NCBI GenBank assembly: GCA_004375715.1
Contig: SOKP01000182.1
Span: forward strand, 3,813-67,812
From: Promethearchaeota archaeon
GTDB lineage: Archaea > Asgardarchaeota > Lokiarchaeia > Sigyniarchaeales > SOKP01
Length of the DNA stretch: 64,000 nt
Direction of reading: 5' to 3'
The notes beneath the pieces were generated by a model. That model did not search any database. It saw nothing but the letters and a program-made list of their open reading frames with translations, and was not told the origin of the DNA. This document shows positions 1 to 64,000 of this stretch, in pieces. Made by a program: the position numbers and the translations under genes. Numbering within the stretch: the stretch's first letter is position 1; each line of letters begins with the position of its first letter.

Positions 1-18
1 AATTGAAGGTGTATTCAG

Positions 19-1581
19 TTGTTAGTTAATAGAAAACGGCTATTCGATGAGATTCTCAACAATTTTCTGGAAAGATTTACTGATGTTGAAGCAATTATAG
101 TTTCAGATCATGAAGGTTTCGTGATCGCTGGAGAAAAAAAAAAAAACACTGAAAGTGATTTAGAACTTGTATCAGTATTAACAACTCTGATAAATCCCGT
201 TTTAGAAAGGATAAGAAATGAATTTGCTTTCAAGAAATTTGGAACTGCTTCGTTCGATACGGATGAGCATCGGTTATTGTTTATTACAATTGACGAAGAA
301 AGAATTTTAAGCTTAGTTTTTAATAGTATGGCATCAGTTGAAAAAGTTGGGCCTTATACATACTTCCTTGCAGAGAAAGTTGCACAACTTCTTAATTTAC
401 AAGAGGGCGATACAATTCAATTAGCGATCCCCGATTTTGATTCTGAAACAGAAAGGCACGAAAAGCTTAAAGAATCTATATGTCAATCATCATTGGATGA
501 ATGTGCAAATTATAACTTTAAATTTGTTATCATTGGAAACCATGAAGTAGGGAAAACATCATTAATTCGACAATTTGTAGAACGCAAGTTTTCTCAAGAT
601 TATAGGGCGACCATAGGATTAAATATTTTTGCTCATAATTTTGACTTTCAGGGAAACGAGATTAATGTCCAACTCTGGGATATAGGAGCGCAGCAATATT
701 TCAAAAGATTTCGCAAGATTTACTACAAAGGAGCGGAAGCCGCCTTCATTGTGTACGATCTTACAAACAGAGAATCGTTTGAGAAAATCAAAGATTGGTA
801 TGAAGAAATAAATCAGCTCATTGATGAAATAAATATCCCCATAGTTATCGTGGGAAATAAAGTTGATTTATCCGAGCAAAGAGTAATATCCACAGCTGAA
901 GGAGAGGAATTCGCGAAATCTCTATCAGAAACGGGTATATCTTACATAGAAACCAGTGCTCTTTCGGGAGAAAATGTGATCAACGCTTTTGAATTAATTG
1001 CTTATCACTACATCATTAAAACCAAGAAAAAAGAAAAAGATGTAATTCGAGAAGATTTAGTAGAAGCCATTCTTTCAACCTTAAAAGAACTAGTTATCTT
1101 AGAATTAACATTCATCTCTGAAAACATGAGTTGGGATCCGGGCTTCCAAACAATATTGAACTTAGAAAGCCTTGGTGAATATTCAAAGTTAAAGGATAGC
1201 ATTAAAGAAAAATTATATCCTTATAAGAACGGTCTAATTTTAAGTAGCTTTGCCTACGACGATTTTAATCTATCTAATTCGGATGGTGTATTCTGCATAT
1301 TCGATGCTCGCGATAGGGAACACATTGATTCTAAATGGAAAGATATACTTATCAGCATAATTAGAAAAGTGAGAAAGAAACGCGCTGTAATTGTAGGTAT
1401 TCGAGTATCTGACGACAAAAACTGGTCTCAGTTAATGGAAGAATTTTTAATCGATGAGGATTTAGAAGAGAAGGTTGTGTCGGTTCTATTCCTAAAAATT
1501 GGTCCAGATTATAGAGAAAAAATATACGAACACCTGAAACTTATGCTGGATGTTATTGTTACCACGAGAAAATTAAAATAA
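19..1581 (+). CDS. Multidomain small GTPase: N-terminal Roadblock/LC7 (MglB-like) domain, Rab/Ras-like GTPase domain, ~180-aa C-terminal extension
   Basis: aa 1-125 show a roadblock-like alpha-beta-beta-alpha-beta-beta-beta pattern (VEAIIVSDHEGFVIAGE ... RLLFITIDEERILSLVF). GTPase motifs: G1 GNHEVGKT, G3 WDIGAQ (variant), G4 GNKVD, G5 ETSAL. In-frame stop at 4-6 and GAAGGTG at 5-11 upstream of the TTG start. Confidence 0.8.
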   Translation: MLVNRKRLFDEILNNFLERFTDVEAIIVSDHEGFVIAGEKKKNTESDLELVSVLTTLINPVLERIRNEFAFKKFGTASFDTDEHRLLFITIDEERILSLVFNSMASVEKVGPYTYFLAEKVAQLLNLQEGDTIQLAIPDFDSETERHEKLKESICQSSLDECANYNFKFVIIGNHEVGKTSLIRQFVERKFSQDYRATIGLNIFAHNFDFQGNEINVQLWDIGAQQYFKRFRKIYYKGAEAAFIVYDLTNRESFEKIKDWYEEINQLIDEINIPIVIVGNKVDLSEQRVISTAEGEEFAKSLSETGISYIETSALSGENVINAFELIAYHYIIKTKKKEKDVIREDLVEAILSTLKELVILELTFISENMSWDPGFQTILNLESLGEYSKLKDSIKEKLYPYKNGLILSSFAYDDFNLSNSDGVFCIFDARDREHIDSKWKDILISIIRKVRKKRAVIVGIRVSDDKNWSQLMEEFLIDEDLEEKVVSVLFLKIGPDYREKIYEHLKLMLDVIVTTRKLK

Positions 1582-1588
1582 TCGACAT

Positions 1589-2653
1589 TTACGCTTTTAG
1601 CTTATTCTCAAGTTTACTAGAAATTAGATCACCCATTTCTATGGTTGTAAGAGTTTTTAAGCTATCGCTTTTAATATCAGCAGTCCTTCCCTCTAATAGA
1701 GCCTCTTCAACTGCGACATCAATTTCATTTCCTATTTCAGACGAGTTAAACGATTCTTCGAACATTAATTTTACGCTTAAAATCGTGCCTATAGGATTAG
1801 CAATTCCTTTTCCTGCAATATCGGGGGCCGAGCCGTGAATTGGTTCGTACATTGACACTTTTCCGGGATGAATATTTCCACTTGAGCCCATTCCTAAACT
1901 TCCTATAAGGAAAGCGCCTTCGTCGCTAATAATATCACCAAACATATTACCTGTGACTACCGTTTGAAATCTATGAGGCGCTCTTATTAGCCACTGGGTA
2001 AATGCGTCTATGTATATATCTTCTGTTTCTATATTTGAATAGTCTCCACTCATTTCGTGAAAGATTTTTCTCCAAAGTTTACTTGTGTTCAAAACATTAG
2101 CCTTATCAACGGAGGTAACAATTGTATGATGATTTTTTTTTGCAAATTCAAACGCATATTTAATAATTCGCTCACAGCCGTATCTGGTGTAACGCATGAG
2201 GTTCTCTGCAGAGTCTTCTCCCAATTTACCTACGTTCTTATAGAGCCCTTCGGTATTTTCCCTCACAAAAGTTATGTCAATACCCTTTCCTATAAATTCG
2301 CTTTTTAAAGGACATTTCTCGCGAAGTACATTATATAATTTAACTGGTCTCAAATTAATATATAAATCTAAACCTTGCCGAATTTTCATAATAGCACTTT
2401 CTGCTACACCAGGGGGCAAATCAGGCAAACCAACAGCGCCAAACAATAGTGCATCAGATTTTTTAATTGTATCAAACGATTTCTCAGGAAGGTTGGTACC
2501 AAATACTTTCCAAACTTCGCCTCCTGCTGGAGCGTCATTAAATTCAAAATCATAGTCTGTGAACTCTGAAACGATCTTGAGAATTTTAATTCCTTCGTTC
2601 ACAACTTCAGGACCGCAACCATCGCCACGAGTGATTGCTATTATTTTCTTCAT
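1589..2653 (-). CDS. Isopropylmalate/tartrate/isocitrate dehydrogenase family (beta-decarboxylating dehydrogenase)
   Basis: ITRGDGCGPEV N-terminus, FGAVGLPD...LRPV, GNMFGDIISDEGAFLIGSLGMGSSGN, IHGSAPDIAGKGIANP. No leuCD neighbours, so substrate is not assigned. Confidence 0.85.
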   Translation of the reverse strand: MKKIIAITRGDGCGPEVVNEGIKILKIVSEFTDYDFEFNDAPAGGEVWKVFGTNLPEKSFDTIKKSDALLFGAVGLPDLPPGVAESAIMKIRQGLDLYINLRPVKLYNVLREKCPLKSEFIGKGIDITFVRENTEGLYKNVGKLGEDSAENLMRYTRYGCERIIKYAFEFAKKNHHTIVTSVDKANVLNTSKLWRKIFHEMSGDYSNIETEDIYIDAFTQWLIRAPHRFQTVVTGNMFGDIISDEGAFLIGSLGMGSSGNIHPGKVSMYEPIHGSAPDIAGKGIANPIGTILSVKLMFEESFNSSEIGNEIDVAVEEALLEGRTADIKSDSLKTLTTIEMGDLISSKLENKLKA

Positions 2654-2760
2654 ACTAATTACCTATTACATTTTTAGAAATTTACTTACTATTTATAATA
2701 GAAGATTTAAATACTATTCTTAATTCTTTTTGTGTAAACTTACATTCGTGGTTAGTAAAA

Positions 2761-3036
2761 ATGTCACAAGCTGATAGTTATTTTAATGTATTTTTTACAA
2801 TTACTATTTTTATCATCTTTACTGGAGTATTATTAATAACTCTAATTGCTCCAATGAATGTCTTACCAGGAAGCTTTGTATTTCCTAAATATGTCCAAGT
2901 TTGTGAGCTAAGTTGTTATTGGGTTGAAATTCCCTTTAACAGCCTCTGGGGTGGACTTATTAACGGTGCAGTTTATGGTGTATTAGGCGCGATGGGCTAT
3001 TTAGGTATTCGTTGGATTGGAAGAAAGATAAAGTAA
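2761..3036 (+). CDS. Small hypothetical membrane protein (two predicted TM segments)
   Basis: ORF with two hydrophobic stretches (FFTITIFIIFTGVLLITLIAP; GGLINGAVYGVLGAMGYLGI). No recognisable family. Confidence 0.35.
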   Translation: MSQADSYFNVFFTITIFIIFTGVLLITLIAPMNVLPGSFVFPKYVQVCELSCYWVEIPFNSLWGGLINGAVYGVLGAMGYLGIRWIGRKIK

Positions 3037-3623
3037 TGAACAAATTAAACGTTGATTAATTCTCTTTTTTTTTGGTAAGAAATTAGACTACTATTTCTAA
3101 TAAAATTAGGGAAGAAAAAAAAGTAATTTAATTAATGATTGGTTATGCAAATGGAAAGAATAAAACTTCGATCTTTTTATACAATCAAATTCAGGCTTAA
3201 AATAGAAATAATTGGGAACGAGAGAAATAGAAATAATCATTAGATGCGGAAAGATTTAAATATTGATATTTGAAATATGTTTTTCAATAAATAAAGCTTT
3301 ATTCTATTATCAGATTTTTCTTATTCGGAGAAAGATAATATGAATAACAACATTTTAAAAAGTTGGTATAAGAATTTATCAAACTAAATTAATCCTAGTA
3401 CACATTTCCAAATCAAAAAAAATCTCTGATCTAAAAGCTCAGCAGTATGCTTATCGCCTTTCTTCTCTCACATCGCAATTTTGTCGATCGGACGAAATTA
3501 TTAACCGAAACATATCCTATCGAAAAATTTCAGCAACTTTTAAATATTTGAATAAAGATATATAATATAATAAAGTTCAAAGTAAAACATAGGAACTTTA
3601 TAAAAAATATTACTAAATTAAAA

Positions 3624-3630
3624 GTGGAGG
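3624..3630 (+). promoter_or_regulatory. Shine-Dalgarno-like site for the histone gene
   Basis: GTGGAGG, with the GGAGG core ending 9 nt before the ATG at 3640. Confidence 0.5.
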
Positions 3631-3639
3631 AATGAAACA

Positions 3640-3852
3640 ATGGCTAAAAAAGTATTTGCCTGGTCCCCAGTTAGAAAGTTAATGAAAGATAACGGCGCTG
3701 AAATGGTAGCTCGTGAAGCAGTCGATGCATTAATCGATTATCTTGAAAAAGCTGCCCGAGGAGTAACAAATAAAGCTCTTGAAATGACTCGACACGCCCA
3801 AAGGAAGAAGCTGACTGCAGGAGACATGGACTTGGCAATGAAATTGATGTAA
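3640..3852 (+). CDS. Archaeal histone (HMfB-like histone fold, no tail)
   Basis: 70 aa. VRKLMKDNGAEMVAREAVDALIDYLEKAARGVTNKALEMTRHAQRKKLTAGDMDLA aligns by eye to the HMfA/B histone fold (ARHAGRKT-I-DI-LA signature). Confidence 0.9.
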   Translation: MAKKVFAWSPVRKLMKDNGAEMVAREAVDALIDYLEKAARGVTNKALEMTRHAQRKKLTAGDMDLAMKLM

Positions 3853-4186
3853 TTATTTTTATAGTTTCTCAAAATTTTTTTTATTTTTTTTTCACTTTTT
3901 ATTTGCTGTAATTCCCATTTTAGGTATAATTATACTCTTTCTTATTGTTAGTTTTGGATACACTCGGGGTCTAATTTATATAAATGGAATTAATAAGCAA
4001 ATTGAATCTGAAAATAGGGCTACTGTTCTTAGCACGATTAACATGTTTGGAAGCATATCAATGGCGATTTTGTATCCATTTATTGGACTTATTGTCGAAT
4101 GGAACCTTTTAGTTATGTTTATAATAATTGGAATTGTGATTTTAATGCCTGCAGCGTTTAGTAGAGTAAAAAGTGAATATCTTTAG
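3848..4186 (+). pseudogene. Start-less C-terminal remnant of an MFS-type transporter
   Basis: Open frame of 112 codons from just after the histone gene to the TAG at 4184-4186, with no plausible start. Encodes FAVIPILGIIILFLIVSFGY...ESENRATVLSTINMFGSISMAILYPFIGLIVEWNLLVMFIIIGIVILMPAAF. This has the same layout as TM10-12 of the MFS protein at 59176-60450. Confidence 0.4.
3875..3892 (+). terminator. Oligo-T tract (T8-A-T9), candidate archaeal intrinsic terminator after the histone gene
   Basis: T8 at 3875-3882 and T9 at 3884-3892, 23 nt after the stop codon. Archaeal RNAP terminates at oligo-T. Confidence 0.4.
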
Positions 4187-4367
4187 TTATTTATGTATTT
4201 TGTACTAATAGTAATCTCAGTGAGCAAGATATCGAAATATAGATTTAAATTGAAGATCAACTCAATTTAAAGCCTCTAATTGATAAATAGAAAAATTTTA
4301 ATGCCATTTTTCGTTAATTTCTTATAACCAGATTGAACGAAAGTTAACAAATAGTAGGTTATCAAAA

Positions 4368-4961
4368 ATGACTGATGTCAAAGAAAATAAGGAAGATGAG
4401 ATGGAAGTTTTTCCTTTCATTGAGGGAGAAACTATTGATTTAGTTGCGGGCAATTCTAAATGGGTACCATTAGTATGCAAGTGGCAAAACGATCCAAGAG
4501 TACGAAAGTATGCAAGAAACATGTGGCCAAGGAGTTTGGATGATGTAAAAAAAAGGTTTGAGACTGTTCCAGATGGACATGGACATATAAGAGATCACGT
4601 AGGATTTATCATTTATCACAAACGTGATAAGCGTCCAATAGGAGAAATCGGATTAAACCGCATTGATTGGGTAAATCGTCATGCTAATATCTTCGCACAG
4701 ATTGGTGAAACAGAATATTGGGGGAAGGGCATAGTAGGTGAAGCTGCTCAATTAGTGCTCAAGTACGCATTTACAGAGTTAAACTTACACAAAGTAAAAG
4801 CTGGGGTATTTACACCAAATGAAAGATCTCTCCGTGCAGCTGAGAAGCTGGGATTAAACAAAGAAGCGGTAGTAAAAGAAGCGATTTATGTTGGCGGAAA
4901 ATACCACGATATACATAAATGGGGCTTAACAAAAAAAGAATGGTTAGAAGGACGAAAATAA
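4368..4961 (+). CDS. GNAT N-acetyltransferase, RimJ/RimL-like (Acetyltransf_3)
   Basis: IGEIGLNRIDWVNRHANIFAQIGETEYWGKGIVGEAAQLVLKYAFTELNLHKVKAGVFTPNERSLRAAEKLG is the typical RimJ/L acetyl-CoA-binding core. Confidence 0.85.
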   Translation: MTDVKENKEDEMEVFPFIEGETIDLVAGNSKWVPLVCKWQNDPRVRKYARNMWPRSLDDVKKRFETVPDGHGHIRDHVGFIIYHKRDKRPIGEIGLNRIDWVNRHANIFAQIGETEYWGKGIVGEAAQLVLKYAFTELNLHKVKAGVFTPNERSLRAAEKLGLNKEAVVKEAIYVGGKYHDIHKWGLTKKEWLEGRK

Positions 4962-4997
4962 AATTAAGTTGAAGGATATTATATGGATTGATTAAAA

Positions 4998-5609
4998 ATG
5001 GCAGAAGAACAAAAAAGTAAAGAAGATAAGGAAGAAAAAAATGATGTATTTCCTTTTATAGAAGGAAAGACCATCGATTTAGTTGCGGGAAATTCTAAAT
5101 GGGCAAATTTGTATTGTAGTTGGATTAATAATCCAAAAGTTCGCCGTTATTCTCGAAATATGTGGCCACAGACTCTTGAAGATGTAAAAAAAAGATTCGA
5201 ACCTTCACCGGACAGACGTATTCGGGATAAAGCAAATTTTATGATTTATCATAAGCAAGAAAAACGACCAATTGGTATTGTAGGGTTAGATGAAATCAAT
5301 TGGGTTAGTAGAAATGCTAATCTTTTTGCTCTAATCGGGGAGCCCGAACATTGGGGAAAGGGTATAGCTGTTGAAGCTTGTGCGCTAGTGATTCAGTACG
5401 GTTTTACCGAATTAAATTTGAACAAAATCGAGGCAGGAATATTTAGTCCAAATAAAAGATCCCTTCGCGCTGCTGAGAAATTGGGATTTAAAAAAGAAGC
5501 AATTATAAAAGAAGAAATTTTCGTTGATGGAAAATATCACGATAATCATCGATTTTCGCTTTTTAATAGAGATTGGTTACAACTAGAGAACGAAAAACAG
5601 TCTAAATAA
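4998..5609 (+). CDS. GNAT N-acetyltransferase, tandem paralogue of 4368-4961
   Basis: Full-length alignable to the upstream gene (about two-thirds identical by eye), with the same motifs (WGKGIAVEA..., NKRSLRAAEKLG). Confidence 0.85.
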   Translation: MAEEQKSKEDKEEKNDVFPFIEGKTIDLVAGNSKWANLYCSWINNPKVRRYSRNMWPQTLEDVKKRFEPSPDRRIRDKANFMIYHKQEKRPIGIVGLDEINWVSRNANLFALIGEPEHWGKGIAVEACALVIQYGFTELNLNKIEAGIFSPNKRSLRAAEKLGFKKEAIIKEEIFVDGKYHDNHRFSLFNRDWLQLENEKQSK

Positions 5610-5641
5610 AGAAAAAAAAAAAATAAATTTTTAAATTTATA

Positions 5642-5902
5642 TTAACCTCCCGCCAAAGGGGGGAAAATTGCTACAATATCACCATCTTTAATTTGTGTAT
5701 CTCTCTTTTTGTGTGGGGAACCATTAATTAGAATTATCAATTTAGTTTCTTTTGAAATTGCAAACATATCTAATACTGTACTTACGGTACTTCCTGTTAG
5801 CAATGTCACAATTTTCTTCGGTGGAGCAAAGTCTCGTAAATTAGCGAAAAATTTGATAGTTGCTGTGATGTTCTTTTTATTATTCATCTTCATTTCGTTC
5901 AA
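5642..5902 (-). CDS. MoaD/ThiS-family beta-grasp (ubiquitin-like) protein with C-terminal Gly-Gly
   Basis: 86 aa ending ...IKDGDIVAIFPPLAGG*, the canonical MoaD/ThiS/SAMP C-terminus. The start may be an internal Met (MKMNNKK). Confidence 0.75.
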   Translation of the reverse strand: MNEMKMNNKKNITATIKFFANLRDFAPPKKIVTLLTGSTVSTVLDMFAISKETKLIILINGSPHKKRDTQIKDGDIVAIFPPLAGG

Positions 5903-6167
5903 AATACCATTTGTATAATAGAGACATATTCTTAGGAAACAGTCCGACTCTATCGCCGTCCTTTACTTTTTTATTATATCCCGAATATGTCCCATTCACA
6001 AATAGGTGGTAGGTTTCCTCTTTTTCAATTGAAAATTTATTTAATATGTCAGCGATAGTATCGATTCCATTACTTTCAATTTGCAAATTTAATGGTAAAG
6101 CGTCTGAAATGTTGTAGCCTTCAATTTTTTTCCGTAAATCTCCAAAAATTTTCACTAAGATAGTCAT
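5880..6167 (-). CDS. MoaD/ThiS-like beta-grasp protein lacking the terminal Gly-Gly (C-terminal extension)
   Basis: MTILVKIFGDL...VNGTYSGYNKKVKDGDRVGLFP then KNMSLLYKWYFERNEDE instead of PxxGG. Overlaps the next beta-grasp gene by up to 23 nt. Confidence 0.55.
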   Translation of the reverse strand: MTILVKIFGDLRKKIEGYNISDALPLNLQIESNGIDTIADILNKFSIEKEETYHLFVNGTYSGYNKKVKDGDRVGLFPKNMSLLYKWYFERNEDE

Positions 6168-6176
6168 TTTTAAAAG

Positions 6177-7913
6177 TTATGTACCCCAAACTTTGTCCAA
6201 TTCCTCGTCTGACACATTAAATACTTCATTGTGTGGTGGTAATGGCTCCTTTAAGAAAAACTCTGGCAATCTATCATCTTTTTCCGTAAAACCCGCTGCC
6301 TTATTAAATGCTCTTTCAGTGTCTATAATCTGTTGTCCGTAACCTGCAACATCATTGACGGTAAGGCTTGCCCCTAATACACCATTAAGCGTATCAACAA
6401 CGCCTTCTAATCCTTCAGGAATATCTAATATAGCAAAAGCTATGAAAAGACAATATCCCGCAGCATCAATGGCTGCAGTTGCGAGTTGTAAATTGCGTGA
6501 TAAATCGGATTTATTTGTATCTTTAGGATCTGCTGTTCCACCGACCCCCATGATTTCAGTAGCGATGGCATATCCTGCTGTGTGATCTGCACCTTGAGGA
6601 GTTGTAGCGTAAGTTACACCGATTCCTTTTATTGCTCGAGGATCGTATGCAGGTAAGCCTTGACCTTTTACAACGGGGACTCTGGTCACACCAAATGCTT
6701 GTGCCGTAAAAGCTGTACCGTTAGCCAAAATTCTCCCAGTTGGAGTTTTATTCTTAATTTCATTTAACATCTTTAAAGCACCTTTTCCGTCTCCAAATTC
6801 AAGTAAGCCACCCTCCATTGCTACCCCAAGTAAATCTCCTGCTTCTATTGTGTCTAAACCTAAATCGTTGCACGTTCTATTTAATTCTCCAATAACATCT
6901 AAATCGTAAATACTGCAATTTGGACCTAAAGCCCATACGCTTTCGAACTCTAAAACGCCAACAGGATCTTTTCCGCCTGGTTTTGTCCACACTTCAGAAC
7001 ATTGGATAACACATCCTGGACTACAGAAATGAGGTCGAACACCCCCTCGCTTCTTTATTTCCTCAGCCTTTACCTCTCCAGATACTTTTTCAGATCGATC
7101 ATCTTGACCAGATGAAAAATTACGCTGTGGTAAACCCCCTGCTTCGTTTATAATGTTGACTAATACGCATGTACCATATGAATTAAGCGCTCCACCTGGT
7201 TTTGTTACGTCGTGGCTGGTTAAAGCGTTCGTTAATTTTTTGACGCCCATATTAAAAGCTTCTTCGTTTAGGATTTCTACTCCTGGCGCTCCAGTTTCAT
7301 CTACTACAATGAATTTCAACCCTTTTGAGGCCATAACAGCACCAAGTCCACCTCGTCCTGCGTATCTACTTGGTAGTCCTTCAGGATCGTTAAAACAGAT
7401 TCCAGAAGCAGCTCCCCTTATTTCAGCTGCAATACCAACACCGCTAATACTTACCTTATCACCAAATTCCTTATATAATTCCTTATAAACGTCATAGAGT
7501 CCTTTATTTGACCACTTATTTGCTTTTATAAATTCAGTGCCATCATTTGTAACTTTCAGGAGATAATAATCATCCTCTTCATGCTTACCTTCGACTACAA
7601 TCGCGGCGATTCTCATTCTTCCTAATTTTTGAGCAAAAGTTGTGCCTGCATTTGCCTCTTTAATCCCTCCTGTTAATGGAGATTTTCCACCAACAGATAT
7701 TCGCCCAGATGTTGGAGCTTTTGTTCCTGTAACCAATCCGGGGGCAAATACGAGCTTATTACTCGCTCCCAATGGGTGACAAAGTGGATCGACTTCTTTC
7801 GCTACAATTGTGGAGGTAAGAGCTCGTCCACCTAAAGCTGCAAAGTCTGCGGGAAAATTCTCAAAATTAGCTTCAAGCTTTGTCATATCTACTCTTAAAA
7901 TTCTTTTTGCCAT
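6177..7913 (-). CDS. aor: Tungsten-containing aldehyde:ferredoxin oxidoreductase (AOR family)
   Basis: RILRVDMT...GGRALTS N-terminus, GKSPLTGG, Cys-rich FCSPGCVIQC, CNDLGLDTIEAG, GADHTAGY. Length is typical of AOR-family enzymes. Confidence 0.9.
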   Translation of the reverse strand: MAKRILRVDMTKLEANFENFPADFAALGGRALTSTIVAKEVDPLCHPLGASNKLVFAPGLVTGTKAPTSGRISVGGKSPLTGGIKEANAGTTFAQKLGRMRIAAIVVEGKHEEDDYYLLKVTNDGTEFIKANKWSNKGLYDVYKELYKEFGDKVSISGVGIAAEIRGAASGICFNDPEGLPSRYAGRGGLGAVMASKGLKFIVVDETGAPGVEILNEEAFNMGVKKLTNALTSHDVTKPGGALNSYGTCVLVNIINEAGGLPQRNFSSGQDDRSEKVSGEVKAEEIKKRGGVRPHFCSPGCVIQCSEVWTKPGGKDPVGVLEFESVWALGPNCSIYDLDVIGELNRTCNDLGLDTIEAGDLLGVAMEGGLLEFGDGKGALKMLNEIKNKTPTGRILANGTAFTAQAFGVTRVPVVKGQGLPAYDPRAIKGIGVTYATTPQGADHTAGYAIATEIMGVGGTADPKDTNKSDLSRNLQLATAAIDAAGYCLFIAFAILDIPEGLEGVVDTLNGVLGASLTVNDVAGYGQQIIDTERAFNKAAGFTEKDDRLPEFFLKEPLPPHNEVFNVSDEELDKVWGT

Positions 7914-8056
7914 GATATTTCACCTCTATTTTTAGGCATTTAATATATGTGATAGATGGCTATTTAAATCTACATTATGTCTGGTCGTACTAGACGAAAG
8001 ACAAACCATACGAAATCCTTATTTATTTGGTTAGAAAATGCGGAGATATAAAAAAG

Positions 8057-8179
8057 CAGGCCCGAGGGGATGTGTTCAAGAAACGCGAATTACGTATCTC
8101 ATTGAACCCCCGACCTTCTGCTTTCTCCATACAATTTATGTAGGAGGCAGCCGCGATATCCATGCTTCGCCACGGGCCT
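8057..8179 (-). tRNA. tRNA-Arg (anticodon CCU) with two introns (37/38 and 58/59)
   Basis: The minus strand folds as a cloverleaf. Acceptor AGGCCCG/CGGGCCT, U8, D-stem GCGA/TCGC with GG in the loop. Anticodon stem GCTGC/GCAGA (one G-A mismatch), loop CT-CCT-A(A), variable AGGTC. T-stem GGGGG/CCCCT and T-loop TTCAAAT after excising the inserts. The 18-nt insert (8123-8140) and 30-nt insert (8072-8101) each draw as 3-nt bulge/4-bp helix/3-nt bulge. A T6 run follows the 3' end. Confidence 0.75.
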
Positions 8180-8358
8180 ATTTTTAAAATAATGAGTGTT
8201 ATGATCTAAAAATAACTATAAAATAAAAAAGTAGAGATAATAGTGTGATCTTTTTAACCGTAAAAGGATAGATAAATCAAAAGGTTTTAATTTTTAAGGT
8301 TAATTTTACATATTATAATAGATTATTTTGAAATATTTTTTTCTTAGAGCTAATTAAC

Positions 8359-8634
8359 ATGGATAAGAGAAGTTATCAACAAGGTAGACCAGCCAGACCT
8401 ATAGATTATTTAAAAAATTCGATAGATAAAGTCATATTGATAAAAGTCAAGAGAAATCGTCTCTTCAGAGCAATATTACGCTCGTTTGACGAACATCTAA
8501 ATCTTTACATTGAAGACGCATCACAACTTTTCGAATATGTGGATGAAGATGGAAATATTAAAGAAGAACATGAATCTCTTGGCAATATTGTGTTACGTGG
8601 TGACAATGTAATATTTTTAAATTTGTCAAAATAG
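8359..8634 (+). CDS. Sm-like archaeal protein (LSm/SmAP)
   Basis: Sm1 motif (RPIDYLKNSIDKVILIKVKRNRLFRAILRSFDEHLNLYIEDA) and Sm2 motif (LGNIVLRGDNVIFL), separated by a longer than usual acidic loop. Confidence 0.85.
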   Translation: MDKRSYQQGRPARPIDYLKNSIDKVILIKVKRNRLFRAILRSFDEHLNLYIEDASQLFEYVDEDGNIKEEHESLGNIVLRGDNVIFLNLSK

Positions 8635-8851
8635 CCAGTTAGTAAGTTTGGTTAAACTAAATAGCTAGTTAGGTTAATAACATTCAAATCCTTGTTCCCT
8701 CGGTTTTCGCAGTGTAATTAAAAATCTTAAATGATCTTTACTTTCATTTAGATTAGGTAAAAAACATATAAAAGTTAAAGTCTTTTTCAATAAGTAAGAT
8801 ACCTAATATTTATTTTGATTGATTTAGTTATTTAAAAAGAGATCCTAATAA

Positions 8852-10936
8852 GTGATTGAACCAGAATATCTCAAACATCGAAATTCATTGGTAATCAGCC
8901 CCAATTTAGGTCATCCTCTATATATTGGTATAGATAGCAAATTAAAGCAGAGAGAATTTGAAGCCAAACTTTTATTTGTGAGTAATATTACGAATTCAAC
9001 TAATTTTGAAGGTTTTTTAAGAAAGAACCTAAAACTCGTTCCAATTCTCGAATACAAGTGGAAGCTAACGAAATTACTTGAAAAAAAAAAAAAAAAGGGG
9101 ATATGGGACAAATTAAAACGATTTTTTGCCAGGGGAAGGAAAAGCAGACAGAAAACGCAAGTAATCAAGGAATTCACCGACTCAAAGGGTGATACGTTTG
9201 ATATTGTCCAAAGGGAGAGGATAGAAAAGCTTAAGCCGCGGGCTTTTCGGGGTGATATAATAGACTGCATAGTTTTAAATGTTCAAAATGCGTATGAATG
9301 TGAGATCGATAATCCCAAATATGACGATTATCTTAGTCCTCAAAATTATTTAGTCAAGCATGAAATTTTTGGGAGCTTAAATAAATTCTACTCAGCAACA
9401 ATTTCTTTTGGCCTGACAGATGAGGTTATAGAATTTTTAAACAGTTTTAACTTCGTAATGTTTGATATTCTCCAGGAAAATCCGAATAAAGGTGATCGAA
9501 TTAATTATCACTCGATTGTAATTTCAAAAAACGATTGGACCAATTTCAAATTTTTACATGTTACAGATTTACATTTAGCTGAAAGAAACGATCGAATCTA
9601 TGAGATTGTTAAAAAATGGCAAAAATCAATTAGAACATCCGAAGTTGGCGAGTTGGTAGCTCAAAGCGTTAAAGCAGTCTCTTATTTTCAGAGGTTGTTA
9701 ATGAAAAGAACTGAGGAAAAAGTTGAAATCACCAAACCGCTGCGCAAACGATTTATCAACCCCAATAATAATTTTAGAAATTTTATTAAGCTTGCAAACA
9801 AGCAAGTAATACAAAATGACTTAGATTTTATAGTATTGACAGGAGATTTGATTGATTTTTCAATCCTTTCCAAGATTAACAAGGAAAGAAGAAAAAGTCT
9901 AGATTTTAAATACGAATATAGTAATTGGCGGATTTTTAAAGAGATAGTGCTAAATAAGGCGCAAGAAAAAAGAAGGGGGATGGCATCTGGAGAAGAATTG
10001 TTATGTCCCATTTTTACAATCCCGGGAAACCATGATTTTCGTCCATATCATTACGATCTTCGTTGGGGGAACTTATACAAAAAGATAGGATTGACCGCAA
10101 CTGAAGCAATTGCATTAAACGAGGAGTTAATGGCAAATCCTATTAGCTCTATTACGAAGAACTTCAGGGCTTTAAAAGCCTATCTAATAGAAATCAATTC
10201 GTCATTAGATTTTTCTCTCAAACTTGGAGAGAATATTTTCGTTTTTCTAAATTCCGGTTCCGATTCTTTTAAAAATATTATCGATTTTGTTAGTGGACAC
10301 CCCTCCGTAACTGGAGTTACTAACAAACAAATAAGGTATTTAGAGGACTTAATAAATAAAACCATTAAACCTGGATACAATACATTTCTTATGGTTCATG
10401 GACCTCCAATTAATCCCAAAAAAACAATGAAAAAAACATTTTCTCTTTCAAAACCTTCAAAAGATAAAATGCCTTCTCTCGAAGAGTTTAAAGAATCTAT
10501 AATGGAAAAATTGGGGAAGCGTCCTTCCGCAATTCGAATTAATGATAAGTTTGACTTAAAATTTGGAACAATCTCTTCCAATTGGGCAAAAATCATTAAA
10601 TTCTGCCTCGAATATTGTGTTCTTACTCTTTCAGGGCATACTCATCAATTAAGAGAATTTAGGTTGAGTAATCCCAGACAGAAATCTATTAATCCTATGA
10701 CTACAAATCCAGTTAAACTAGAAAAATTAGATACCCCTGCAGCTGTTTACTACGATTATTATTCTGATAGACTAAAAAATCAAGATGAAGTGGAAACCAA
10801 CGCTCCTTATGTCGTTCAAACCCCTGCTCTAGGATTTGGGAGTTATTTCAAACCTGGTTTAACCGGGGCTTATCGAGAGATCATAATTGAAAAAGGAAAA
10901 TTAAGTTCTTTTCAAGTTAAGTATGTGAAACAATAA
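8852..10936 (+). CDS. Calcineurin-like metallophosphoesterase with a ~230-aa N-terminal domain of unknown function
   Basis: Phosphoesterase motifs HVTDLHLAE, VLTGDLIDF, PGNHDF, MVHGPP, LSGHTHQ. GTG start in the ORF track. Confidence 0.75.
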   Translation: MIEPEYLKHRNSLVISPNLGHPLYIGIDSKLKQREFEAKLLFVSNITNSTNFEGFLRKNLKLVPILEYKWKLTKLLEKKKKKGIWDKLKRFFARGRKSRQKTQVIKEFTDSKGDTFDIVQRERIEKLKPRAFRGDIIDCIVLNVQNAYECEIDNPKYDDYLSPQNYLVKHEIFGSLNKFYSATISFGLTDEVIEFLNSFNFVMFDILQENPNKGDRINYHSIVISKNDWTNFKFLHVTDLHLAERNDRIYEIVKKWQKSIRTSEVGELVAQSVKAVSYFQRLLMKRTEEKVEITKPLRKRFINPNNNFRNFIKLANKQVIQNDLDFIVLTGDLIDFSILSKINKERRKSLDFKYEYSNWRIFKEIVLNKAQEKRRGMASGEELLCPIFTIPGNHDFRPYHYDLRWGNLYKKIGLTATEAIALNEELMANPISSITKNFRALKAYLIEINSSLDFSLKLGENIFVFLNSGSDSFKNIIDFVSGHPSVTGVTNKQIRYLEDLINKTIKPGYNTFLMVHGPPINPKKTMKKTFSLSKPSKDKMPSLEEFKESIMEKLGKRPSAIRINDKFDLKFGTISSNWAKIIKFCLEYCVLTLSGHTHQLREFRLSNPRQKSINPMTTNPVKLEKLDTPAAVYYDYYSDRLKNQDEVETNAPYVVQTPALGFGSYFKPGLTGAYREIIIEKGKLSSFQVKYVKQ

Positions 10937-10956
10937 TAAACTATAGTTTTAATAAT

Positions 10957-12447
10957 TTAATCGTTTAAATGTATAGGTCTTCCTTTTTTATGAATAGCCA
11001 TGCCATATACATCTTCCATCCCTTCTAAAACCATCTCTGAAATTGTTGGATGGCTATGTATTGTAGTAGAAACATCGTGAACGGTTAATCCATGCTGCAT
11101 GGCTAAAGAAATTTCAGATATTAATTCGGGCGCTTCAGCACCAATACACGATGCACCTAGTATTTTGTTAGTTTTTTTATCAGCGATAATTAGTATGAAT
11201 CCATCCTCTTCTCCTATGCATTTCGCCTTACCTAACGACTCATATGGGAATCTTCCTATAAGTAAATCATATCCCGCATTTTTTGCATTTTTTCTCCTTA
11301 GTCCTACTGATCCAATGTTTGGGCTTGTGAAAATAGTCGCGGGAATTATTCGGTAATTAGTAACTTTTTCTTTAACTTGGAACTCGTCTAGACTTGCTAA
11401 CGCATTTGCCACAGCAACATCACCTTCATGCCTAGCAACATGAGCAAGCATTAATCCACCTGTAACATCGCCGATTGCAAATATTCCTTTTACAGAAGTT
11501 TCTAACGATTTAGAATCTACTTGAATTGCTCCTCGCGGGGCTTCTATTTTTAAATCCTCTAATCCTAGATTTCTAGATTCTTTTGCTCGACCAATCGTAA
11601 CCAGACAGTAATCCGCTTCGATATATGATTTTTCAGTCGTTTCTATCTGTTCTTTTGGAACATCAGCTGAAATTATTGTTGCTTTCACGCCTGATCCTGT
11701 GTTTACGATTGATAACACATTTTGTGAAACGAGTATTTCGATACCAAGATTACTAAACTTCTTTTGTATTTCTTTCACTACCATAGGCTCTTCAGTTGCA
11801 AGTGGAGAGGGAAGATATTCAAGCATCGTAACTTTGCTTCCAAAACTAGCAAATATATTAGCAAACTCAACCCCCGCTACTCCGGCTCCAATAATTAGCA
11901 ATTTTTTTGGCAAGATTTTAAAGTCAGGCTGTAAGACATCGTCTGTAGTTAATATCCTATCGTGGTCAATATTAAACACAGGAATTAGCACTGGAGTTGA
12001 ACCTGTAGCAATTATCACCCTTTTAGCTTTAATTTTTCTAATACCGTCCCCTTCAATCGAGATTTCAAATCCATTATTTGCGTTTCCGTTTAAAATCTTA
12101 CCATGTCCCATATAAACATCGTTTTTCCATGCTTTTTCTAATGTCGCAATTCCATCCGTTAATTCTTTAACAACTCTATTTTTGCGAATAACGGCTTTAC
12201 TGAAATCTAACTTAAAATCACCGAGGATTCCGTGATCTTCTCCATTTTCCATAAGTTTTTGGATAAACTCTGCAGATGCGTAGAGCGCTTTTGCTGGTAT
12301 GCAACCCAAATTTAAGCACGTACCTCCTAACTTATTTTTTTCAATCAAGGCAACTTTAGCGCCAAATTGAGCTGCTCTGATTGCGGAATGGTATCCTCCT
12401 GGTCCCGAGCCAATTACTGCAATATCATACACTTCTGAGTCTGTCAT
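10957..12447 (-). CDS. lpdA: Dihydrolipoamide dehydrogenase / class-I pyridine nucleotide-disulfide oxidoreductase
   Basis: VIGSGPGGY FAD motif, redox-active GGTCLNLGCIPAK, second Rossmann IIGAGVAGVEF, C-terminal HSHPTISE dimerisation motif. Confidence 0.9.
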   Translation of the reverse strand: MTDSEVYDIAVIGSGPGGYHSAIRAAQFGAKVALIEKNKLGGTCLNLGCIPAKALYASAEFIQKLMENGEDHGILGDFKLDFSKAVIRKNRVVKELTDGIATLEKAWKNDVYMGHGKILNGNANNGFEISIEGDGIRKIKAKRVIIATGSTPVLIPVFNIDHDRILTTDDVLQPDFKILPKKLLIIGAGVAGVEFANIFASFGSKVTMLEYLPSPLATEEPMVVKEIQKKFSNLGIEILVSQNVLSIVNTGSGVKATIISADVPKEQIETTEKSYIEADYCLVTIGRAKESRNLGLEDLKIEAPRGAIQVDSKSLETSVKGIFAIGDVTGGLMLAHVARHEGDVAVANALASLDEFQVKEKVTNYRIIPATIFTSPNIGSVGLRRKNAKNAGYDLLIGRFPYESLGKAKCIGEEDGFILIIADKKTNKILGASCIGAEAPELISEISLAMQHGLTVHDVSTTIHSHPTISEMVLEGMEDVYGMAIHKKGRPIHLND

Positions 12448-12581
12448 TTTCTTTCGGTATCTTCAATTGTAATATAAATACTTATCTAATTGAGATAGAT
12501 TATACATACAATATTAATTTTAATTTAATTAAATATCTCGAGAAGTATAATTAATTTTTTTCTTGAATATTGTTGATGTAG

Positions 12582-14009
12582 ATGTATATACAAAATTATT
12601 CGCAATTAATTTCAGAGAGCCTAAATAGAAATGCTTTAGAGTTAAGAAAAAGAGGGCTAAAATCATTAGAAATTGCACTCAGTTCAGTTGAGCCTAGGAC
12701 ATTAATTAGGCATGCTATAACGATTTCCGATGAAATCCTCATGATCGAGGAGGATAAATACGATCTTAAGAAATTTGAGAGAATTTTAATCATTGGGGGT
12801 GGAAAGGCAACCGCTCAAATGGCTATTGCATTAGAGGAATTACTAAAAACAAACTCTAAAATTGAATTCAAGGGATTTTTGAACATACCTGAGGATCAAG
12901 AAAGTAAATTTCTTAACTCCACAAAGAACATAAAAATGAATTTAGCATCTCATCCTATACCAAATGAAGCTGGGTTAAACGGTGTTAATAGGATGTTAGA
13001 ACTTGTTGAAGGGACTAGTAAAAAAGACTTAATCATTTGCCTATTTTCTGGAGGTGGTTCTGCCTTACTCCTACTTCCAAAAAAAGATATAACCCTGACA
13101 GACATTCAAAAAGTTAACTCGTTACTATTAGCCTCGGGCGCGTCAATTCACGAAATTAACACCATCCGAAAACATCTATCTGACTTTAAGGGAGGTAACC
13201 TCGCAAAAAGAATCTATGAGTGTAGTAAGGCAACTACAATAACAATTATGATTTCTGATGTTATAGGGAATAAATTAGATTCAATTGCATCTGGTCCTAC
13301 CGTTCCTGACTTAACATCCTTCAACGACGCGTATAAAGTTTTATTGAAGTACAATTTGCTTGATAGGATTTCTATGCCTGTTAAAAAGGTTATAATGGAT
13401 GGAGTAAAAAATCCGGACTTAGAAAACCCATCGAAGAACGATCCCATTTTCGAAAATGTCCATACATATCTAATAGGAAGCATTGAAATAAGCGTGGAAG
13501 AGGTGTCTAATTATCTAAAGAAACACAAATTTGAGATTGATTATTTTTCAGCCGAAATTTCGGGAGAAGCAGCAGACTTTGGAAAACGACTTTTCTATTT
13601 GATAACAGAAAAACTTAAAGAATACCCGAAAGAGCCTGAAAAATCCAGGATAGCAATGATCGGAACTGGAGAACTTACTGTAACATTACGAGGGAAAGGA
13701 ATTGGTGGAAGGAACCAAGAAATGCTTTTAAATTTCCTCAATACTATAAAAAGCGAAAAAATTGATTATAAGTTCTTCGTTTTAGGGTGTAATCTTGATG
13801 GGATTGAAGGAAATAGTAAGGCAATGGGTGCAATCGTTGATAATAGTTTATTAATGGAAACTATTAAGAATAATGTTAGCATCAATGGTTATTTAAGCAG
13901 CAATAACTCTAATGCTTTTTTTAACCTAATAAATGGAGAAATTATCACAGGTCCAACCGGTATAAATGTAAACGACTTAATATTGATCCTAGTCGAGTTT
14001 AACATTTAA
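12582..14009 (+). CDS. Glycerate 2-kinase / hydroxypyruvate reductase family (DUF4147 + MOFRL)
   Basis: IGGGKAT, FSGGGSALL, ISDVIGN..IASGPT, GTGELTV..GKGIGGRNQE, all typical of MOFRL-family glycerate kinases. Confidence 0.8.
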   Translation: MYIQNYSQLISESLNRNALELRKRGLKSLEIALSSVEPRTLIRHAITISDEILMIEEDKYDLKKFERILIIGGGKATAQMAIALEELLKTNSKIEFKGFLNIPEDQESKFLNSTKNIKMNLASHPIPNEAGLNGVNRMLELVEGTSKKDLIICLFSGGGSALLLLPKKDITLTDIQKVNSLLLASGASIHEINTIRKHLSDFKGGNLAKRIYECSKATTITIMISDVIGNKLDSIASGPTVPDLTSFNDAYKVLLKYNLLDRISMPVKKVIMDGVKNPDLENPSKNDPIFENVHTYLIGSIEISVEEVSNYLKKHKFEIDYFSAEISGEAADFGKRLFYLITEKLKEYPKEPEKSRIAMIGTGELTVTLRGKGIGGRNQEMLLNFLNTIKSEKIDYKFFVLGCNLDGIEGNSKAMGAIVDNSLLMETIKNNVSINGYLSSNNSNAFFNLINGEIITGPTGINVNDLILILVEFNI

Positions 14010-14050
14010 TGTCTATTGTAGCACAATAAGAGTTTTATACGATAATTAAT

Positions 14051-14227
14051 ATGAAGATAGTGATGAATATAGACTCCAACTTTATTATAATATGCCCCGC
14101 TTGCGGCTATTCCTTCAAAAAACCTGATATGGTAGCAAAGAAAAAGAGATTAACTTGTCCTATGTGTAGATATATTTTTAAAAACCCTAACGAAATGCCT
14201 TCTAAGTTTGACGATTTTACTATCTAA
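14051..14227 (+). CDS. Small zinc-ribbon protein (58 aa), below the ORF-track length cut-off
   Basis: ATG...TAA frame encoding MKIVMNIDSNFIIICPACGYSFKKPDMVAKKKRLTCPMCRYIFKNPNEMPSKFDDFTI. Two CPxC pairs are spaced 19 aa apart. Confidence 0.4.
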   Translation: MKIVMNIDSNFIIICPACGYSFKKPDMVAKKKRLTCPMCRYIFKNPNEMPSKFDDFTI

Positions 14228-14381
14228 CACTATCACGAAAAAAAAGTTGAACCAAGTAATATTTTTTTAGATCTAAGATTTAGTTGATAAATCTTTTTTA
14301 ACTATAACGATTACATAATTATTAATCCATACATAGATAGTTATGGAATATTTACGAAAATGTATAAAATGGTAAACTAAC

Positions 14382-16562
14382 ATGGCACGTAAGAAGAAAG
14401 ATAAAGTACCTAGTAGGCCAAGAGAACCTAAACAAAGTTATGGTTGGGCTGCAGAAGAAGCTGCTGAAGAAAAATTAGCTGAAGGTCTAAAGAGATCCGA
14501 TCTAGACTCAGGTAAAGTTGTGCTAATCGATAGAGATATTTCTACCCCCGTAATCGAGACATATGATGCAAATACTGGTGAATTAGAAGGATCAATTTTA
14601 CTTAAAGATGGCAATAGAGAAGGAGTAACGGGACTAGTGAGAATTATTGAAAATGTTGATGTGGAGTTAGATCACGACTCTAACATAGAATCTATTAACT
14701 TTAAAGGCAAGTTAAGCGTGGAAAATCAATCAAAGAAAGACAGATTATGGGATATTGATCTTTCCCTCAAAAATATTGAAAGTACTAGTTTAAAATCAAA
14801 AGATATTAAAATCAGAGAGCTCGGAACAGATAAAGATACAAATGCTTATACTGAAGATTTTGTTATCAAGGAAGAAATCAAAAATTTGCTTCTCGTTCAA
14901 GAATATGTTAACACACTTCCTGATGCCGATAATGTTCTAAATCTAAGGGACATTGAAACTAACTTACTCAAAGCGAAAGATAAAACTAGTAAAGCAGGCG
15001 CTAAAGTAAAAGAACGAGTAGCTCCTGTTAGGGAAGAGGAAGAAGAGGAAGAAGAAGAAGAGGAAGAAGAAGAAGAGGATGATGAAACTTTAGAAGATGG
15101 AGGAACTGACGCAGACGGATTTTCTCTACAAGCTTTTGGTATTTCAATTGATAAAGAAAATACGGTTACATTTGCTATTGCTATGAGAAATTTATTCGCA
15201 AAAGCAATTAAAAATGTTAAAGTCGTGAAAAATATTCCTGGGGATTTTAGCAATCCAGTTATAAGAGACACAACAGAAGGACGAGCAGAGGTTGAAGGTA
15301 ATAAGATTATCTGGAACATTGAGAAATTGATGCCTCAAACAACCGTTCTCATGAAATTTACCTGCAGTATCTTAGTAACAGACATTACCAAGAGGAAAAC
15401 AGGTACAATCGATGTAACATATGAAGCATCATCTTCCTTTGCAGAAGGTTTGGATATCGATAAATACGACGCTTATACTAGAAACAAATTTTATGTTGAT
15501 ACAGTAGAACGCGATGAAGAACCTGGCGTTTGGGATTGTAAGCTCGTTTTCGAAAACCCTTCAGAATTTATAATTCAATTGTTCAATGCAGATGTTTATT
15601 CTCCAGAAGATGAATCTATTAAATATGTCGACATTGACCCAAAAGATGTCCCTTATTTACCAGCTGGCGCTCAATGGCATTCTAAAAAGTGGAAATTTGA
15701 ATCTGAAGAATATCCTGCTTTTAGGAAGAAGCTTGAATTTCGGGTTATGCCTGATTTCCAAACAATCGTCAAAGGAACTGTTTCCATTGCTGATGTTATA
15801 TTAGAAATCGCAAGTATAGCAGGTGATATGTCTTACGATATAGAACAAGTTCCTACCTACAAAGAAAAAGATGTTATTGCAACATTGAAGATGGTCAATA
15901 ATGGATCAGCCCCATTAAACGAAATCACCATTGTTCAGCAATATTTCAACGACGAATATCAACCACCTAAAGCTGATGAGATAAAAGTATTATGGGACCG
16001 AAATGAAATTGATCTTGATTCGGGATCTGTCAATTTTGATGGAAATATTTTTAAAATTTCACTAAAGGATCTCAGAAACTCGAGTAGTGGTTTATTTATA
16101 CCAGAATCATCTTTAGAGATTCAATACCCTATTCATTGTATAAATCCCCCTCAAGAGTCAAAGTTTGAATCAGAGATAACTTATTTTACTAATACATTCC
16201 CAGTTTCTCAAGAATTAGAATTTAAGCCAGAAGTACCCGTAATAGAAGCCTTGCATCTTCGCAGACGGTTTAGAATTGGAAAGGAAGTCCTTCCAATTGG
16301 AAAATTGGGCAACTATGAAATAATCTTAACCCTTGAAAATATTGGAACTGCGCCCTTACAAAAGTTAGTTCTCATGGACAAGGTTCCAGACAGCTTCGAG
16401 TACTCTGATTTTTCAATGAAACCCAAGATCACAGACGAAGTAGGACAAGATACGCTTAAGTGGACAATTGACAAACTAATGGCTGAAGAAAAAATAGAGA
16501 TCACCTATAAAATTAGCGGTACTGGAGCTTACTCTCCTAGCGATGCACAACTTGGACTATAA
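14382..16562 (+). CDS. Large acidic cytoplasmic protein with repeated beta-sandwich (DUF11/CARDB-like) modules and a poly-Glu tract
   Basis: No signal peptide (MARKKKDKVPSRPRE). E15-DDE tract. Recurrent module pattern V-x-N/D-x-P..F......G......W.I.KL...E.......Y (e.g. VVKNIPGDFSNP...IIWNIEKLMPQ; LMDKVPDSFEYS...LKWTIDKLMAEEKIEITYKISG). Confidence 0.6.
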   Translation: MARKKKDKVPSRPREPKQSYGWAAEEAAEEKLAEGLKRSDLDSGKVVLIDRDISTPVIETYDANTGELEGSILLKDGNREGVTGLVRIIENVDVELDHDSNIESINFKGKLSVENQSKKDRLWDIDLSLKNIESTSLKSKDIKIRELGTDKDTNAYTEDFVIKEEIKNLLLVQEYVNTLPDADNVLNLRDIETNLLKAKDKTSKAGAKVKERVAPVREEEEEEEEEEEEEEEDDETLEDGGTDADGFSLQAFGISIDKENTVTFAIAMRNLFAKAIKNVKVVKNIPGDFSNPVIRDTTEGRAEVEGNKIIWNIEKLMPQTTVLMKFTCSILVTDITKRKTGTIDVTYEASSSFAEGLDIDKYDAYTRNKFYVDTVERDEEPGVWDCKLVFENPSEFIIQLFNADVYSPEDESIKYVDIDPKDVPYLPAGAQWHSKKWKFESEEYPAFRKKLEFRVMPDFQTIVKGTVSIADVILEIASIAGDMSYDIEQVPTYKEKDVIATLKMVNNGSAPLNEITIVQQYFNDEYQPPKADEIKVLWDRNEIDLDSGSVNFDGNIFKISLKDLRNSSSGLFIPESSLEIQYPIHCINPPQESKFESEITYFTNTFPVSQELEFKPEVPVIEALHLRRRFRIGKEVLPIGKLGNYEIILTLENIGTAPLQKLVLMDKVPDSFEYSDFSMKPKITDEVGQDTLKWTIDKLMAEEKIEITYKISGTGAYSPSDAQLGL

Positions 16563-16581
16563 TTAATATTTATTATAACTA

Positions 16582-16595
16582 TTTTTTTTTTTTTT
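16582..16595 (+). terminator. T14 tract, candidate terminator after the acidic beta-sandwich protein gene
   Basis: 14 consecutive T starting 20 nt after the stop codon at 16560-16562. Confidence 0.4.
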
Positions 16596-16717
16596 ATTTT
16601 TAAATTTTCATATTCATTTAATAAGTTTGAAAGAACTTCTATTACTATAATTAAAGAAAATGCTTTCTGCGATTATTATTATAGAATCATAATATTTAGT
16701 ATCTTGTGTAATGAACC

Positions 16718-18397
16718 ATGTCAAAACTTAAAAAACACTTTAATTTGAATTGGATGTTTGAATGTCCTGATGCTGTTCTTACTTGTTCGACTCTTAAGTG
16801 TGGAGAAAATACTTACATCGTTTTTGGGGGCCACGACAAAACTTTATATCTTATGGACGAAGATTTGAACATTCTTGATAGCATTACTTTCGATGGTTGG
16901 GTCCGAACTACTTATCCTATAGATATAACCAAAGATGGCTGCGAAGAGATTCTGGTGGGTGCTGGTGATGGCAATTTCTTGGTTGTTAAATTAGTCAAAG
17001 GTATCAACAAGTTAGCTGGTATTATGAATTATAAGTCAAAGGGTAAAGTACTAAGCGTTACTGCTGGAGATTTTACTAGAGATAATAATATAGAGCTGAT
17101 TTATGGAAGTGAAGATAAAACTCTTAAAATTTTCGAAAATATCGATTCTACTGAACCAAATTTCACGCTATATTATGATTCATGGGTAACAGCAGTAACA
17201 TTAGGTTATTTAAAGCTCCCAGATGTTGATATACCGATTTATGGCTTGCTCGTCGGGACTAAAAATGGGATGCTTCAATTGATTCAAATTAAAGATAACA
17301 AGCCAGATATAGTATGGCAAATAGATATTGATTCACAAATTAATACGGTAGAGGTAGGGGATGTTACAAATGATGGATTTTTTGAAATTATAGTAGGAAC
17401 TGATGATTCTTTTATAAGGGTGTTTAATACTGAGGGTGTAGAGTTAAAAGCTATTAAAATCGAAAAAAGTCGGCCTATATCTTTAAAAATAATAGACATC
17501 GATGCAGATAACGCTAAAGAGATAATAGTTGGATGTGCTGATGGATCGCTTTACATATACCATAACCCTAACTTGGATTCATTAGATATTGAGTTGAAAT
17601 GGAAAACTTCTGCCTCGAACTCTATTAAAATTGTTTCTTCAATTGTAAATCCTGACGATGGTATAACGAACATCTTATTTGGGGGATACGATAGAAGTAT
17701 TAGGTGTATAAGTGATCTTGAATGCGGCGAAAAACCTCCTTTAGAGATTCCGTATAATATAAAAATCCCTGAGACTCAGCCTACAGAAGTGGATACAAAA
17801 GATGCGAAACCATTCATATTCGAAACCGTCCCAACTAACATTAGAGAATATATTTTTAAATATTTAATAGATAATAGGATTATTGAGGGAATTGGAGCTG
17901 AATTGGAGAAGAGAGGATATCTCACTGATAGTGTTATAGAAGAATTTCAGCGAATGATTTCGGAAAAACCTGATTCCTATGATAAGATAACATACTCCGT
18001 GTGGACTTTGCCAGAAGATAAAATAGGGGTAGGTGGTACGGCTGGAGCTCCCGCTAAAAAGGGGAAAAGGATAAAACCCGTTGTAGTAGAGCAAGAAATT
18101 CCTTCTCAAAAAGGAGGAGCGTTAATTGATGCTTTGAAGCAGGATGGTAAAAAAGGAGAGACCATAAAAAGTACACCCTCTACAGAAACTATAGCTGAGA
18201 TAAATTTAAAAACTATTATCATTACTCACTTAGAAAATTTCAAATTAGTCCCTACTAAAAAAAAACTAATTGACGATATTGGTATATTAGGATACGGTAG
18301 GGATGTTGTTGAAAAACAGATCGATAAATTGAGAATGGAGGGAGTCCTCATTTACTCTCGTTCAGAACCTAAGGGATGGAGTTTGGGGACTTATTAA
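16718..18397 (+). CDS. Seven-bladed FG-GAP/VCBS-like beta-propeller protein with C-terminal winged-helix-like domain
   Basis: Seven repeats with the signature hhhG..D..h.hh (IVFGGHDKTLYLM, ILVGAGDGNFLVV, LIYGSEDKTLKIF, LLVGTKNGMLQLI, IIVGTDDSFIRVF, IIVGCADGSLYIY, ILFGGYDRSIRCI). They are preceded by D-x-x-x-D/N-G-x-x-E loops. No signal peptide. The C-terminus (LIDDIGILGYGRDVVEKQIDKLRMEGVLIYSR) looks wHTH-like. Confidence 0.7.
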   Translation: MSKLKKHFNLNWMFECPDAVLTCSTLKCGENTYIVFGGHDKTLYLMDEDLNILDSITFDGWVRTTYPIDITKDGCEEILVGAGDGNFLVVKLVKGINKLAGIMNYKSKGKVLSVTAGDFTRDNNIELIYGSEDKTLKIFENIDSTEPNFTLYYDSWVTAVTLGYLKLPDVDIPIYGLLVGTKNGMLQLIQIKDNKPDIVWQIDIDSQINTVEVGDVTNDGFFEIIVGTDDSFIRVFNTEGVELKAIKIEKSRPISLKIIDIDADNAKEIIVGCADGSLYIYHNPNLDSLDIELKWKTSASNSIKIVSSIVNPDDGITNILFGGYDRSIRCISDLECGEKPPLEIPYNIKIPETQPTEVDTKDAKPFIFETVPTNIREYIFKYLIDNRIIEGIGAELEKRGYLTDSVIEEFQRMISEKPDSYDKITYSVWTLPEDKIGVGGTAGAPAKKGKRIKPVVVEQEIPSQKGGALIDALKQDGKKGETIKSTPSTETIAEINLKTIIITHLENFKLVPTKKKLIDDIGILGYGRDVVEKQIDKLRMEGVLIYSRSEPKGWSLGTY

Positions 18398-18402
18398 TTC
18401 CT

Positions 18403-18840
18403 TCAATTCAAGATAAACTCTCTAATCTCGTTCTGAAACGGTTCAAATTGATTAAACTCAGTAAAGTCCTTGTTACTATATCTCGTTATAAAAAGGTTTA
18501 AGATGGGGTCAATTTTTTCAAGGAATTTTTTAACAAACTTATCGGGATCTTTCTTTCTTTTGTCTACTAATCCATACAAAATGACTGGTTCCTTTGAATT
18601 GCAATCTGCGGCTTGCATTTCAAGTGCTTTAAAAATAAATAAAATGTTCCCCGATTCTAAATATTCTAATGAAAGATTGTTAAAAGCGGTTTTAGCAAAT
18701 AGTGTTATCGCTGAAATAAATCCTCCTCTCAAATCCATGCTCACATTTTTAACTTTATCTCTTTTTTCAATTTTCTTAAACTCACAGCTTACTAAGATAA
18801 ATCCTCGGAAAACAATACCTATTTCGTACAGTTCTTTCAT
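18403..18840 (-). CDS. Longin-like (SNARE-like/profilin-like fold) small protein
   Basis: beta-beta-alpha-beta-beta-beta-alpha pattern: IGIVFRGFILVSCEF ... GGFISAITLFAKTAF ... LEYLESGNILFIFKA ... VILYGLVDKRKKDPDKFVKKFLEKIDPILNLF, resembling Sec22/sedlin-type longin domains. Fold assignment is by eye only. Confidence 0.5.
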   Translation of the reverse strand: MKELYEIGIVFRGFILVSCEFKKIEKRDKVKNVSMDLRGGFISAITLFAKTAFNNLSLEYLESGNILFIFKALEMQAADCNSKEPVILYGLVDKRKKDPDKFVKKFLEKIDPILNLFITRYSNKDFTEFNQFEPFQNEIREFILN

Positions 18841-18947
18841 TTTTAATTATAACTTCCTTGTTAGAACAAATCCAATACTATACCTATAAATTTAATAAAA
18901 ATATATGTATTTATTTTTGCTCTATTATTACAAAAAAAAAAATACTT

Positions 18948-19757
18948 TTAGAATTTAGCTTTTTTTCTTAATATTATAGCTTTTTCTGGACATTTGGATA
19001 CACATAACCCGCAACCAAAGCAATATTCTGGGAAAAAATTTAATTTTTCTGTAATAAGCTTTCTTGCACCAAAATTGCAATATTCTTCGCAAACTCCACA
19101 ATTATTACATTTTGCTAAATCCGTATAAGCAATAAAGTCAGATTTGATCATCTGAGGAGAACCGCTTTTTAAGAATTTATTCATAATAACACAGCAACAT
19201 GGACAGCAGTTACATACTACATAATAGAATAATGGATTAGGAAAATAAATAATCTGGTGGACTAAACCCCGTTTATCACTTTCTTCCAATAGCTTTTCTA
19301 TCTCTCTCTTTGAAACTTTTTCTAAATTCTCCGATTTATAGGGAATTTCGCGTAGTGATTTTCCAAACCCTATGTGGATACAGGTTTTAATTGGATGATC
19401 ACAATTTGGCGTATCTGAATACTTCCTTTGCGTTTCTCTACAATAGCAATTAGCAATCCCAGTAACCTTTGATCTGCTTAACAACGACAGAATCTCCTGG
19501 GAAGGAAGAAACTTGGTCTCAATGTCTAAGTTTACATTCAATGGTATAACTTTTCCTCCCCACCTACTCTTAAAAATGTACCTGTTCACTATTTTAATCG
19601 TGTTAATGTTTAACTTAATGTCAAGAAACCTAAAAGTTTCGAGTATAAAATATTCAACTGCTCCAAATGCAAACGACAGAATCTTACCTAAAATGGGTAC
19701 TCTGTCCAAAAAAACATCGAATTTTGCTTGAAAAAGTCTATAAGGAAAAGTTGCCAT
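18948..19757 (-). CDS. Cys-rich iron-sulfur protein with C-terminal 2x[4Fe-4S] ferredoxin domain
   Basis: CNNCGVCEEYCNFGA and CFGCGLCVSKCPEKAI ferredoxin motifs, plus the CNCCPCCC cluster. Confidence 0.75.
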   Translation of the reverse strand: MATFPYRLFQAKFDVFLDRVPILGKILSFAFGAVEYFILETFRFLDIKLNINTIKIVNRYIFKSRWGGKVIPLNVNLDIETKFLPSQEILSLLSRSKVTGIANCYCRETQRKYSDTPNCDHPIKTCIHIGFGKSLREIPYKSENLEKVSKREIEKLLEESDKRGLVHQIIYFPNPLFYYVVCNCCPCCCVIMNKFLKSGSPQMIKSDFIAYTDLAKCNNCGVCEEYCNFGARKLITEKLNFFPEYCFGCGLCVSKCPEKAIILRKKAKF

Positions 19758-19869
19758 AAAATTGAATCGAATCTACTTTTAAATTAAGGGGGAGAATTAT
19801 GTAATCAATTTAATTATTATTCTTTAATTAATTATAATCATAATTCAATTGTTAAAATTAAGAGAGTAG

Positions 19870-20391
19870 TTGAATAGTATGAGCAATACGAATAAAGAAA
19901 TTTTAGAAAAAGCGTTTAGGTTGGGGAAAAAATACGAACAAGAATGCACTGGATGCGCTCAAACGGCGATTGCGGCGATTTTTGAAGCGTTAGGAATTTG
20001 GAATGACGATGTATTTAAAGCGGGAAGTGGTCTAGCAGATGGGTTAGGTTTAACGGGTGATGGTTCCTGTGGAGCGTTAGTAGGAGCGTCTATGGTAATC
20101 GGATATCTCTACGGAAGAAGTCGTGAAGATTTTAAAGATATGTATAAACCCATGAAGTCTTATACGCTTGTAAAAAAGTTGCACGATAAATATGTCAAAC
20201 AATACGGATCATGCCGTTGCTACGATGTTCAAGAGAAATCGATGGGTAGAACATTTAATTTATGGGATGCCGACGAAATAAAAGAAGCGTTCAAGTCGGG
20301 AATGATGGAACATTGCTCTACACTCGTAGGAAATGTAGCTAAACTTGCAACAAAAATAATTTTGAGAAACGGATTTAAACCGCAACATTGA
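19870..20391 (+). CDS. C_GCAxxG_C_C family protein (putative redox-active)
   Basis: CTGCAQTA, GSCGALVGA, CRCYD and HCSTLV match the family-defining Cys pattern. An ATG at 19879 is an alternative start. Confidence 0.8.
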   Translation: MNSMSNTNKEILEKAFRLGKKYEQECTGCAQTAIAAIFEALGIWNDDVFKAGSGLADGLGLTGDGSCGALVGASMVIGYLYGRSREDFKDMYKPMKSYTLVKKLHDKYVKQYGSCRCYDVQEKSMGRTFNLWDADEIKEAFKSGMMEHCSTLVGNVAKLATKIILRNGFKPQH

Positions 20392-20557
20392 AAAGAAAAA
20401 AAATGAAAGGAATTGAACTATTTTCTAATAGTATGGGAAGGAAAACACTCTTCTCTTTAGGGTAATTTATAGTTGCAAATTGATAATTTTTTAAACATAT
20501 AGTATTTTATTAACTTATAACACAAATATTTATTTTTCACCTAAAAAGGTTAGATAT

Positions 20558-20803
20558 ATGTCAGCAGATGATGAGACTCGTTTTTGCCCGTATTGTGGAA
20601 TTAAGTTAAAACATCCTTATTGGGAGCATATTCAATCAGTTCACGCCGAAAAATACACACAAAAAGAAACATGGTTAAAACTCTATCAAGATTATAGAAA
20701 ACTTGGAATGGATGAAGGAATCTCGCTAACAGTCATCTCTGAACTATTCAACGCAACAATAGATGAAATCAAATCCTTCTTGAAGAATAAAAAGGCTCTG
20801 TAG
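20558..20803 (+). CDS. Small C2H2-like zinc-binding protein, possible HTH C-terminus
   Basis: FCPYCGIKLKHPYWEHIQSVH (CxxC...H....H). Confidence 0.45.
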   Translation: MSADDETRFCPYCGIKLKHPYWEHIQSVHAEKYTQKETWLKLYQDYRKLGMDEGISLTVISELFNATIDEIKSFLKNKKAL

Positions 20804-20886
20804 TCTTTATTTTCTTCTTGAAATAATTATGAAATCCTTCTGCTAAAAAATAAATAGAAAAATAGAATATTTAGAAACTATTAAAA

Positions 20887-21171
20887 TTAGAAATCTTCTT
20901 CGTCTTCTTCTAAGAGTCCAGCTTGTTTCAACAAATCTTCAACGCTGTCTCGCATTTTCATGACTTGTTCGTTTTCTGTAAGTTTAAGGTTATCTATGAC
21001 TGTATCGGAAAATTCCATAAATTGTTTGATTGATTGACTCGAGAACTCTTTAATTTTCTCTGAAGTGTCTTCAATAAAATCTTTACCGCTTTCGCCAAAT
21101 GCACCACCAACGAAATCTACAAATGCGGTATTTAGTTTGTCTAAGATGTTTTCCTTCTTCTCTTCACTCAT
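20887..21171 (-). CDS. Acidic helical hypothetical protein
   Basis: 94-aa ORF, highly acidic, ends LLEEDEEDF. No family recognised. Confidence 0.4.
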   Translation of the reverse strand: MSEEKKENILDKLNTAFVDFVGGAFGESGKDFIEDTSEKIKEFSSQSIKQFMEFSDTVIDNLKLTENEQVMKMRDSVEDLLKQAGLLEEDEEDF

Positions 21172-21351
21172 TACACTTTACCTTCCTTTTAATTGATTCA
21201 ATACTTATTTTATATTACAAATGATTATGCGTTAAATAATTTTTTCATATTCTTATATATATAGATTATATTTTAATGAAAATTTGAACCTAACACATCA
21301 TCTATTTCTTATTTGAAATTCTAATTAAATATGAAAATGAAAAAAAAGGTG

Positions 21352-22341
21352 TTAGAAATCAATATCTTGGCCGACTCCCTCTTTTAGGGCTCTATCATAA
21401 ACTAATTTTCCGACTGCTACATCTTGTGCGCTAATTCCAACAGATTTAAACACGGTAATTTCTGATTCAGAAGTACGGCTATGTTCCTTCCCAGTTATGA
21501 TGTTTCCTATTGAAAGAATACTATCTTTAGAAATTATTCCCTCATTAATTGGAATGATATAATCGCCAGCTTCAGCTAAGCACGCTTCCTTTAACCCCGC
21601 TACAAGCAGTGAAGCTCTTTTAATTGTGGTGGAGTCTAATTCTCGAGCATCCGGGGCGTGTGCACCTATAGATGAAATGTGTACACCTTCTGGCACTTTA
21701 TCTCCTGCAAATAACGGTGTCGTACTGGTAGTTGCTGCCACTATAATGTCGGTATTAGAAAGTAAATCATCACCCGAATCTGTGATTTCAACTTCAATCC
21801 CTAATTCTTTCTCAATTTCCATTTTAAAGCTTTCAGCAGTGTCTTTTTTAAAATCAAAAACTTTACATTTTTCCAATTTCTGGTTTAATCCGTAAAATAC
21901 TCCAGAAACTTGCTTTCTTGCTTGAACACCCGCACTATATATCCCCATTGTAGTGCTATCTTTTTTAGCTAAGTATTTTACAGAAACTCCCGTTGCAGCA
22001 CCAGTTCGCATTGCTGTAATAAGGCTACCGTCCATAATCCCAACGATGTCCCCTGTGTTTATGTCTTGAATCATCACTTTCGCCAAAACTGTAGGCATAT
22101 TGTACTTCTCTGGATTTTTCTTATAAACAGATACAATTTTAGTCGCAAGGGCGCTCATTTCACCCCCAATAATACCTGGCATTACTAATGTTAACCCTGG
22201 AGCGGGATCAGTTATAGCAATTCGTTGTGGAACAAAAGCATTCCCAAGTGTCAGTTGCTTATAAGCCTCCTCTACGTATTCTAACGCGTCTGCCATGTTT
22301 AATAACTCTGCTACATTATCTTTAGTTAAAATTCTTACCAT
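21352..22341 (-). CDS. Ornithine cyclodeaminase / mu-crystallin family (archaeal alanine dehydrogenase-like)
   Basis: Family-typical N-terminus (ILTKDNVAELLNMADALEYVEEAYKQL), TAMRTGAATG, Rossmann MGIYSAGVQA, ISSIGA. Confidence 0.85.
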   Translation of the reverse strand: MVRILTKDNVAELLNMADALEYVEEAYKQLTLGNAFVPQRIAITDPAPGLTLVMPGIIGGEMSALATKIVSVYKKNPEKYNMPTVLAKVMIQDINTGDIVGIMDGSLITAMRTGAATGVSVKYLAKKDSTTMGIYSAGVQARKQVSGVFYGLNQKLEKCKVFDFKKDTAESFKMEIEKELGIEVEITDSGDDLLSNTDIIVAATTSTTPLFAGDKVPEGVHISSIGAHAPDARELDSTTIKRASLLVAGLKEACLAEAGDYIIPINEGIISKDSILSIGNIITGKEHSRTSESEITVFKSVGISAQDVAVGKLVYDRALKEGVGQDIDF

Positions 22342-22460
22342 TTCTTATGTATTCACCATTTTTTACATTTAAATTTAATTACAGTATTATTCTTGAGCTA
22401 TTAAATGTATATATTTACATTTTAAAATCATCAAAGATTTCAAGATATAAGTGAAGACTT

Positions 22461-23936
22461 ATGAGTAGAGATCATTTCCTCCATGGATTCTTAAATCCTA
22501 AAAGCGTGGCTTTTTTTGGGGCCAATAACAAAGGAAGTTCCTTAGCAGCAATTCAAATCATGAACCTAATAAAATCCGGATATACGGGAAATGTTTATCC
22601 AATTCATCCTAAATTGGATGTAGTTATGGGTTTTAAAACTTATAAAACCATCGCAGATGTTCCTGAAGTTCCTGATCTTGTTGTTATTGTATTAGCGGCC
22701 AAAACGGTACCTCGAGTATTTAAGGAATGCGGGGAAAAAGGAGTAGATAAGATTATATTAATATCCGGGGGTTTTCGCGAATTAGTTGGTGACCGAAAAA
22801 ACACTCTTACTGAAGAAATTGATGAGATTGCGAGTAATTATGGAATAAGGTTTATTGGTCCAAACTGTTTAGGAGTTTTTAATAATTGGTACGAACCTAA
22901 TAATAACAATAGTGCGTTTAATATAGCTATATGGGAACATTTAAGAAAAGGAAATTTTTCAATTGCATCTCAGAGCGGAACGCTTTCATCGCACATATGG
23001 TTTGATCCAGAAAATCTAGATTTAGGGTTATGTAAGTCCTTATCCGTTGGAAATGAAGCCAATATTGACATCGTAGATTGTTTAGAATACTATAAGGATG
23101 ACGAAAAAACGGAAGTTATAGGCCTCTACATCGAAGAATTAAAACGTGGAAAGAAATTTTTAGAATTGGCAAGAGAGATATCTCCTAAAAAACCGATTAT
23201 CGCGATTTATGTTGGAGGTTCTCAAGGAGGCAATAGAGCCTTGCAAAGCCATACTGGGTCACTCGCGGGTGATTCAAAAATATTCAACGCAGTATTTAAA
23301 GAAACGGGAGTCATAAAAACGGACTATGTTCAAGAATTCTTGGATACTGCCTTAATCTTATCAAATAAAATATTACCTAAAGGTAACCGAATAGGGATAA
23401 TTACAAATTCTGGAGGACCAGGAGCTATGATTGCCAATAATGCAGAAAATCATGGACTTGTCGTTCCTGAGTTTTCTAAAACGCTTCAAGAAGAATTGAA
23501 ACCTCTCTTACCTTTAACTGCAGGCTTTAATAATCCTGTAGATTGTACGTTTGATATGAACCTTCCTTATTTTTACATAACTCTCCCAGAATTAATAATG
23601 AAATCTGGGGAGGTAGATGCTATTTTCCAGTATGGTGTTGTTGGGTTTCAGGATGTTATGGACGATTATCTCCAGAATGAAGAAATTGCAAAATGGGCAG
23701 AATTTCAAAATCAGTCAGAAGATAGCATGGATAGGTTTGCTGAACAATTACTCCAACCGACTATGAAAAACAGCCAAAAATATTCAATTCCGATTTTTTA
23801 CATCAATCCTATGAGCTTTACGAGTCCATGGTCTAAGCGGTTAAGAAAGAACGGAGCTCTACTGTTTACATTGTGGGATAGACCTGTAAACGCCCTCGCT
23901 AAAGTCTGTGAATATATTAAATACAAACAGAAATAG
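22461..23936 (+). CDS. ADP-forming acyl-CoA synthetase alpha-like protein (CoA-binding + succinyl-CoA-ligase-like domains, no ATP-grasp)
   Basis: FLNPKSVAFFGANNK, GNVYPIHPK, GPNCLGV, phosphohistidine-loop-like QSHTGSLAG. Confidence 0.8.
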   Translation: MSRDHFLHGFLNPKSVAFFGANNKGSSLAAIQIMNLIKSGYTGNVYPIHPKLDVVMGFKTYKTIADVPEVPDLVVIVLAAKTVPRVFKECGEKGVDKIILISGGFRELVGDRKNTLTEEIDEIASNYGIRFIGPNCLGVFNNWYEPNNNNSAFNIAIWEHLRKGNFSIASQSGTLSSHIWFDPENLDLGLCKSLSVGNEANIDIVDCLEYYKDDEKTEVIGLYIEELKRGKKFLELAREISPKKPIIAIYVGGSQGGNRALQSHTGSLAGDSKIFNAVFKETGVIKTDYVQEFLDTALILSNKILPKGNRIGIITNSGGPGAMIANNAENHGLVVPEFSKTLQEELKPLLPLTAGFNNPVDCTFDMNLPYFYITLPELIMKSGEVDAIFQYGVVGFQDVMDDYLQNEEIAKWAEFQNQSEDSMDRFAEQLLQPTMKNSQKYSIPIFYINPMSFTSPWSKRLRKNGALLFTLWDRPVNALAKVCEYIKYKQK

Positions 23937-23945
23937 GAGTAACTG

Positions 23946-25205
23946 TTATAACAATATTTTTTTTGAGATAGAAAGTGCACAGTGTTTACCACACATAGTG
24001 CAAAGTTCTCCATCAGTTAAGTGTCTCTTTTTTGGCTCATCAGGGTCTATACAGTATTCAAATTGCGCTCTCCAGTTTTTTAAATAGCGATTCTTAGAAA
24101 GCTCCAAGTCGTCGTTAAAAAGGTGATTCAAACCAAATTTCATAGAATCCCCTACATGTGCGGCGATTTTGCAAGCGATTAATCCGCTCTTGATATCTTC
24201 AAGCGTAGGTAAGCAAAGGTGCTCTGCAGGAGTAATAGCACATATATAATCTGCGCCAAATCCAGAAGCAAATGCACCCCCGATAGCAGCAGCAATATGG
24301 TCGTGACCTGTAGCTGTATCAATTGGAAGTGGTCCTGATACGAAAAGCGGTCGGTAGTCGGTCATCTTCTTATGTAGTTTCACCCATTTAATTATGTTTT
24401 TTGCTGTAATATGACCTCCCAAGCTTTCTAAAATTACTTGAACTCCATAATTATTCGCGATTTTTGCTAATTTGTTATTCTTCTTTATTTCAGTAAGCTG
24501 AAATTCATCGACTTCATCGTGAATGCAACCACTTCTTAAAGCATTTCCAAGATTTAATACTACATCGTATTCTTTCATTAGTTCAAGAAGATTCTCAAAA
24601 TTCTGTAAAAAAGGATTTTCTACTTGTTTAGTTTTCATGTAAGACGCAGTCAAACTTCCTCCTTTTGAAACCAGTTTCATTACTCTTTTTCCTTTCATTT
24701 CGTTCAATGTGTTAAGAGTAAATCCTGAATGCAACACTATCGAACTTACTCCATCTTTGAGCTGTTTTTCTACTACTTTGAAAATCAAATCTTCTGTAAT
24801 TCCCGATACATCTCCTGCTTCAATTACTACTTGATAGATTGGCACAGTCGTTATAGGAACGCTTGAAATTTCTATAATTTTCTTCCTAATTTCGTCAATT
24901 TCCCCGCCCATTGAAAGATCTGAGATAGTATCTGCACCATATTTCTGAGCTACCTCTACTTTTTTAAATTCCTCGTTTAAATCTATAGCCGAAGAGGAGG
25001 TGCCAAGATTAACGTTTATCTTTGTTCTCAAAGGATAACCGATTCCCACAGGATGATAATTATCTCTTTTCATAATGACTACCTCTCCCTTTGAGATCTT
25101 TTTCATTAACTTTTTAACATCAATTCCTTCGTTCTCAGCAACATAGCGTATTTCTTTTGAGATGACATTTCCTACAGCGTCTTCTAAAATCGTCATAATA
25201 CACAA
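23946..25205 (-). CDS. thiC: Phosphomethylpyrimidine synthase ThiC (short archaeal form)
   Basis: DTISDLSMGG, VPIYQ, VSKGGS, LGNALRSGCIHD, GPLPIDTATGHDHIAAAIGGA, C-terminal CTMCGKHCA radical-SAM-type cluster motif. Confidence 0.9.
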   Translation of the reverse strand: MCIMTILEDAVGNVISKEIRYVAENEGIDVKKLMKKISKGEVVIMKRDNYHPVGIGYPLRTKINVNLGTSSSAIDLNEEFKKVEVAQKYGADTISDLSMGGEIDEIRKKIIEISSVPITTVPIYQVVIEAGDVSGITEDLIFKVVEKQLKDGVSSIVLHSGFTLNTLNEMKGKRVMKLVSKGGSLTASYMKTKQVENPFLQNFENLLELMKEYDVVLNLGNALRSGCIHDEVDEFQLTEIKKNNKLAKIANNYGVQVILESLGGHITAKNIIKWVKLHKKMTDYRPLFVSGPLPIDTATGHDHIAAAIGGAFASGFGADYICAITPAEHLCLPTLEDIKSGLIACKIAAHVGDSMKFGLNHLFNDDLELSKNRYLKNWRAQFEYCIDPDEPKKRHLTDGELCTMCGKHCALSISKKILL

Positions 25206-25365
25206 AAATTATTCGTTTAATTGGTATACGAGTAATAATAGAGAAGGTCAATTATATTTTACTCATGCTTAAAGAGAGCTAAAGTCTCTTTTAGATGGTA
25301 GTTATCCTACACTTAAGAAAATTCTAGACTATATACTTTATAGAGGGATACTTTAAATTTTTTCA

Positions 25366-25983
25366 ATGAAAACCAATGGTATGGATTCGTATGATAATTT
25401 ACCCAATGCTGAAATTAAACCTGTTGGAGAATTTTCAATTAAGTTTTTAGACTTAGGAATTAAAACCTTTAAAGATGCGTGCGATTATGTGCACAATATT
25501 GACTACGGTTATAATACAAATTACGAAGATAAAATGATATTCTTCAAAGAAAATAAAGGGACATGTACTACCAAACATGCTGTAATCGCAGGCCTCGCAC
25601 AAGAACTTGAAATTCCACTATATAAACATGTATGCATTTACAAATTTACAGAAGAAATAACGACTGGTGTACACGAAATTTTGAAAAAATTTGAAATTCC
25701 CTACATTCCTATGACCCATTGTTTCTTAGTATATGATAGATATAAATTTGATCTCACAGAAGGTAATCGCAATGGAAAAAAAAAACCAATTGATGATTGT
25801 ATACATACGGAAAGAGTCGATCCGTTCATTAGTAGAAAAGACGAGTATTTACTTTTCAAAAAAGTATTAAAAGAAAAAATTCTTCCATCAAAAGAAATGG
25901 AAGGAATCCATGAAAAAACCCTACTAAAAGCAAGAGCGAAGGGCATCGTTCTTCTGCTAAGCTGTATTTCACCACAGTTGTAG
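25366..25983 (+). CDS. Hypothetical protein, possibly transglutaminase-like cysteine-protease fold
   Basis: GTCTTKHAVIAGLAQELEIPLY resembles the G-x-C...IP core motif, followed by a THCFLVYD...D candidate His/Asp. Weak. Confidence 0.35.
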   Translation: MKTNGMDSYDNLPNAEIKPVGEFSIKFLDLGIKTFKDACDYVHNIDYGYNTNYEDKMIFFKENKGTCTTKHAVIAGLAQELEIPLYKHVCIYKFTEEITTGVHEILKKFEIPYIPMTHCFLVYDRYKFDLTEGNRNGKKKPIDDCIHTERVDPFISRKDEYLLFKKVLKEKILPSKEMEGIHEKTLLKARAKGIVLLLSCISPQL

Positions 25984-26026
25984 TAAGTAAGACAAAGTAA
26001 TTATTAGTTCTCTTATTCTAATTATT

Positions 26027-26866
26027 ATGGAAAACAATAAGAAAAAGGAAACTGAAGGAAGCGTTATTAATGTTAGTACAAAACCTAACACAATAACTTC
26101 GTTAAAACGCGATTTTGAAGCTCTTGGTGTTAAACCAGGGGCTATAATGATTATGCATAGTTCACTAAGTAAAATTGGTTGGACTGTTGGAGGACCAGTA
26201 TCAGTTATTAGAGCTTTGATGCAAACCCTAACTCCCGAGGGCACTTTAGTAATGCCGACATTTTCAAGCGGCAACTCTGAACCATCTAAATGGGAAAATC
26301 CACCCGTACCTGAGAGTTGGTGGGATATGATTAGAAAAGAGATGCCCCCCTTCGATCCAAAAATAACCCCCACTAGAGAAATGGGAACCATCGTTGACAC
26401 TTTTAGAAGTTGGCTTAATGTCCTACGGAGCAATCACCCAATGTCATCTTTCGCAGCCTGGGGTAAACACGCAAAATTTATCACCGATAATCACGAATTA
26501 AAAGGAGATCTTGGCGAAGGATCCCCTATTTCGCGCTTATACGAACTCGATGGACAAATATTATTGGTAGGTGTTAGTCATGAGAACAATTCAGCGATAC
26601 ATCTTGCCGAATATAGAAGTGATTTTCCTGGTAAAAAATATAATAACACCGGATGCGCAATGCTGATAAATAATCAGAGAAAATGGGTAGAATGGGAAGA
26701 ATTAGACCTTAATAGTGATGATTTTGAAAAACTCGGAGCTGATTTTGAATCCAAAATCAATTACAAACCGGGTAAAGTTGGAATAGCTGAAACTCGACTG
26801 ATTTCACTACGAGCTATCGTAGATTTTGGAGTTGAGTGGCTAAAAGAGAATCGAAAAGTTCCTTAA
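26027..26866 (+). CDS. Aminoglycoside N3-acetyltransferase family (AAC(3)/YokD-like)
   Basis: ITSLKRDFEALGVKPGAIMIMHSSLSKIGWTVGGPVSVIRALMQTLTPEGTLVMPTFS and SAIHLAEYR are typical of the Antibiotic_NAT family. Confidence 0.85.
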   Translation: MENNKKKETEGSVINVSTKPNTITSLKRDFEALGVKPGAIMIMHSSLSKIGWTVGGPVSVIRALMQTLTPEGTLVMPTFSSGNSEPSKWENPPVPESWWDMIRKEMPPFDPKITPTREMGTIVDTFRSWLNVLRSNHPMSSFAAWGKHAKFITDNHELKGDLGEGSPISRLYELDGQILLVGVSHENNSAIHLAEYRSDFPGKKYNNTGCAMLINNQRKWVEWEELDLNSDDFEKLGADFESKINYKPGKVGIAETRLISLRAIVDFGVEWLKENRKVP

Positions 26867-26902
26867 GCTTACTACATAATCAAAATTTAAAGTGATTTTT
26901 AT

Positions 26903-27730
26903 ATGAAAATGATTAATGAAACAGCAATCGTAACCGGTTCCACAAGTGGGATTGGTAAAAAAATAGCCGAACTATTCCTTAAAGAAGGCTGTAAAGTAGC
27001 AATTTGTTCTAGAAATGAAACTAACGTAAATCAAACTGCAGCAGAATTTAAAGAGGAATTTGGCGATTCTGTCATTGGAATACCTTGTGATGTTTCTGAT
27101 CCTGATGCCGTAAAGAATCTTATTGACAAAACCATTGATGCTTTTGGATCCATCCGTATCTTAGTAGCGAACGCTGGTGTGAACTTAACATACGGCCCCT
27201 TTCAATATTTATCACCGGATAAGGTTAACTCATACGCAAAAACCATAATCGGTATAAATTTAATTGGAGCAATAAATTCAATATCGGCAGTATTACCCCA
27301 AATGATTAAACAAAAGTATGGAAGGATAATATCATTATCAGGAGGAGGAGCTGATAGGCCGATGGAACATATGACCATTTACTCTGCTTCTAAAGGAGGG
27401 GTCGTCGCATTTTCTCAATGCTTAGCAAAGGAGTTGGAAGCGACCGAAAATGATATCAAAATTAACATATATCAACCAGGAATGATACATACCAATTTAT
27501 ACAATGTAGAATTAATTGAAGCTTGGAAGGATAAGGATACCTACGACGCTGAGATGGAAGTATTAAAGAAATATGTTATGACAGATATTGAAAAAAGCAC
27601 CATGACAGTGATTCCGTACACATTACCAACATGCAAAGATAATGGCAAGTCTTTCAGGGGTTTTCCGCTCGCTAAGATGATTAGAGGGTTCATGAAAGTA
27701 TCAAAAGAATTGAAGCGTATGAATAATTAA
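26903..27730 (+). CDS. Short-chain dehydrogenase/reductase (SDR)
   Basis: TGSTSGIGK, NAGV, catalytic YSASK. Confidence 0.9.
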   Translation: MKMINETAIVTGSTSGIGKKIAELFLKEGCKVAICSRNETNVNQTAAEFKEEFGDSVIGIPCDVSDPDAVKNLIDKTIDAFGSIRILVANAGVNLTYGPFQYLSPDKVNSYAKTIIGINLIGAINSISAVLPQMIKQKYGRIISLSGGGADRPMEHMTIYSASKGGVVAFSQCLAKELEATENDIKINIYQPGMIHTNLYNVELIEAWKDKDTYDAEMEVLKKYVMTDIEKSTMTVIPYTLPTCKDNGKSFRGFPLAKMIRGFMKVSKELKRMNN

Positions 27731-27904
27731 CGCTGAAATACTTAATCTCAAAACTAACTAGAACTTTTTTAACAATTAAAAACAAAAAAAAAAAGATAAG
27801 GTTAGATAACAATCGCAAAAAGAGTTTTTTACTTTTTTACTTAATTATTATTTAATACTTATTATATTTAATTACATTTACAGAATTATACTAACTCATT
27901 TAAA

Positions 27905-28192
27905 TTAATAGCGATTTCGTCTTCCGCCGCCGCCTCCGCCTCGATTATACGAGTTAAACGAAGGAGGAGCTTTTTCGGTTACTACGACATTTGAAGCTTG
28001 AGGGCCTTTTTCGCCTTCAGTTACTTCAAATTCAACCTTATCGTTTTCATTTAATGTCTTATATTCGTCATCTCCACCTGCTAATGCAGAGAAATGAACG
28101 AAGACATCAGTACCATCTTCTGAATTTATAAATCCAAAGCCTTTTCGGCTATTAAACCATTTTACTGTTCCGGTTACCAATTTTAAAACCAA
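27905..28192 (-). CDS. Cold-shock domain protein with Gly/Arg-rich tail (copy A)
   Basis: [30 protein letters not shown] (RNP1/RNP2 of the CSD), tail [12 protein letters not shown]. The ORF track extends to a TTG at 28225, but that extension is not conserved in copy B. Conserved TTG candidates are at 28192 and 28180. Confidence 0.85.
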
Positions 28193-28473
28193 TTTTTTTT
28201 TAAAAAATAATTCTTTCAATTTCAAAGAATTAATTAAAATAACAATCCATCAATAATATCTTTTTACCTTTTTTTTAAAATTAAAACAAATTTCTATAGC
28301 AGAATAGTCAATCTACCCAGATATATTTTCAAAATTAACTAGCGCTTTTTTAATATTTATAAACAAAAAAAAAGATAAGGTTAGATAACAATCGCAAAAA
28401 GAGTTTTTTACTTTTATTATTTAATACTTATTATATTTAATTACATTTACAGATTTATACTAACTCATTTAAC

Positions 28474-28749
28474 TTAATAGCGATTTCGTCTTCCGCCTCG
28501 ACTATAAGAGTCAAGTTGAGGAGGAGCTTTTTCGGTTACTACGACATTTGAAGCTTGAGGACCTTTTTGGCCTTCGGTTACTTCAAACTCAACCTTATCG
28601 TTTTCGTTTAATGTCTTGTATTCGTCATCTCCACCAGCTAATGCGGTGTAATGAACGAAGACATCGTCACCTTCTTCAGAATTAATAAATCCAAAGCCTT
28701 TTCGGCTATTAAACCATTTTACTGTTCCTTTTACCAATTTTAAAACCAA
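28474..28749 (-). CDS. Cold-shock domain protein with Arg-rich tail (copy B)
   Basis: [30 protein letters not shown], tail SRGGRRNRY. Near-identical to copy A. Confidence 0.85.
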
Positions 28750-28863
28750 TTTTTTTTAGAACTAATTCTTTTTACATCAAAGAATTAAGTAAATTAACAA
28801 TCCATAGATAATATATTTTTACCTTTTCCTTTAAAACTAAAACAAATTTCGATGGTGAAACAG

Positions 28864-29697
28864 TCAATCTACCCAAAAATCTTTTGCTAATTTTCTTCTC
28901 GTTTGCCACAAACCACCTTTATCAGTGAAGTTGAGAATGCCTTTGCCCTGATCTGCGTCTTTTATTTTCCAAAATCCGCTCACAGCTCCCGTTAAAGCGC
29001 CCGATAAAACTTCGAAACCTTGAGCCGTGTATAAATCGCATTCTACACCCCGGTTAATGATAAATTTTAATTGACGCATTCCTTGTTGATTTTTGGATTT
29101 AAGTACTTCTAACAATCGCTCAACTTCTTCATCTAGTTGGTCGTTGGCAACAACTCTGTTCCACAAATTCCATTCAACAGCCTTTTTGCTCGTGTGAAGC
29201 GCTCCAATAAGATTTATTTCCTTGGCTCTTCTCCGACCTATTAATCTCGATAAGCGTGTCGTACCACCCCATCCGGGAGTTATTCCAACATCTACCTCTG
29301 GCATACCCCATTTTGAACGTTCCGTAGCTATAACAAAATCGCACACCATAGTAATCTCCAACCCCCCTCCCACAGCATAACCGTCTACCGCAGCAATAGT
29401 CATTTTATCCAATTCTTCGAGTTGATTAGCCATATTTTGATAATATCGACATCTTCGAGTTATATCGTTAGCGTTTCCCCATTTAATCATTTCGGTTATA
29501 TCATCGCCCACGCAAAAGTTGGGACCCTCACCTTTAATGACCAAGAATTTAAGTTTTGTAGACTGTCTGACAATTTCTATGGCTTCTACAATTTCTTCTG
29601 AAAGTTTCATGCTTAATGCGTTCATGACTTCAGGTCTATTGAGTATTATCCAAGCTGTCTCTTCAATTTCCTTATAAATTAAATTTTCGAATTTCAT
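28864..29697 (-). CDS. Enoyl-CoA hydratase/isomerase (crotonase family)
   Basis: WIILNRPEVMNALS, FCVGDDI, AAVDGYAVGGGLEITMVCD, MPEVDVGITPGWGGT. Confidence 0.9.
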   Translation of the reverse strand: MKFENLIYKEIEETAWIILNRPEVMNALSMKLSEEIVEAIEIVRQSTKLKFLVIKGEGPNFCVGDDITEMIKWGNANDITRRCRYYQNMANQLEELDKMTIAAVDGYAVGGGLEITMVCDFVIATERSKWGMPEVDVGITPGWGGTTRLSRLIGRRRAKEINLIGALHTSKKAVEWNLWNRVVANDQLDEEVERLLEVLKSKNQQGMRQLKFIINRGVECDLYTAQGFEVLSGALTGAVSGFWKIKDADQGKGILNFTDKGGLWQTRRKLAKDFWVD

Positions 29698-30051
29698 AAT
29701 TTATTCTTAATTTATAATAGATTTTAAATTTATAGAGCTAAAATACCAACTTTCTTTTTAATCTAAGATAACATTTATAAAACAGAAGGGATTTGCATAC
29801 ATTAATAATGGTTCTGAAGAATGCTGCTCTATTGAGCTCAGTAAAAGAATTTTTACAGAAAAAAGTATTACTTCAGTCATTATTACTGTTATTATTATAG
29901 CGATACAAATCCGCGTGATCTTTTTCTTTTAAATTTTTAACGGATTTGTTTGCCTGCGTATAAAATTTAATTGAAATAGGTTTTAGGGTAGTTATTGCAT
30001 CTAAAAGTATTTTAAAAAAAGTTTGGAACACTCAATAAAGATGGGTATATC

Positions 30052-32940
30052 ATGTATGATCCTGAGCAAATAGAAAAAAAATGGCAAGATAAATGGGAGC
30101 AAGCAAAAATATTTGAAGCAGATCCAATCGCCAACAAGGAAAAGATTTTTATGACCTCCCCTTATCCGTATGCTTCTGGTCCTTCACATATAGGCCATGG
30201 TAGGAGTTTTATAAACGGAGATGTTTTTGCGAGATATTACCGTGCAAAAGGGTATAATGTATTATACCCAATGGCATTTCATATAACAGGCACTCCTGTG
30301 TTAGCAATATCTTCTTCCATTGAAAGAAATGATAAAGAAACGATAGAACGAATGGAAGAGTATGTATCGTTACATACAGCTGATCGAGAACAAGTAAAAA
30401 GACTTGTGGAAAGCTTTGTAGAACCGTGGAATATTGTGAACTATTTTTCGGACACTTATAAAAACGATTTTAAAGCTTTAGGTATGAGTTTGGATTGGAG
30501 AAGAGAATTCACAACTGGTGATAAACTCTACAATAAACTAATTGAGTGGCAATTTCATAAGCTATTCGACGAGGGATATTTAGAAAAAGGCGAGTATCCT
30601 ATTTTATATTGTCCTCAATGTGGAAACGCTGTAGGCGAGGATGATATTTCAAGTGGAGATGAATTAAATTTAGACATTAACGAATATACTTGCATAAAAT
30701 TTCCATTTGAGGACGCGTATCTAGTTCCTTCTACATTGAGACCAGAAACAATCTACGGTGCAACTAACCTCTGGATGAACCCTACTGGTACATATGTGTA
30801 CGCTAGAGTGAATGGGGATATCTGGGTTATTTCTGAGGAAGCAACTATACTTTTAAAGAATCAGAATAAAGATATAGAGATATTGGAGAAATTTAAAGGA
30901 ATTGATTTAATTGGGAAAAAAGTTAAGAGTATAGATGGAGCCCGAGATCTTCTAATTTTACCTGGGGATTTTGTAGATACTTCAGTTGCAACTGGTGTAG
31001 TCTACTCAGTACCTGCCCACGCTCCATACGATTATGTCGCATTATTAGACCTCCAAAAAAATGATGCTACTATGAAAGAGTTTAAATTAAATTCGGAGGA
31101 AATAAAGAAAATTGAGCCTATTCAAATCATTGACTTATTAGATTTCGAAGATTTTCCCGCAAAAGTTTATTGCGAGAAGTACGATGTCCATACTCAAACA
31201 GATTTTGAAAAATTAGATAAGGCAACAGCTGAAAATTATAAGGTGGAATTTTATAGCGGTGTTCTGAATGATAAGTGCGGAAAATATAAAGGAATGAAAG
31301 TAAACGAAGCTGTTGTTAAGGTTATTGACGATTTAATTGAGGACGAGAAGGCAGATAAGATTTTTCTACCTGTTACTAAAGATCTAAAGTGTAAGTGTGG
31401 AAAAGAAATATTGGTTTCGATATTAAGAGATCAATGGTTCCTAAATTTTAATGCGGGAGATTGGAAGCAAAAAGCGTTAAAATGCTTGAGTAATATGAAT
31501 ATTGTCCCCACTAAATATCGCATGAACTTTGAACATGTGTTTAATTGGTTAGAGAAAAGGCCTTGTGCGCGGAAGAGGGGTCTTGGAACTCAGCTTCCAT
31601 TTGATGATAACTGGATTATTGAGTCATTAAGCGATTCTACAATATATATGAGCTTCTACACTATAATTCATCTGATAAAGAAAAATAATCTCACACCGGA
31701 ACAGCTAATGCCAGCTTTTTTTGATTACGTTTTATTAAATGTGGGCAATATCAAAAACCTATCTAATGAAACTAAGATTAAAGAAATTGTATTAAAACAA
31801 ATACAACAAGAATTTGAATATTGGTATCCCGTAGATCATAGACATACCGCAATAATGCATATTTCCAATCATCTAAGCTTTTATATATTTCATCATGTCG
31901 CTATTTTTCCAGAGAAACATTGGCCAAAAATCGTCTCTTTAATGGAACCAGTAATTATTGAAGGTCAAAAAATGGGAAAATCTAAAGGAAATGTAATATC
32001 AATATCAAATATAATATCTAATTACTCGGCTGATTTATTCCGTTTTTATATTTCTCATAGTGGCGATTTTGGAATCAGTGTAGATTGGCGTGAAAAACAA
32101 ATACAAATCGTGAAGAATCATATACTACGGTTTTACAATTTTATTTCGGAAAATACCGTTAAACTCATTAAAATTGAAGGAAAAATAGAGAACATTAAAA
32201 CAAAATATGCAAATATCGTGTTATCGAAATGCACTAAGAAATTTGTTGAAGCGGAAATTGGTTTGAAGAATTTAAATATAAGAAAATACCTTCAACTTTC
32301 TTTTTACGAGGTTTTTAACATAATTCAAGATTTTAATAGGTATTGCGAAGATGCAAATGATATTTTGGAAGTTTATAAAATTATTTTTCCAAACTGGGTA
32401 AAATTGCTTTCGTTAACCATGCCTCACTTATGCGAGGAATTATGGGAAATGATGGGAAACACCGAGTTCCTTTCAACTGTCATTTGGGACGATTTTAACA
32501 AAGATTATATCAATAATGATATCGAAAGTGAATTTGACTATATTTCTGATGTAATCGCTGACATTCTAAATATTCAAAAAATTGTTTCATCTACTAATCT
32601 AAGTAAATTTTACCTGTACACTGCTCCAAGTTGGAAATATGAGGTTTCAAAAATAATTACATCAAAAGAGGGTAATTTCAAGAAGATTATCGATGAATGT
32701 AAGCAAATACCGGATTTTATAAAAAATCCGAACTTGATTCCCTTTGTCAAAAATCAGATAAAAAATCGTAAATGGGAAAAGGACATAATTAATTTGAATG
32801 AAAAGAATCTATTGGAAGAATACAAAGGTTATATTGAAAAAAAAATCAACAGCAGCATAATAATTAACTCAGACTACGACCCTAAAAAGCGATCGCCTAA
32901 AGCGCTACCTAATAAACCCGCAATTTATTTAGAGACTTAA
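30052..32940 (+). CDS. leuS: Leucyl-tRNA synthetase, archaeal/eukaryal type
   Basis: HIGH motif (PSHIGHGRS), KMSKS motif (KMGKSKGN), WQDKWEQAKIFEA N-terminus. Length 962 aa. Confidence 0.95.
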   Translation: MYDPEQIEKKWQDKWEQAKIFEADPIANKEKIFMTSPYPYASGPSHIGHGRSFINGDVFARYYRAKGYNVLYPMAFHITGTPVLAISSSIERNDKETIERMEEYVSLHTADREQVKRLVESFVEPWNIVNYFSDTYKNDFKALGMSLDWRREFTTGDKLYNKLIEWQFHKLFDEGYLEKGEYPILYCPQCGNAVGEDDISSGDELNLDINEYTCIKFPFEDAYLVPSTLRPETIYGATNLWMNPTGTYVYARVNGDIWVISEEATILLKNQNKDIEILEKFKGIDLIGKKVKSIDGARDLLILPGDFVDTSVATGVVYSVPAHAPYDYVALLDLQKNDATMKEFKLNSEEIKKIEPIQIIDLLDFEDFPAKVYCEKYDVHTQTDFEKLDKATAENYKVEFYSGVLNDKCGKYKGMKVNEAVVKVIDDLIEDEKADKIFLPVTKDLKCKCGKEILVSILRDQWFLNFNAGDWKQKALKCLSNMNIVPTKYRMNFEHVFNWLEKRPCARKRGLGTQLPFDDNWIIESLSDSTIYMSFYTIIHLIKKNNLTPEQLMPAFFDYVLLNVGNIKNLSNETKIKEIVLKQIQQEFEYWYPVDHRHTAIMHISNHLSFYIFHHVAIFPEKHWPKIVSLMEPVIIEGQKMGKSKGNVISISNIISNYSADLFRFYISHSGDFGISVDWREKQIQIVKNHILRFYNFISENTVKLIKIEGKIENIKTKYANIVLSKCTKKFVEAEIGLKNLNIRKYLQLSFYEVFNIIQDFNRYCEDANDILEVYKIIFPNWVKLLSLTMPHLCEELWEMMGNTEFLSTVIWDDFNKDYINNDIESEFDYISDVIADILNIQKIVSSTNLSKFYLYTAPSWKYEVSKIITSKEGNFKKIIDECKQIPDFIKNPNLIPFVKNQIKNRKWEKDIINLNEKNLLEEYKGYIEKKINSSIIINSDYDPKKRSPKALPNKPAIYLET

Positions 32941-32962
32941 TTTGAGTCGTCATTTGAAATAT

Positions 32963-35623
32963 CTATAGGCTTTGAGTTATCGGTAAGGTAAAGTAAAAAG
33001 CCGAACCTTGATTTCTACCTTCTGATTCCACCCAGATTTCCCCTCCGTGGAGTTCTACTATCTTTCTAGAGATAAACAAGCCAAGGCCAGTACCATCTGG
33101 AACGACTTCTAGATTTTGACCGTAATGTTCAATTTTACCGAACTGTTTAAAAATCTTTTGCCTTTCTTCACTTGTGAAGCCAATACCATTATCTTTTATA
33201 GAAGTTATTATAAGATTGTCTCTAATTTCAGATCTGATTTCGATTTTCCCATTTGGTGGAGTATATTTAATAGCGTTGTTTAACAGATTGCTTACGACTT
33301 TATGAATTTGCTCTTCTTCAAAATCTGTGATAAGTTTTGGTTGAACATTGATTTTCAGTTCGTGATTTCTTAAATCAGCAAAACCTTGAACTTCTCTTAA
33401 ACAAATGTGAATTATGTTAGAAAGGTTGTCATTTTTTAATTTTATCTTTGTGTATCCTGATTCTAATTCTGCAGCTTTTAGAATATCTCCTATAAGTTTT
33501 TGTAATCTATCTGCACCATTCTTGATCGCCGTTATTTTTGATATTGAGTAGTCATCTAATTTACTTCTATGAACAGTCAGCAATAGATCAGAAAATCCTT
33601 TGATAGATACTAAGGGCGTCTTTAATTCATGAGATGTTCTTACAAACAATTCAGATTTTAAGTTGTTGAGTTTCATTAGTTCTTCTTCAGCTCTTTTCTT
33701 TTCAGTAATATCAATTATGGTAATCAGTTCAGCGGATTCTCCTTTATAGACGATGTTTTTAGAGAATTGGTCAATCCATTTTAATTTTCCTGATTTTGTA
33801 AAAACTCTGTACGAATAATAATTTTTTATACCTGGAATTCCATCCCTTAAATTTTGTCTATATTCTAGGAGAGATTTTAAATCTTGAGGATGTACTAATT
33901 TGACAATGTCTTCTTTAGTCCAACCTTCTGTTTCTTCAGAAGAGAATTCGAATATGTCAAATAATGCAGCATTCACATAATTGAGTTTATTATCCTGTAT
34001 TATCATTATACCCATGAATGCTTGTTCAGCGATTGTCCTGAATTTTTCTTCAGATTCTTTTAATTTTTGTTCTGCAATCTTCTGTTCTGTAATATCTACG
34101 AGAACTCCCGTGAGTTTTTTCTCTCCTCCAATTTTTAACGTACTAAATCTAGATGATACAGGAACATAATGACCGGCTTTGTGTTGCAATCTGAACTCTA
34201 AATAATGAATATCCTTGGAATTGAATGCTATCTTAACATTCTCAGACACCAAAATTGAATCCTCAGGATGGACAAATTTAAAAACATTTTTCCCAATCAT
34301 TTCCTCTGGAGATAATCCCAAAATTTCTAATAATTGATGGCTAACATATGAACAAATACCTTTTATATCAATTTCATATATAATATCTGAAATATTATTC
34401 ACGAATCCACGATATTTTTCTTCAGATTCTCTCAGATTTTCCTCTGCTTTTTTAATTCCTGTAATGTTCCTAGCAACTACTAATAACTTTCGCTGATCAA
34501 GAATGTCATTAAAGAATTTTCCATAGATTTGAAACCAAAGATAATGCCCTTTTTTGTGTTTAAACCTTATTTGATGTTGATAGCTTCCCTTATCCACCCC
34601 TCCTCTAAAACTGGCTAAATACGACTTCACATCATCCTTATGAGTGATTCTACTTTTAAAGGAAGCTTTCAAAAATTTCTTGGGATTGTATCCTAAGACC
34701 CTTGAATGAGTGTCTGCATTAATATATTCTGCTACGACCTTATCATTGTAAAGGATTATAAGATCATCTGAATTTTCTGTGAGGAACCGATATTTTTCTT
34801 CAGATGTTCTCAAATTTTCTTCAACTTGCTTGATATCAGTTATATCCCTTGCGATTACAAGAAGTTTTCTGTTTTCAGAATCCACGCTAAAAAATTTAGC
34901 AGTAATTTGGAACCATAAATAATAACCCTCTTGATGTTTAAACCTGATTTGACCTCGATAACTCCCCTCTTTAATCCCTTTTTTAACGATGTTAAGTAAA
35001 GGAATTACATCATCCTTATGTGCAATAATATTTTTAAATGAGGCATTTAAAAACTTTTTAGCAGGATATCCCAAAACTCTGGAATGGCTTTCAGCATTTA
35101 TGTAAATAATCCTAAATTTTTCGTCATAGAGAGTAATTAAATCATCAGAATTTTCCGAAAGGATTCTATATTTTTCCTCTGATTCTTCTAATTCTCTCTC
35201 TCTATTCTTAATTTCCGTAATATCTATATTATTAAGATTTTTCTTCTTAATCGAAGAGTTAGCAGTAAAATATTGAACAATCGTATTGGGAGTTATAAGT
35301 TGGAACGAGATGTTATAAGAAAATCCATTATTTACAATTGGATTACCATTATTAGCAGTTATGTTTAATTTGTGGTCATTTAAAGCACAATCCTGTATCC
35401 CCTCTAACAACTGAGAGTTATCTTTATATATTTCTAAGGCGCTCCTACCAATATAATCTTTTATTTTTCCGCCGCTAATTCTGGAGCTTTCTTCGTTGCT
35501 ACTTACAAGCGTTAATGAGTTACTCATTTTTTTCCAAAGCAAAGCGGGTAATGGGATGCTTTTTAATAACATCGAAAATTTATTTTCTATATCATCAAGA
35601 TTTGATTTAAATTCCATTGTCAA
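32963..35623 (-). CDS. Cytoplasmic multi-PAS sensor histidine kinase
   Basis: At least four PAS-like modules, each preceded by SEEKYR/SEEKFR linkers. HisKA H-box SHELKTPL. HATPase_c N-box (NLLNNAIKYT) and G-boxes (DNGIGF, GTGLGL). No TM segment. Confidence 0.9.
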   Translation of the reverse strand: MTMEFKSNLDDIENKFSMLLKSIPLPALLWKKMSNSLTLVSSNEESSRISGGKIKDYIGRSALEIYKDNSQLLEGIQDCALNDHKLNITANNGNPIVNNGFSYNISFQLITPNTIVQYFTANSSIKKKNLNNIDITEIKNRERELEESEEKYRILSENSDDLITLYDEKFRIIYINAESHSRVLGYPAKKFLNASFKNIIAHKDDVIPLLNIVKKGIKEGSYRGQIRFKHQEGYYLWFQITAKFFSVDSENRKLLVIARDITDIKQVEENLRTSEEKYRFLTENSDDLIILYNDKVVAEYINADTHSRVLGYNPKKFLKASFKSRITHKDDVKSYLASFRGGVDKGSYQHQIRFKHKKGHYLWFQIYGKFFNDILDQRKLLVVARNITGIKKAEENLRESEEKYRGFVNNISDIIYEIDIKGICSYVSHQLLEILGLSPEEMIGKNVFKFVHPEDSILVSENVKIAFNSKDIHYLEFRLQHKAGHYVPVSSRFSTLKIGGEKKLTGVLVDITEQKIAEQKLKESEEKFRTIAEQAFMGIMIIQDNKLNYVNAALFDIFEFSSEETEGWTKEDIVKLVHPQDLKSLLEYRQNLRDGIPGIKNYYSYRVFTKSGKLKWIDQFSKNIVYKGESAELITIIDITEKKRAEEELMKLNNLKSELFVRTSHELKTPLVSIKGFSDLLLTVHRSKLDDYSISKITAIKNGADRLQKLIGDILKAAELESGYTKIKLKNDNLSNIIHICLREVQGFADLRNHELKINVQPKLITDFEEEQIHKVVSNLLNNAIKYTPPNGKIEIRSEIRDNLIITSIKDNGIGFTSEERQKIFKQFGKIEHYGQNLEVVPDGTGLGLFISRKIVELHGGEIWVESEGRNQGSAFYFTLPITQSL

Positions 35624-35853
35624 CCCTACTTAAAAAAAATTACAACTAAATATAATATTGCAAATTTTTAATTTAACTTCTTGCCAATTGCAGATAGTAC
35701 GAGTTGCTACCAATTATAATCTTTACTTTTTCTCGTTTAAATGGTATCTAACATGGATGTAAAATGGAAAATTATCCAAAATCAGATTTTTAAAAAAAAT
35801 TAAATAATTAACCATCATTTGAAAAAATAAAATCAAAAATAATGTGAAGATGT

Positions 35854-37227
35854 ATGACAGAAGCAGTAAGTATGTATGAAAAATATTTCAAAGATCCAAA
35901 ACGGGAACCTGTCTTGATCGATTATGTAAGGACTCCAATAGGAAAGAGGAGAGGGACTATAGTAAGGCATAGAGGAGATGATCTAATAATACATTGTTAT
36001 GAAGCTTTAATAAAGCGAAATGATTTTGATATGAGCCTTCTCGGTGATTCTATGGTTTCATGTAATAGTCAAATAGGTGAATGTGCATTGGATATTGGAA
36101 GAAACGCAGCATTAGGTGCACACCTTCCTGTTAGTGTAGGGGGAATGAGTCTCAATAGGCACTGTGCGAGTGGTGCTCAAGCTGTTCTATCTGCGTGGCA
36201 AGCAGTTGCTAGCGGTGTGCACAATGCGGTCATTTGCGGAGGAATAGAGATTCAAAATAAATACCCTATTATGGCTGATGCGAATGTTTTTAATGAAGAG
36301 TTGGGAAAACCTTTAATGGTTGCTCCCAATAAGAAGATCTTGACAAATCCCGAAGTTGCAGCAAAATTGGAAGAATACCATACTTCCCTCGCTGGACAAA
36401 TTACAAGTGCGCATGTGTTAGGGATTCACTATTTCTCTAAACATAATGGGATAACACCTAAAGAGTTTAAGGGAGAATATAAAGATAAACTTAAACAGGA
36501 ATTAGATCAACTATCTTTACTTTCCCATCAAAAAGCAGATAAGGCTTGGGATGATAGAGGAAAGGAAATTGAGCCAATTTGGTGCCCAAAACTTGATGAA
36601 AACGGAAAACCGATGCTTGACGAAAAAAATTATGTTGTAGAAAACGAAAGTCATTCTGTTTTAACATCTCGTGACGAAGCTCCTCGCCCTAGCAGTACTA
36701 TGGAAGCGCTAGCAAATTTGAGAACAATTACAGGTCGAAAAAGCCAAGCGTTTTTAACAGCAGGAAATAGTTGTCCTACTAGCGATGGAGCAGCAGCGCA
36801 AATTTGGATGACAAGGGGGCTAGCAGAAGAATTAGGCCTCAAAGCCCGTGCTACAATCCTAAATTTTGCTATTGTTGGAACCGATCCTGTGATAATGCTA
36901 GATGGACCTGTTAAAGCAATGCCAGAAGCGTTAAAAAGAGCTAATTTAACCTTTGATGATATGAGTTATGTTGAAATCAACGAGGCATTTAGCACGGTTA
37001 TCTATGCTTGTTGTAAAGAATTGGGCTTAGATTGGAATAATCCTAATTTTAATCAATGGGGCGGAGCAATAGCTCTTGGACATCCAACTGGAATGACTGG
37101 TTGCAGATTAATAGGAAGCAATGTTCATCAACTGGAGAAAACCGGAGATGAATTCGCTATTAGCTCTATGTGTGTTGGATTTGGGATGAGCATCGCAACG
37201 ATCGTAAGAAACGAGCATCCAAAATAA
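35854..37227 (+). CDS. Thiolase (acetyl-CoA C-acyltransferase family) with an internal insertion
   Basis: Active-site Cys context NRHCASGAQAV, GNSCPTSDGAAA, GGAIALGHPTGMTGCR, CVGFGM. Confidence 0.85.
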   Translation: MTEAVSMYEKYFKDPKREPVLIDYVRTPIGKRRGTIVRHRGDDLIIHCYEALIKRNDFDMSLLGDSMVSCNSQIGECALDIGRNAALGAHLPVSVGGMSLNRHCASGAQAVLSAWQAVASGVHNAVICGGIEIQNKYPIMADANVFNEELGKPLMVAPNKKILTNPEVAAKLEEYHTSLAGQITSAHVLGIHYFSKHNGITPKEFKGEYKDKLKQELDQLSLLSHQKADKAWDDRGKEIEPIWCPKLDENGKPMLDEKNYVVENESHSVLTSRDEAPRPSSTMEALANLRTITGRKSQAFLTAGNSCPTSDGAAAQIWMTRGLAEELGLKARATILNFAIVGTDPVIMLDGPVKAMPEALKRANLTFDDMSYVEINEAFSTVIYACCKELGLDWNNPNFNQWGGAIALGHPTGMTGCRLIGSNVHQLEKTGDEFAISSMCVGFGMSIATIVRNEHPK

Positions 37228-37385
37228 TTCTTTTTTCTCTTTTTTTCATTTTATTTTTCTTAAGATAGTTTGATATTCGAAATCATATGCTAGTTTAGCA
37301 GATTTTCATATGAAAGATTAAATATGTAATTAAAAATAAATATATTAAGGGTACAAATATTTTATTACCTAATAATTAAAAAAAA

Positions 37386-37871
37386 TTGCTTATGTCAGAT
37401 AATAATATTAATTGTGAAGGTAGCAACTGTGTTGTCCTTGATTTTTCGGAAATTTACAAATTGACCAATAGAATAAATAAAAAATTTGAAAAATTACAAA
37501 GAAATATAATTCAAAAACAGAACATTACAACGGCTCAATATTCAATTTTACAGCAACTTTGGAAAACTGATGGCGTTCCATCCAAAAAATTAGCAGATGC
37601 GTGCTGTTGCTCTCAATCAACTATTACGGGGATTGTAGATACGATGGTAAAAAACGATATTGTATTCCGAAAGGAAAATCCTGATGATAGGAGGATTCAG
37701 TTAGTAATCCTAACCGATAAAGGCAAAAAACTGCAAAAAGAAGCTCCAAAGATTAATAGCATCCTAGATAATTGTTGTGGTGGATTTGATCCAGATGATA
37801 TTGACCTTTTAACCATATTATTAAAAAAATTGGATAAATCATTCTCAGATACTGAATTAGGTTCTTGCTAA
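37386..37871 (+). CDS. MarR-family transcriptional regulator, unusually Cys-rich
   Basis: ITTAQYSILQQLW...KKLADACCCSQSTITGIVDTMVKNDIVFRKENPDDRRIQLVILTDKGKKL is the MarR wHTH core. Cys clusters CCC and CCGG. An ATG at 37392 is an alternative start. Confidence 0.8.
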   Translation: MLMSDNNINCEGSNCVVLDFSEIYKLTNRINKKFEKLQRNIIQKQNITTAQYSILQQLWKTDGVPSKKLADACCCSQSTITGIVDTMVKNDIVFRKENPDDRRIQLVILTDKGKKLQKEAPKINSILDNCCGGFDPDDIDLLTILLKKLDKSFSDTELGSC

Positions 37872-38005
37872 AACTTATTTTAGCTTTTTAATAATTATTA
37901 GTTCGGATCCTAAATATTCGGAACCTTTATATAGTGATATTAACTATATTTTCTTAAGAAGAAAAACTTAAATTTTCTTAAAAAAAAAGAATAAGAGTGA
38001 ATTAA

Positions 38006-38860
38006 ATGGAAGATAACGAAATAAAAAAAATGGTAAGAGATCAGTACGGTAAAATTGCAAATTATTCGAGTTCAAGTTGTTGCTCTCCTTCTGCAGAACC
38101 CAAAGCAGCATCCTCATGTTGTGGGGACACACAAAGTATTAATGAATTGGGTTACAGCATTGAGGAATTGAAAAATCTCCCGGAAGGAACAAACTTGGGT
38201 CTTGGATGTGGAAACCCCACTGCTTCTGCTGACCTTAAAGAAGGTGAAATAGTGCTTGATCTAGGTTCTGGTGCAGGTATTGATTGTTTTTTAGCAGCTA
38301 ATAAGGTTGGAGAATCAGGAAAAGTCATTGGAGTGGATATGACTTATCAAATGCTCGACAAAGCAAGAGAGAACGCAATAAAAGGGAAATATAAAAATGT
38401 TGAATTCAGACTTGGCGAAATCGAAAATTTACCTGTAGCGGACAATAGTGTGGATGTAATAATCTCTAATTGTGTGATTAATCTATCCACTGATAAAAAA
38501 AAGGTGTATGAAGAAGCCTATCGAGTATTGAAACCTGGTGGAAGGATAGTTGTTTCAGATATTGTTCTTTACGAGGAATTACACGAAAGTATCAAGCAAA
38601 ATAAGAGTGCCTATGCTGGTTGTGTTTCAGGTGCAATGTTAAAAGACGATTATCTAGACCTGATTAAGGATGTTGGTTTCAAGTTAGATAAAATTTCTGA
38701 GCAGACTTCATGTGGAACACCATCCATAGCCTACAAAGCTGAAACTGGAGAAATTGTTGATGCTAGCACAATTCCGAAAGAGAAACTAGAGGAAATGAAT
38801 AAATTCGCTAATTCAATCCCCGCTACGAGCTTAAAAGTAAAAGCAATAAAACCGAACTAA
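38006..38860 (+). CDS. arsM: Arsenite S-adenosylmethionine methyltransferase
   Basis: VRDQYGKIA, N-terminal Cys pairs (SSCCSPS, SSCCGD), LGCGNPTA, SAM motif VLDLGSGAGID, VDVIISNCVINL, VLKPGGR, YAGCVSGA. Aligns by eye along the whole length with bacterial ArsM. Confidence 0.9.
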   Translation: MEDNEIKKMVRDQYGKIANYSSSSCCSPSAEPKAASSCCGDTQSINELGYSIEELKNLPEGTNLGLGCGNPTASADLKEGEIVLDLGSGAGIDCFLAANKVGESGKVIGVDMTYQMLDKARENAIKGKYKNVEFRLGEIENLPVADNSVDVIISNCVINLSTDKKKVYEEAYRVLKPGGRIVVSDIVLYEELHESIKQNKSAYAGCVSGAMLKDDYLDLIKDVGFKLDKISEQTSCGTPSIAYKAETGEIVDASTIPKEKLEEMNKFANSIPATSLKVKAIKPN

Positions 38861-38893
38861 TTTTTTTTTAATTTGATTATTAATTATTATTAA

Positions 38894-40105
38894 CTAATCT
38901 AAATTCGTTTTATTTCTTTGATCTACTACTTTTTTAATCCTTTGCATAGTTTCTTCGAGAATCAATTTTGTACAAGCCACATTAATTCTTTGAAATCCTT
39001 CTCCACCGGATCCAAATAATTTACCTTCATCAAGTGCTACATTTGCTTTGTTTAGAATAAGATTTTTTAAATCTTTGTCATTCAAGCCCAAAAAATTAAA
39101 ATCTAACCAACCAAGATAAGTTCCTTCAGGTTCAATATATTTGATATCAGGAAGGTTGTTTGTAACAAATTCGTCTAATAATCGGAAATTTGAATTTATA
39201 TATTTTAATACTTGTTCCAACCATTCTTCTCCTTCGTTGTATGCGGCAATCATTGCTACGATCCCAAACGAGTTTGGTATGCCTATTCCATTTTTATCTA
39301 CGATGGTATGAATAAATGATTGACGCAGTTTTTCATTAGGTATTATGATATTAGACACCTGTAAACCAGCAAGATTGAATGTCTTACTTGGTGCTGTACA
39401 TACTATAGCTTTTTGTTCAAATTCTTCAGATATAGTTGAGAAAACAGTATGATTATTTCCTGGAAGTATAAGATCATGGTGAATCTCATCAGATATAACC
39501 AATATATCGTGCTCTAAACAAATATCTCCTAATTTTTTTAGTTCTTCTCTGGTCCATACTCTTCCTACGGGATTATGGGGACTACATAAAATAAATATCT
39601 TTGCGAGTGGATCTTTTGCTTTCTCTTCAAAATCCTCGAAGTCAAATGTATATTTTTGATTCTCATAATGCAATTGGTTTAACAAGAGTTTTCTTCCATT
39701 TGCGGTTACGGCACTAAAAAAGGGATAATATACTGGGGGTTGTACGATGATTTTATCTCCTATGTTTGAAAATGTTTGAACCATCATGTTAATCGCGGGA
39801 ACTATTCCCGGGCTATATACAATCCATTTAGGATCAACTTTCCAATGATGTCTTTTGTCCATCCATCCAGTTACCGCATCTAGATATTTAGGAGTACCAT
39901 GCCAATTATACCCGTAAACATATCCTTCTGCTTCTTTTATAATTGCATCAACCACGGGTTTTGGACATTCAAAATCCATGTCTGCTACCCAGAGTGGTAA
40001 TAGATCATCATTATCTTTTTTAAAGACCATTTGAAGTGCTTCTTTACTCCATTTAAGTGAAAATGAATCTCTACGATCAATAAATCTATTAAAATTATAT
40101 TTCAT
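38894..40105 (-). CDS. PLP-dependent C-S lyase / aminotransferase (MalY/PatB family)
   Basis: DRRDSFSLKWS N-terminal signature, LPLWVADMDF, SPHNPVGRVW, APSKTFNLAG (PLP-Lys). Confidence 0.85.
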   Translation of the reverse strand: MKYNFNRFIDRRDSFSLKWSKEALQMVFKKDNDDLLPLWVADMDFECPKPVVDAIIKEAEGYVYGYNWHGTPKYLDAVTGWMDKRHHWKVDPKWIVYSPGIVPAINMMVQTFSNIGDKIIVQPPVYYPFFSAVTANGRKLLLNQLHYENQKYTFDFEDFEEKAKDPLAKIFILCSPHNPVGRVWTREELKKLGDICLEHDILVISDEIHHDLILPGNNHTVFSTISEEFEQKAIVCTAPSKTFNLAGLQVSNIIIPNEKLRQSFIHTIVDKNGIGIPNSFGIVAMIAAYNEGEEWLEQVLKYINSNFRLLDEFVTNNLPDIKYIEPEGTYLGWLDFNFLGLNDKDLKNLILNKANVALDEGKLFGSGGEGFQRINVACTKLILEETMQRIKKVVDQRNKTNLD

Positions 40106-40189
40106 TTTTATCTTAAACTCGGATAGATAATTAATAATATATATTATTCAAAAGTACATAAGAATATAATAGATTCAAGGTGTTAATTA

Positions 40190-41410
40190 TTGAATAAAGT
40201 TGCTATTGTGGGTGTTGGACACACTAAATTTGGAAAGCTTCAAAAGGGTTTATTGGATATTTTGTCAGATGCGTCACTAGAAGCAATAGAAGACTCAAAC
40301 ACTAATGATAAAGATTTTGGTTCGGTATATGTCGGAGCCATGAGTCCTGCTGCTTTTAATAATATATCTGGAATAGCAAGCGCTTTAGTAGATCGCATAA
40401 GTTTATTGCCTGCTGCTGCTGACCATATAAAAAACGGTCCTGCCAGTGGAGGTTCTGCCATAAAAGCGGGGTTTCAAGCAATTGCGTCAGGAATGAGTGA
40501 TTTAGTTTTGGTTGTAGGGGGGGAAAAGATGACTCATATAACAGCTCCCGGATATGTCACCTCAAATGTGGCAACATTAACACACCCGGAAGCTGAAAGA
40601 CGACATGGTGTTTCACTTCCTTCGTTTGCGGGATTACTAACCAGAACATATCTCGAGAAATATGATGCAAAACTAGAATGGATTTCTGATATCGCAATTA
40701 AAAACCATAAGAATGGCGCTTTAAATCCAAATGCTCATTTTCAGAGAACAATTGAAAGTTTTATGGAAAGCGCAATTAATAAAGGAAAAGGAATTTGGGA
40801 GAATATACAGGAATTCCTAAATGACGATAAGGCAAATCCGATAATTGCTGATCCACTGAGACTTTTTCATGTTTGCCCGATTTCAGATGGTGCTGCTGCT
40901 TTAGTCTTATGTAATGCTGAAAAAGCAAAAGACTATTGTGATACGCCTATTTTAATTTCTGGTATTGGACAAGCAACCGATACTCAAATAGTGTTTGAAC
41001 GGGAGGAACTGACAACACTGAAAGCTTTACGGATATGCTCTAATCAAGCATACAAAATGGCTCACAAATTTCCAAAAGATATGGATGTAGCCGAATTACA
41101 CGATGCTTTTGAAATTCTTGAGGCTGTGCAAAGTGAGGATATAGGCTTCTTTGATAAAGGAGAAGGCGCTAAAGCTGCTCATGAAGGTCTAACTGCGATA
41201 GGCGGTAAAATCCCTATTAATCCTTCTGGGGGTTTAAAAGCAAGAGGGCACCCGCTTGGAGCCACTGGAGTAGCCCAAGTTGTAGAATTAGTGTGGCAAT
41301 TAAGGGGAGATGCAGATAAAAGACAAGTTGATGGCGCTGAAACAGGAATCACATGTAATTTTGGTGGATTTGGGAATAATATTATTTCAATATTGGTAGA
41401 GAGAATGTAA
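40190..41410 (+). CDS. Archaeal-type thiolase (SCP-x/acetoacetyl-CoA thiolase-like)
   Basis: VAIVGVGHTKFGK, SGGSAIKAG, NPSGGLKARGHPLGATG, NFGGFG. TTG start with AGGTG upstream. Confidence 0.85.
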   Translation: MNKVAIVGVGHTKFGKLQKGLLDILSDASLEAIEDSNTNDKDFGSVYVGAMSPAAFNNISGIASALVDRISLLPAAADHIKNGPASGGSAIKAGFQAIASGMSDLVLVVGGEKMTHITAPGYVTSNVATLTHPEAERRHGVSLPSFAGLLTRTYLEKYDAKLEWISDIAIKNHKNGALNPNAHFQRTIESFMESAINKGKGIWENIQEFLNDDKANPIIADPLRLFHVCPISDGAAALVLCNAEKAKDYCDTPILISGIGQATDTQIVFEREELTTLKALRICSNQAYKMAHKFPKDMDVAELHDAFEILEAVQSEDIGFFDKGEGAKAAHEGLTAIGGKIPINPSGGLKARGHPLGATGVAQVVELVWQLRGDADKRQVDGAETGITCNFGGFGNNIISILVERM

Positions 41411-41436
41411 TTTTTTGTAAAAATATGAATTAAATA

Positions 41437-43347
41437 TTAATTGGATTCTAACTCTTCTATTTCTGCAATAAAAAGATTAGCAATAGCAAGCCAATTTTTT
41501 TTTGTTTCTAAATCTGATTTACTCTTCTCTGCATATTTAATTCCTGATTCCAACTTTTCGAATGCTAACTTATACTTACCAAGCTCTTTATAACATATCC
41601 CTAATTTTATGTGCGTTTGGAATGTAAACCACTCGTCTGAGCTTATTTCGATAGCTTTGAGGAACTCATTTTTGGCTTTTTCATAATCTTGGAAGGACAT
41701 TAACATTTCACCATAGGTATCGTGATAAATGTTGTTATCAGGGTCTTGTTCAATTAGATTTTGAATTATTTCTACAGCTTCTTCTTTTCGGTTTAAATAT
41801 TGTAACCAATAAGCTTTGTAAGTAAGAAGTTCTGTATCTTCCGAGTATTTTTCGAGCAATTCATTAATAATCTTAAGCCCTTCCTCTACATTCCTCTTCT
41901 CTTTAAGGATATAAGCTGCTTTAATCTTGATGTCCTTCTCTTCATCGGGGAATTTTTCGAGCATTTCATCTAAAAATGTTAATAATTCATCGTATTTGTT
42001 AAAATAAATTAACAAGCGCTCTTTGGCAACATAGCTGTCAAACTGGTCAGGATTTAAGCTAAGGGCTTTATTCACTTCTCTGATATTCTCGTCGTAATTT
42101 GTGAATTCTTGAAGTAAATATTTTTTCGAACTATAGGTTTGGACTTCATGCCATATTAAACCCTTTAACTTGTCATAAGTGTCAATCAATTTTTTCTCTT
42201 TTTCCACTTTGTAGGCCAAGTAAGCAATATAATTTGGTAACAAGTTCTTTAAAGAATATCGCAGCCCTTCATGGAAAAGTGGGCCACAAACTTCGTCTAA
42301 TATCGCATCTATTGTGGATTCTAAAGTTGTTGAGTAGGATTTATCTTTATCTTCTTCGTATAGTTTGTTTAAGTAAGTGAATCTTGTGATATGTTCTTCG
42401 ACTACAGCGTTCAACATCCTTTCAAGCTTCTCATTAGCTTGGAAAAAATATATTTCATCAATATCTCCCTCCAATTTGAAGAATTTAACAGGAAATATCT
42501 TTTTCTCAACAATTTGTAGAACATGAAACTCTAAAACTACCAATTCCAACCCATATTTTTTAGCAAATTTCTCAGTAGAAATAAAGATGGGATATTGTGA
42601 TGGATGATTTATCGATAAATAAAGAAGTATTTTGAAGAAATCATCTTCACTTTTTAAAGATTGCTTGATTCTTTCGTGAGGTAATCTCAAAAGGTTATTG
42701 AGAAATCGAAATCTTGTTTCATCTTCAATTATGCTATACTTTTTGAAGAATTTTAGTGTTTTTTTAGTATTTTCTCTGATTCGATTACTTTCTTCTTCCA
42801 AAATCGATTGACGGTCTAAGTCGTAGTCCCTCAACATTACGGAATATTCTGCTTTACCCAATTGAGTAATCCTATACTCCTTATTTTCTTTTTTGACAAA
42901 TCCGTCTTCAATTAAGGCATTCATATTTTTGGATAAAGAAGAATTATTTATTGAAAGAGGTTCATTTAGTAAATCTGCCCATTTACAGAAAGTATTATTG
43001 TAAACCATCCATAATATCCAATGATCGTAATTTCTTTTCCACAAAATTGCTTTCGGGGGGTAATTTAATTTCCTTTTTTGTTTCGTAGCCTGTGATAGTT
43101 CATAAAATCTGTCTTGTCCTTTTGTTGTTATCGTATATTGATTAAATTCTTTCTTTTCAATTAACTCTGCTAACAAAAGTTTTTTCAGATAAATCGATAA
43201 TGTTGAAGGTTTAATCTTTTCTTTTAAATTAGACCACGTGCATACTTCGTTGTTATTGAGCATCCAGAGTATTACTAATTCAAAGTTAATTTTACCAAAG
43301 ATAGGTTCTATAACTTCTTTAGGTGGGTAATTAATTGGAGAGGACAT
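41437..43347 (-). CDS. Two N-terminal winged-helix domains + central helical region + C-terminal TPR repeats
   Basis: Duplicated wHTH-like segments (FELVILWMLNNNEVCTWSNLKEKI...LIEKK..YTITTKGQDRF; DHWILWMVYNNTFCKWADL...GFVKKENKEYRITQLGKAEY). The C-terminal ~220 aa have 34-aa TPR periodicity. Confidence 0.6.
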   Translation of the reverse strand: MSSPINYPPKEVIEPIFGKINFELVILWMLNNNEVCTWSNLKEKIKPSTLSIYLKKLLLAELIEKKEFNQYTITTKGQDRFYELSQATKQKRKLNYPPKAILWKRNYDHWILWMVYNNTFCKWADLLNEPLSINNSSLSKNMNALIEDGFVKKENKEYRITQLGKAEYSVMLRDYDLDRQSILEEESNRIRENTKKTLKFFKKYSIIEDETRFRFLNNLLRLPHERIKQSLKSEDDFFKILLYLSINHPSQYPIFISTEKFAKKYGLELVVLEFHVLQIVEKKIFPVKFFKLEGDIDEIYFFQANEKLERMLNAVVEEHITRFTYLNKLYEEDKDKSYSTTLESTIDAILDEVCGPLFHEGLRYSLKNLLPNYIAYLAYKVEKEKKLIDTYDKLKGLIWHEVQTYSSKKYLLQEFTNYDENIREVNKALSLNPDQFDSYVAKERLLIYFNKYDELLTFLDEMLEKFPDEEKDIKIKAAYILKEKRNVEEGLKIINELLEKYSEDTELLTYKAYWLQYLNRKEEAVEIIQNLIEQDPDNNIYHDTYGEMLMSFQDYEKAKNEFLKAIEISSDEWFTFQTHIKLGICYKELGKYKLAFEKLESGIKYAEKSKSDLETKKNWLAIANLFIAEIEELESN

Positions 43348-43593
43348 AACCTAAGGCCATCTAGCTAAAATCTTTATAGATCTAATATATAATGGGCATC
43401 GAGTTTATTTATACATTACGGTCTAAAAGAAATATGGAACTCCAATTATAATTATGTAGTATAAACATTTTATAAACTTAACTTTCCACTAGTATAAAAA
43501 ATCGTATAAACCGATTTAATACTAAAGCTTTATATTAAAAAAAAGCCTAGCTTTATATTAAGAAATATTTCATGTGATTCTTAAAAGCTATCA

Positions 43594-44145
43594 ATGAGTG
43601 AAACTAACAAAAAATTTAGATTTAAGATTACTGTTATAGGAGATGGTGCAGTAGGTAAGACATCTCTAATCCAAAAGTTCACTAATGATAATTTTAAAGA
43701 AGAATACATCAAAACAATTGGAGCTCAATTTTCCGTATTTGATAGAAAAATCGATGGAGACAAAATAAAGTTATTATTCTGGGACATCGCAGGACAAGAT
43801 TCATTTAATTTCTTACGACCCTCATTTTTTAACAATAGCGTTGCTGCAATAATTGTGTATACTCTTGAAAAAAATGAACATGGGGAAGAAAGTTTTAATC
43901 ATATTCATAACTGGGCTGCTGATATTGAAAAATACTGCGGAGATATTCCTGTGGTAATTTTTGGTAATAAAGTAGATTTGGTAGACGAGAAAAAGATAGA
44001 TACTTCGGCTATCGAAAAAATTGTTGAAGAAAAGAACTACTTGGGACACTTCATTACTTCAGCAAAATCAGGGCAAGGAGTAATTGATGCATTTAATACA
44101 ATTATTGATGAACTATATGTTAAATATAAAGACATACCTGTTTAA
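43594..44145 (+). CDS. Rab/Ras-like small GTPase
   Basis: G1 GDGAVGKTS, G2 region YIKTIG, G3 WDIAGQD, G4 GNKVDL, G5 TSAKSG. 183 aa, with no C-terminal Cys prenylation motif. Confidence 0.9.
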   Translation: MSETNKKFRFKITVIGDGAVGKTSLIQKFTNDNFKEEYIKTIGAQFSVFDRKIDGDKIKLLFWDIAGQDSFNFLRPSFFNNSVAAIIVYTLEKNEHGEESFNHIHNWAADIEKYCGDIPVVIFGNKVDLVDEKKIDTSAIEKIVEEKNYLGHFITSAKSGQGVIDAFNTIIDELYVKYKDIPV

Positions 44146-44165
44146 AAGAACTTTATAAGCCTCAT

Positions 44166-45257
44166 TCATTGTTTAGTTTTTTCCAAATAATCAGGTACGA
44201 AATCAAAAAATTCCTCTACTAACGCTTTCGCCTTTTTAAACCTACTAACTTCATACAATCCACCAAAATGAGACTTGAATTCATCAATAAACTGAGAATT
44301 GAACTTCTTAAGTCCATAGCGCAAAGATTTAGATGATTTTGTAGTAACTAAAACAGAAGCAACTGGGTAGTCCTTATTGTGTTGAATTAAAAGAACTGCC
44401 CGATCCATCTTGATTTCCCGTATTTCTCCTTTCTTTAATAATTCATCTAAAATACTACCCACTGCTTGGAGTACCATAGTAAAGACATTCTCGTCTACAG
44501 CTCTCAATTTTGCCCAATCGTGTTTAAATAATCCAATGCCGGCATTCGTCTCAACAACCAAAAGTCTATAAGCTTTAAAGGGGAGAATATAAATGACTTT
44601 AGGTTCTTTCCATATTACTATTATCGTAAATAACGCTCCTAAACTATGAGTTATAAATCCTAACGAATTGAATATTTTAATAAAAGTTCCTAAAAAGTAC
44701 AGTGTTGCCGTTACAAATGAAAATAGGATACTACCAAACAATAAAAAGCTTACAAGCTGCTTTAATTCACTCGGAGCTCTTTTCCAAGTGAGGTAACTCC
44801 AACTAAAATAGGTCATTACGTAGTAAAAGAGGAAAATAATTTGAAATGTTCGAAGAGTGCCAACAATATGGACGCCATAACCAGGTATAATTTGCATCCC
44901 TCCAGGCATAAAAGTTAAGTATAACAAAGTAATCTCAATTAGAAATAAAATCGTGATCTTAATTGAACTCACGCGTTCTTTTTTAATGAGGTCAATAAAT
45001 ATAAAAAGACAGGGAACACCAATTATTTGTGGTATTATCGCAAGGACCATTAATAGTGGTGAATAATAAAGATGCGAAGCGGCATCTAAAGCCCAAAAAA
45101 AAGATTGCAATAACCAATTTGCTGAAAATAAATACACTAGTCGATTTTTTCTTTTTTTCGCGTAAGAAAATGAAAGCAAAAATCCAATAATGTTTAACAC
45201 GCCTGCTGCTGATGCGGATGATACTAATAAAATATTATCAAAACTAATCATTTTCAC
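44166..45257 (-). CDS. Seven-TM membrane protein with C-terminal longin-like cytoplasmic domain (paralogue 1)
   Basis: Seven hydrophobic segments in aa 1-215. Then LLVVETNAGIGLFKHDW...VFTMVLQAVGSILDELL...IREIKMDRAVLLIQHNKDYPVASVLVTTKSSKSLRYGLKKFNSQFIDEF (beta-beta-alpha-beta-beta-beta-alpha). Confidence 0.6.
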   Translation of the reverse strand: MKMISFDNILLVSSASAAGVLNIIGFLLSFSYAKKRKNRLVYLFSANWLLQSFFWALDAASHLYYSPLLMVLAIIPQIIGVPCLFIFIDLIKKERVSSIKITILFLIEITLLYLTFMPGGMQIIPGYGVHIVGTLRTFQIIFLFYYVMTYFSWSYLTWKRAPSELKQLVSFLLFGSILFSFVTATLYFLGTFIKIFNSLGFITHSLGALFTIIVIWKEPKVIYILPFKAYRLLVVETNAGIGLFKHDWAKLRAVDENVFTMVLQAVGSILDELLKKGEIREIKMDRAVLLIQHNKDYPVASVLVTTKSSKSLRYGLKKFNSQFIDEFKSHFGGLYEVSRFKKAKALVEEFFDFVPDYLEKTKQ

Positions 45258-45279
45258 CTCTTTTCAAATATGATTTTAA

Positions 45280-46362
45280 TTATATTATCTCACTTTTATA
45301 GCTCGGGACAAAATCGAATACCTGTTCAACTACTTTTAAACCCTCGTTGAAATCACTAACTTTTCGTGAGCTTTCTAAAGTTCTTTGAAACCGTCTAACA
45401 AATTCTTCGTTGAATCTTTTTAATCCATATCTCAGTGATTTCGAAGATTTTGAGGCTATTAAAACCGATGCAATTGAGTTCTCTTTATTATGGTTAATAA
45501 GAAGGACTGCTCGATCCATTTGGATTTCTTGGACAACACCTTTTTTTAAAATATCATCTAAAACACTCCCAATAGCTTGGATCATCATAGTAAAGATATT
45601 TTCCTCAACTTCTCCTGCTTTCGCCCAATCGTATTTAAATAAAGCCACGCTTGCTATAGTGTCTACTACTAAAATTCGGTAAGCCTTAAAAGGTAAGATA
45701 TATATAATTCTTGGATCTTTTAAAATAACTAAAATAGTGATAAACGCGCCAATCCCATTTATAAAGAACCCTATGGCGTTAAAGGTTTTTATAAATGACC
45801 CAATTGCATACATTACCCCTGTTACAATTGAAAAAATAGTGCTCCCAAATAATAAATAACTTGTTAAGCGTTTTAAATCCGAAGGAGCCTTACGCCAAGT
45901 ATGGAAACTCCATAAAAAATAAAAAATCATGAAATAAAAGATGTAGATAATCTGCGCTATCCGAAGTACGCCTTTGTTATGAATTCCATATCCAGGAATA
46001 ATCTCCCAATTATCAGGTACATAAAAAGTGATAATAAAAACTAAAGCTTCTATAATCATAAGTATCGAAATTTTGATTGGACTCACATGCTCTTTTCTGC
46101 TAAGTTCTATAAAAATTATAATACAGGGAATTCCTATCAGTTGTGGAACAATCGCTAAGGCCATTAGTGGTATTGAGTAAAAATAATGAGCCGCTGCATC
46201 TATAAACCAAAAAAGAGCATAGCTTAACCACATTGCAGAAAACAAGAAAATAAGCCGATTTTTTCTTCGGAACGCATAAATAAATGTAATTGTACCACCA
46301 ATTGCTACTAATGTCCCCGTTATAGAGGTAGATAACACGAGCAGTAAATTTTCGATACTCAT
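45280..46362 (-). CDS. Seven-TM membrane protein with C-terminal longin-like cytoplasmic domain (paralogue 2)
   Basis: Collinear with 44166-45257 over its full length, with the same 7 TM segments and cytoplasmic domain (ILVVDTIASVALFKYDW...IFTMMIQAIGSVLDDIL...VQEIQMDRAVLLINHNKENSIASVLIASKSSKSLRYGLKRFNEEF). Confidence 0.6.
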   Translation of the reverse strand: MSIENLLLVLSTSITGTLVAIGGTITFIYAFRRKNRLIFLFSAMWLSYALFWFIDAAAHYFYSIPLMALAIVPQLIGIPCIIIFIELSRKEHVSPIKISILMIIEALVFIITFYVPDNWEIIPGYGIHNKGVLRIAQIIYIFYFMIFYFLWSFHTWRKAPSDLKRLTSYLLFGSTIFSIVTGVMYAIGSFIKTFNAIGFFINGIGAFITILVILKDPRIIYILPFKAYRILVVDTIASVALFKYDWAKAGEVEENIFTMMIQAIGSVLDDILKKGVVQEIQMDRAVLLINHNKENSIASVLIASKSSKSLRYGLKRFNEEFVRRFQRTLESSRKVSDFNEGLKVVEQVFDFVPSYKSEII

Positions 46363-47083
46363 GATACTTTTTTTTTTATATTTTTTGGCTCATTACTAAT
46401 CTTTGTTTGTAAGGAAAAACCTTACGAGGATTTCATATATAACTAATCTCTAATTAAACAAATATTGTTTTATTCCTATTTAAAAGATTATTCATTATTG
46501 TAAATTTTTCTTTAAAAATGTCGTAAATCATTAAAAAATTTCAATGTTGATATTCAAAAAAAGAGATATAACGTATGTTTTGGGTTATTTTTTATTTAAC
46601 TAAAAGAACCGCTCTATTCTATTATTATTAACCAGTCCAGCTCTAATCCAAGACTCCGATTGAAGTGCATTTTTATAAACTAAATATGGACTGCAATTGA
46701 CATCATATTAACGAATATGGAAAAAATAAGTGAGTAAATTATGAAGGCTCTAAGTGCTGAAAATGAAGTAATCACTATATGGTTACCACTTCTAAGCCCC
46801 TCTAAGGGCAGGGTTAATAAGGGAAAAGGGCGAAGTTAACCCTTTTAATAATATCGCCTTATTTTTTTCTTTTCGTTCAATTAAGTGATAAATGCCTAAG
46901 AATTGTAATTTTTCAAACTTAAATTAGAGTACAACCGTATTCGACTTCTAATTATCAATCGAGGGATAGTCTAAAATGTCTTAAAATCCTCTTTTTTTAG
47001 ACTATTTTTTGATTTCTAAGCTTAATATTTCTAAATAATGCCATATTATATGTCAGTAGGTTTATGAAAATTATAACTTACAG

Positions 47084-47446
47084 ATGAGACTAGTGAATAT
47101 TGAAGAGAATATCTTTTGGCGTAAATGTTTAAATTGTGGTTTGCTCCAACATAACACTCATATAAGGTGTTTAAAATGTAAGAACGATGATTTTGAGACT
47201 ATCGAAGCTTCAGGCACCTGCAAACTGCTCACTTATACCATCTTAAAAGCTCCCCCTGCTGAATTCCGAGATAAGGTGTCTTATGCTCTTGGAGTTGTGG
47301 AATTTGAAAATGGTGTAAAAGGACTCGGTCAAATCACAACGCAAAATAATTTGCAAACAGGAATGACATTAAAACCAATTTATCGAAAAATTTGTGAAAA
47401 CTTAGACGGAAAAGAAGTATATGCTTATGTGTTTGAACCAGTTTAA
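47084..47446 (+). CDS. DUF35 family Zn-ribbon/OB-fold protein (acyl-CoA-associated)
   Basis: Zn ribbon CLNCG...CLKC, then SGTCKLLTYTIL....YALGVVEFENGVKGLGQI......GMTLKPIY OB-fold pattern typical of DUF35. Confidence 0.8.
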   Translation: MRLVNIEENIFWRKCLNCGLLQHNTHIRCLKCKNDDFETIEASGTCKLLTYTILKAPPAEFRDKVSYALGVVEFENGVKGLGQITTQNNLQTGMTLKPIYRKICENLDGKEVYAYVFEPV

Positions 47447-47463
47447 TTAGGTTATTAGTTATT

Positions 47464-47469
47464 AGGAGG
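47464..47469 (+). promoter_or_regulatory. Shine-Dalgarno-like site for the mutase gene
   Basis: AGGAGG ending 7 nt before the ATG at 47477. Confidence 0.5.
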
Positions 47470-47476
47470 AAATAAG

Positions 47477-49153
47477 ATGTTATCAGATAAAGAACTTGAA
47501 AAAATTGAAAATAAGAGGAAAGAGTGGGAGGAACAAATCTTAAATAAGTTCACCGAAAGAGGAGAGAGGAAAGATAACTACGAATCCCCTTCAGGAATTC
47601 CTTTAAAGCCCGTATATGGACCTGAAGATATCCAGAATATTAATTATTTAGAGGATATTGGATTTCCTGGAACTCCTCCTTTTACGAGGGGAGTTTATCC
47701 AAACATGTACCGTGGTCGTATCTGGACTATGCGACAATATGGGGGTTTTGCTGATGCTGCTAAAACAAATGAAAGATTTAAATATTTAATATCGGAGGGC
47801 CAAAAGGGTCTTTCAATTGCGTTTGATTTACCAACCCAGATGGGGTACAACAGCAATCATAATATTTGCTTAGGGGAAGTAGGTAGAGTTGGCGTAACAG
47901 TTAATTCATTAAGAGATTTTGAACAAGTATTCGAGGGAATTCCTTTGGATAACGTTTCCACAAGTATGACTATAAACGCTCCTACTTCAGTTTTATTAGC
48001 GATGTATATTGCTGTAGGTGAAAAACAAGGAGTAAATCCTGAACAGTTGACTGGTACTGTTCAAAATGACATTTTAAAGGAATATGTTGCGAGAGGGACA
48101 TATATTTTTCCTCCAAAACCTTCATTAAGACTAGTAGCAGATGTAATTGAATATTGTTCAAAAATTTTACCTCGTTTTAATACAATTAGTATTAGCGGGT
48201 ATCATATGCGCGAGGCAGGGTGCAACGCTATCCATGAAATTGCGTTTACATTAGCGGATGGAATCGCTTATGTTGAAGAAGTTCTTAATAGAGGGGTAGA
48301 CATTGATGATTTTGCAACACGATTATCTTTCTTTTTTACTACTCATAACAACTTTTTTGAAGAAATTGCTAAGTTGAGAGCTGCTCGAAAGCTTTGGGCA
48401 AAGATTATGAAAGAACGGTTTCACGCTAAGAATCCAAATTCTTTAAGATTGCGATTCCACACACAAACGGCTGGAGTTACATTAACAGCTCAACAACCTA
48501 ATGTCAACATTGTAAGAGTAGCTCTTCAAGCTCTTGCGGCAATATTAGGAGGGACGCAATCACTACACACTTGTGGTGCGGACGAAGCTTTGGCTATCCC
48601 AACAGAGGAATCTGTAAGGTTATCCTTGCGAACTCAACAGGTACTCGCGTATGAATCGGGGGTTACTGATGTTGTAGATCCTCTCGGAGGTTCATATTAT
48701 ATCGAGTATCTTACTTCACAGCTAGAAGAAAAAGCTTTGGAATATATTGAAAAAATAGATAAGATGGGAGGTATAACTAAAGCGATTGAAACGGCTTTCA
48801 TTCAACGAGAAATCCAAAATAATGCTTATAGCGAACAATTAAAGATTGATGAAGGGATAAACCAAATGATCGGGGTGAATGCATTTTGTACTGAAGACGA
48901 GTGCACGATTGAAACATTTAAACACGATGATAATGCAGAAGGAAAAATTATAGAAAATTTAGCCGAACTTAAGAAAAATAGGGATGAGGGGCTCGTGCAA
49001 GAGATGTTAAAAGAATTAGAATGTATTGCTAAATCGACTGAAAACATCATGCCCGTTATGATTAAAACTGTTAAAACATATGCGACTATTCAAGAAATAT
49101 GCGATGTTCTAAGAACAGTTTTCGGAAAATATGATTCTCCACAGGTTTTTTAA
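47477..49153 (+). CDS. Methylmalonyl-CoA mutase family, large catalytic (N-terminal) subunit without fused B12-binding domain
   Basis: PGTPPFTRGVYPNMYRGRIWTMRQYGGFADAAKTNERFKYLISEGQKGLSIAFDLPTQMGY, SGYHMREAG, FHTQTAGVTLTAQQP. Confidence 0.9.
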   Translation: MLSDKELEKIENKRKEWEEQILNKFTERGERKDNYESPSGIPLKPVYGPEDIQNINYLEDIGFPGTPPFTRGVYPNMYRGRIWTMRQYGGFADAAKTNERFKYLISEGQKGLSIAFDLPTQMGYNSNHNICLGEVGRVGVTVNSLRDFEQVFEGIPLDNVSTSMTINAPTSVLLAMYIAVGEKQGVNPEQLTGTVQNDILKEYVARGTYIFPPKPSLRLVADVIEYCSKILPRFNTISISGYHMREAGCNAIHEIAFTLADGIAYVEEVLNRGVDIDDFATRLSFFFTTHNNFFEEIAKLRAARKLWAKIMKERFHAKNPNSLRLRFHTQTAGVTLTAQQPNVNIVRVALQALAAILGGTQSLHTCGADEALAIPTEESVRLSLRTQQVLAYESGVTDVVDPLGGSYYIEYLTSQLEEKALEYIEKIDKMGGITKAIETAFIQREIQNNAYSEQLKIDEGINQMIGVNAFCTEDECTIETFKHDDNAEGKIIENLAELKKNRDEGLVQEMLKELECIAKSTENIMPVMIKTVKTYATIQEICDVLRTVFGKYDSPQVF

Positions 49154-49351
49154 TATCGAGATTCTTTATTATTTTCAAATCAATTTGCAAAAATGTTAAG
49201 ATTAGTTATTTTTAATCTCTTATTTTTAGACCAAGGATTTCGGTTATTTCATTACATGGTCTTTTTTATCAATACATTTATTAAAACTTACTATTATTAT
49301 TTTTACAATTAGGTATGAAGTATTAGGAAAACTATTGGGGTACTCTATAAC

Positions 49352-52300
49352 TTGCATAATTATTTCAATAAATATTCGTATAAAGTCAACAAAGAGAAAA
49401 GGTTTAAAGGAAGAATAGGGTATATTAATAAGAAAAAGTCAGTGAAGTTCATTAGTTTTTTACTTCTTTTCAATATCATTTTGATTTCCTTAATTACCAG
49501 CAGTTTTCTTAATTTTAATAGATTGCTCAACGATTTTAATGATGGAATTGATGATAGTCCATCGGTACCAAATATTTCTTCAAGTGATCCTCCGAATAAA
49601 CACTTTTTTCAAAACTATAAAGTGATAACAATTGATCATAACTTGGTTTCTGGAACAGGGAGTCATAAGAATTTTCCTGTTTTAATTTCTATTTTGGATT
49701 CAGACTTACGTAACGAGGTTCAATCAAACGGGAATGATATTGCTTTTGCTAACGATACGGCTTGGTTAGATCATGAAATTGAACTCTTTGATCAATCATT
49801 TAATGAGACTTATGCTAAATTAGTAGCATGGGTTTGCATTCCATCTTTATCAACTAATACAAACACTCTTATAACAATGTATTATGGTAATTCAACTATG
49901 AGTTCGCAACAAAATCCAACTGGAGTATGGGATAGTAATTATGAAGCTGTATGGCATATGAATCAAGATCCTTCATCTTCTAATATCTTAGATAGTACAT
50001 CTAATAATAATGATTTAAATACTAACGGATTCGCTTCTGATCAACGAATATATAACGGAAAAGTTGGAACAGCAATAACCTTTGATGGAATCAATGATTA
50101 TCTTAATATTAGTTCTTTTTCAGGACCAACAGATGGATTTACTTTTCAATCCTGGTTTAAATTTGATGATGAATATAATGCTAGTCGGAGCGAAATGTAT
50201 CTTTTTAGTGGCAGTACAGCAGGACGCAACAACCCACGAGTGAGATTTTATCCGGGGGGTGGGTATACTGTTGGTTCTGTTGCGACAACAACTGATGAAA
50301 ATGATAGTTGCGATGGTGTTAAAAATGTTTGGGCTGCTGATACTTGGTTCCATTATGCCTTTAGATTCTCAATTCCTATTCAAACCACAACCATTTATAT
50401 CAATAGTACTGTAGATGGTTTTAAGGATGATGCTGATCTTAGTTACCCACACCTTGCGTGGAATAGGTTAACTATAGGATCAAATGATGGGACTAATGTA
50501 TGGGGATCAGGGGCAATCTCAGAGTTTAGAGTCGTAAACATTCCTCTTTCCGTAGACTGGATCAATACAGAATACAATAATCAATATAATCCTTATGCTT
50601 TTTATTCAATTGGAAAAGAATATACCGTATCAGGTATTCCACCTGATGAGCAATATTTCAAATGTTATAAAGAAATAATAATAAACCATACAATGGTAAG
50701 TGGCTCACTTGATCTTATTAACTTTCCTTTGCTGATTTCTATTTTTGATTCAGATTTACGTTATGATGTGCAATTAAATGGAGATGACATCGCCTTTGCT
50801 TACAATGGTGCATGGTTAGATCATGAAATAGAACTCTTTAATCAAACTTTTAATAGCACGGATGCACAATTAATAACCTGGGTTTGCATACCAAGACTTT
50901 CGACATCTTTGGATACAATTATTCGCATGTACTATGGTAATTCCACCATGAGTTCACGAGAAATCCCTACTGAAGTATGGAGTAATAATTATAAAGGCGT
51001 GTGGCATCTCTCAGAATCTACGGGAAGTGCTTTAGATTCCACTTCTTACAGTACAGCAGGGTCAGTTTCAGGTACTGTTTCTCGAGATCCAACTGGAAAA
51101 ATCGATAGCGCTTATAATTTTGGAACTGATGGTCAGATTAATTTTGGTGATCCTCCGGATGGGCATTTTGATATGGGTACAGGAAGCTTCACTATTAGTT
51201 TTTGGATAAATATAGATGCTAGTACAGGAAATTATCAATTACCTTTACATAAAGGCGCTGATGTTGTAAGTGAAGCTGGTTATGATTTTGAAACGGATGT
51301 ATCTGCAACATCACTCACCTTTCACATTTCAGATGGCACAAATCTCGCATCAACATCACCGCTATCTATTATTTTCGACAGTTGGATATATGTTGTTGGA
51401 GTTGTTGATAGAACATTAAATTCAATCCGTCTTTTTCAAGATGGACAGATAGTAGGCTCTGGAACAAGCATTGCTGGTATTGGAAATCTAACTAACAATA
51501 AACCTCTTTTAGCACCTTATTCAACTTATGATCTAGATGGTTTTTTAGATGAAATACGAATTGCCACTACTGCTCATTCAGCAGACTGGATCGCTACTGA
51601 ATATAACAACCAATACAATCCTCTATCTTTTTTGACCATAGGTTCAGAAGAAAAGTTCGATTTTTCACCCCCTACTTATTCAAATCTAACAGAAAGTTCA
51701 GACCCATTAGAATTGGGTGATATAGAAGTTATAACGATCAATGTTTCCGATCCTTCAGGTATTAATCAAGTGAAAATCGAATTCATGAGCTCTAACGATT
51801 CCCTGACCAATATTGGTGGAGATATTTGGCAATATGACGCGTGGATTCCCAACAGTGTTGGTAACCATACATATACAATCTGGATGGAGGATAACTATAA
51901 TAATTGGAATTCTACTATAGGAACTATCGAAGTGATAGATACCACCTCCCCAACTTATTCAGATATCATTGAAAGTGCGGATCCTTTACAACTAGGACAA
52001 AATGTAACAATTAGTATTAAGGCTTACGACTCTCCGGGTTCAGGAGTGAATCAAACTCTTTTAGAATATGGGTCATCAAATCATACGATGATTTTTATAG
52101 ATGGAAACACATGGAGTTGGAATACGTGGAAGCCATTATCCTCAGGAATTCACCCTTATAAAATTTTTATGCAAGATATGGAAAATAACTGGAATATGAC
52201 CAGTGGAACAATAACGGTTGTATCTACGACTGCTCCCGTAATAGAAAATCTTACAAAGAGTGAGGATCCTTTAGAATTAGGAAACAGTATTACTATTACG

Positions 52301-54496
52301 GTTGATGTATTTGATAACGAGACTTTCGTATGGGATGTTTTAATTGAGTTAGATGGAGTAAATCACACGATGACCGCTATTGGTGGATTTACATATGAGT
52401 ATAATTGGACTAGATCCTATGTTGGCACCATTTATTACAGTGTTTATGCAAATGACACGGACAATAACTGGAATTCATATTCTAGTAGTTTTGACATTGT
52501 AGATACGACTCCACCTGCTTTTTCAGACCTTGCTAAAAGTGAAGATTCCTTAGAATTTGGAAATACGGTAATAATATCAGTAAATTCTACTGATTTATCA
52601 GATATTAACCAAGTTAAAATCGAATTCATGGGGTCTAACCATTCCATGACCAATATTAGTGGTTTTACATGGCAATATGACTCTTGGATTCCCAACAGTG
52701 TTGGTAACCATACATATACGATATGGGCAGAAGATAATAATAATAATTGGGGCTTTATTAGTGAATCGTTTTTAGTTCGAGATACAACGCCCCCAATTTA
52801 TTCAGATTTGACCGAAAGCGGTAATCCTGTCGAATTAGGTACTACATTAATTATTTCGATTAATAGTACCGATTTAGCTTACCTCAAAGATGTTTCAATA
52901 GAATATAGAAATTTTAATCATACTATGACAAACATAGGTGACGACATATGGCAGTATAATTCTTGGATGCCAAATTCAATAGGTAATTATACTTACAAAA
53001 TTTACATGACAGATAATAATGATAATTTGAATTATGTTAGCAGTTCGATACAGTTTCAAGATACCATCATCCCCGTCTATTCTAATTTGTTTGAAAGTAC
53101 TGATCCTTTAGAGTTAGGGGATTCTGCGATCATCAGAATTAGAATCTATGACTTCGCAGGTATTAACCAGTCCTTACTAGAATTCGAAGGTTCTAATCAT
53201 TCTATGACAAATATTTATGGAGATACGTGGCAATATGATTTATGGACACCAAATAACTGGATTCTTCATCAATATACAATCCATATGAAAGATAAGAGCG
53301 GTAATTGGAATTTTGTAATAGCTAATATTACTATTCAAGATACAACTCCTCCCCCTTCACCAGTATTGACAAACAGTCCAAGTGGAGATGTCAGTGGTAT
53401 CTTAGTATTTGATTGGTCAGATGGTTCTGATCCTTCAGGCATCTCATATTATTTCTTAATTATTGATAACGAGACCGATCCATTTGCAACTCCAGGATTT
53501 GTATACATCTTTAATATTACGAACTCTGGAATACAAAGCAGTTATTACGAGTTGTCGGAGAATCTTAACGAGGGTACATATTATTATTTTCTTTCTCAAA
53601 TTGATGGAACTGGACATCAGAGCAGTTACACTATGGGAACTTTTACTATAGTTCCTACTAATAACGAACCTGGGAATACTGATTTTTTGATAGTTATCAT
53701 CATTGGAATAATTTTCGCAAGTGTAGCAGGATTGCTTCTTACTGGTATAATTGTAAAAAGAAGAACTAAAAAGGAAGTCCTCCCGCAATTAAAAAAAATT
53801 TCTCTCAAGCCGATAATCCTGCATGTGGACAAAATTTTAAGGTCAAGTTCGTTTCTCAAAATAGATACAGAAAAATTTAAAATCAAAAAAGAAGAGACAG
53901 TAACACTCGGGGAAGAACATAAACACTATGATAAAGAGTTAGAATCCCGTTTAAATGAAATTAAAACCTTAGGAGAGGAATTAATGGATGAAGGCGCTTA
54001 TTTGGAAGCTTTTAAGCAGTTTGAACTCGCGAGAGAAATATTATCGGGATACAATAGAAATGAAGAAGCAGAATTATATTCTGAATTAATTGTCGGTATA
54101 AAAGGTTTAATTGAGGAACGAGAAAGACGATTTGCAATATTGGAACAAGAAAAAGTTCAGGGCAATTCCGTAAGAGTGTATGAATTATACAATGAATTAA
54201 TGGTTATTTCAGAAAAACTTAGAGATATTGATGCTATCCAAATGTATCAATCAGAATTAATGCAATTTTTTCAAGATGATGAAAAGAAAGCCCTTGATCT
54301 GGAGAAGTTAAGGGATCTTCTTGAAAAACGGGCAGATTCCTTATCAAATGACAATCATTTCGAAGAATCCGCTAAAATATATGAAAAATGTGAAAATGTT
54401 TCCCTTTTTCTGGTACAGTTAGGAAAAGAAGAAGAAACTATAAATGTTAAATGTTTCAGGGATAAAAAAGTCGATTCTTTAGAGAAACGTCCTTGA
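49352..54496 (+). CDS. Giant type-I surface protein: signal/anchor, 2x (DUF2341 + LamG), 6 Ig-like repeats, FN3-like domain, TM helix, ~290-aa helical cytoplasmic tail
   Basis: DUF2341 pattern twice (NFPVLISILDSDLR..NGNDIAFA...WLDHEIELF...AWVCIPSLS....ITMYYGNSTMSS). LamG-like cores end ...ADWIATEYNNQYNP. Six ~93-aa repeats start DTTPP.YS.L.ES.DPLELG. TM segment FLIVIIIGIIFASVAGLLLTGIIV followed by KRRTKK. Many N-x-S/T sequons. There is no in-frame ATG near the 5' end, so the start is TTG 49352 or GTG 49442 (the latter gives MKFISFLLLF...). Confidence 0.8.
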   Translation: MHNYFNKYSYKVNKEKRFKGRIGYINKKKSVKFISFLLLFNIILISLITSSFLNFNRLLNDFNDGIDDSPSVPNISSSDPPNKHFFQNYKVITIDHNLVSGTGSHKNFPVLISILDSDLRNEVQSNGNDIAFANDTAWLDHEIELFDQSFNETYAKLVAWVCIPSLSTNTNTLITMYYGNSTMSSQQNPTGVWDSNYEAVWHMNQDPSSSNILDSTSNNNDLNTNGFASDQRIYNGKVGTAITFDGINDYLNISSFSGPTDGFTFQSWFKFDDEYNASRSEMYLFSGSTAGRNNPRVRFYPGGGYTVGSVATTTDENDSCDGVKNVWAADTWFHYAFRFSIPIQTTTIYINSTVDGFKDDADLSYPHLAWNRLTIGSNDGTNVWGSGAISEFRVVNIPLSVDWINTEYNNQYNPYAFYSIGKEYTVSGIPPDEQYFKCYKEIIINHTMVSGSLDLINFPLLISIFDSDLRYDVQLNGDDIAFAYNGAWLDHEIELFNQTFNSTDAQLITWVCIPRLSTSLDTIIRMYYGNSTMSSREIPTEVWSNNYKGVWHLSESTGSALDSTSYSTAGSVSGTVSRDPTGKIDSAYNFGTDGQINFGDPPDGHFDMGTGSFTISFWINIDASTGNYQLPLHKGADVVSEAGYDFETDVSATSLTFHISDGTNLASTSPLSIIFDSWIYVVGVVDRTLNSIRLFQDGQIVGSGTSIAGIGNLTNNKPLLAPYSTYDLDGFLDEIRIATTAHSADWIATEYNNQYNPLSFLTIGSEEKFDFSPPTYSNLTESSDPLELGDIEVITINVSDPSGINQVKIEFMSSNDSLTNIGGDIWQYDAWIPNSVGNHTYTIWMEDNYNNWNSTIGTIEVIDTTSPTYSDIIESADPLQLGQNVTISIKAYDSPGSGVNQTLLEYGSSNHTMIFIDGNTWSWNTWKPLSSGIHPYKIFMQDMENNWNMTSGTITVVSTTAPVIENLTKSEDPLELGNSITITVDVFDNETFVWDVLIELDGVNHTMTAIGGFTYEYNWTRSYVGTIYYSVYANDTDNNWNSYSSSFDIVDTTPPAFSDLAKSEDSLEFGNTVIISVNSTDLSDINQVKIEFMGSNHSMTNISGFTWQYDSWIPNSVGNHTYTIWAEDNNNNWGFISESFLVRDTTPPIYSDLTESGNPVELGTTLIISINSTDLAYLKDVSIEYRNFNHTMTNIGDDIWQYNSWMPNSIGNYTYKIYMTDNNDNLNYVSSSIQFQDTIIPVYSNLFESTDPLELGDSAIIRIRIYDFAGINQSLLEFEGSNHSMTNIYGDTWQYDLWTPNNWILHQYTIHMKDKSGNWNFVIANITIQDTTPPPSPVLTNSPSGDVSGILVFDWSDGSDPSGISYYFLIIDNETDPFATPGFVYIFNITNSGIQSSYYELSENLNEGTYYYFLSQIDGTGHQSSYTMGTFTIVPTNNEPGNTDFLIVIIIGIIFASVAGLLLTGIIVKRRTKKEVLPQLKKISLKPIILHVDKILRSSSFLKIDTEKFKIKKEETVTLGEEHKHYDKELESRLNEIKTLGEELMDEGAYLEAFKQFELAREILSGYNRNEEAELYSELIVGIKGLIEERERRFAILEQEKVQGNSVRVYELYNELMVISEKLRDIDAIQMYQSELMQFFQDDEKKALDLEKLRDLLEKRADSLSNDNHFEESAKIYEKCENVSLFLVQLGKEEETINVKCFRDKKVDSLEKRP
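51658..53340 (+). repeat. Six tandem ~281-nt coding repeats (Ig-like modules) inside the surface protein gene
   Basis: Periodic DTTPPxYSxLxES motif. Units 1 and 4 share a perfect 35-nt match (51842-51876 = 52685-52719). Confidence 0.85.
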
Positions 54497-54571
54497 TAAG
54501 CATTAACTTTAATGTCAAAAAGATGAATATTTAAAAAACCTTAGTCTATGATATATTCAAGGAGATAAATT

Positions 54572-55771
54572 GTGAAAAAAATACCCGGCACATTATATAA
54601 TTTTGGTATTACTAGTTCAAGAGATAATAGACTCAACATAAATATTTGGTATAGAAATGAGTTAGTTTTTGAAAAAACGGGATTATCAGACGGAGAATTA
54701 GTAAATAACATACAATTCTTTTTTGAAAGTAGAAATTTAACGATTCCACGGAATAGACTTGAATGGATCGTTAAGGAGGAATTACTCGAGTTATCCCCGG
54801 CAAGTGATATAACTTTTATTGAAGGAACTGTATCTGAAATCCTCGGACAATTTCAACAGAAGAAAACAGAAGAAATGAAAAAAATAGTTCTAATGGGTCT
54901 AGCAAATGCGGGAAAAACTTGTATCTATGAAAGGGTATTTGAAGGAAAAAAACCATGGGAACTAATGCAATCAACAGCAACTAAAGGAATTGATTATAGA
55001 GAATATAATGTCGGTTCGATAACTAAACCAATGATTTGGGATTTGGGAGGACAACAACAATATCTTGATGAGTATCACGGACCGTTAAGAAGAAATATTT
55101 TTCGAAAGGCTTCTGTATTATTATATGTTATTGATGTGTCTGATGTTGATAGATTTGAAAATACTCGATTGGAGTTCGAATGGAGTGCAAACCAAATTCT
55201 ATCCTCTAACCGAAATGCATCATTAAATATTTTTTTTCATAAGATAGATCTTATTCATGATAGAAATGCATTAATTCCATATTTAAAGAGACTTTTTTCT
55301 CAAAATATCTCTCATAAAATAAACTTTTATGCAACATCTGTTTTTGACGAATCATTATTTACCGCTTGGAGCGGAATAATTCGAGAAATTTCACCTAAAT
55401 CTATATTTATTAATTCGATATTAAAATTGTTGAAAGATCAAGACGGGGTTAATGAGGCACTATTAATTGAAAAAACAAGCGGGCTTGCATGTGGGTCAAC
55501 AATTAATGGCTCTGATGAGGATGTAGTAATTGGAATGATTTCCTTATTAATTGTAACTTGCGATAAGGTAACTAAAAATATGAAATTACAAAGCTTTAAA
55601 GAATTCAGATTGAGAACAACATCTAATTATTTATTACTAACAGATGTTACTGAAGATTTAATGCTTGTTATCCTGTTAAATTCTAAGGTTTTGGATAATG
55701 GAAGATTAAAAGAAATTGAAGAGGTGGGTAAGCAAGTTACAACACAAATTAGAGAATTATGGGATGAGTAG
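54572..55771 (+). CDS. Rag/Gtr1-family GTPase with C-terminal roadblock domain and ~100-aa N-terminal extension
   Basis: G1 GLANAGKT, G3 WDLGGQ, Rag-specific G4 HKID. NIFRKASVLLYVIDV and ATSVFDESLFTAWSGII align by eye to human RagA NIFRNVEVLIYVFDV and TSIWDETLYKAWSSIV. The C-terminal EALLIEKTSGL...NYLLLTDVTEDLMLVILLN is roadblock-like. AAGGAG lies 7 nt before the GTG start. Confidence 0.85.
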   Translation: MKKIPGTLYNFGITSSRDNRLNINIWYRNELVFEKTGLSDGELVNNIQFFFESRNLTIPRNRLEWIVKEELLELSPASDITFIEGTVSEILGQFQQKKTEEMKKIVLMGLANAGKTCIYERVFEGKKPWELMQSTATKGIDYREYNVGSITKPMIWDLGGQQQYLDEYHGPLRRNIFRKASVLLYVIDVSDVDRFENTRLEFEWSANQILSSNRNASLNIFFHKIDLIHDRNALIPYLKRLFSQNISHKINFYATSVFDESLFTAWSGIIREISPKSIFINSILKLLKDQDGVNEALLIEKTSGLACGSTINGSDEDVVIGMISLLIVTCDKVTKNMKLQSFKEFRLRTTSNYLLLTDVTEDLMLVILLNSKVLDNGRLKEIEEVGKQVTTQIRELWDE

Positions 55772-55787
55772 GAGGTGAAATGAATAA

Positions 55788-56660
55788 TTGCCTAGAGGGA
55801 TGTTCTTTTTAATTCATAACGAGATAAAGGGGCCTGAAATTAAAAGTTCATATTATACTAATCCAGTAAATTTAAGTAAAGAATTCATTTCTAAATTATA
55901 CATGTCTCATGCTGGATTTGAATCATCATCTCATATAGAAATAAAATTTGAAGATTATCAAAGTATTTCATGTTTCACAGGAAATTTGGATCGCAGAAGT
56001 CAGAAGGAAGGAATACTCGGCATAATATTTGAGGAAAATGAGGTGTTCGGTAATTTAGATTTGTTTTTACAGCGTAATTTGTATGCAATTGTTGAAAAAC
56101 CTGATAATGAAACAATTGAAGAAATATTCAAGAATAAACTCCTTAATTATCTTGAATTAGATAAGCTTTTTGCAAAAGTAGAAATTGAAGATATATCAGA
56201 AATCTTCCTAATTACGGGTAATCATGAATTTAAATCGTGTCTGCTTAAAATTGGCAATAATCAAACTTCAAATATAGAGATTGGTGAGATGTACCCAAAT
56301 ATTCTTAAACAACAAGAAATTCCGGAATATCAGTATGTAGAATTAATTCCAATTGGTTCCAATAATATGTATCTAATATTAAAAACTGTTTCAGAATCAA
56401 AGAATATTAATAAGATAATTTCAACCTTAAAGCCCTATTTAGAAAAATATCCTTTTTATGCCTTAGAAATTTTAACACTATTTTTGCTTCCTTCTTATGT
56501 CAAACTAATCCCATTGAACTTAAATTTATCCAAAACATTTTCTGATAAAAACAAATCGGTCTTAGAGAGTCTTAAAAAAGCAGAAAATTATGGTGAAGAG
56601 TTTGATAAAATAATCTCGCATCTAGTAAGAGGAGACATATATCTTTTACCCATTTTATGA
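55788..56660 (+). CDS. Hypothetical protein with N-terminal longin-like domain
   Basis: MFFLIHNEIKGPEIKSSYY...SKEFISKLYMSH...HIEIKFEDYQSISCFTG...GILGIIFEENEVFGNLDLFLQRNLYAIV follows a beta-beta-alpha-beta-beta-beta-alpha pattern. GGAGGTGA lies 9 nt before the TTG start, 16 nt after the GTPase stop. Confidence 0.45.
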   Translation: MPRGMFFLIHNEIKGPEIKSSYYTNPVNLSKEFISKLYMSHAGFESSSHIEIKFEDYQSISCFTGNLDRRSQKEGILGIIFEENEVFGNLDLFLQRNLYAIVEKPDNETIEEIFKNKLLNYLELDKLFAKVEIEDISEIFLITGNHEFKSCLLKIGNNQTSNIEIGEMYPNILKQQEIPEYQYVELIPIGSNNMYLILKTVSESKNINKIISTLKPYLEKYPFYALEILTLFLLPSYVKLIPLNLNLSKTFSDKNKSVLESLKKAENYGEEFDKIISHLVRGDIYLLPIL

Positions 56661-56662
56661 AC

Positions 56663-57532
56663 TCAAAACAGATTCATCAATTTTTTTTCTATATCTCTTA
56701 ATAACATATTTCCTATACCGAAATTCACGCGTTGAGAAAAAATCAAAACTAGATTAAATTCTAACCCTTGAATCTTAAAATATTCTGAACAAATTTTCTG
56801 ATGATCCCTTAATTCAAGGAACATTTTTACAGTAATTGGTAATTTGTTTTTCCTCCTAACTTCGAATTCCCTAATTACATTAGATAGGATTTTCTCCGGG
56901 ATTAATGCAAACAACAATTTTCCATTAATGTCAAATAATGCACTACCTAGAATCTCTCTATCATCTACACATCCCCTTAAAAATTCAGTTAATTTCTGAA
57001 ATAAAACTGAGGAAGTTAAACTCTGGTTATCATCAAGTTCGTTAAGATCGTCGTTTTCGTTTTCAGTTTTATAATATTCAAATTTAGGGAATTTTATCAC
57101 CGAAGAACTTATGGATTGGCTTTTCTCCATCTTTTCTAGTTCTTGCTTGAGTTTTACATTTTCTAATCTCAGAAAGCTAATTCGATCTTTTAAACCCCTG
57201 TTTTTTCTCGCCAATTCCTTGATTTCAAACCTGGATAATGCATCACTATTACTATCTGATTTATTTTTTAACGTTGCTTCTAATTCCATGACGAGTTCTT
57301 CAAGATAATCTATTTTTTCGAGATGTATAGATATTTCTTTATCCTTTAACTGGAGTTTTAATTCTAATTCCTTTTTACCATTTTTTAGATTATCTTCTGT
57401 CATCCTAATGTGATCAAAATTCATAAAGCTATTTAGCTGAGTAAATTTATTCGATATGCATTTTTTAAAGAGGTACACATCCTCATGAGCCACTAACCGA
57501 ATTAAAACGGCATTACTTTTATTTTTTTTCAT
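56663..57532 (-). CDS. Coiled-coil protein with C-terminal Roadblock/LC7-like domain
   Basis: Heptad-rich central region (KELELKLQLKDKEISIHLEKIDYLEELVMELEATLK...LRLENVKLKQELEKMEK). The C-terminus (ILGSALFDINGKLLFALIPE...LEFNLVLIFSQRVNFG) is roadblock-like. Confidence 0.55.
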   Translation of the reverse strand: MKKNKSNAVLIRLVAHEDVYLFKKCISNKFTQLNSFMNFDHIRMTEDNLKNGKKELELKLQLKDKEISIHLEKIDYLEELVMELEATLKNKSDSNSDALSRFEIKELARKNRGLKDRISFLRLENVKLKQELEKMEKSQSISSSVIKFPKFEYYKTENENDDLNELDDNQSLTSSVLFQKLTEFLRGCVDDREILGSALFDINGKLLFALIPEKILSNVIREFEVRRKNKLPITVKMFLELRDHQKICSEYFKIQGLEFNLVLIFSQRVNFGIGNMLLRDIEKKLMNLF

Positions 57533-57585
57533 GTTATTGAAACTGGTATTGGTTGATGTAACATTTTATTCAAGGGATTGGAGCT

Positions 57586-57755
57586 AAACTGTGAAGGAAA
57601 GGCTTTCTAACCAATAAAATTCGCTCCATTCATGTCGGATAGATGTACTCAAAAACCAAATTCTTTACGGCATAAAAATTTATGCCACAATTCAGGAAAT
57701 TTGTGATGTATTAAGAGAAGTCTTTTGAGAATATGATAGCCCTCAAGTATTTTGA
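57586..57755 (+). pseudogene. Degraded relic of the 3' end of a methylmalonyl-CoA mutase paralogue
   Basis: 57681-57755 translates to YATIQEICDVLREVF*EYDSPQVF*, versus the C-terminus YATIQEICDVLRTVFGKYDSPQVF* of the gene at 47477-49153. Weaker upstream similarity (NCEGKAF vs NAEGKII) has frame changes and stops. Confidence 0.6.
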
Positions 57756-59179
57756 GTTTTTTTCATATAATATTCCGATATTTTTGGTAATAAGGGAATA
57801 ACCTCCATAGGATCTCCAAAAATCGGAACTTTTTTTGCCGCTAATATTTTTGAAACGCGCCTTCTTTCTTCTAGAGTATGCGTTCTCTGAATTATAGGAA
57901 TTAGTGGTTTATTGTATTTATGTCCAAGGCACAAAGTTTCGATAATGATTTCTTCAAAATTTTCTATTGGAGTAAAGAAATATCTCGAATCAAAATAATA
58001 GCTCGGTAAATCCATTACTAAACAATCCATTTTTTTATCGGATAAAGCGATGTCTATGATTTTTTTTATGCTATCGCCCTGAAATAATTGAGCAGCAGCG
58101 TCTAAAGGGTTTCTTGAACTTGTACCGCGTATAAAAAATTGCTCATCTAATTTTTTTTGAATTTCAGGGCTGAAATTAGGGATATTTAATCCCGCTTCTT
58201 GCAATAAATCTACTAATACTACCCCGTATCCGCCGCTAATACTAAATACTGCAACATTCTCAATCTTTTTAATTCCATAACAATCGATAAGATGCGCAAT
58301 ATGAAGTAATTGCTCCAAAGAATCAACTTCCATTATAGGATTTTGTTTAAAAACCGATTTCCATATTTTAGTATTACCTGCAATCGATGCTGTATGGGTT
58401 TTTGCTGCTTTAGACCCAATTTCAGATTTTCCACCTTTTAATAAAGCAATTGGCTTTTTTGTTCTTGCAATTGTTCTTATTAAATCATTTCCTCGTCCCT
58501 CTTTTATCCCCTCAACATAACATAGGATAATATCAGTTTCGGGGTCGTTTTCAAAAAATGAAATAAGGTCAACAACATCTAAATCAGTCCCATTTCCAAA
58601 TGAAAATACTTTAGAAAAGTGAAATCCTAATTCTTTTGCAGTATAAATAGCAATATTACAAATGCCACCTGACTGAGCTACGAATCCAATATTTCCAGCT
58701 TCTGTGGGGAATTTTCCTCTCCATTGTATTCCCTTTTTTGGATAAAAGAGCCCCATTCCATTAGGACCTAAAAATCTAACAACATCATTAGCTCTTTTTA
58801 GCAATTCTAACTCTAATTCGATACCCTCGTTTGTTCCTGCATCAGAAAATTCCGCTGTAAAAATGCTCATTAGCTTAACTTTCTTCGCAACGCAGTCGTC
58901 AATAATATCTAAGATTTTGTCTTTCGGCACTGTTATGAATGCAAAATCAACCTCTCCGGGAATATCTTTAACTGACGGATAAATATTTTCGGATGGAAAA
59001 TCGGAGATTTCACTTATTGAGGGATTTACAGCGTATATCGGACCTTTAAATGTGGCAAAATGATTCCTTAAAAAGAAGAAATTTCTTTTTTTGGATGTTC
59101 CAATTACCGCCATGGATTTAATATCGTTTATGAACGATAAATCTTTTTTATTAAGGTAATCTTTCTCTTGAGCCGTCAT
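57743..59179 (-). CDS. ADP-forming acyl-CoA synthetase alpha-like protein (paralogue of 22461-23936)
   Basis: IKSMAVIGTSKK, IYAVNPS, GPNGMG, KTHTASIAG. Same domain order as the first copy. Confidence 0.8.
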   Translation of the reverse strand: MTAQEKDYLNKKDLSFINDIKSMAVIGTSKKRNFFFLRNHFATFKGPIYAVNPSISEISDFPSENIYPSVKDIPGEVDFAFITVPKDKILDIIDDCVAKKVKLMSIFTAEFSDAGTNEGIELELELLKRANDVVRFLGPNGMGLFYPKKGIQWRGKFPTEAGNIGFVAQSGGICNIAIYTAKELGFHFSKVFSFGNGTDLDVVDLISFFENDPETDIILCYVEGIKEGRGNDLIRTIARTKKPIALLKGGKSEIGSKAAKTHTASIAGNTKIWKSVFKQNPIMEVDSLEQLLHIAHLIDCYGIKKIENVAVFSISGGYGVVLVDLLQEAGLNIPNFSPEIQKKLDEQFFIRGTSSRNPLDAAAQLFQGDSIKKIIDIALSDKKMDCLVMDLPSYYFDSRYFFTPIENFEEIIIETLCLGHKYNKPLIPIIQRTHTLEERRRVSKILAAKKVPIFGDPMEVIPLLPKISEYYMKKTQNT

Positions 59180-60450
59180 ACTTTTTCTGCCATGTAAGGT
59201 TTTAACGCTTTAATTGCAATAGCGTAAAGTGGAATCACGGAAAGTTCGATAAAAATCGAAATCACGAAAGGAGCACTTGGACCAAGAGCATCCCAAGCAA
59301 AACCTCCTAAAACTGGTCCTAAAACTGCACCAAATAGACTTAACCATTGTGCAAGTCCAAAAATTTTTCCACGATGGATTTTTGATATTCGGCTGAGGAC
59401 ATTTTGTAGAATTAAATTACCTCCCCATGCAAAAGTCGAGTCAAAAAGTAAAATTATCCCAAACATAAGCCCTGAAGTGGAATTTATAATTAACGAAGTA
59501 ACTAAAGCACCCAGACCGCTTACAAAAACAACACCTATTATTGGGTTAATTTTATCTGCAATTTTCCCTAATTTAGGAGCAAATAGCAAAGATAGGATTT
59601 GACTCGGAAAATAGATGAGCATTACCAATGTAGGATCTTCTACTTTTAATACATCAATTAAGTAAACCTGAAAAAATGGATATGCCAAAGATTGATTCAT
59701 ACTGCTCATCATAAATGCAATGGTTAAAACACTAAACCCTATAAAAAACCCAACAGCTAGGTTTTTCTTAGACTTAATTACTGTATCTTCAATAACCGGT
59801 TCTTTAGAAATAAGAGATGGTTCAACAGAAGATGGAAATAAATTAAAAATATGTTTATCTAAGGTAAGGTGTTCATTCACCTTTAAGTGAAACGTGATTC
59901 CTCCAAAAAAATTGGATCCTGCGAATAATAGTAGTGGAGAGTAGACCAAAAACAGGTTTTCCGGAACAAAGAAATTAGCCAAACCAAAAACAGTAAAACT
60001 TATAACTGAACCAAGTAAATTTCCTTTTCCTATCATTCCTCCTCGCTTTCCAAAAGCAAAGGAACGATTTGCTTTATTTGATTTCTCGGATATCAAAGTA
60101 TCCAATGGTGTCCAAAAAAACCCAACAAAAAAACCTAATACAAACATACCCATTGCAAATACAACAAGGGAAGAAAAAATAATACCCATATACATAAGGA
60201 TATAACAAACCGCTCGTCCAAAACTTCCGATGAGAATGAGTAATTTCCTTGAGACTCTATCAGTGAGATAACCAACAATTGGAGCACTGATTAACCCTCC
60301 GGTTGTTTGTATTGCAAACATTATCCCTAATTCGATCCCGGTAGCACCTAATAATTGAACTGTAACAAATGGAATCAAAAAAGAAAAGAAAAAGAATCCG
60401 ACGCTGTTCCAGAAGATTATTCGAATCATTGGAATAAAATCTGGAGTCAA
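59176..60450 (-). CDS. MFS transporter (12 TM)
   Basis: Hydrophobic throughout. MFS loop motif GYLTDRVSRK between TM2 and TM3. Its stop overlaps the downstream acyl-CoA synthetase-like start by 4 nt (operon). Confidence 0.85.
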   Translation of the reverse strand: MTPDFIPMIRIIFWNSVGFFFFSFLIPFVTVQLLGATGIELGIMFAIQTTGGLISAPIVGYLTDRVSRKLLILIGSFGRAVCYILMYMGIIFSSLVVFAMGMFVLGFFVGFFWTPLDTLISEKSNKANRSFAFGKRGGMIGKGNLLGSVISFTVFGLANFFVPENLFLVYSPLLLFAGSNFFGGITFHLKVNEHLTLDKHIFNLFPSSVEPSLISKEPVIEDTVIKSKKNLAVGFFIGFSVLTIAFMMSSMNQSLAYPFFQVYLIDVLKVEDPTLVMLIYFPSQILSLLFAPKLGKIADKINPIIGVVFVSGLGALVTSLIINSTSGLMFGIILLFDSTFAWGGNLILQNVLSRISKIHRGKIFGLAQWLSLFGAVLGPVLGGFAWDALGPSAPFVISIFIELSVIPLYAIAIKALKPYMAEKV

Positions 60451-60719
60451 CTTGATAGTATTTTCAACCTCTTGCGCATTTATCCCAAAATCATTTAATT
60501 TTGGCTCATTGGTGGTGTCATTTCCATCAGAACGATTTTTTACATCAGGATTTTTTGACAGTTATTAAAACACCTTTTGTACAATTATATTAGAAAAAGA
60601 CTCATATCCTAAATAGTTCATCATTTCAGCACAAATTAGTAGCTTATCAATCAAATGGAATAAACTTTATTTTGGAGAAATACTAATCTTATTACAATTC
60701 GATTTTTTATAAAAAAAAA

Positions 60720-61727
60720 GTGAAAATTCAAATGTTAACTATAGAACACATTAAAGAAATCTTAAATGATTATACGGTAAATCTTAGATTCCATGCCCGT
60801 GGAGGGCAAGGAGGTGTAACGGCTTCAAATCTCTGCGTGGAAGCTTTCTACGGTTACGGTGTGTGCCAACCTAAGTTTGGTGCAGAACGCATGGGAAGCC
60901 CTACAGAAAGTTATGTGCGACTATCTGCGAATGCAGATCTAGTTAGATCAAACGAACAAGTGTATGGACCTCACTTTGTTTCGGTATTAGATCCATCGTT
61001 ATTGACAGAAGTTGATGTAACTGCTGGTATTCCGAGAGGAGGTTGGTTAATAGTGAATACAGAAATGGATCAATTAACAATTCAAGATGCAGTAAAACGT
61101 AAAGATATAAATATTGCGACTATTGATGCAACTCGAATCGCTCTCGATATTTTAGGAAGAAATATTACGAATACTATCATATTGGGAGCTTTAATTCGTG
61201 TGTCTCATCTATTTACGCTTGAAGAATTATCTGACGCTATAATGAAGCGATTTAAAGGAGAAGTTGCTGGAAAAAATATTCAGGCTATTAAACAAGCAAT
61301 TGAAGAAACATGTATCTATGACATGGGGATCGATCCTGATTTCACTGTCGACAGTAAAGTCCCATGGCAACAAGTATCTTTAGGGTTGCCAGGATACAAA
61401 GATTTAGATAAAGCTGGTGTTTGGTATTGCGATGAAGATGTAATCCCTGTTGGAAGCGATCAAGTAAACACTGGGTCGTGGGGTGAATGGGAAATACTAT
61501 GGGACGAAGAAACATGCACTAATTGCGCCCAATGTTGGTTTATTTGCCCTGACTTTGCCACTCTGAGAAAATTAGGAGATGACGGTAAATATCACATGTC
61601 TGGGATCGATGTGTTTCACTGTAAAGCTTGTCAAAATTGTCTTAACATTTGTCCCGTTCAAGCCATAAGCAAACGACTAAAACAAGGTCCTGCTGCTTGT
61701 GCAGCACCAGAAGAAGGAGGTAATTAA
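60720..61727 (+). CDS. 2-oxoacid:ferredoxin oxidoreductase gamma-delta fusion subunit
   Basis: Gamma motif LRFHARGGQGGVTASNL. Delta domain with CTNCAQCWFICP and CKACQNCLNICP. GTG start, with an ATG at 60732 as alternative. Confidence 0.85.
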   Translation: MKIQMLTIEHIKEILNDYTVNLRFHARGGQGGVTASNLCVEAFYGYGVCQPKFGAERMGSPTESYVRLSANADLVRSNEQVYGPHFVSVLDPSLLTEVDVTAGIPRGGWLIVNTEMDQLTIQDAVKRKDINIATIDATRIALDILGRNITNTIILGALIRVSHLFTLEELSDAIMKRFKGEVAGKNIQAIKQAIEETCIYDMGIDPDFTVDSKVPWQQVSLGLPGYKDLDKAGVWYCDEDVIPVGSDQVNTGSWGEWEILWDEETCTNCAQCWFICPDFATLRKLGDDGKYHMSGIDVFHCKACQNCLNICPVQAISKRLKQGPAACAAPEEGGN

Positions 61728-61728
61728 A

Positions 61729-62952
61729 ATGTCAGTAGAACCAATGAAATTATTTTTTAAGGAAATTAAAGAACCAATTGAAACCGCTATGATTGGTAAT
61801 TACGCTGTAGCAGGGGGCGTCACACAGACGGATCCCGACGTGATATGTGCTTTCCCGATTACGCCTCAAACGCAATCTGTTGAGGGATTATCCGATGTAG
61901 TTCATCAAGGAAGGTTGAAAGCAGCCTTCGTTAATGTCGAATCTGAATTAGCAGCTATTAGCTACTCTACTGCAGCTTGTGCAGCTGGAGCTAGAACCTT
62001 TACAGCAACTGCGTCTCAAGGCTATTTATTAATGTCGGAGGCTTTACCGATGGCCGTAGGGTGGCGAGTTCCTTTAACGATGATGATCTCCGCCCGAGCT
62101 TTCAACGCTCCAAATCTATCCATTTGGAATAGTTGGGAATTTGTTATTACTGATTATGGGTGGAATTGTATCGTTTCAGAAAATGTTCAAGAGACCTATG
62201 ATGCCGCAATTTTGTCAGTCATGATGTCTGACAATTCGTTATTTCCAACTATGTTTGTGCACGATGGATTTATCATTTCTCATTCAGTTCAAAAACTATG
62301 GCTAATTCCCGATGAGGTTGTACGTAAATTAACGCCAAGGATACCTCGACACACAATCACAACTGAACGCCCAGGAGTATGGGGTGGAATTGTTACCCCC
62401 GGATTTTTCATGGAGGGAAGAATGGGATTAGATATCGCTAAAAAATCCGTATTAGATGTGATGAAAAATTCCTTTGCTGAATTTGGAAAAGCAACTGGTC
62501 GCCATTATAAACTAATTGAGACTTATAATTTGGATAATTCCTCAAAAACTGCGTTTATTACGATGGGGTCGATGTGTGGAAACATTATTAGTTGGATGAC
62601 GAAAAATAAAGATATCGGGTTAATCAAAATCAGAGCGTACAGACCTTTCCCTTACGAGGAGTTACAAAAGATTGTCCAAGAGCATAATATTGAAAAATTA
62701 ATCATCTTTGAGAAATCAGATGCACTTAATAATCTTCTACCACCATTTTCCACATCAATAGCAACGGCGTTGTATCCGCTTAAAACTCTATTTAGATGTT
62801 TTATTGTAGGACTAGGGGGAAGAGATGTTACAAGAGATGAATTTAGTGTCGCAAAGAAGAAAATGGAATCCGTTAATGACATGAAAGGACAACTCTATAT
62901 GTATCTAGGTGTTAGAGAAACTAAAGATAAAATACATGGGGTGAATATATAA
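61729..62952 (+). CDS. 2-oxoacid:ferredoxin oxidoreductase alpha subunit
   Basis: GNYAVAGGV....ICAFPITPQTQSVEGLS, ESELAAISYSTAACAAGARTFTATASQGYLLM. GGAGG lies 8 nt before the ATG at 61729, and the track start at 61699 overlaps the upstream gene. Confidence 0.85.
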   Translation: MSVEPMKLFFKEIKEPIETAMIGNYAVAGGVTQTDPDVICAFPITPQTQSVEGLSDVVHQGRLKAAFVNVESELAAISYSTAACAAGARTFTATASQGYLLMSEALPMAVGWRVPLTMMISARAFNAPNLSIWNSWEFVITDYGWNCIVSENVQETYDAAILSVMMSDNSLFPTMFVHDGFIISHSVQKLWLIPDEVVRKLTPRIPRHTITTERPGVWGGIVTPGFFMEGRMGLDIAKKSVLDVMKNSFAEFGKATGRHYKLIETYNLDNSSKTAFITMGSMCGNIISWMTKNKDIGLIKIRAYRPFPYEELQKIVQEHNIEKLIIFEKSDALNNLLPPFSTSIATALYPLKTLFRCFIVGLGGRDVTRDEFSVAKKKMESVNDMKGQLYMYLGVRETKDKIHGVNI

Positions 62953-62953
62953 A

Positions 62954-63088
62954 ATGTCAAAACCAGAGAGAAATGTTATTCCGTTTGAAGATATTCTAGC
63001 AAGAGACGAGAAATGTAACGTATTGTTCCTTAACTACGATAACGAAGCTTTTATGAATACTCCTTTAAAGTATTTCTTAAAATACTGA
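62954..63088 (+). pseudogene. 44-codon relic of the OFOR beta (TPP-binding) subunit
   Basis: MSKPERNVIPFEDILARDEKCNVLFLNYDNEAFMNTPLKYFLKY*. NVLFLNYDNEAFMNT matches the conserved ..YDNEAYMNTG.Q segment of PorB-type subunits. The GDG TPP motif, the Cys ligands and the C-terminal half are absent. Confidence 0.55.
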
Positions 63089-63350
63089 TTTTTTTTTTAA
63101 AAATTATTTTTTTATTTTCTTTTCAATCTCCTCAGATAGAAAAATAATAGTTGACTTAATTTGAGAATATTTTAAAATACTATAAGAATAATAGTTCTAC
63201 TGAAGCTCAGATATTAAATGTATTTCTTAATGAAAATATAGAAATATTCTTTTCCTCATTTTCAGAAAGATATCTCACGGTTATTCCCAATTTTGAGATA
63301 AAGTTAAGAAGTCTAATTCGGGAAATTATGAAAGGTATTTAAAAATCAAA

Positions 63351-63995
63351 TTATAACCTAAATCTTCTTATATATCTTCTTAAATGAATCACATATATAT
63401 CAAATGGGTTTCCAAAATTTCTTAATAACTCAAAATCTTTAAAGTTTTCTTTAATATAATTGAAATCTGCTATGTTCGCATCAGGATCTTCAATTATCGG
63501 ATAAAATTTCTTAATAATATGTTTTTTGAAAAACCTAAAAAACTTGAAATTTCTTATTTTAGGCACCTGTGAGCAATATTTAATCAAAACTAAAAGATCT
63601 TGAATTGTGAAAGAATCAATTTTCGAAGAAATAACATCAACTAGTTTGTCGTTTAGAAAGATCTTATAAAATGATGGATAATATTCCTTATCCTCGATAT
63701 CGTAATAAGAAAAACCCTCTTCAATAATTTGCAAAAACCTTCTTTTTGTTACCTCTATATCTACTTTTTTTATAGTTTTAGTAATCAATTCTTCTATTTC
63801 AGAAATAGAAAGAATTTGAGGATGGAGTAACATTTCAAATTCCCTATCATCTATCTTATCAGGAAGAAATTTCTCAATCGTTTCTAATAGTAATTTTTCA
63901 TCTAAAGCATTATATACTTCATGATCTATCCAATTTAAAATAAGAAAAAGGGAAAATAAATTTGGAAGAGATTTTAACGATTTTTCTATATCCAC
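63351..63995 (-). CDS. Hypothetical protein (may extend beyond the window end)
   Basis: Long ORF with Lys/Asp/Glu/Ile-rich composition. GTG start 5 nt from the window edge, with no in-frame stop before the edge. Confidence 0.4.
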   Translation of the reverse strand: MDIEKSLKSLPNLFSLFLILNWIDHEVYNALDEKLLLETIEKFLPDKIDDREFEMLLHPQILSISEIEELITKTIKKVDIEVTKRRFLQIIEEGFSYYDIEDKEYYPSFYKIFLNDKLVDVISSKIDSFTIQDLLVLIKYCSQVPKIRNFKFFRFFKKHIIKKFYPIIEDPDANIADFNYIKENFKDFELLRNFGNPFDIYVIHLRRYIRRFRL

Positions 63996-64000
63996 TTTAT

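Follow-up and report, generated by a model that had tools for sequence, protein, structure and literature searches.

In eukaryotes, several longin-domain complexes regulate small GTPases: Mon1-Ccz1, Fuzzy-Inturned and HPS1-HPS4 are tri-longin Rab GEFs, FLCN-FNIP and Nprl2-Nprl3 are GAPs, and the TRAPP core (TRAPPC1/C4, sedlin) belongs among the same regulators. All of them are soluble and reach membranes through lipids or other proteins that recruit them. Longin domains also function without GTPases, in SNAREs and in the sigma and mu subunits of adaptors. In Ragulator-Rag (LAMTOR1-5, RagA/C), roadblock-fold subunits held by a lipidated LAMTOR1 anchor form a platform for a GTPase with its own C-terminal roadblock; SLC38A9 and GPR137B are lysosomal membrane proteins that act on the Rags. 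Among prokaryotes, MglA-MglB and the Asgard roadblock proteins (Roadblock2 of Prometheoarchaeum, 9jq8) exemplify regulation of a Ras-like GTPase by the longin/roadblock superfamily, and the 7TMR-DISM and HisKA_7TM receptors place a kinase, cyclase or phosphodiesterase behind a seven-helix module. The Asgard (Lokiarchaeial) locus described here encodes two proteins, A and B, in which a longin-like domain is covalently joined to seven membrane helices (7TM-longin), next to a Rab-like GTPase.

Within the window (the whole stretch of DNA analysed, 64 kb), paralogue B (45280..46362, minus strand, 360 aa) is the upstream gene of a tandem pair and paralogue A (44166..45257, minus strand, 363 aa) lies 22 bp downstream; the two are probably co-transcribed. 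A probably starts at the ATG at 45251, given that homologues open with 'MISFDN'. The gene for the Rab-like GTPase (43594..44145, plus strand, 183 aa) converges on A, the stop codons lying 20 bp apart, and is therefore not co-transcribed with the pair; on its other side a 246-bp spacer (43348..43593) separates it from the divergent gene for a 636-aa double winged-helix and TPR protein (wHTH-TPR; 41437..43347, minus strand). The coordinates, strands and relative orientations of these four genes are as originally predicted. Genomes of this kind are GTPase-dense: the window has three GTPase genes, and a Rag-type GTPase that carries Robl_LC7 is encoded within it, 8 kb from the pair.

The neighbouring GTPase is a canonical member of the Ras superfamily, as had been proposed, with a match to Pfam Ras at 5.6e-42 and best PDB matches to Rab21, Rab1A and Rab8A (E ~1e-28). 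Motifs G1-G5 are intact, with G1 (GDGAVGKT), G3 (DIAGQ), G4 (NKVD) and G5 (SAK) legible in the sequence, and a C-terminal cysteine is absent; lacking this lipidation site, the protein would need a protein anchor in order to act at a membrane. Its orthologues hold the same position in loci L001-L009, L016 and L076. For the 636-aa protein, the predicted architecture was borne out by Pfam matches to HTH_34, HTH_45 and several C-terminal TPR families, with winged helices at residues ~23-87 and 111-173 and TPRs at ~426-616; NCBIfam adds Sso10a, Sta1 and Lrs14-type HTH matches. It is a likely DNA-binding partner of the GTPase module, or a regulator of it, and its gene is paired with a Rab-like GTPase in L001-L010 and L016. 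The divergent promoter region between the two genes contains conserved TATA/BRE-like elements; AGCTTTATATTAA occurs at 43526-43538 and again at 43549-43561, a repetition that is not unusual (at least two matches in 20 of 100 shuffles), and the first copy, together with a second A/T-rich box, is kept in seven orthologous spacers.

A and B are clear paralogues, 55% identical over 355 aa (E = 4e-140), and hydropathy and a confident AlphaFold2 model of A (pLDDT 86, pTM 0.80) agree on the seven helices that had been read from the sequence (residues 6-36, 39-63, 67-93, 98-116, 133-160, 163-189 and 195-217). The membrane domain of A spans residues 1-217 (nt 44607-45257), including an extracellular beta-hairpin at 121-131, and is followed by a conserved linker and longin-like domain at residues 218-363 (nt 44169-44606); in B the corresponding parts are residues ~1-215 (nt 45718-46362) and 216-360 (nt 45283-45717), which match the family HMMs at 1.5e-51 (7TM) and 2.6e-48 (longin). 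The N-terminus is placed outside, with ~5 residues and almost no extracellular mass. The predicted inside loops carry a mean of 8.7 Lys plus Arg residues, the outside loops 1.3, and the inside count exceeded the outside count in all 97 of 97 diverse members; a cytoplasmic location of the longin-like domain, as proposed, is thus strongly supported.

The original prediction had given the C-terminal ~145 residues a beta-beta-alpha-beta-beta-beta-alpha pattern, and this was right; the model has one more C-terminal helix (b-b-a-b-b-b-a-a), which is the longin element order. The best PDB fold matches by Foldseek are almost all longins (AP sigma subunits, TRAPPC2/sedlin, Ykt6, VAMP7, Sec22b, zeta-COP, Fuzzy and Mon1-Ccz1; entries such as 7b6d_E, 2j3w_A, 7q3d_C, 9rs9_A, 9rs6_A, 5ldd and 7t3a_O), with none at E <= 0.001; SNARE, adaptor, TRAPP and Mon1/Fuzzy longins ranked about equally. 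Helix 1 of the domain in A is modelled at pLDDT 54-64. Sequence profiles found no PDB or Pfam longin at threshold, and for Pfam Fuz_longin_1 and Intu_longin_1 a few members of the family give sub-threshold matches; the domain is accordingly assigned as longin-like by its predicted fold. Roadblock structures, including MglB and the Asgard proteins, stand lower in the Foldseek list; the roadblock order opens with an N-terminal helix that is absent here, no Robl_LC7 match was found in Pfam, and MglB is soluble whereas the 7TM-longin proteins are membrane-embedded. A proposed alignment of the domain to the protein at 18403-18840 failed in BLASTP and, as profile against single sequence, in hhalign (probability 0.2%); profile against profile, a weak match appears (probability 18.8%, E = 0.0013, 40 columns), in register over the b2-a1 element.

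The family comprises 725 clusters at 50% identity, with members of ~360 aa, and all named members are Asgard. No Pfam or NCBIfam model covers A, B or the family, and a literature search found no publication on the architecture; the family therefore appears to be undescribed, in agreement with the original prediction. Its conservation pattern is receptor-like: the best-conserved parts are the third intracellular loop (ICL3; A-P-x-x-L-K, 3.5 bits), the TM7-longin linker (P-K-x-I-Y-I-L-P-F-K-A-Y-R, 3.0 bits) and the strands and helix 1 of the longin domain, and conservation is lowest in the extracellular loops (0.8-1.1 bits) and outer helix halves (1.38 vs 1.65 bits). In locus L080 a longin of the same type follows a SLOG sensor domain, so that the longin would act as a common C-terminal output module behind differing N-terminal modules.

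Resemblance to GPCRs extends to the seven helices, the outside N-terminus and inside C-terminus, and the variable outer face and conserved cytoplasmic loops. In Foldseek the bundle weakly matches class A GPCRs and microbial rhodopsins (8hnk_R, 6tp3_B, 8r97_F; TMq ~0.36); a retinal lysine is absent from the sequence of helix 7. If the proteins act on a GTPase as membrane receptors, as proposed, they would also parallel heterotrimeric G-protein signalling. Unlike GPCRs, however, the proteins show no sequence homology to that class and no G-alpha protein is involved, and what would face the GTPase is a longin domain fused to the bundle, not loops of the receptor itself. Prokaryotic seven-helix receptors offer a similar arrangement of membrane module and cytoplasmic signalling domain, and among 97 members three touch 7TMR-DISM_7TM (best E = 0.0026) and one HisKA_7TM (E = 4.9e-4), all below the curated thresholds; the output is, however, a longin, and since only ~5 residues lie outside at the N-terminus there is no extracellular DISMED-type domain.

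As a tentative reading, with a chance somewhat short of even, we propose that A and B constitute a membrane-bound longin platform which docks or regulates a small GTPase within a wider Lokiarchaeial network. The two would be paralogous subunits of a membrane-embedded assembly, in which the conserved linker would keep the longin-fold domain against the cytoplasmic face. Because every well-studied longin or roadblock pair provides the analogy, A and B may pair through their longin domains, and the dimer would then offer a surface on which a small GTPase without a lipid anchor could dock or be regulated (anchor, GEF or GAP): the adjacent Rab-like protein here, and in sister lineages one of Rag type. 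The seven-helix part may set the site of action, or determine which membrane or small-molecule cue triggers the response, and the pair would operate alongside soluble TPR proteins that carry this type of longin and the wHTH-TPR protein, a putative transcription factor. The analysis shows the architecture, topology, fold class, family size, conservation and gene neighbourhoods; that A and B dimerise, bind a GTPase, and sense or exchange anything is what we infer. Tandem 7TM-longin genes, which recur in the window, L001-L009, L012-L014, L016, L027 and L076, with a triple in L112, are consistent with hetero-oligomers.

The coupling of the seven-helix proteins to the GTPase, as originally predicted, is plausible on circumstantial grounds, and held in part. 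Within the A/B subfamily, the association stands: beside the convergent Rab-like gene of window-type loci, a Gtr1/RagA-type GTPase of ~321 aa lies 136-200 bp downstream of the 7TM-longin gene or genes, on the same strand, in L011-L014 of sister lineages, so that orthologous 7TM-longin genes adjoin two different GTPase families. Beyond this subfamily it did not hold, as no small GTPase was found within reach, by Pfam labels or our own HMM, in ~14 independent contexts of divergent members; family-wide, adjacency occurs in 2 of ~16 contexts and is not significant (P ~0.04-0.13). The GTPase has other recurrent partners, namely wHTH-TPR and TPR-longin genes, also where 7TM-longin genes are absent, and together with wHTH-TPR it has been duplicated as a unit, without 7TM genes, in L007 and L009 (partly in L001). 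The window-type arrangement is kept only in relatives that also retain flanking thiolase and aminotransferase genes, and plain synteny is therefore possible. For MK-D1, Tran et al. 2024 (PMC10933270) report that GTPase genes do not, as a rule, share an operon with a longin or roadblock gene, and the high density of GTPase genes in genomes like this one also counts against coupling. The conserved flanking genes, the duplicated pair, the contexts and statistic just given and the convergent orientation speak for another reading, in which A and B would be a sensor or scaffold in the membrane, with the longin as a general interaction or dimerisation module, and the GTPase and wHTH-TPR genes would be a separate module, adjacent through inherited gene order. 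We consider this rather unlikely, in view of the two GTPase families beside orthologous genes in two lineages, the behaviour of the TPR-longin proteins, and the loci L076 and L010 described below.

The family longin HMM matches the C-termini of these ~600-aa TPR proteins (E 1e-6 to 1e-8). In a census of neighbourhoods around 67 non-redundant metagenome anchors, GTPase genes occurred within 500 bp of TPR-longin genes at 0.18 per kb, compared with 0.02-0.04 per kb farther away, a ~6-fold enrichment; these GTPases, of the same Rab-like clade as the window's, are usually co-directional at gaps of 50-170 bp. Near TPR-longin genes, up to 3 kb away, wHTH-TPR genes are enriched as well. The homologous longin is thus found beside the same GTPase clade, and two loci unite all the components: L076, with two TPR-longin genes, wHTH-TPR, GTPase and two 7TM-longin genes, and L010. 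The same data admit a further model, in which the 7TM-longins would make no contact with the GTPase but would anchor soluble TPR-longins to the membrane through longin-longin heterodimers, the TPR-longin being the GTPase regulator and wHTH-TPR the downstream transcriptional output. Homology of the two sets of longin domains speaks for it, as do the co-directional placement of GTPases beside TPR-longin rather than 7TM-longin genes, the positions of TPR-longin genes 0.5-6 kb from 7TM-longin genes in L001, L010, L013, L014, L020 and L076 (distances within these loci themselves), and the habit of longin and roadblock domains to work as dimers (Levine et al. 2013, PMC3747258; Tran et al. 2024, PMC10933270). 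We regard it as improbable, however, given that the window itself contains no TPR-longin gene and that in the TPR-anchored census no 7TM gene came closer than 3 kb to one.

It is very unlikely that A and B move a solute, as a transporter or channel with the longin-like domain as a regulatory or gating appendage, rather than sense. Several members have MFS sugar-transporter and glycoside hydrolase genes (GH4, GH130, alpha-amylase, GH123) nearby, and invariant polar residues occur within the helices of the A/B subfamily (D58, H62, R136, N197); but the sugar-gene neighbours vary between loci, no transporter family was matched in Pfam or NCBIfam, a 3+1+3 internal repeat of the SWEET/PQ-loop kind is absent (hhalign probability <= 1.4%), and the weak matches of the seven-helix part are to receptor modules, GPCRs and rhodopsins. 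Transporters, moreover, usually conserve the TM core, which is the least conserved part across this family. A role in membrane trafficking or remodelling, with the longin used as in Ykt6, Sec22, VAMP7 or the sigma/mu adaptins, is hardly to be expected: SNARE longins and adaptor sigma subunits account for many of the top fold matches and the protein is membrane-anchored, but Foldseek favours no longin subclass, the SNARE heptad motif is absent, the two parts stand in the opposite order, with the membrane domain N-terminal to the longin, anchoring is by seven bundled helices instead of a single tail, and no coat or adaptor genes lie near the pair.

The membrane-bound longin platform that we tentatively prefer would resemble Ragulator-Rag as a membrane-tethered longin/roadblock-type platform for a Rag-type GTPase, given the Gtr1/RagA-type gene directly downstream of 7TM-longin in L011-L014 and the Rag-type GTPase of the window. 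It differs in its longin fold and integral membrane domain; in addition, the window's neighbouring GTPase is Rab-like and without a roadblock domain, and no TOR kinase pathway is implied. With the eukaryotic longin regulators it shares the fold, the paired paralogous subunits and the neighbourhood of Rab-like and Rag-like GTPases; unlike them, A and B show no sequence relationship at threshold, carry one longin domain per chain instead of three, and bear it covalently on a seven-helix domain. The longin is the fold by which eukaryotes control small GTPases, and here a longin-like domain is found in Asgard archaea, on seven-helix membrane proteins.

The four open reading frames of the original prediction all proved exact in position: two tandem 7TM-longin paralogues, 7TM-A (44166-45257, minus strand) and 7TM-B (45280-46362, minus strand), a Rab-like GTPase (43594-44145, plus strand) and the wHTH-TPR protein (41437-43347, minus strand). 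The paralogues lie on the same strand, with 7TM-B upstream and a gap of 22 bp, and share 55% identity across 355 residues (E = 4e-140). The GTPase gene converges on 7TM-A, their stop codons being 20 bp apart, and is divergent from the wHTH-TPR gene, with 246 bp between the two; both arrangements had been anticipated. Two copies of AGCTTTATATTAA in this spacer (43526-43538 and 43549-43561) were considered as a special regulatory site and rejected, as they are statistically not unusual and resemble ordinary TATA/BRE elements. Upstream of 7TM-B, a 720-bp stretch (46363-47083) lacks any open reading frame exceeding 32 aa and matches nothing in Rfam; a similar spacer of ~690 bp is kept upstream in the closest relative, locus L001. 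An Rfam scan of window positions 40000-48000 yielded no RNA family.

Hydropathy and an AlphaFold2 model (pLDDT 86, pTM 0.80; 46 homologues as input) agreed on the seven hydrophobic helices that had been claimed. In the model, a short β-hairpin lies within the loop between helices 4 and 5, and the seventh helix leads, via a short linker, into a β-β-α-β-β-β-α-α domain. In 97 diverse members of the family, Lys plus Arg averaged 8.7 in the three predicted inside loops versus 1.3 in the N-terminus and three outside loops, and the inside count exceeded the outside count in 97 of 97; the N-terminus was therefore assigned to the outside and the C-terminal domain to the cytoplasm, where the original prediction had placed it. 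Seven helices with an outside N-terminus and an inside C-terminus constitute a GPCR-like, or 7TMR-DISM-type, layout. The 7TM-longin pair is a real observation, well beyond chance.

DSSP applied to the AlphaFold2 model placed the strands of the C-terminal domain at residues 229-236, 242-247, 280-283, 288-293 and 299-305, and its helices at residues 253-273 (pLDDT just 54-64), 310-333 and 337-350; the β-β-α-β-β-β-α pattern described originally is thereby recovered, with one further C-terminal helix and no N-terminal helix. When the full-length model was compared with the PDB using Foldseek, about 25 of the 30 top matches were longin domains, bearing out the proposed fold; these matches, which include AP sigma subunits, TRAPP subunits (sedlin too), Ykt6, VAMP7, Sec22b, zeta-COP and Fuzzy, had target-normalised TM-scores of 0.5-0.65 and best E-values of 6e-3 to 7e-3, none at or below 0.001. 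Roadblock proteins (LAMTOR, MglB, Asgard Roadblock2) ranked below the longins. A domain-only AlphaFold model, which was weak (pLDDT 58.8) and served as a consistency check alone, reproduced the element order of the full-length model and retrieved the same longin set, Mon1-Ccz1 included. Longin and roadblock folds are distinguished by element order (Tran et al. 2024, PMC10933270), and as modelled, with two C-terminal helices, the domain has the order of a longin rather than that of a roadblock. A roadblock/LC7 fold (α-β-β-α-β-β-β, as in MglB and LAMTOR) was rejected because merely TM7 and a 5-residue linker turn precede strand 1, and because no Robl_LC7 Pfam match was obtained with the 7TM proteins, their C-domains or the 97 members.

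At the sequence level, neither the 7TM proteins nor their C-domains matched a Pfam or NCBIfam family at threshold; for the two window proteins and their C-domains Pfam gave none at E ≤ 10, and the longin profiles A2 and A6 matched no PDB sequence. Below threshold, Pfam Fuz_longin_1 appeared in 2 of 97 members (9.6e-4) and Intu_longin_1 in one (0.052). Because no sequence method reached the curated longin families at threshold (Pfam Longin, Sybindin, Sedlin, Clat_adaptor_s, Fuz_longin_1 and others were compared by sequence profile), "longin-like" is here a fold-level assignment. The domain had also been described as alignable to the product of 18403-18840 (minus strand), a claim that neither BLASTP nor a comparison of profile with single sequence upheld. 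Profile-profile comparison of the two families gave a weak match with a probability of just 18.8% (E = 0.0013, 40 columns), the aligned stretch being the equivalent β2-α1 element in both, and on this sequence signal a remote kinship is possible. The 18403-18840 product is a highly conserved Asgard protein of 145 aa with 577 homologues, almost all of the same length and without a Pfam domain.

A word-seeded search returned 175 relatives of ~355-365 aa, all annotated as hypothetical and none with a Pfam domain; the named ones all came from Asgard MAGs (Loki/Promethearchaeota, Thor, Hod and Hermod). Seeding from the diverse alignment A3 re-found the close subfamily alone. When 1.84 billion representative proteins were searched exhaustively by profile, 725 clusters at 50% identity emerged, 299 of them with E ≤ 1e-30 and nearly all of full length and identical architecture; 30 divergent representatives were looked up, and the named ones were again all Asgard, Helarchaeota included. 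NCBIfam has no model for the family. The 7TM-longin proteins are a large, Asgard-restricted family of longin-domain proteins, without a family model, in which a receptor-like bundle provides the membrane anchor. Rare variants occur: the 630-aa protein P0236, from outside the window, carries an α/β-hydrolase domain (Abhydrolase_1 5.6e-12, residues 426-618) after the longin domain, and P0212 has an unannotated C-terminal tail.

Conservation was profiled over 97 members that are 22-56% identical to 7TM-A. Conservation peaks at 3.5 bits in the helix 5-6 loop (A-P-x-x-L-K), followed by the linker from TM7 to the longin domain (3.0 bits), in which L-P-F is near-invariant; the longin strands and helix 1 are also among the strongest-conserved parts. 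The extracellular loops are among the weakest (0.8-1.1 bits), as are the outer helix halves, which average 1.38 bits as compared with 1.65 bits for the inner ones. A variable outside and a conserved inside are as expected of a diversified receptor family that shares a cytoplasmic partner.

The GTPase adjacent to 7TM-A is a canonical small GTPase, as originally stated: Pfam Ras matched at 5.6e-42, the G1-G5 motifs are intact, and its top PDB matches were Rab21, Rab1A, Rab8A, Rab43 and Rab35 (E 1e-29 to 1e-27). The reported lack of a lipidation Cys was borne out, as the protein ends in ...YVKYKDIPV, its sole Cys is internal, and the prenylation Cys motif of the Rab family is absent. The 636-aa product of the divergent gene has two winged-helix regions and C-terminal TPRs, in keeping with its description as a double wHTH plus TPR protein.

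The window as a whole (~33% G+C) is rich in eukaryote-like genes: its 64 kb encode three small GTPases, and its products include a BBS7/BBS2-like β-propeller and a Rag-type GTPase with roadblock. The 559-aa β-propeller protein (16718-18397, plus strand; Beta-prop_BBS7 6e-25, BBS2_Mid 3e-11, both BBSome subunit domains) is encoded convergently with the 145-aa protein, across a 5-bp gap. The Rag-type GTPase (54572-55771, plus strand; Gtr1_RagA 1.3e-38, C-terminal Robl_LC7 7e-8) has an N-terminal extension of ~100 aa and is followed after 16 bp by a 290-aa open reading frame (55788-56660, plus strand) with no Pfam or NCBIfam match; this cluster (54572-56660) lies 8 kb from the 7TM-longin pair. 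A 520-aa multidomain protein (19-1581, plus strand) has a central Ras-family GTPase domain (residues 168-328, Pfam Ras 7e-48) flanked by unannotated regions of ~165 and ~190 aa. The 1714-aa product of 49352-54496 (plus strand), with Laminin_G_3, DUF2341 and Big_7 domains, is probably a giant surface protein.

Thirty-two loci with 7TM-longin genes, from GTDB genomes and from contigs encoding divergent members, were annotated by tblastn, phmmer and locally built HMMs. At loci L001-L009 and L016, from close relatives of the window (at least 69% identity), the order 7TM-B, 7TM-A, convergent Rab-like GTPase and divergent wHTH-TPR is retained; so, in many cases, are the thiolase, aminotransferase, OB-fold and mutase genes on the flanks, and the order was therefore counted as one inherited arrangement. 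The GTPase and wHTH-TPR genes are duplicated as a unit, with no extra 7TM genes, in L007, L009 and partly in L001. One of these loci, L004 (contig DATKTW010000167.1), is filed under "Candidatus Nanopelagicaceae bacterium"; it has the Lokiarchaeial synteny, its proteins share 84-92% identity with the window's, and it probably reflects a binning error in an actinobacterial MAG. At L011-L014 (57-60% identity), a ~321-aa Gtr1/RagA-type GTPase (Pfam Gtr1_RagA 2.5e-25) lies 136-200 bp downstream of the 7TM gene or pair on the same strand, and its similarity to the window's Rag-type GTPase reaches the roadblock region. A CoA ligase resembling acetyl-CoA synthetase adjoins the Rag/Arf-like GTPase both here and at L020, where a 306-aa Arf/Rag-like GTPase and an adjoining gene for a Rce1-like CAAX protease (914-2713) lie beside a TPR-longin gene and ~8 kb from a divergent 7TM-longin gene. 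No small GTPase was found nearby in ~14 further independent contexts (L015, L017, L020, L022-L027, L108-L112), the neighbours of which vary (glycoside hydrolases, MFS and ABC transporters, RadA and others). The 7TM-longin genes recurrently stand in tandem: L027 has a pair and L112 a triple. At L109, the gene for a 183-aa protein that has no Pfam annotation and whose C-terminal segment resembles a winged helix (11068-11640, minus strand) is convergent with a divergent 7TM-longin gene.

In a distance-binned census around 7TM-longin genes, the density of GTPase genes was 0.25 per kb within 500 bp versus ~0.02 per kb beyond 1.5 kb, a signal that comes from two synteny groups only. When contexts were taken as independent, there were 2 adjacencies in ~16 (P ~0.04-0.13, background 2-4%), which makes GTPase adjacency characteristic of the A/B subfamily rather than family-wide; the expected association with GTPase genes elsewhere stood for this subfamily and failed in the ~14 divergent contexts. 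The coupling of a receptor to a GTPase by the 7TM-longin pair is partly supported, by circumstantial evidence; on dimerisation, and on GTPase binding at the sheet and helix-1 face of the longin, the evidence is that of gene neighbourhoods. We tentatively favour a membrane-embedded longin platform, in which the A/B pair docks or regulates a small GTPase. 7TM-A and 7TM-B would be made from one transcript and would pair via their longin domains, as nearly all characterised longin/roadblock proteins do; the pair would then offer a cytoplasmic surface, conserved inner loops included, able to dock or regulate a GTPase that has no lipid anchor. The docked GTPase would be the Rab-like protein in the window and a Rag-type protein in sister lineages, and wHTH-TPR could plausibly act downstream of the Rab-like GTPase or be its partner in regulation. 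It is somewhat less probable, and on balance doubtful, that the longin is a module for interactions in general, with the GTPase an unrelated syntenic neighbour; the GTPase-free contexts accord with this view.

The longin-half HMM also matched the C-termini (~residues 480-600) of ~600-aa TPR proteins at E 1e-6 to 1e-8, and these TPR-longin proteins have in common with the 7TM-longin proteins the motif G-G-x-x-L-F-S-H-x-F ... D-x-L-F-S-x-F-L-S-A-F ... E-x-F-x-x-G. A metagenome scan with the TPR-longin alignment returned 80 loci, from which 67 non-redundant anchors were taken. Around these, GTPase genes occurred at 0.18 per kb within 500 bp versus 0.017-0.046 per kb farther away, wHTH-TPR genes were enriched within 3 kb, and the TPR-longin genes formed tandem arrays. 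The typical unit consists of a TPR-longin gene and an adjacent Rab-like GTPase gene on the same strand, separated by 50-170 bp, with wHTH-TPR on the opposite strand (for example in L031, L034, L053, L056, L064, L070, L098 and L107); units were located at L031 6944-9427, L034 9349-11830, L064 392-6570, L098 7552-12088, L001 13819-21080 and L010 1687-7714. Their GTPases belong to the same clade as the window's Rab-like GTPase. No Pfam model covers the longin part of the TPR-longin proteins, and a literature search found no description of the unit. At L090, a TPR-longin gene is adjoined by two tandem Ras-family GTPase genes (11938-12915 and 12912-13877, both minus strand), whose ~325-aa products each end in two hydrophobic helices and appear to be anchored by transmembrane segments instead of lipid groups.

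TPR-longin genes lie close to 7TM-longin genes at L001 (four copies), L010, L013, L014, L020 and L076. At L076, two TPR-longin genes, wHTH-TPR, a GTPase and two 7TM-longin genes occur together, laid out as in the window, and at L010 a GTPase gene and then a TPR-longin gene, on the same strand, converge on a 7TM-longin gene. From this arrangement it could be argued that the 7TM-longin proteins anchor TPR-longin proteins, which would themselves be the true GTPase regulators; the window contains no TPR-longin gene, and we consider this unlikely. The same longin type was found in a 348-aa protein of L080 (6553-7596, plus strand; residues 201-318, E = 5e-14), following a SLOG domain (LSDAT_prok, 2.4e-6), and in a 269-aa protein of L109 (8289-9101, plus strand; E = 6.7e-9) with no Pfam annotation. 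Since it is carried by 7TM, TPR, SLOG and 269-aa proteins, the longin type behaves like a C-terminal module common to proteins with varied N-terminal sensor or scaffold modules. A Rosetta-stone search of the 112 loci found no fusion of this longin type to a GTPase domain; the long Ras-family proteins of L090 were considered as such fusions and rejected, as they have C-terminal TM helices and no longin.

A receptor-GEF, in which an Asgard-specific 7TM protein would sense a membrane or small-molecule cue and its fused longin heterodimer would directly switch, by nucleotide exchange, a Rab- or Rag-like GTPase that then signals to wHTH-TPR, is a further reading that we regard as unlikely. The bundle itself gave weak Foldseek matches to GPCRs and rhodopsins (TMq ~0.36, E ~0.04), and below curated Pfam thresholds 7TMR-DISM_7TM matched 3 of 97 members (best 0.0026) and HisKA_7TM one (4.9e-4). 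Helix 7 (residues 195-217, FNSLGFITHSLGALFTIIVIWKE) has its sole Lys at the cytoplasmic end; a microbial rhodopsin was rejected, as alignments A1 and A3 contain no conserved helix-7 Lys column for retinal, and no Bac_rhodopsin Pfam match was obtained with the 7TM proteins or the 97 members. A SWEET/PQ-loop transporter was likewise rejected, there being no 3+1+3 repeat (hhalign of TM1-3 against TM5-7 gave a probability of 1.4%, other registers 0.4%), and the wider reading of a transporter with a regulatory domain is improbable. A part in SNARE- or adaptor-like trafficking, for all the Foldseek matches to Ykt6, VAMP7 and AP sigma subunits, is the least probable reading.

Asgard fusions of GTPases to longin and roadblock domains are known (Tran et al. 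2024, PMC10933270), and the preprint by Liu et al. records 130 Asgard Roadblock/longin asCOGs as well as NPRL2-like longins fused to two-component domains. Full-text literature searches on Asgard/archaea found no description of the 7TM-longin or TPR-longin architecture, consistent with the original view of an undescribed 7TM-longin fusion family; neither is described in Tran et al. 2024 (PMC10933270), in a 2026 structure-based survey or in the text of the 2020 asCOG preprint, in the supplementary tables of which the family may figure uncommented. The closest functional analogues are eukaryotic longin GEF/GAP complexes (Mon1-Ccz1, Fuzzy-Inturned, TRAPP, FLCN-FNIP and GATOR1), and Ragulator-Rag is a membrane-tethered system analogous in function to the proposed platform; in design, the 7TM-longin proteins are alike to GPCRs and to prokaryotic 7TM receptors with fused output domains. 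The tri-longin Rab GEFs (Mon1-Ccz1, Fuzzy-Inturned and HPS1-HPS4) have three consecutive longins per subunit and are heterodimers of two paralogous subunits, whereas 7TM-longin proteins have one longin per chain, with tandem paralogous genes present. The longin features are present at the level of fold but not of sequence profile, and membership in any of the known families is not established.

In eukaryotes, organelle identity and nutrient signalling depend centrally on longin and roadblock platforms, which switch Rab, Arf and Rag GTPases at particular membranes. Asgard archaea encode many such domains and many small GTPases, and gene order is seldom of use in matching regulator to GTPase (Tran et al. 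2024, PMC10933270). The 7TM-longin family divides into hundreds of subfamilies, in which a receptor-like seven-helix bundle keeps a longin permanently at the membrane, and the TPR-longin proteins are a sister family whose genes often directly adjoin, on the same strand, those of Rab-like GTPases. Together with the TPR-longin/Rab-like GTPase/wHTH-TPR unit, the family provides specific, testable pairings of regulator and GTPase, and both families suggest how archaeal GTPases without a lipid anchor could reach membranes. If the coupling proves false, the family would still be a large class of Asgard membrane proteins, uncharacterised and worthy of a family model; if it is real, receptor-to-small-GTPase signalling at membranes would be older than eukaryotes. 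Were the receptor-GEF reading true, these proteins would embody GPCR-like signalling logic made wholly of small-GTPase parts, and would be a prokaryotic counterpart of Ragulator-Rag, Mon1-Ccz1 and similar membrane-anchored longin/roadblock platforms, and possibly their forerunner.

Follow-up and report, generated by a model that had tools for sequence, protein, structure and literature searches.

The locus described here lies in a window of 64,000 nucleotides, the whole stretch of DNA that was analysed, on contig SOKP01000182.1 of a Promethearchaeota archaeon, and it comprises four genes. The first (49352..54496, + strand) encodes a 1714-aa type-I surface protein, hereafter the receptor, which was delineated from its open reading frame, Pfam matches, hydrophobic segments, repeats and sequons. 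After 75 nt it is followed by the gene of a 399-aa GTPase (54572-55771, + strand) and, after a further 16 nt, by that of a 290-aa longin-like protein, P3 (55788..56660, + strand). Only 2 nt beyond P3 ends a convergent gene for the 289-aa coiled-coil roadblock protein P4 (56663..57532, − strand); because of this orientation, P4 does not share a transcript with the rest of the set. The four open reading frames, the spacings of 75 and 16 nt and the converging P4 had been proposed in a first-pass annotation of the sequence, and all were borne out.

The order receptor, GTPase and P3 with a convergent P4 recurs at 42 loci in about 36 Asgard MAGs, with one Rag-like gene per module and median gaps of 19 nt (receptor to GTPase), 15 nt (GTPase to P3) and −4 nt (P3 to P4). 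The four module families are present in 42, 40, 34 and 35 loci, and any other flanking family occurs in at most six; therefore, the association is not a product of chance. The four genes are co-inherited with operon-like spacing in genomic contexts that are otherwise unrelated. P3 is missing from one locus (L026) and P4 from three (L014, L034 and L036). Single MAGs hold duplicates of the whole module (L001/L014, L017/L033 and L005/L026), and at some loci one GTPase is preceded by tandem receptors (L002, L005, L009 and L037). At a divergent locus (L093), whose GTPase is 47% identical, the order receptor, GTPase and P3 is kept and the ectodomain is different.

The receptor and its cytoplasmic tail

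Pfam places two DUF2341 domains, two Laminin_G_3 domains and a Big_7 match (residues 1066-1124) in the receptor of the window. The protein begins with an N-terminal anchor or signal (residues 29-55), followed by two DUF2341-Laminin_G_3 units, six tandem Ig-like repeats of ~94 aa each (51659..53356, + strand; residues 770-1335), a single transmembrane helix (53684..53755, + strand; residues 1445-1468) and a cytoplasmic tail (53756..54493, + strand; residues 1469-1714). The repeat units gave a clean MAFFT alignment, and the helix reaches a Kyte-Doolittle maximum of 3.06, with KRRTKK directly after it. The ectodomain contains 39 NxS/T sequons and the tail only one, a distribution consistent with a type-I topology. 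Thus, the paired DUF2341 and LamG domains, the six Ig-like repeats (on the evidence of both the unit alignment and Big_7) and the single helix with type-I topology stand as first described. Other parts of that description need qualifying: an FN3-like domain finds no Pfam support at residues 1336-1430, the tail measures 246 aa rather than ~290 aa, and its supposed TPR-like character is not upheld, as the tail has no Pfam match and a profile of 28 tails reaches TPR proteins of the PDB only at E 1.1 and 2.1.

The domain content of the ectodomain differs between loci, even among close relatives, while the transmembrane segment and the tail are conserved. The 28 aligned tails are 39-48% identical (alignment A4) and share a juxtamembrane motif, P-x-[RL]-KK-[IV]-[PS]-[LF]-K-x-I-x-x-H, which is followed by a helical-looking region (GEELxxEGAYLEA ... 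KLRD ... YEKCExIS). Tail-bearing proteins also stand directly upstream of P3 paralogues in loci that have no GTPase; the most constant genomic partner of the tail is P3, not the GTPase.

These data bear on two alternatives to a signalling module. One is that the receptor came to lie beside a Rag-like cluster by happenstance and has no functional coupling to it, as might be argued from a locus (L001) with GTPase, P3 and P4 but no receptor within 10 kb upstream. However, the adjacency to a surface receptor seen in the window is kept in relatives, in 34 of the 35 loci with enough upstream sequence, across a short median gap and with flanks that are not conserved, and it is the tail that is conserved and not the ectodomain. 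Happenstance is already contradicted by these synteny data and is scarcely credible. The other alternative is a conflict or defence system, in which a diversifying surface sensor would detect, for instance, viruses or foreign cells and set off a response through an NTPase switch linked to it. The strongly variable ectodomain architecture, the duplicated receptors and the flanking genes that vary by genome would suit such a role. Nevertheless, PADLOC models match none of the four proteins (0/4), the module neighbourhood at the 42 loci has no conserved gene for a nuclease, a protease or any other effector, no integrase or mobile-element gene was found near the module within the window, and the GTPase, constant in length, shows strong purifying selection. 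A defensive function is therefore very improbable.

The GTPase and its candidate regulators

The GTPase, a full-length member of the Rag/Gtr1 family, matches the Pfam family Gtr1_RagA (PF04670) with 133.1 bits (E 1.3e-38, cut-off 22), and its scores for other small-GTPase families are lower (Arf 56.3, Roc 32.5 and Ras 29.8). A second match, to Robl_LC7, covers residues 282-368 (32.5 bits, E 7e-8, cut-off 23). The top PDB matches are Gtr1 (7e-22), RagA (7e-20) and RagC, and the Gtr1/RagA alignment spans residues 99-371, i.e., it continues through the C-terminal roadblock domain. From these Pfam and PDB matches, a Rag/Gtr1-type G domain (residues ~102-275) and a C-terminal roadblock domain (residues ~276-399) were assigned to 54875..55771 (+ strand). 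The protein is 24% identical to human RagA over 296 aa. Its motifs GLANAGKT (P-loop), DLGGQ, HKID (G4, instead of NKxD) and TSVFD align to those of RagA/Gtr1, as do the segments NIFRKASVLLYVIDV and TSVFDESLFTAWSGII, and the G motifs are intact and are invariant in 21 orthologues. The orthologues are 65-98% identical, 398-401 aa long and aligned from residue 1. This last feature extends the conservation to an N-terminal domain (54572..54874, + strand; residues 1-101) that has no Pfam or PDB match and in which P5, G6, T7, Y27, N61, R62 and E84, among others, are invariant. Judged by its sequence, the N-terminal extension is a conserved domain and not a spacer.

P3 belongs to an orphan family, with 33 representative clusters in 1.84 billion proteins and no Pfam match at all. 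Its AF2 model (pLDDT 83.9, pTM 0.86) contains two tandem longin/roadblock-like domains: residues 1-130 follow the longin order (ββαβββαα), residues 136-233 form a second α/β domain, and a small C-terminal domain occupies residues 238-288. The elements of the first domain lie at residues 2-11 (β), 15-23 (β), 31-41 (α), 60-64 (β), 76-81 (β), 91-103 (α) and 107-130 (α), with a region of low confidence at 45-72. The Foldseek matches of this model are all of the roadblock/longin/GAF class; none has E <= 1e-3, and the query-normalised TM-scores are 0.2-0.26. They include full-length alignments with NPRL2 chains (E 5e-3 to 6e-2, TM-score ~0.25) and alignments of ~330 columns with Mon1-Ccz1 (7qla_A, 8jbe_B). 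Sequence homology to NPRL2 was not found with hhalign (probability 0.3%), and a profile of P3 (A2) scores NPRL2 at −1.2 bits, with 590 of 2000 shuffles as good.

According to a published study of longin domains, GAP longins (NPRL2, FLCN and SMCR8) are recognised by a Gly-Pro motif where the β1-β2 loop ends or β2 begins and by an adjacent catalytic arginine finger in a loop; both features are confined to this class, and GEF longins have neither (PMC12290439). In P3, G15-P16 (nt 55830-55835, + strand) stands at the start of modelled β2, and R69 (nt 55992-55994, + strand) falls in the β4-β5 loop (pLDDT <50), the same place as R78 of NPRL2 in a secondary-structure reading of the sequences, for which 6ces_N served as a check on the sequence of human NPRL2. 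All three residues are invariant in 41 orthologues. So read, the placement of Gly-Pro and Arg in P3 appears to match the published longin-GAP signature, which is new here, and P3 is probably the GAP of the module GTPase. Within the wider family, the Gly-Pro motif is kept in 12 of 16 representatives, and every P3 downstream of a GTPase carries both features. The representatives without them (P0340, P0341, P0345 and P0356) come from GTPase-less loci with a tail-bearing protein directly upstream, in which no P4 homologues were detected. On two short contigs (L090 and L097), a P3 with Gly-Pro and Arg follows a tail protein with no GTPase between them.

P4 consists of a coiled coil (nt 57104-57451, − strand; residues 28-143) and a C-terminal roadblock domain (nt 56669-57028, − strand; residues 169-288), the latter assigned with AF2 and Foldseek. 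The model has the order α-ββ-α-βββ-α at residues 176-288 and a pLDDT <50 at residues 1-41; the real start is probably M44 (nt 57403). With Foldseek, P4 matches the MK-D1 protein Roadblock3 (9jue; E 7.9e-4, probability 1.00, target-normalised TM-score 0.62), as well as LC7, LAMTOR2/3 and MglB, each likewise with probability 1.00, and the C-terminal domains of Rags. Pfam models, including PF03259, give no match to P4 at E <= 1, and none of 95 homologues has a precomputed Pfam domain. Most orthologues carry a zinc-ribbon-like insert (CPxC...CxH) that the lineage of the window does not have (alignment A3).

The structural matches leave room for a swap of roles, in which P4 would act as GAP in the way MglB does for MglA, and P3 would serve as exchange factor or platform, like the longin-based GEFs Mon1-Ccz1, TRAPP and DENN. 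The long Mon1-Ccz1 alignment of P3 and the MglB match of P4 would fit, and P4 co-occurs with the GTPase. Yet Gly-Pro and the loop arginine are features of GAP longins and not of GEF longins (PMC12290439), and the P3 representatives without both motifs all sit in GTPase-less loci, which makes this assignment improbable. Most of what the first-pass annotation had said of these three proteins is upheld. Profile and PDB searches place the G domain in Rag/Gtr1, the alignment confirms HKID and shows that the switch and G5 segments line up with those of RagA, Robl_LC7 above its cut-off confirms the C-terminal roadblock domain, and the ~100-aa N-terminal extension, described there as having no eukaryotic counterpart, lacks Pfam and PDB matches and is conserved. 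For P3, the AF2 topology supports a longin-like nature and Foldseek does so weakly, and the coiled coil and roadblock-like end of P4 are backed by AF2 and Foldseek. Taken together, Pfam, PDB, AF2 and Foldseek agree with the view of an archaeal counterpart that has all three fold classes, i.e., Rag G domain, roadblock and longin, and none of the observations named in that annotation as speaking against it was made.

A candidate receptor-coupled Rag-type switch

Asgard genomes encode dozens of small GTPases, longin proteins and roadblock proteins, and it is hard to tell which regulator pairs with which GTPase. In MK-D1, matching them is difficult because the GTPase genes are generally outside operons with roadblock or longin genes (Tran et al., 2024). 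Likewise, the authors of the longin study ask which GTPases pair with the GP-motif longins of Asgard archaea (PMC12290439). The module offers a matched set of a Rag-type GTPase, a GP/Arg longin protein, a roadblock protein and a receptor as membrane anchor, and the four proteins are small enough for expression and testing.

From sequence and structural models, we lean towards a reading in which, in Loki-type Asgard archaea, the four genes make up a self-contained module that couples a plasma-membrane surface receptor to a Rag/Gtr1 switch with P3 as its GAP and P4 as its roadblock partner. The receptor tail would dock P3, as we infer from the adjacency of the tail and P3 genes even where the GTPase is missing. 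P3 would activate GTP hydrolysis via the Gly-Pro at β2 and Arg69 in the β4-β5 loop, in the manner of NPRL2 on RagA and FLCN on RagC. The roadblock domain of P4 would pair with the C-terminal roadblock domain of the GTPase and thereby replace the second Rag of the eukaryotic heterodimer, and the coiled coil may oligomerise or scaffold the complex. Binding of a ligand or partner cell by the glycosylated LamG/Ig ectodomain would alter how readily P3 reaches the GTPase and thereby, as we propose, the nucleotide state of the latter. If these couplings are true, the module would provide the first case in archaea of a surface receptor connected to a Rag-type switch. The ancestral role of Rag, GATOR and Ragulator would then be directly testable, which may show how Rag nutrient sensing worked before eukaryotes.

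The synteny evidence applies also to control from the inside out, in which GTPase, P3 and P4 would act as a polarity switch similar to MglA/MglB and position, cluster or activate an adhesin via its tail. The roadblock domain of P4 is as close to MglB as to LAMTOR in the Foldseek comparison, the ectodomains are variable, repeat-rich, heavily glycosylated and adhesin-looking, and several receptors share one GTPase at some loci. The sequence does not give the direction of action; however, the GTPase is Rag-type and not MglA-type, and the neighbourhood of the 42 loci shows no conserved gene for a motor or for the cytoskeleton. We regard inside-out control as doubtful, though worth serious attention. 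It would involve no inward relay of an outside signal, and the receptor might be placed, for example, on protrusions or where the cell touches its syntrophic partners.

Comparison with known systems

The preferred reading, a receptor-coupled Rag switch, finds its closest likeness in the eukaryotic Rag-Ragulator/EGO system with GATOR1 (Nprl2/Nprl3) and FLCN-FNIP. Both have a Rag/Gtr1 GTPase with a C-terminal roadblock domain and a separate partner of roadblock fold, and P3 shares with NPRL2 and FLCN the longin order, the Gly-Pro at β2 and, in the secondary-structure reading, probably the loop arginine. The complex is tethered to a membrane through an anchored polypeptide of helical appearance, LAMTOR1/Ego1 in eukaryotes and presumably the receptor tail in the module. 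Unlike the eukaryotic system, the module has a single Rag-like gene and no A/C-type pair, its GTPase bears the additional N-terminal domain, and its roadblock protein P4 is extended by a coiled coil and, in most lineages, also by a zinc ribbon. Where eukaryotes use a lipidated protein of the lysosome as anchor, the module has the tail of a giant type-I surface protein in the cell envelope. Comparisons by Pfam, PDB profile, hhalign or HMM detected no sequence homology of P3 to NPRL2 or of the tail to LAMTOR1. Liu et al. (bioRxiv 2020.10.19.343400) report that the mTOR kinase domain has no homologue in Asgard archaea. Eukaryotic Rags are reported to be nested among Asgard RagGtr sequences (Vargova et al.). 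It is unlikely, though conceivable, that the module, with a Rag GTPase, an arginine-finger longin GAP, a roadblock partner and a receptor-tail anchor, represents a living relative of the system from which Rag-Ragulator-GATOR1 arose. If true, the first form of the Rag machinery would have been a G-protein system coupled to a receptor on the surface of archaeal cells, and its move to an internal (lysosomal) membrane would have come later, when a lipidated scaffold such as LAMTOR1 replaced the receptor tail.

The first-pass annotation had considered such receptor coupling undescribed. No published description of this set was found in the literature, which agrees with that view; the concept, on the other hand, has a precedent in the bacterial conservon operons, and only the composition of the module has none. 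The actinobacterial conservons CvnA-D likewise consist of four genes for a membrane sensor, a Ras-superfamily GTPase, a roadblock/MglB protein and a fourth GTPase regulator (PMC13343842, PMC13621833, PMC8510531). Their sensor, in contrast, is histidine-kinase-like, whereas the receptor has no HATPase or HisKA domain in Pfam. CvnD is described as a small Ras-like GTPase with no fused roadblock domain reported, and where the module has the tandem longin P3, conservons have a CvnC-type domain of unknown function. Conservons are bacterial, and no sequence relationship to the module was detected. Membership of the conservons was rejected, as the receptor lacks a kinase or ATPase domain and P3 has no Pfam match.

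In MglA/MglB of Myxococcus (PMC9481161), a small GTPase is also controlled by a roadblock-fold regulator, and P4 matches MglB structures. However, MglA belongs to another GTPase family and has no fused roadblock domain, and that system includes neither a surface receptor nor a longin protein. An Asgard operon of LAMTOR1-like protein, Rab-like GTPase and DENN similarly unites a small GTPase with a longin-related regulator and a member of the Roadblock superfamily in a conserved neighbourhood (bioRxiv 2020.10.19.343400), but according to its authors the GTPase is not of the Rag family; a transmembrane receptor is absent and the third component is DENN. Fusions of an Asgard Rag/Gtr G domain to a roadblock domain are found in the Lokiarchaeal proteins LokiRagO (8yl2) and LokiRagM (8zla), whose structures have been solved, and among the longin-GTPase-roadblock architectures of MK-D1 (PMC10933270). 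LokiRagO and LokiRagM are distant paralogues of the window GTPase (phmmer E 1e-11 and 8e-11), which matches Gtr1 (7e-22) and RagA (7e-20) better, and both matches stop within a few residues upstream of the G domain. The titles of PDB entries describe Loki Rag-like proteins as tetrameric or monomeric.

Gene order and conservation of the module

The module comprises four ORFs, all of which lie where the first-pass annotation had placed them. The giant surface receptor gene REC (49352-54496, forward strand, 1714 aa) is followed after 75 nt by a Rag/Gtr1-type GTPase (54572-55771, forward strand, 399 aa) and, 16 nt further on, by the orphan longin-like P3 (55788-56660, forward strand, 290 aa). The fourth gene, P4 (56663-57532, reverse strand, 289 aa), encodes a coiled coil with a roadblock domain, and its stop codon converges on that of P3 at a distance of 2 nt. 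The remaining genes of the window are ordinary chromosomal ones, including methylmalonyl-CoA mutase, thiolases, a class I aminoacyl-tRNA synthetase, a PAS histidine kinase and subunits of pyruvate:ferredoxin oxidoreductase, and the GC content is uniform along the window (30-37%). PADLOC returned no defence-system match for the four-gene module. An exact-sequence look-up of the window GTPase yielded no record; near-identical contigs, located via a Ras-like neighbour, are present in an NCBI MAG (GCA_030588655.1, JAUUXF010000013.1) and in JGI metagenome 3300022538.

To assess conservation of the module, the GTPase alignment was run as a pattern-based query against GTDB, each species being represented by one genome. 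Besides paralogues, orthologues of the GTPase were found at 41 loci (60-77% identity, except for two at ~42%). These 41 loci and the window, 42 in total, were compared by tblastn followed by unsupervised clustering of all ORFs. Exactly four families proved to be common, i.e., the GTPase (42 loci), P3 (40), P4 (35) and the receptor (34), and any other family occurred in at most 6 of the 42. Where the sequence ahead of the GTPase exceeds 500 nt (35 loci), it contains a receptor gene in 34 cases, the exception being L001, and P4 is convergent in all loci except L016 and L026. Median gaps are 19 nt between receptor and GTPase, 15 nt between GTPase and P3, and -4 nt between the 3' ends of P3 and P4. 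These 3' ends abut or overlap in the window (56660/56663) and in most of the compared loci L001-L040, with a 22-nt overlap in approximately 11 loci; its conservation suggests that the two transcripts are coupled through antisense effects or termination. Three MAGs each carry two complete modules.

Nearly all carriers are labelled Promethearchaeota. MAGs labelled Thor-, Odin-, Hod- and Hermodarchaeota also bear the module, and these labels were not taken as breadth across Asgard classes, because their proteins are 65-77% identical to those of the window and the MAGs derive largely from one study. Two further contigs, DATKTP010000069.1 (L036) and DATKTW010000111.1 (L065), were found in bacteria-named MAGs (Candidatus Deferrimicrobium, Nanopelagicaceae). 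They carry either an orthologue of the module or a paralogous GTPase of Asgard type, and their bacterial assignment most likely reflects mis-binning in that MAG set. The cultured strains MK-D1 and L. ossiferum were not returned by the pattern-based scan.

A receptor with a variable exterior and a constant tail

In REC, Pfam recognizes two Laminin_G_3 domains, two DUF2341 domains and one Big_7 Ig domain, and residues 770-1335 form six clean repeats of ~94 aa. Two hydrophobic segments are present: residues 29-55, an N-terminal anchor or signal that follows a run rich in Lys and Arg, and residues 1445-1468, a single transmembrane helix followed by KRRTKK. Between them lie 39 N-x-S/T sequons, compared with one in the tail. 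On account of the two segments and this distribution of sequons, REC is consistent with a glycosylated surface protein of type-I topology whose cytoplasmic tail comprises 246 aa (residues 1469-1714). The first-pass reading of the module is supported, with refinements, one of which concerns this tail, shorter than the ~290 aa proposed. Its description as TPR-like remains a guess, since the tail matches nothing in Pfam, and a profile search of PDB sequences with it gave coiled-coil or chance matches only; it belongs to no known family.

Across loci, the receptors range from ~960 to 2331 aa, and their ectodomains vary in content: some contain three LamG with two DUF2341 domains, others a single copy of each, others DUF2341 alone and others Ig repeats alone. 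Conservation is seen in the transmembrane segment, in the KK-I-P-L-K-x-I-x-x-H motif next to the membrane and in the tail (39-48% identity). Judged from these comparisons, the receptors constitute a family that is diversifying outside and constant inside. Chance adjacency of the four genes was considered as an explanation for the arrangement; it is excluded by the synteny of the four shared families together with this pattern of variable ectodomain and constant tail. The four genes very probably act as one functional unit.

In four loci (L002, L005, L009, L037), two receptors stand in tandem upstream of one GTPase-P3-P4 set. The ectodomains of these tandem receptors are unlike in length, and their tails are 44-48% identical to the window tail. 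In such loci, one switch may be shared by several receptors.

The Rag-type GTPase and its putative partner proteins

All sequence criteria that were tested place the GTPase in the Rag/Gtr1 family, which bears out the proposal of a Rag-type GTPase with a C-terminal roadblock domain. Pfam scores Gtr1_RagA at 133 bits versus 56 for Arf, and Robl_LC7 at 32.5 bits over residues 282-368. The best matches among PDB sequences are Gtr1 (7e-22) and RagA (7e-20), followed by RagC, in alignments that span residues 99 to ~371 and thereby include the C-terminal roadblock domain; human RagA shares 24% identity with it across 296 residues. Weaker matches (~1e-11) were obtained to the two Rag-like proteins of Lokiarchaea with solved structures, 8yl2 and 8zla. 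The P-loop, DLGGQ, HKID and TSVFD motifs are intact in the window protein and invariant among orthologues. The N-domain (residues 1-101) matches no Pfam family, and a profile search of PDB sequences gave coiled-coil or chance matches only. Orthologues measure 398-401 aa, align from Met1 and share invariant residues within the first 101; therefore, this region is not a spacer.

For P4, the AlphaFold2 model (42 sequences, pLDDT 73.7) shows residues 28-143 as an extended coiled coil and, at the C-terminus (roadblock domain, residues 169-288), the element order α-ββ-α-βββ-α. Foldseek matched this domain to Roadblock3 of MK-D1 (9jue; E 7.9e-4, target-normalised TM-score 0.62) as well as to dynein LC7, LAMTOR2/3, MglB and Rag C-terminal domains, all with a Foldseek probability of ~1.0. 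By predicted structure only, P4 is thus a roadblock-fold protein, in agreement with the roadblock-like domain noted at its end in the first-pass annotation; a profile search of PDB sequences with P4 retrieved coiled-coil or chance matches only. The first ~40 residues of the P4 ORF are probably not translated, as the orthologous proteins begin where M44 lies and the pLDDT of this stretch is below 50. In the alignment of P4 orthologues, most carry a CPxC...CxH insert of ~55 aa between coiled coil and roadblock domain, which is absent from the window protein and its closest relatives and has been lost in the window lineage. The insert resembles a zinc ribbon.

P3 matches no Pfam or NCBIfam family. 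A search of 1.84 billion representative proteins with its profile returned only 33 clusters, all from the P3 family, with no bridge to a named family, and a profile search of PDB sequences produced coiled-coil or chance matches only. Its model (41 sequences, pLDDT 83.9, pTM 0.86) displays the longin order ββαβββαα in residues 1-130, then an α/β domain (residues 136-233) and a small C-terminal domain. Residues 225-243 (LEILTLFLLPSYVKLIPLN), which run across a modelled helix and strand, are mildly hydrophobic (Kyte-Doolittle 1.63) and could be a buried core or a membrane-facing element. The longin-like character proposed for P3 is supported by the order of elements in the model, although Foldseek gave no strong match. 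The Foldseek list consists almost entirely of roadblock, longin and GAF-type proteins (the LokiRagO C-terminal domain, Mon1-Ccz1, MglB, LAMTOR, SRX), and the only families aligned along the full length of P3 are NPRL2 of GATOR1, Mon1-Ccz1 and PelD. The NPRL2 chains 9o5d_D, 7t3b_B, 9v0j_A and 9o5a_H, identified as such from their lengths and a sequence check against 6ces_N, matched with E-values of 5e-3 to 6e-2 and TM-scores of ~0.25.

An alignment made by eye between P3 residues 1-40 and NPRL2 residues 5-40 (FF..H...GP.I...P..[IL]S[RK]E[LF]) looked persuasive but was discounted, because Pfam, hhalign and an HMM-versus-shuffle test all failed to detect sequence homology between the two. P3 is accordingly described as GAP-longin-like on the basis of its topology and motif, and not as an NPRL2 homologue. 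Comparisons with hhalign of P3 with P4, P3 with the GTPase and P4 with the GTPase gave nothing; thus, roadblock/longin kinship within the module is seen at the level of fold only.

The GP/Arg site of P3 and the working of the module

A 2025 survey of eukaryotic longin GAPs described two marks that define the catalytic longins of FLCN, NPRL2 and SMCR8 and that other longins lack: a Gly-Pro where the β1-β2 loop ends or β2 begins, and an arginine finger close to it (PMC12290439). The same survey notes both marks in some longins of Asgard archaea for which no GTPase partner is known (PMC12290439). In P3, G15-P16 stands at the start of modelled β2 and is invariant, as is R69, and R70 is almost so. 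By our own secondary-structure reading, R69/R70 fall in the β4-β5 loop, a low-confidence part of the model, topologically like R78 of NPRL2 (sequence verified against 6ces_N).

Among 16 representatives of the P3 family, 12 carry both marks, four carry neither and none carries a single one. Every P3 copy directly after a Rag-type GTPase, i.e., those of the window, 38 GTDB loci, L039/L041, L091, L093, L094 and L096, keeps both. The four copies lacking both marks, L085 (7153-9935), L086 (6862-8867), L088 (1-5163) and L080 (3095-4785), have no GTPase between P3 and the upstream gene for a tail-bearing protein, which is a full receptor in L088, a short TM-plus-tail protein in L086 and a soluble tail-like protein in L085 and L080. 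In two exceptions, L090 and L097, the marks are kept and P3 directly follows the tail protein; both loci lie on short contigs (1.4 and 2.5 kb). None of these six GTPase-less loci yielded a P4 homologue. Across the representatives, the association of marks with GTPase gives a one-sided Fisher p of ~0.02, calculated by hand on cases that are not phylogenetically independent. Since the marks are kept after a GTPase and absent in four GTPase-less cases, we infer that the GP/Arg site is linked to whether the GTPase is present, which is what a GAP would show. Furthermore, the tail protein directly precedes P3 even where the GTPase is missing, so tail and P3 are probably a constant pair in contact with each other.

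Taken as a whole, the module is a receptor-coupled small-GTPase system made of eukaryote-like parts. A joint assignment of roles, in which the tail would dock P3, P3 would serve as the GAP and P4 would pair with the C-terminal domain of the GTPase (residues 276-399), is put forward tentatively, with the odds somewhat against all three holding together; no effector of the module is apparent. In its working, the closest match is Rag-Ragulator-GATOR1, here cut to four polypeptides with the receptor tail as anchor. Among prokaryotic systems, it is similar to the conservon of actinobacteria, in which a membrane sensor is joined by a small GTPase, a roadblock protein and one more regulator. For Asgard archaea, there is ample documentation of RagGtr GTPases, roadblock proteins and longins (e.g., PMC10933270; bioRxiv 2020.10.19.343400), and one conserved Asgard operon is known in which a Rab-like GTPase is encoded with LAMTOR1-like and DENN proteins (bioRxiv 2020.10.19.343400). 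No description of a receptor-linked Rag module was found in the searchable literature, although supplementary neighbourhood tables of large Asgard surveys could contain one; literature searches for LokiRagO/LokiRagM returned nothing.

A separate arrangement was observed at 43594-46362 of the window, where a Ras/Rab-like small GTPase (183 aa; Pfam Ras 5.6e-42) converges with a tandem pair of paralogues (363 and 360 aa) that are 55% identical to each other. In each paralogue, ~5-8 hydrophobic helices precede a soluble domain of ~130 aa at the C-terminus, whose β-β-α-β-β-β-α pattern by eye resembles a longin/roadblock domain. This region may represent a second case of a small GTPase adjoining membrane proteins with a regulator-like domain in the same window. 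The arrangement is retained in the near-identical contigs, and in L001 a homologue of the Ras-like protein is encoded directly after P4.
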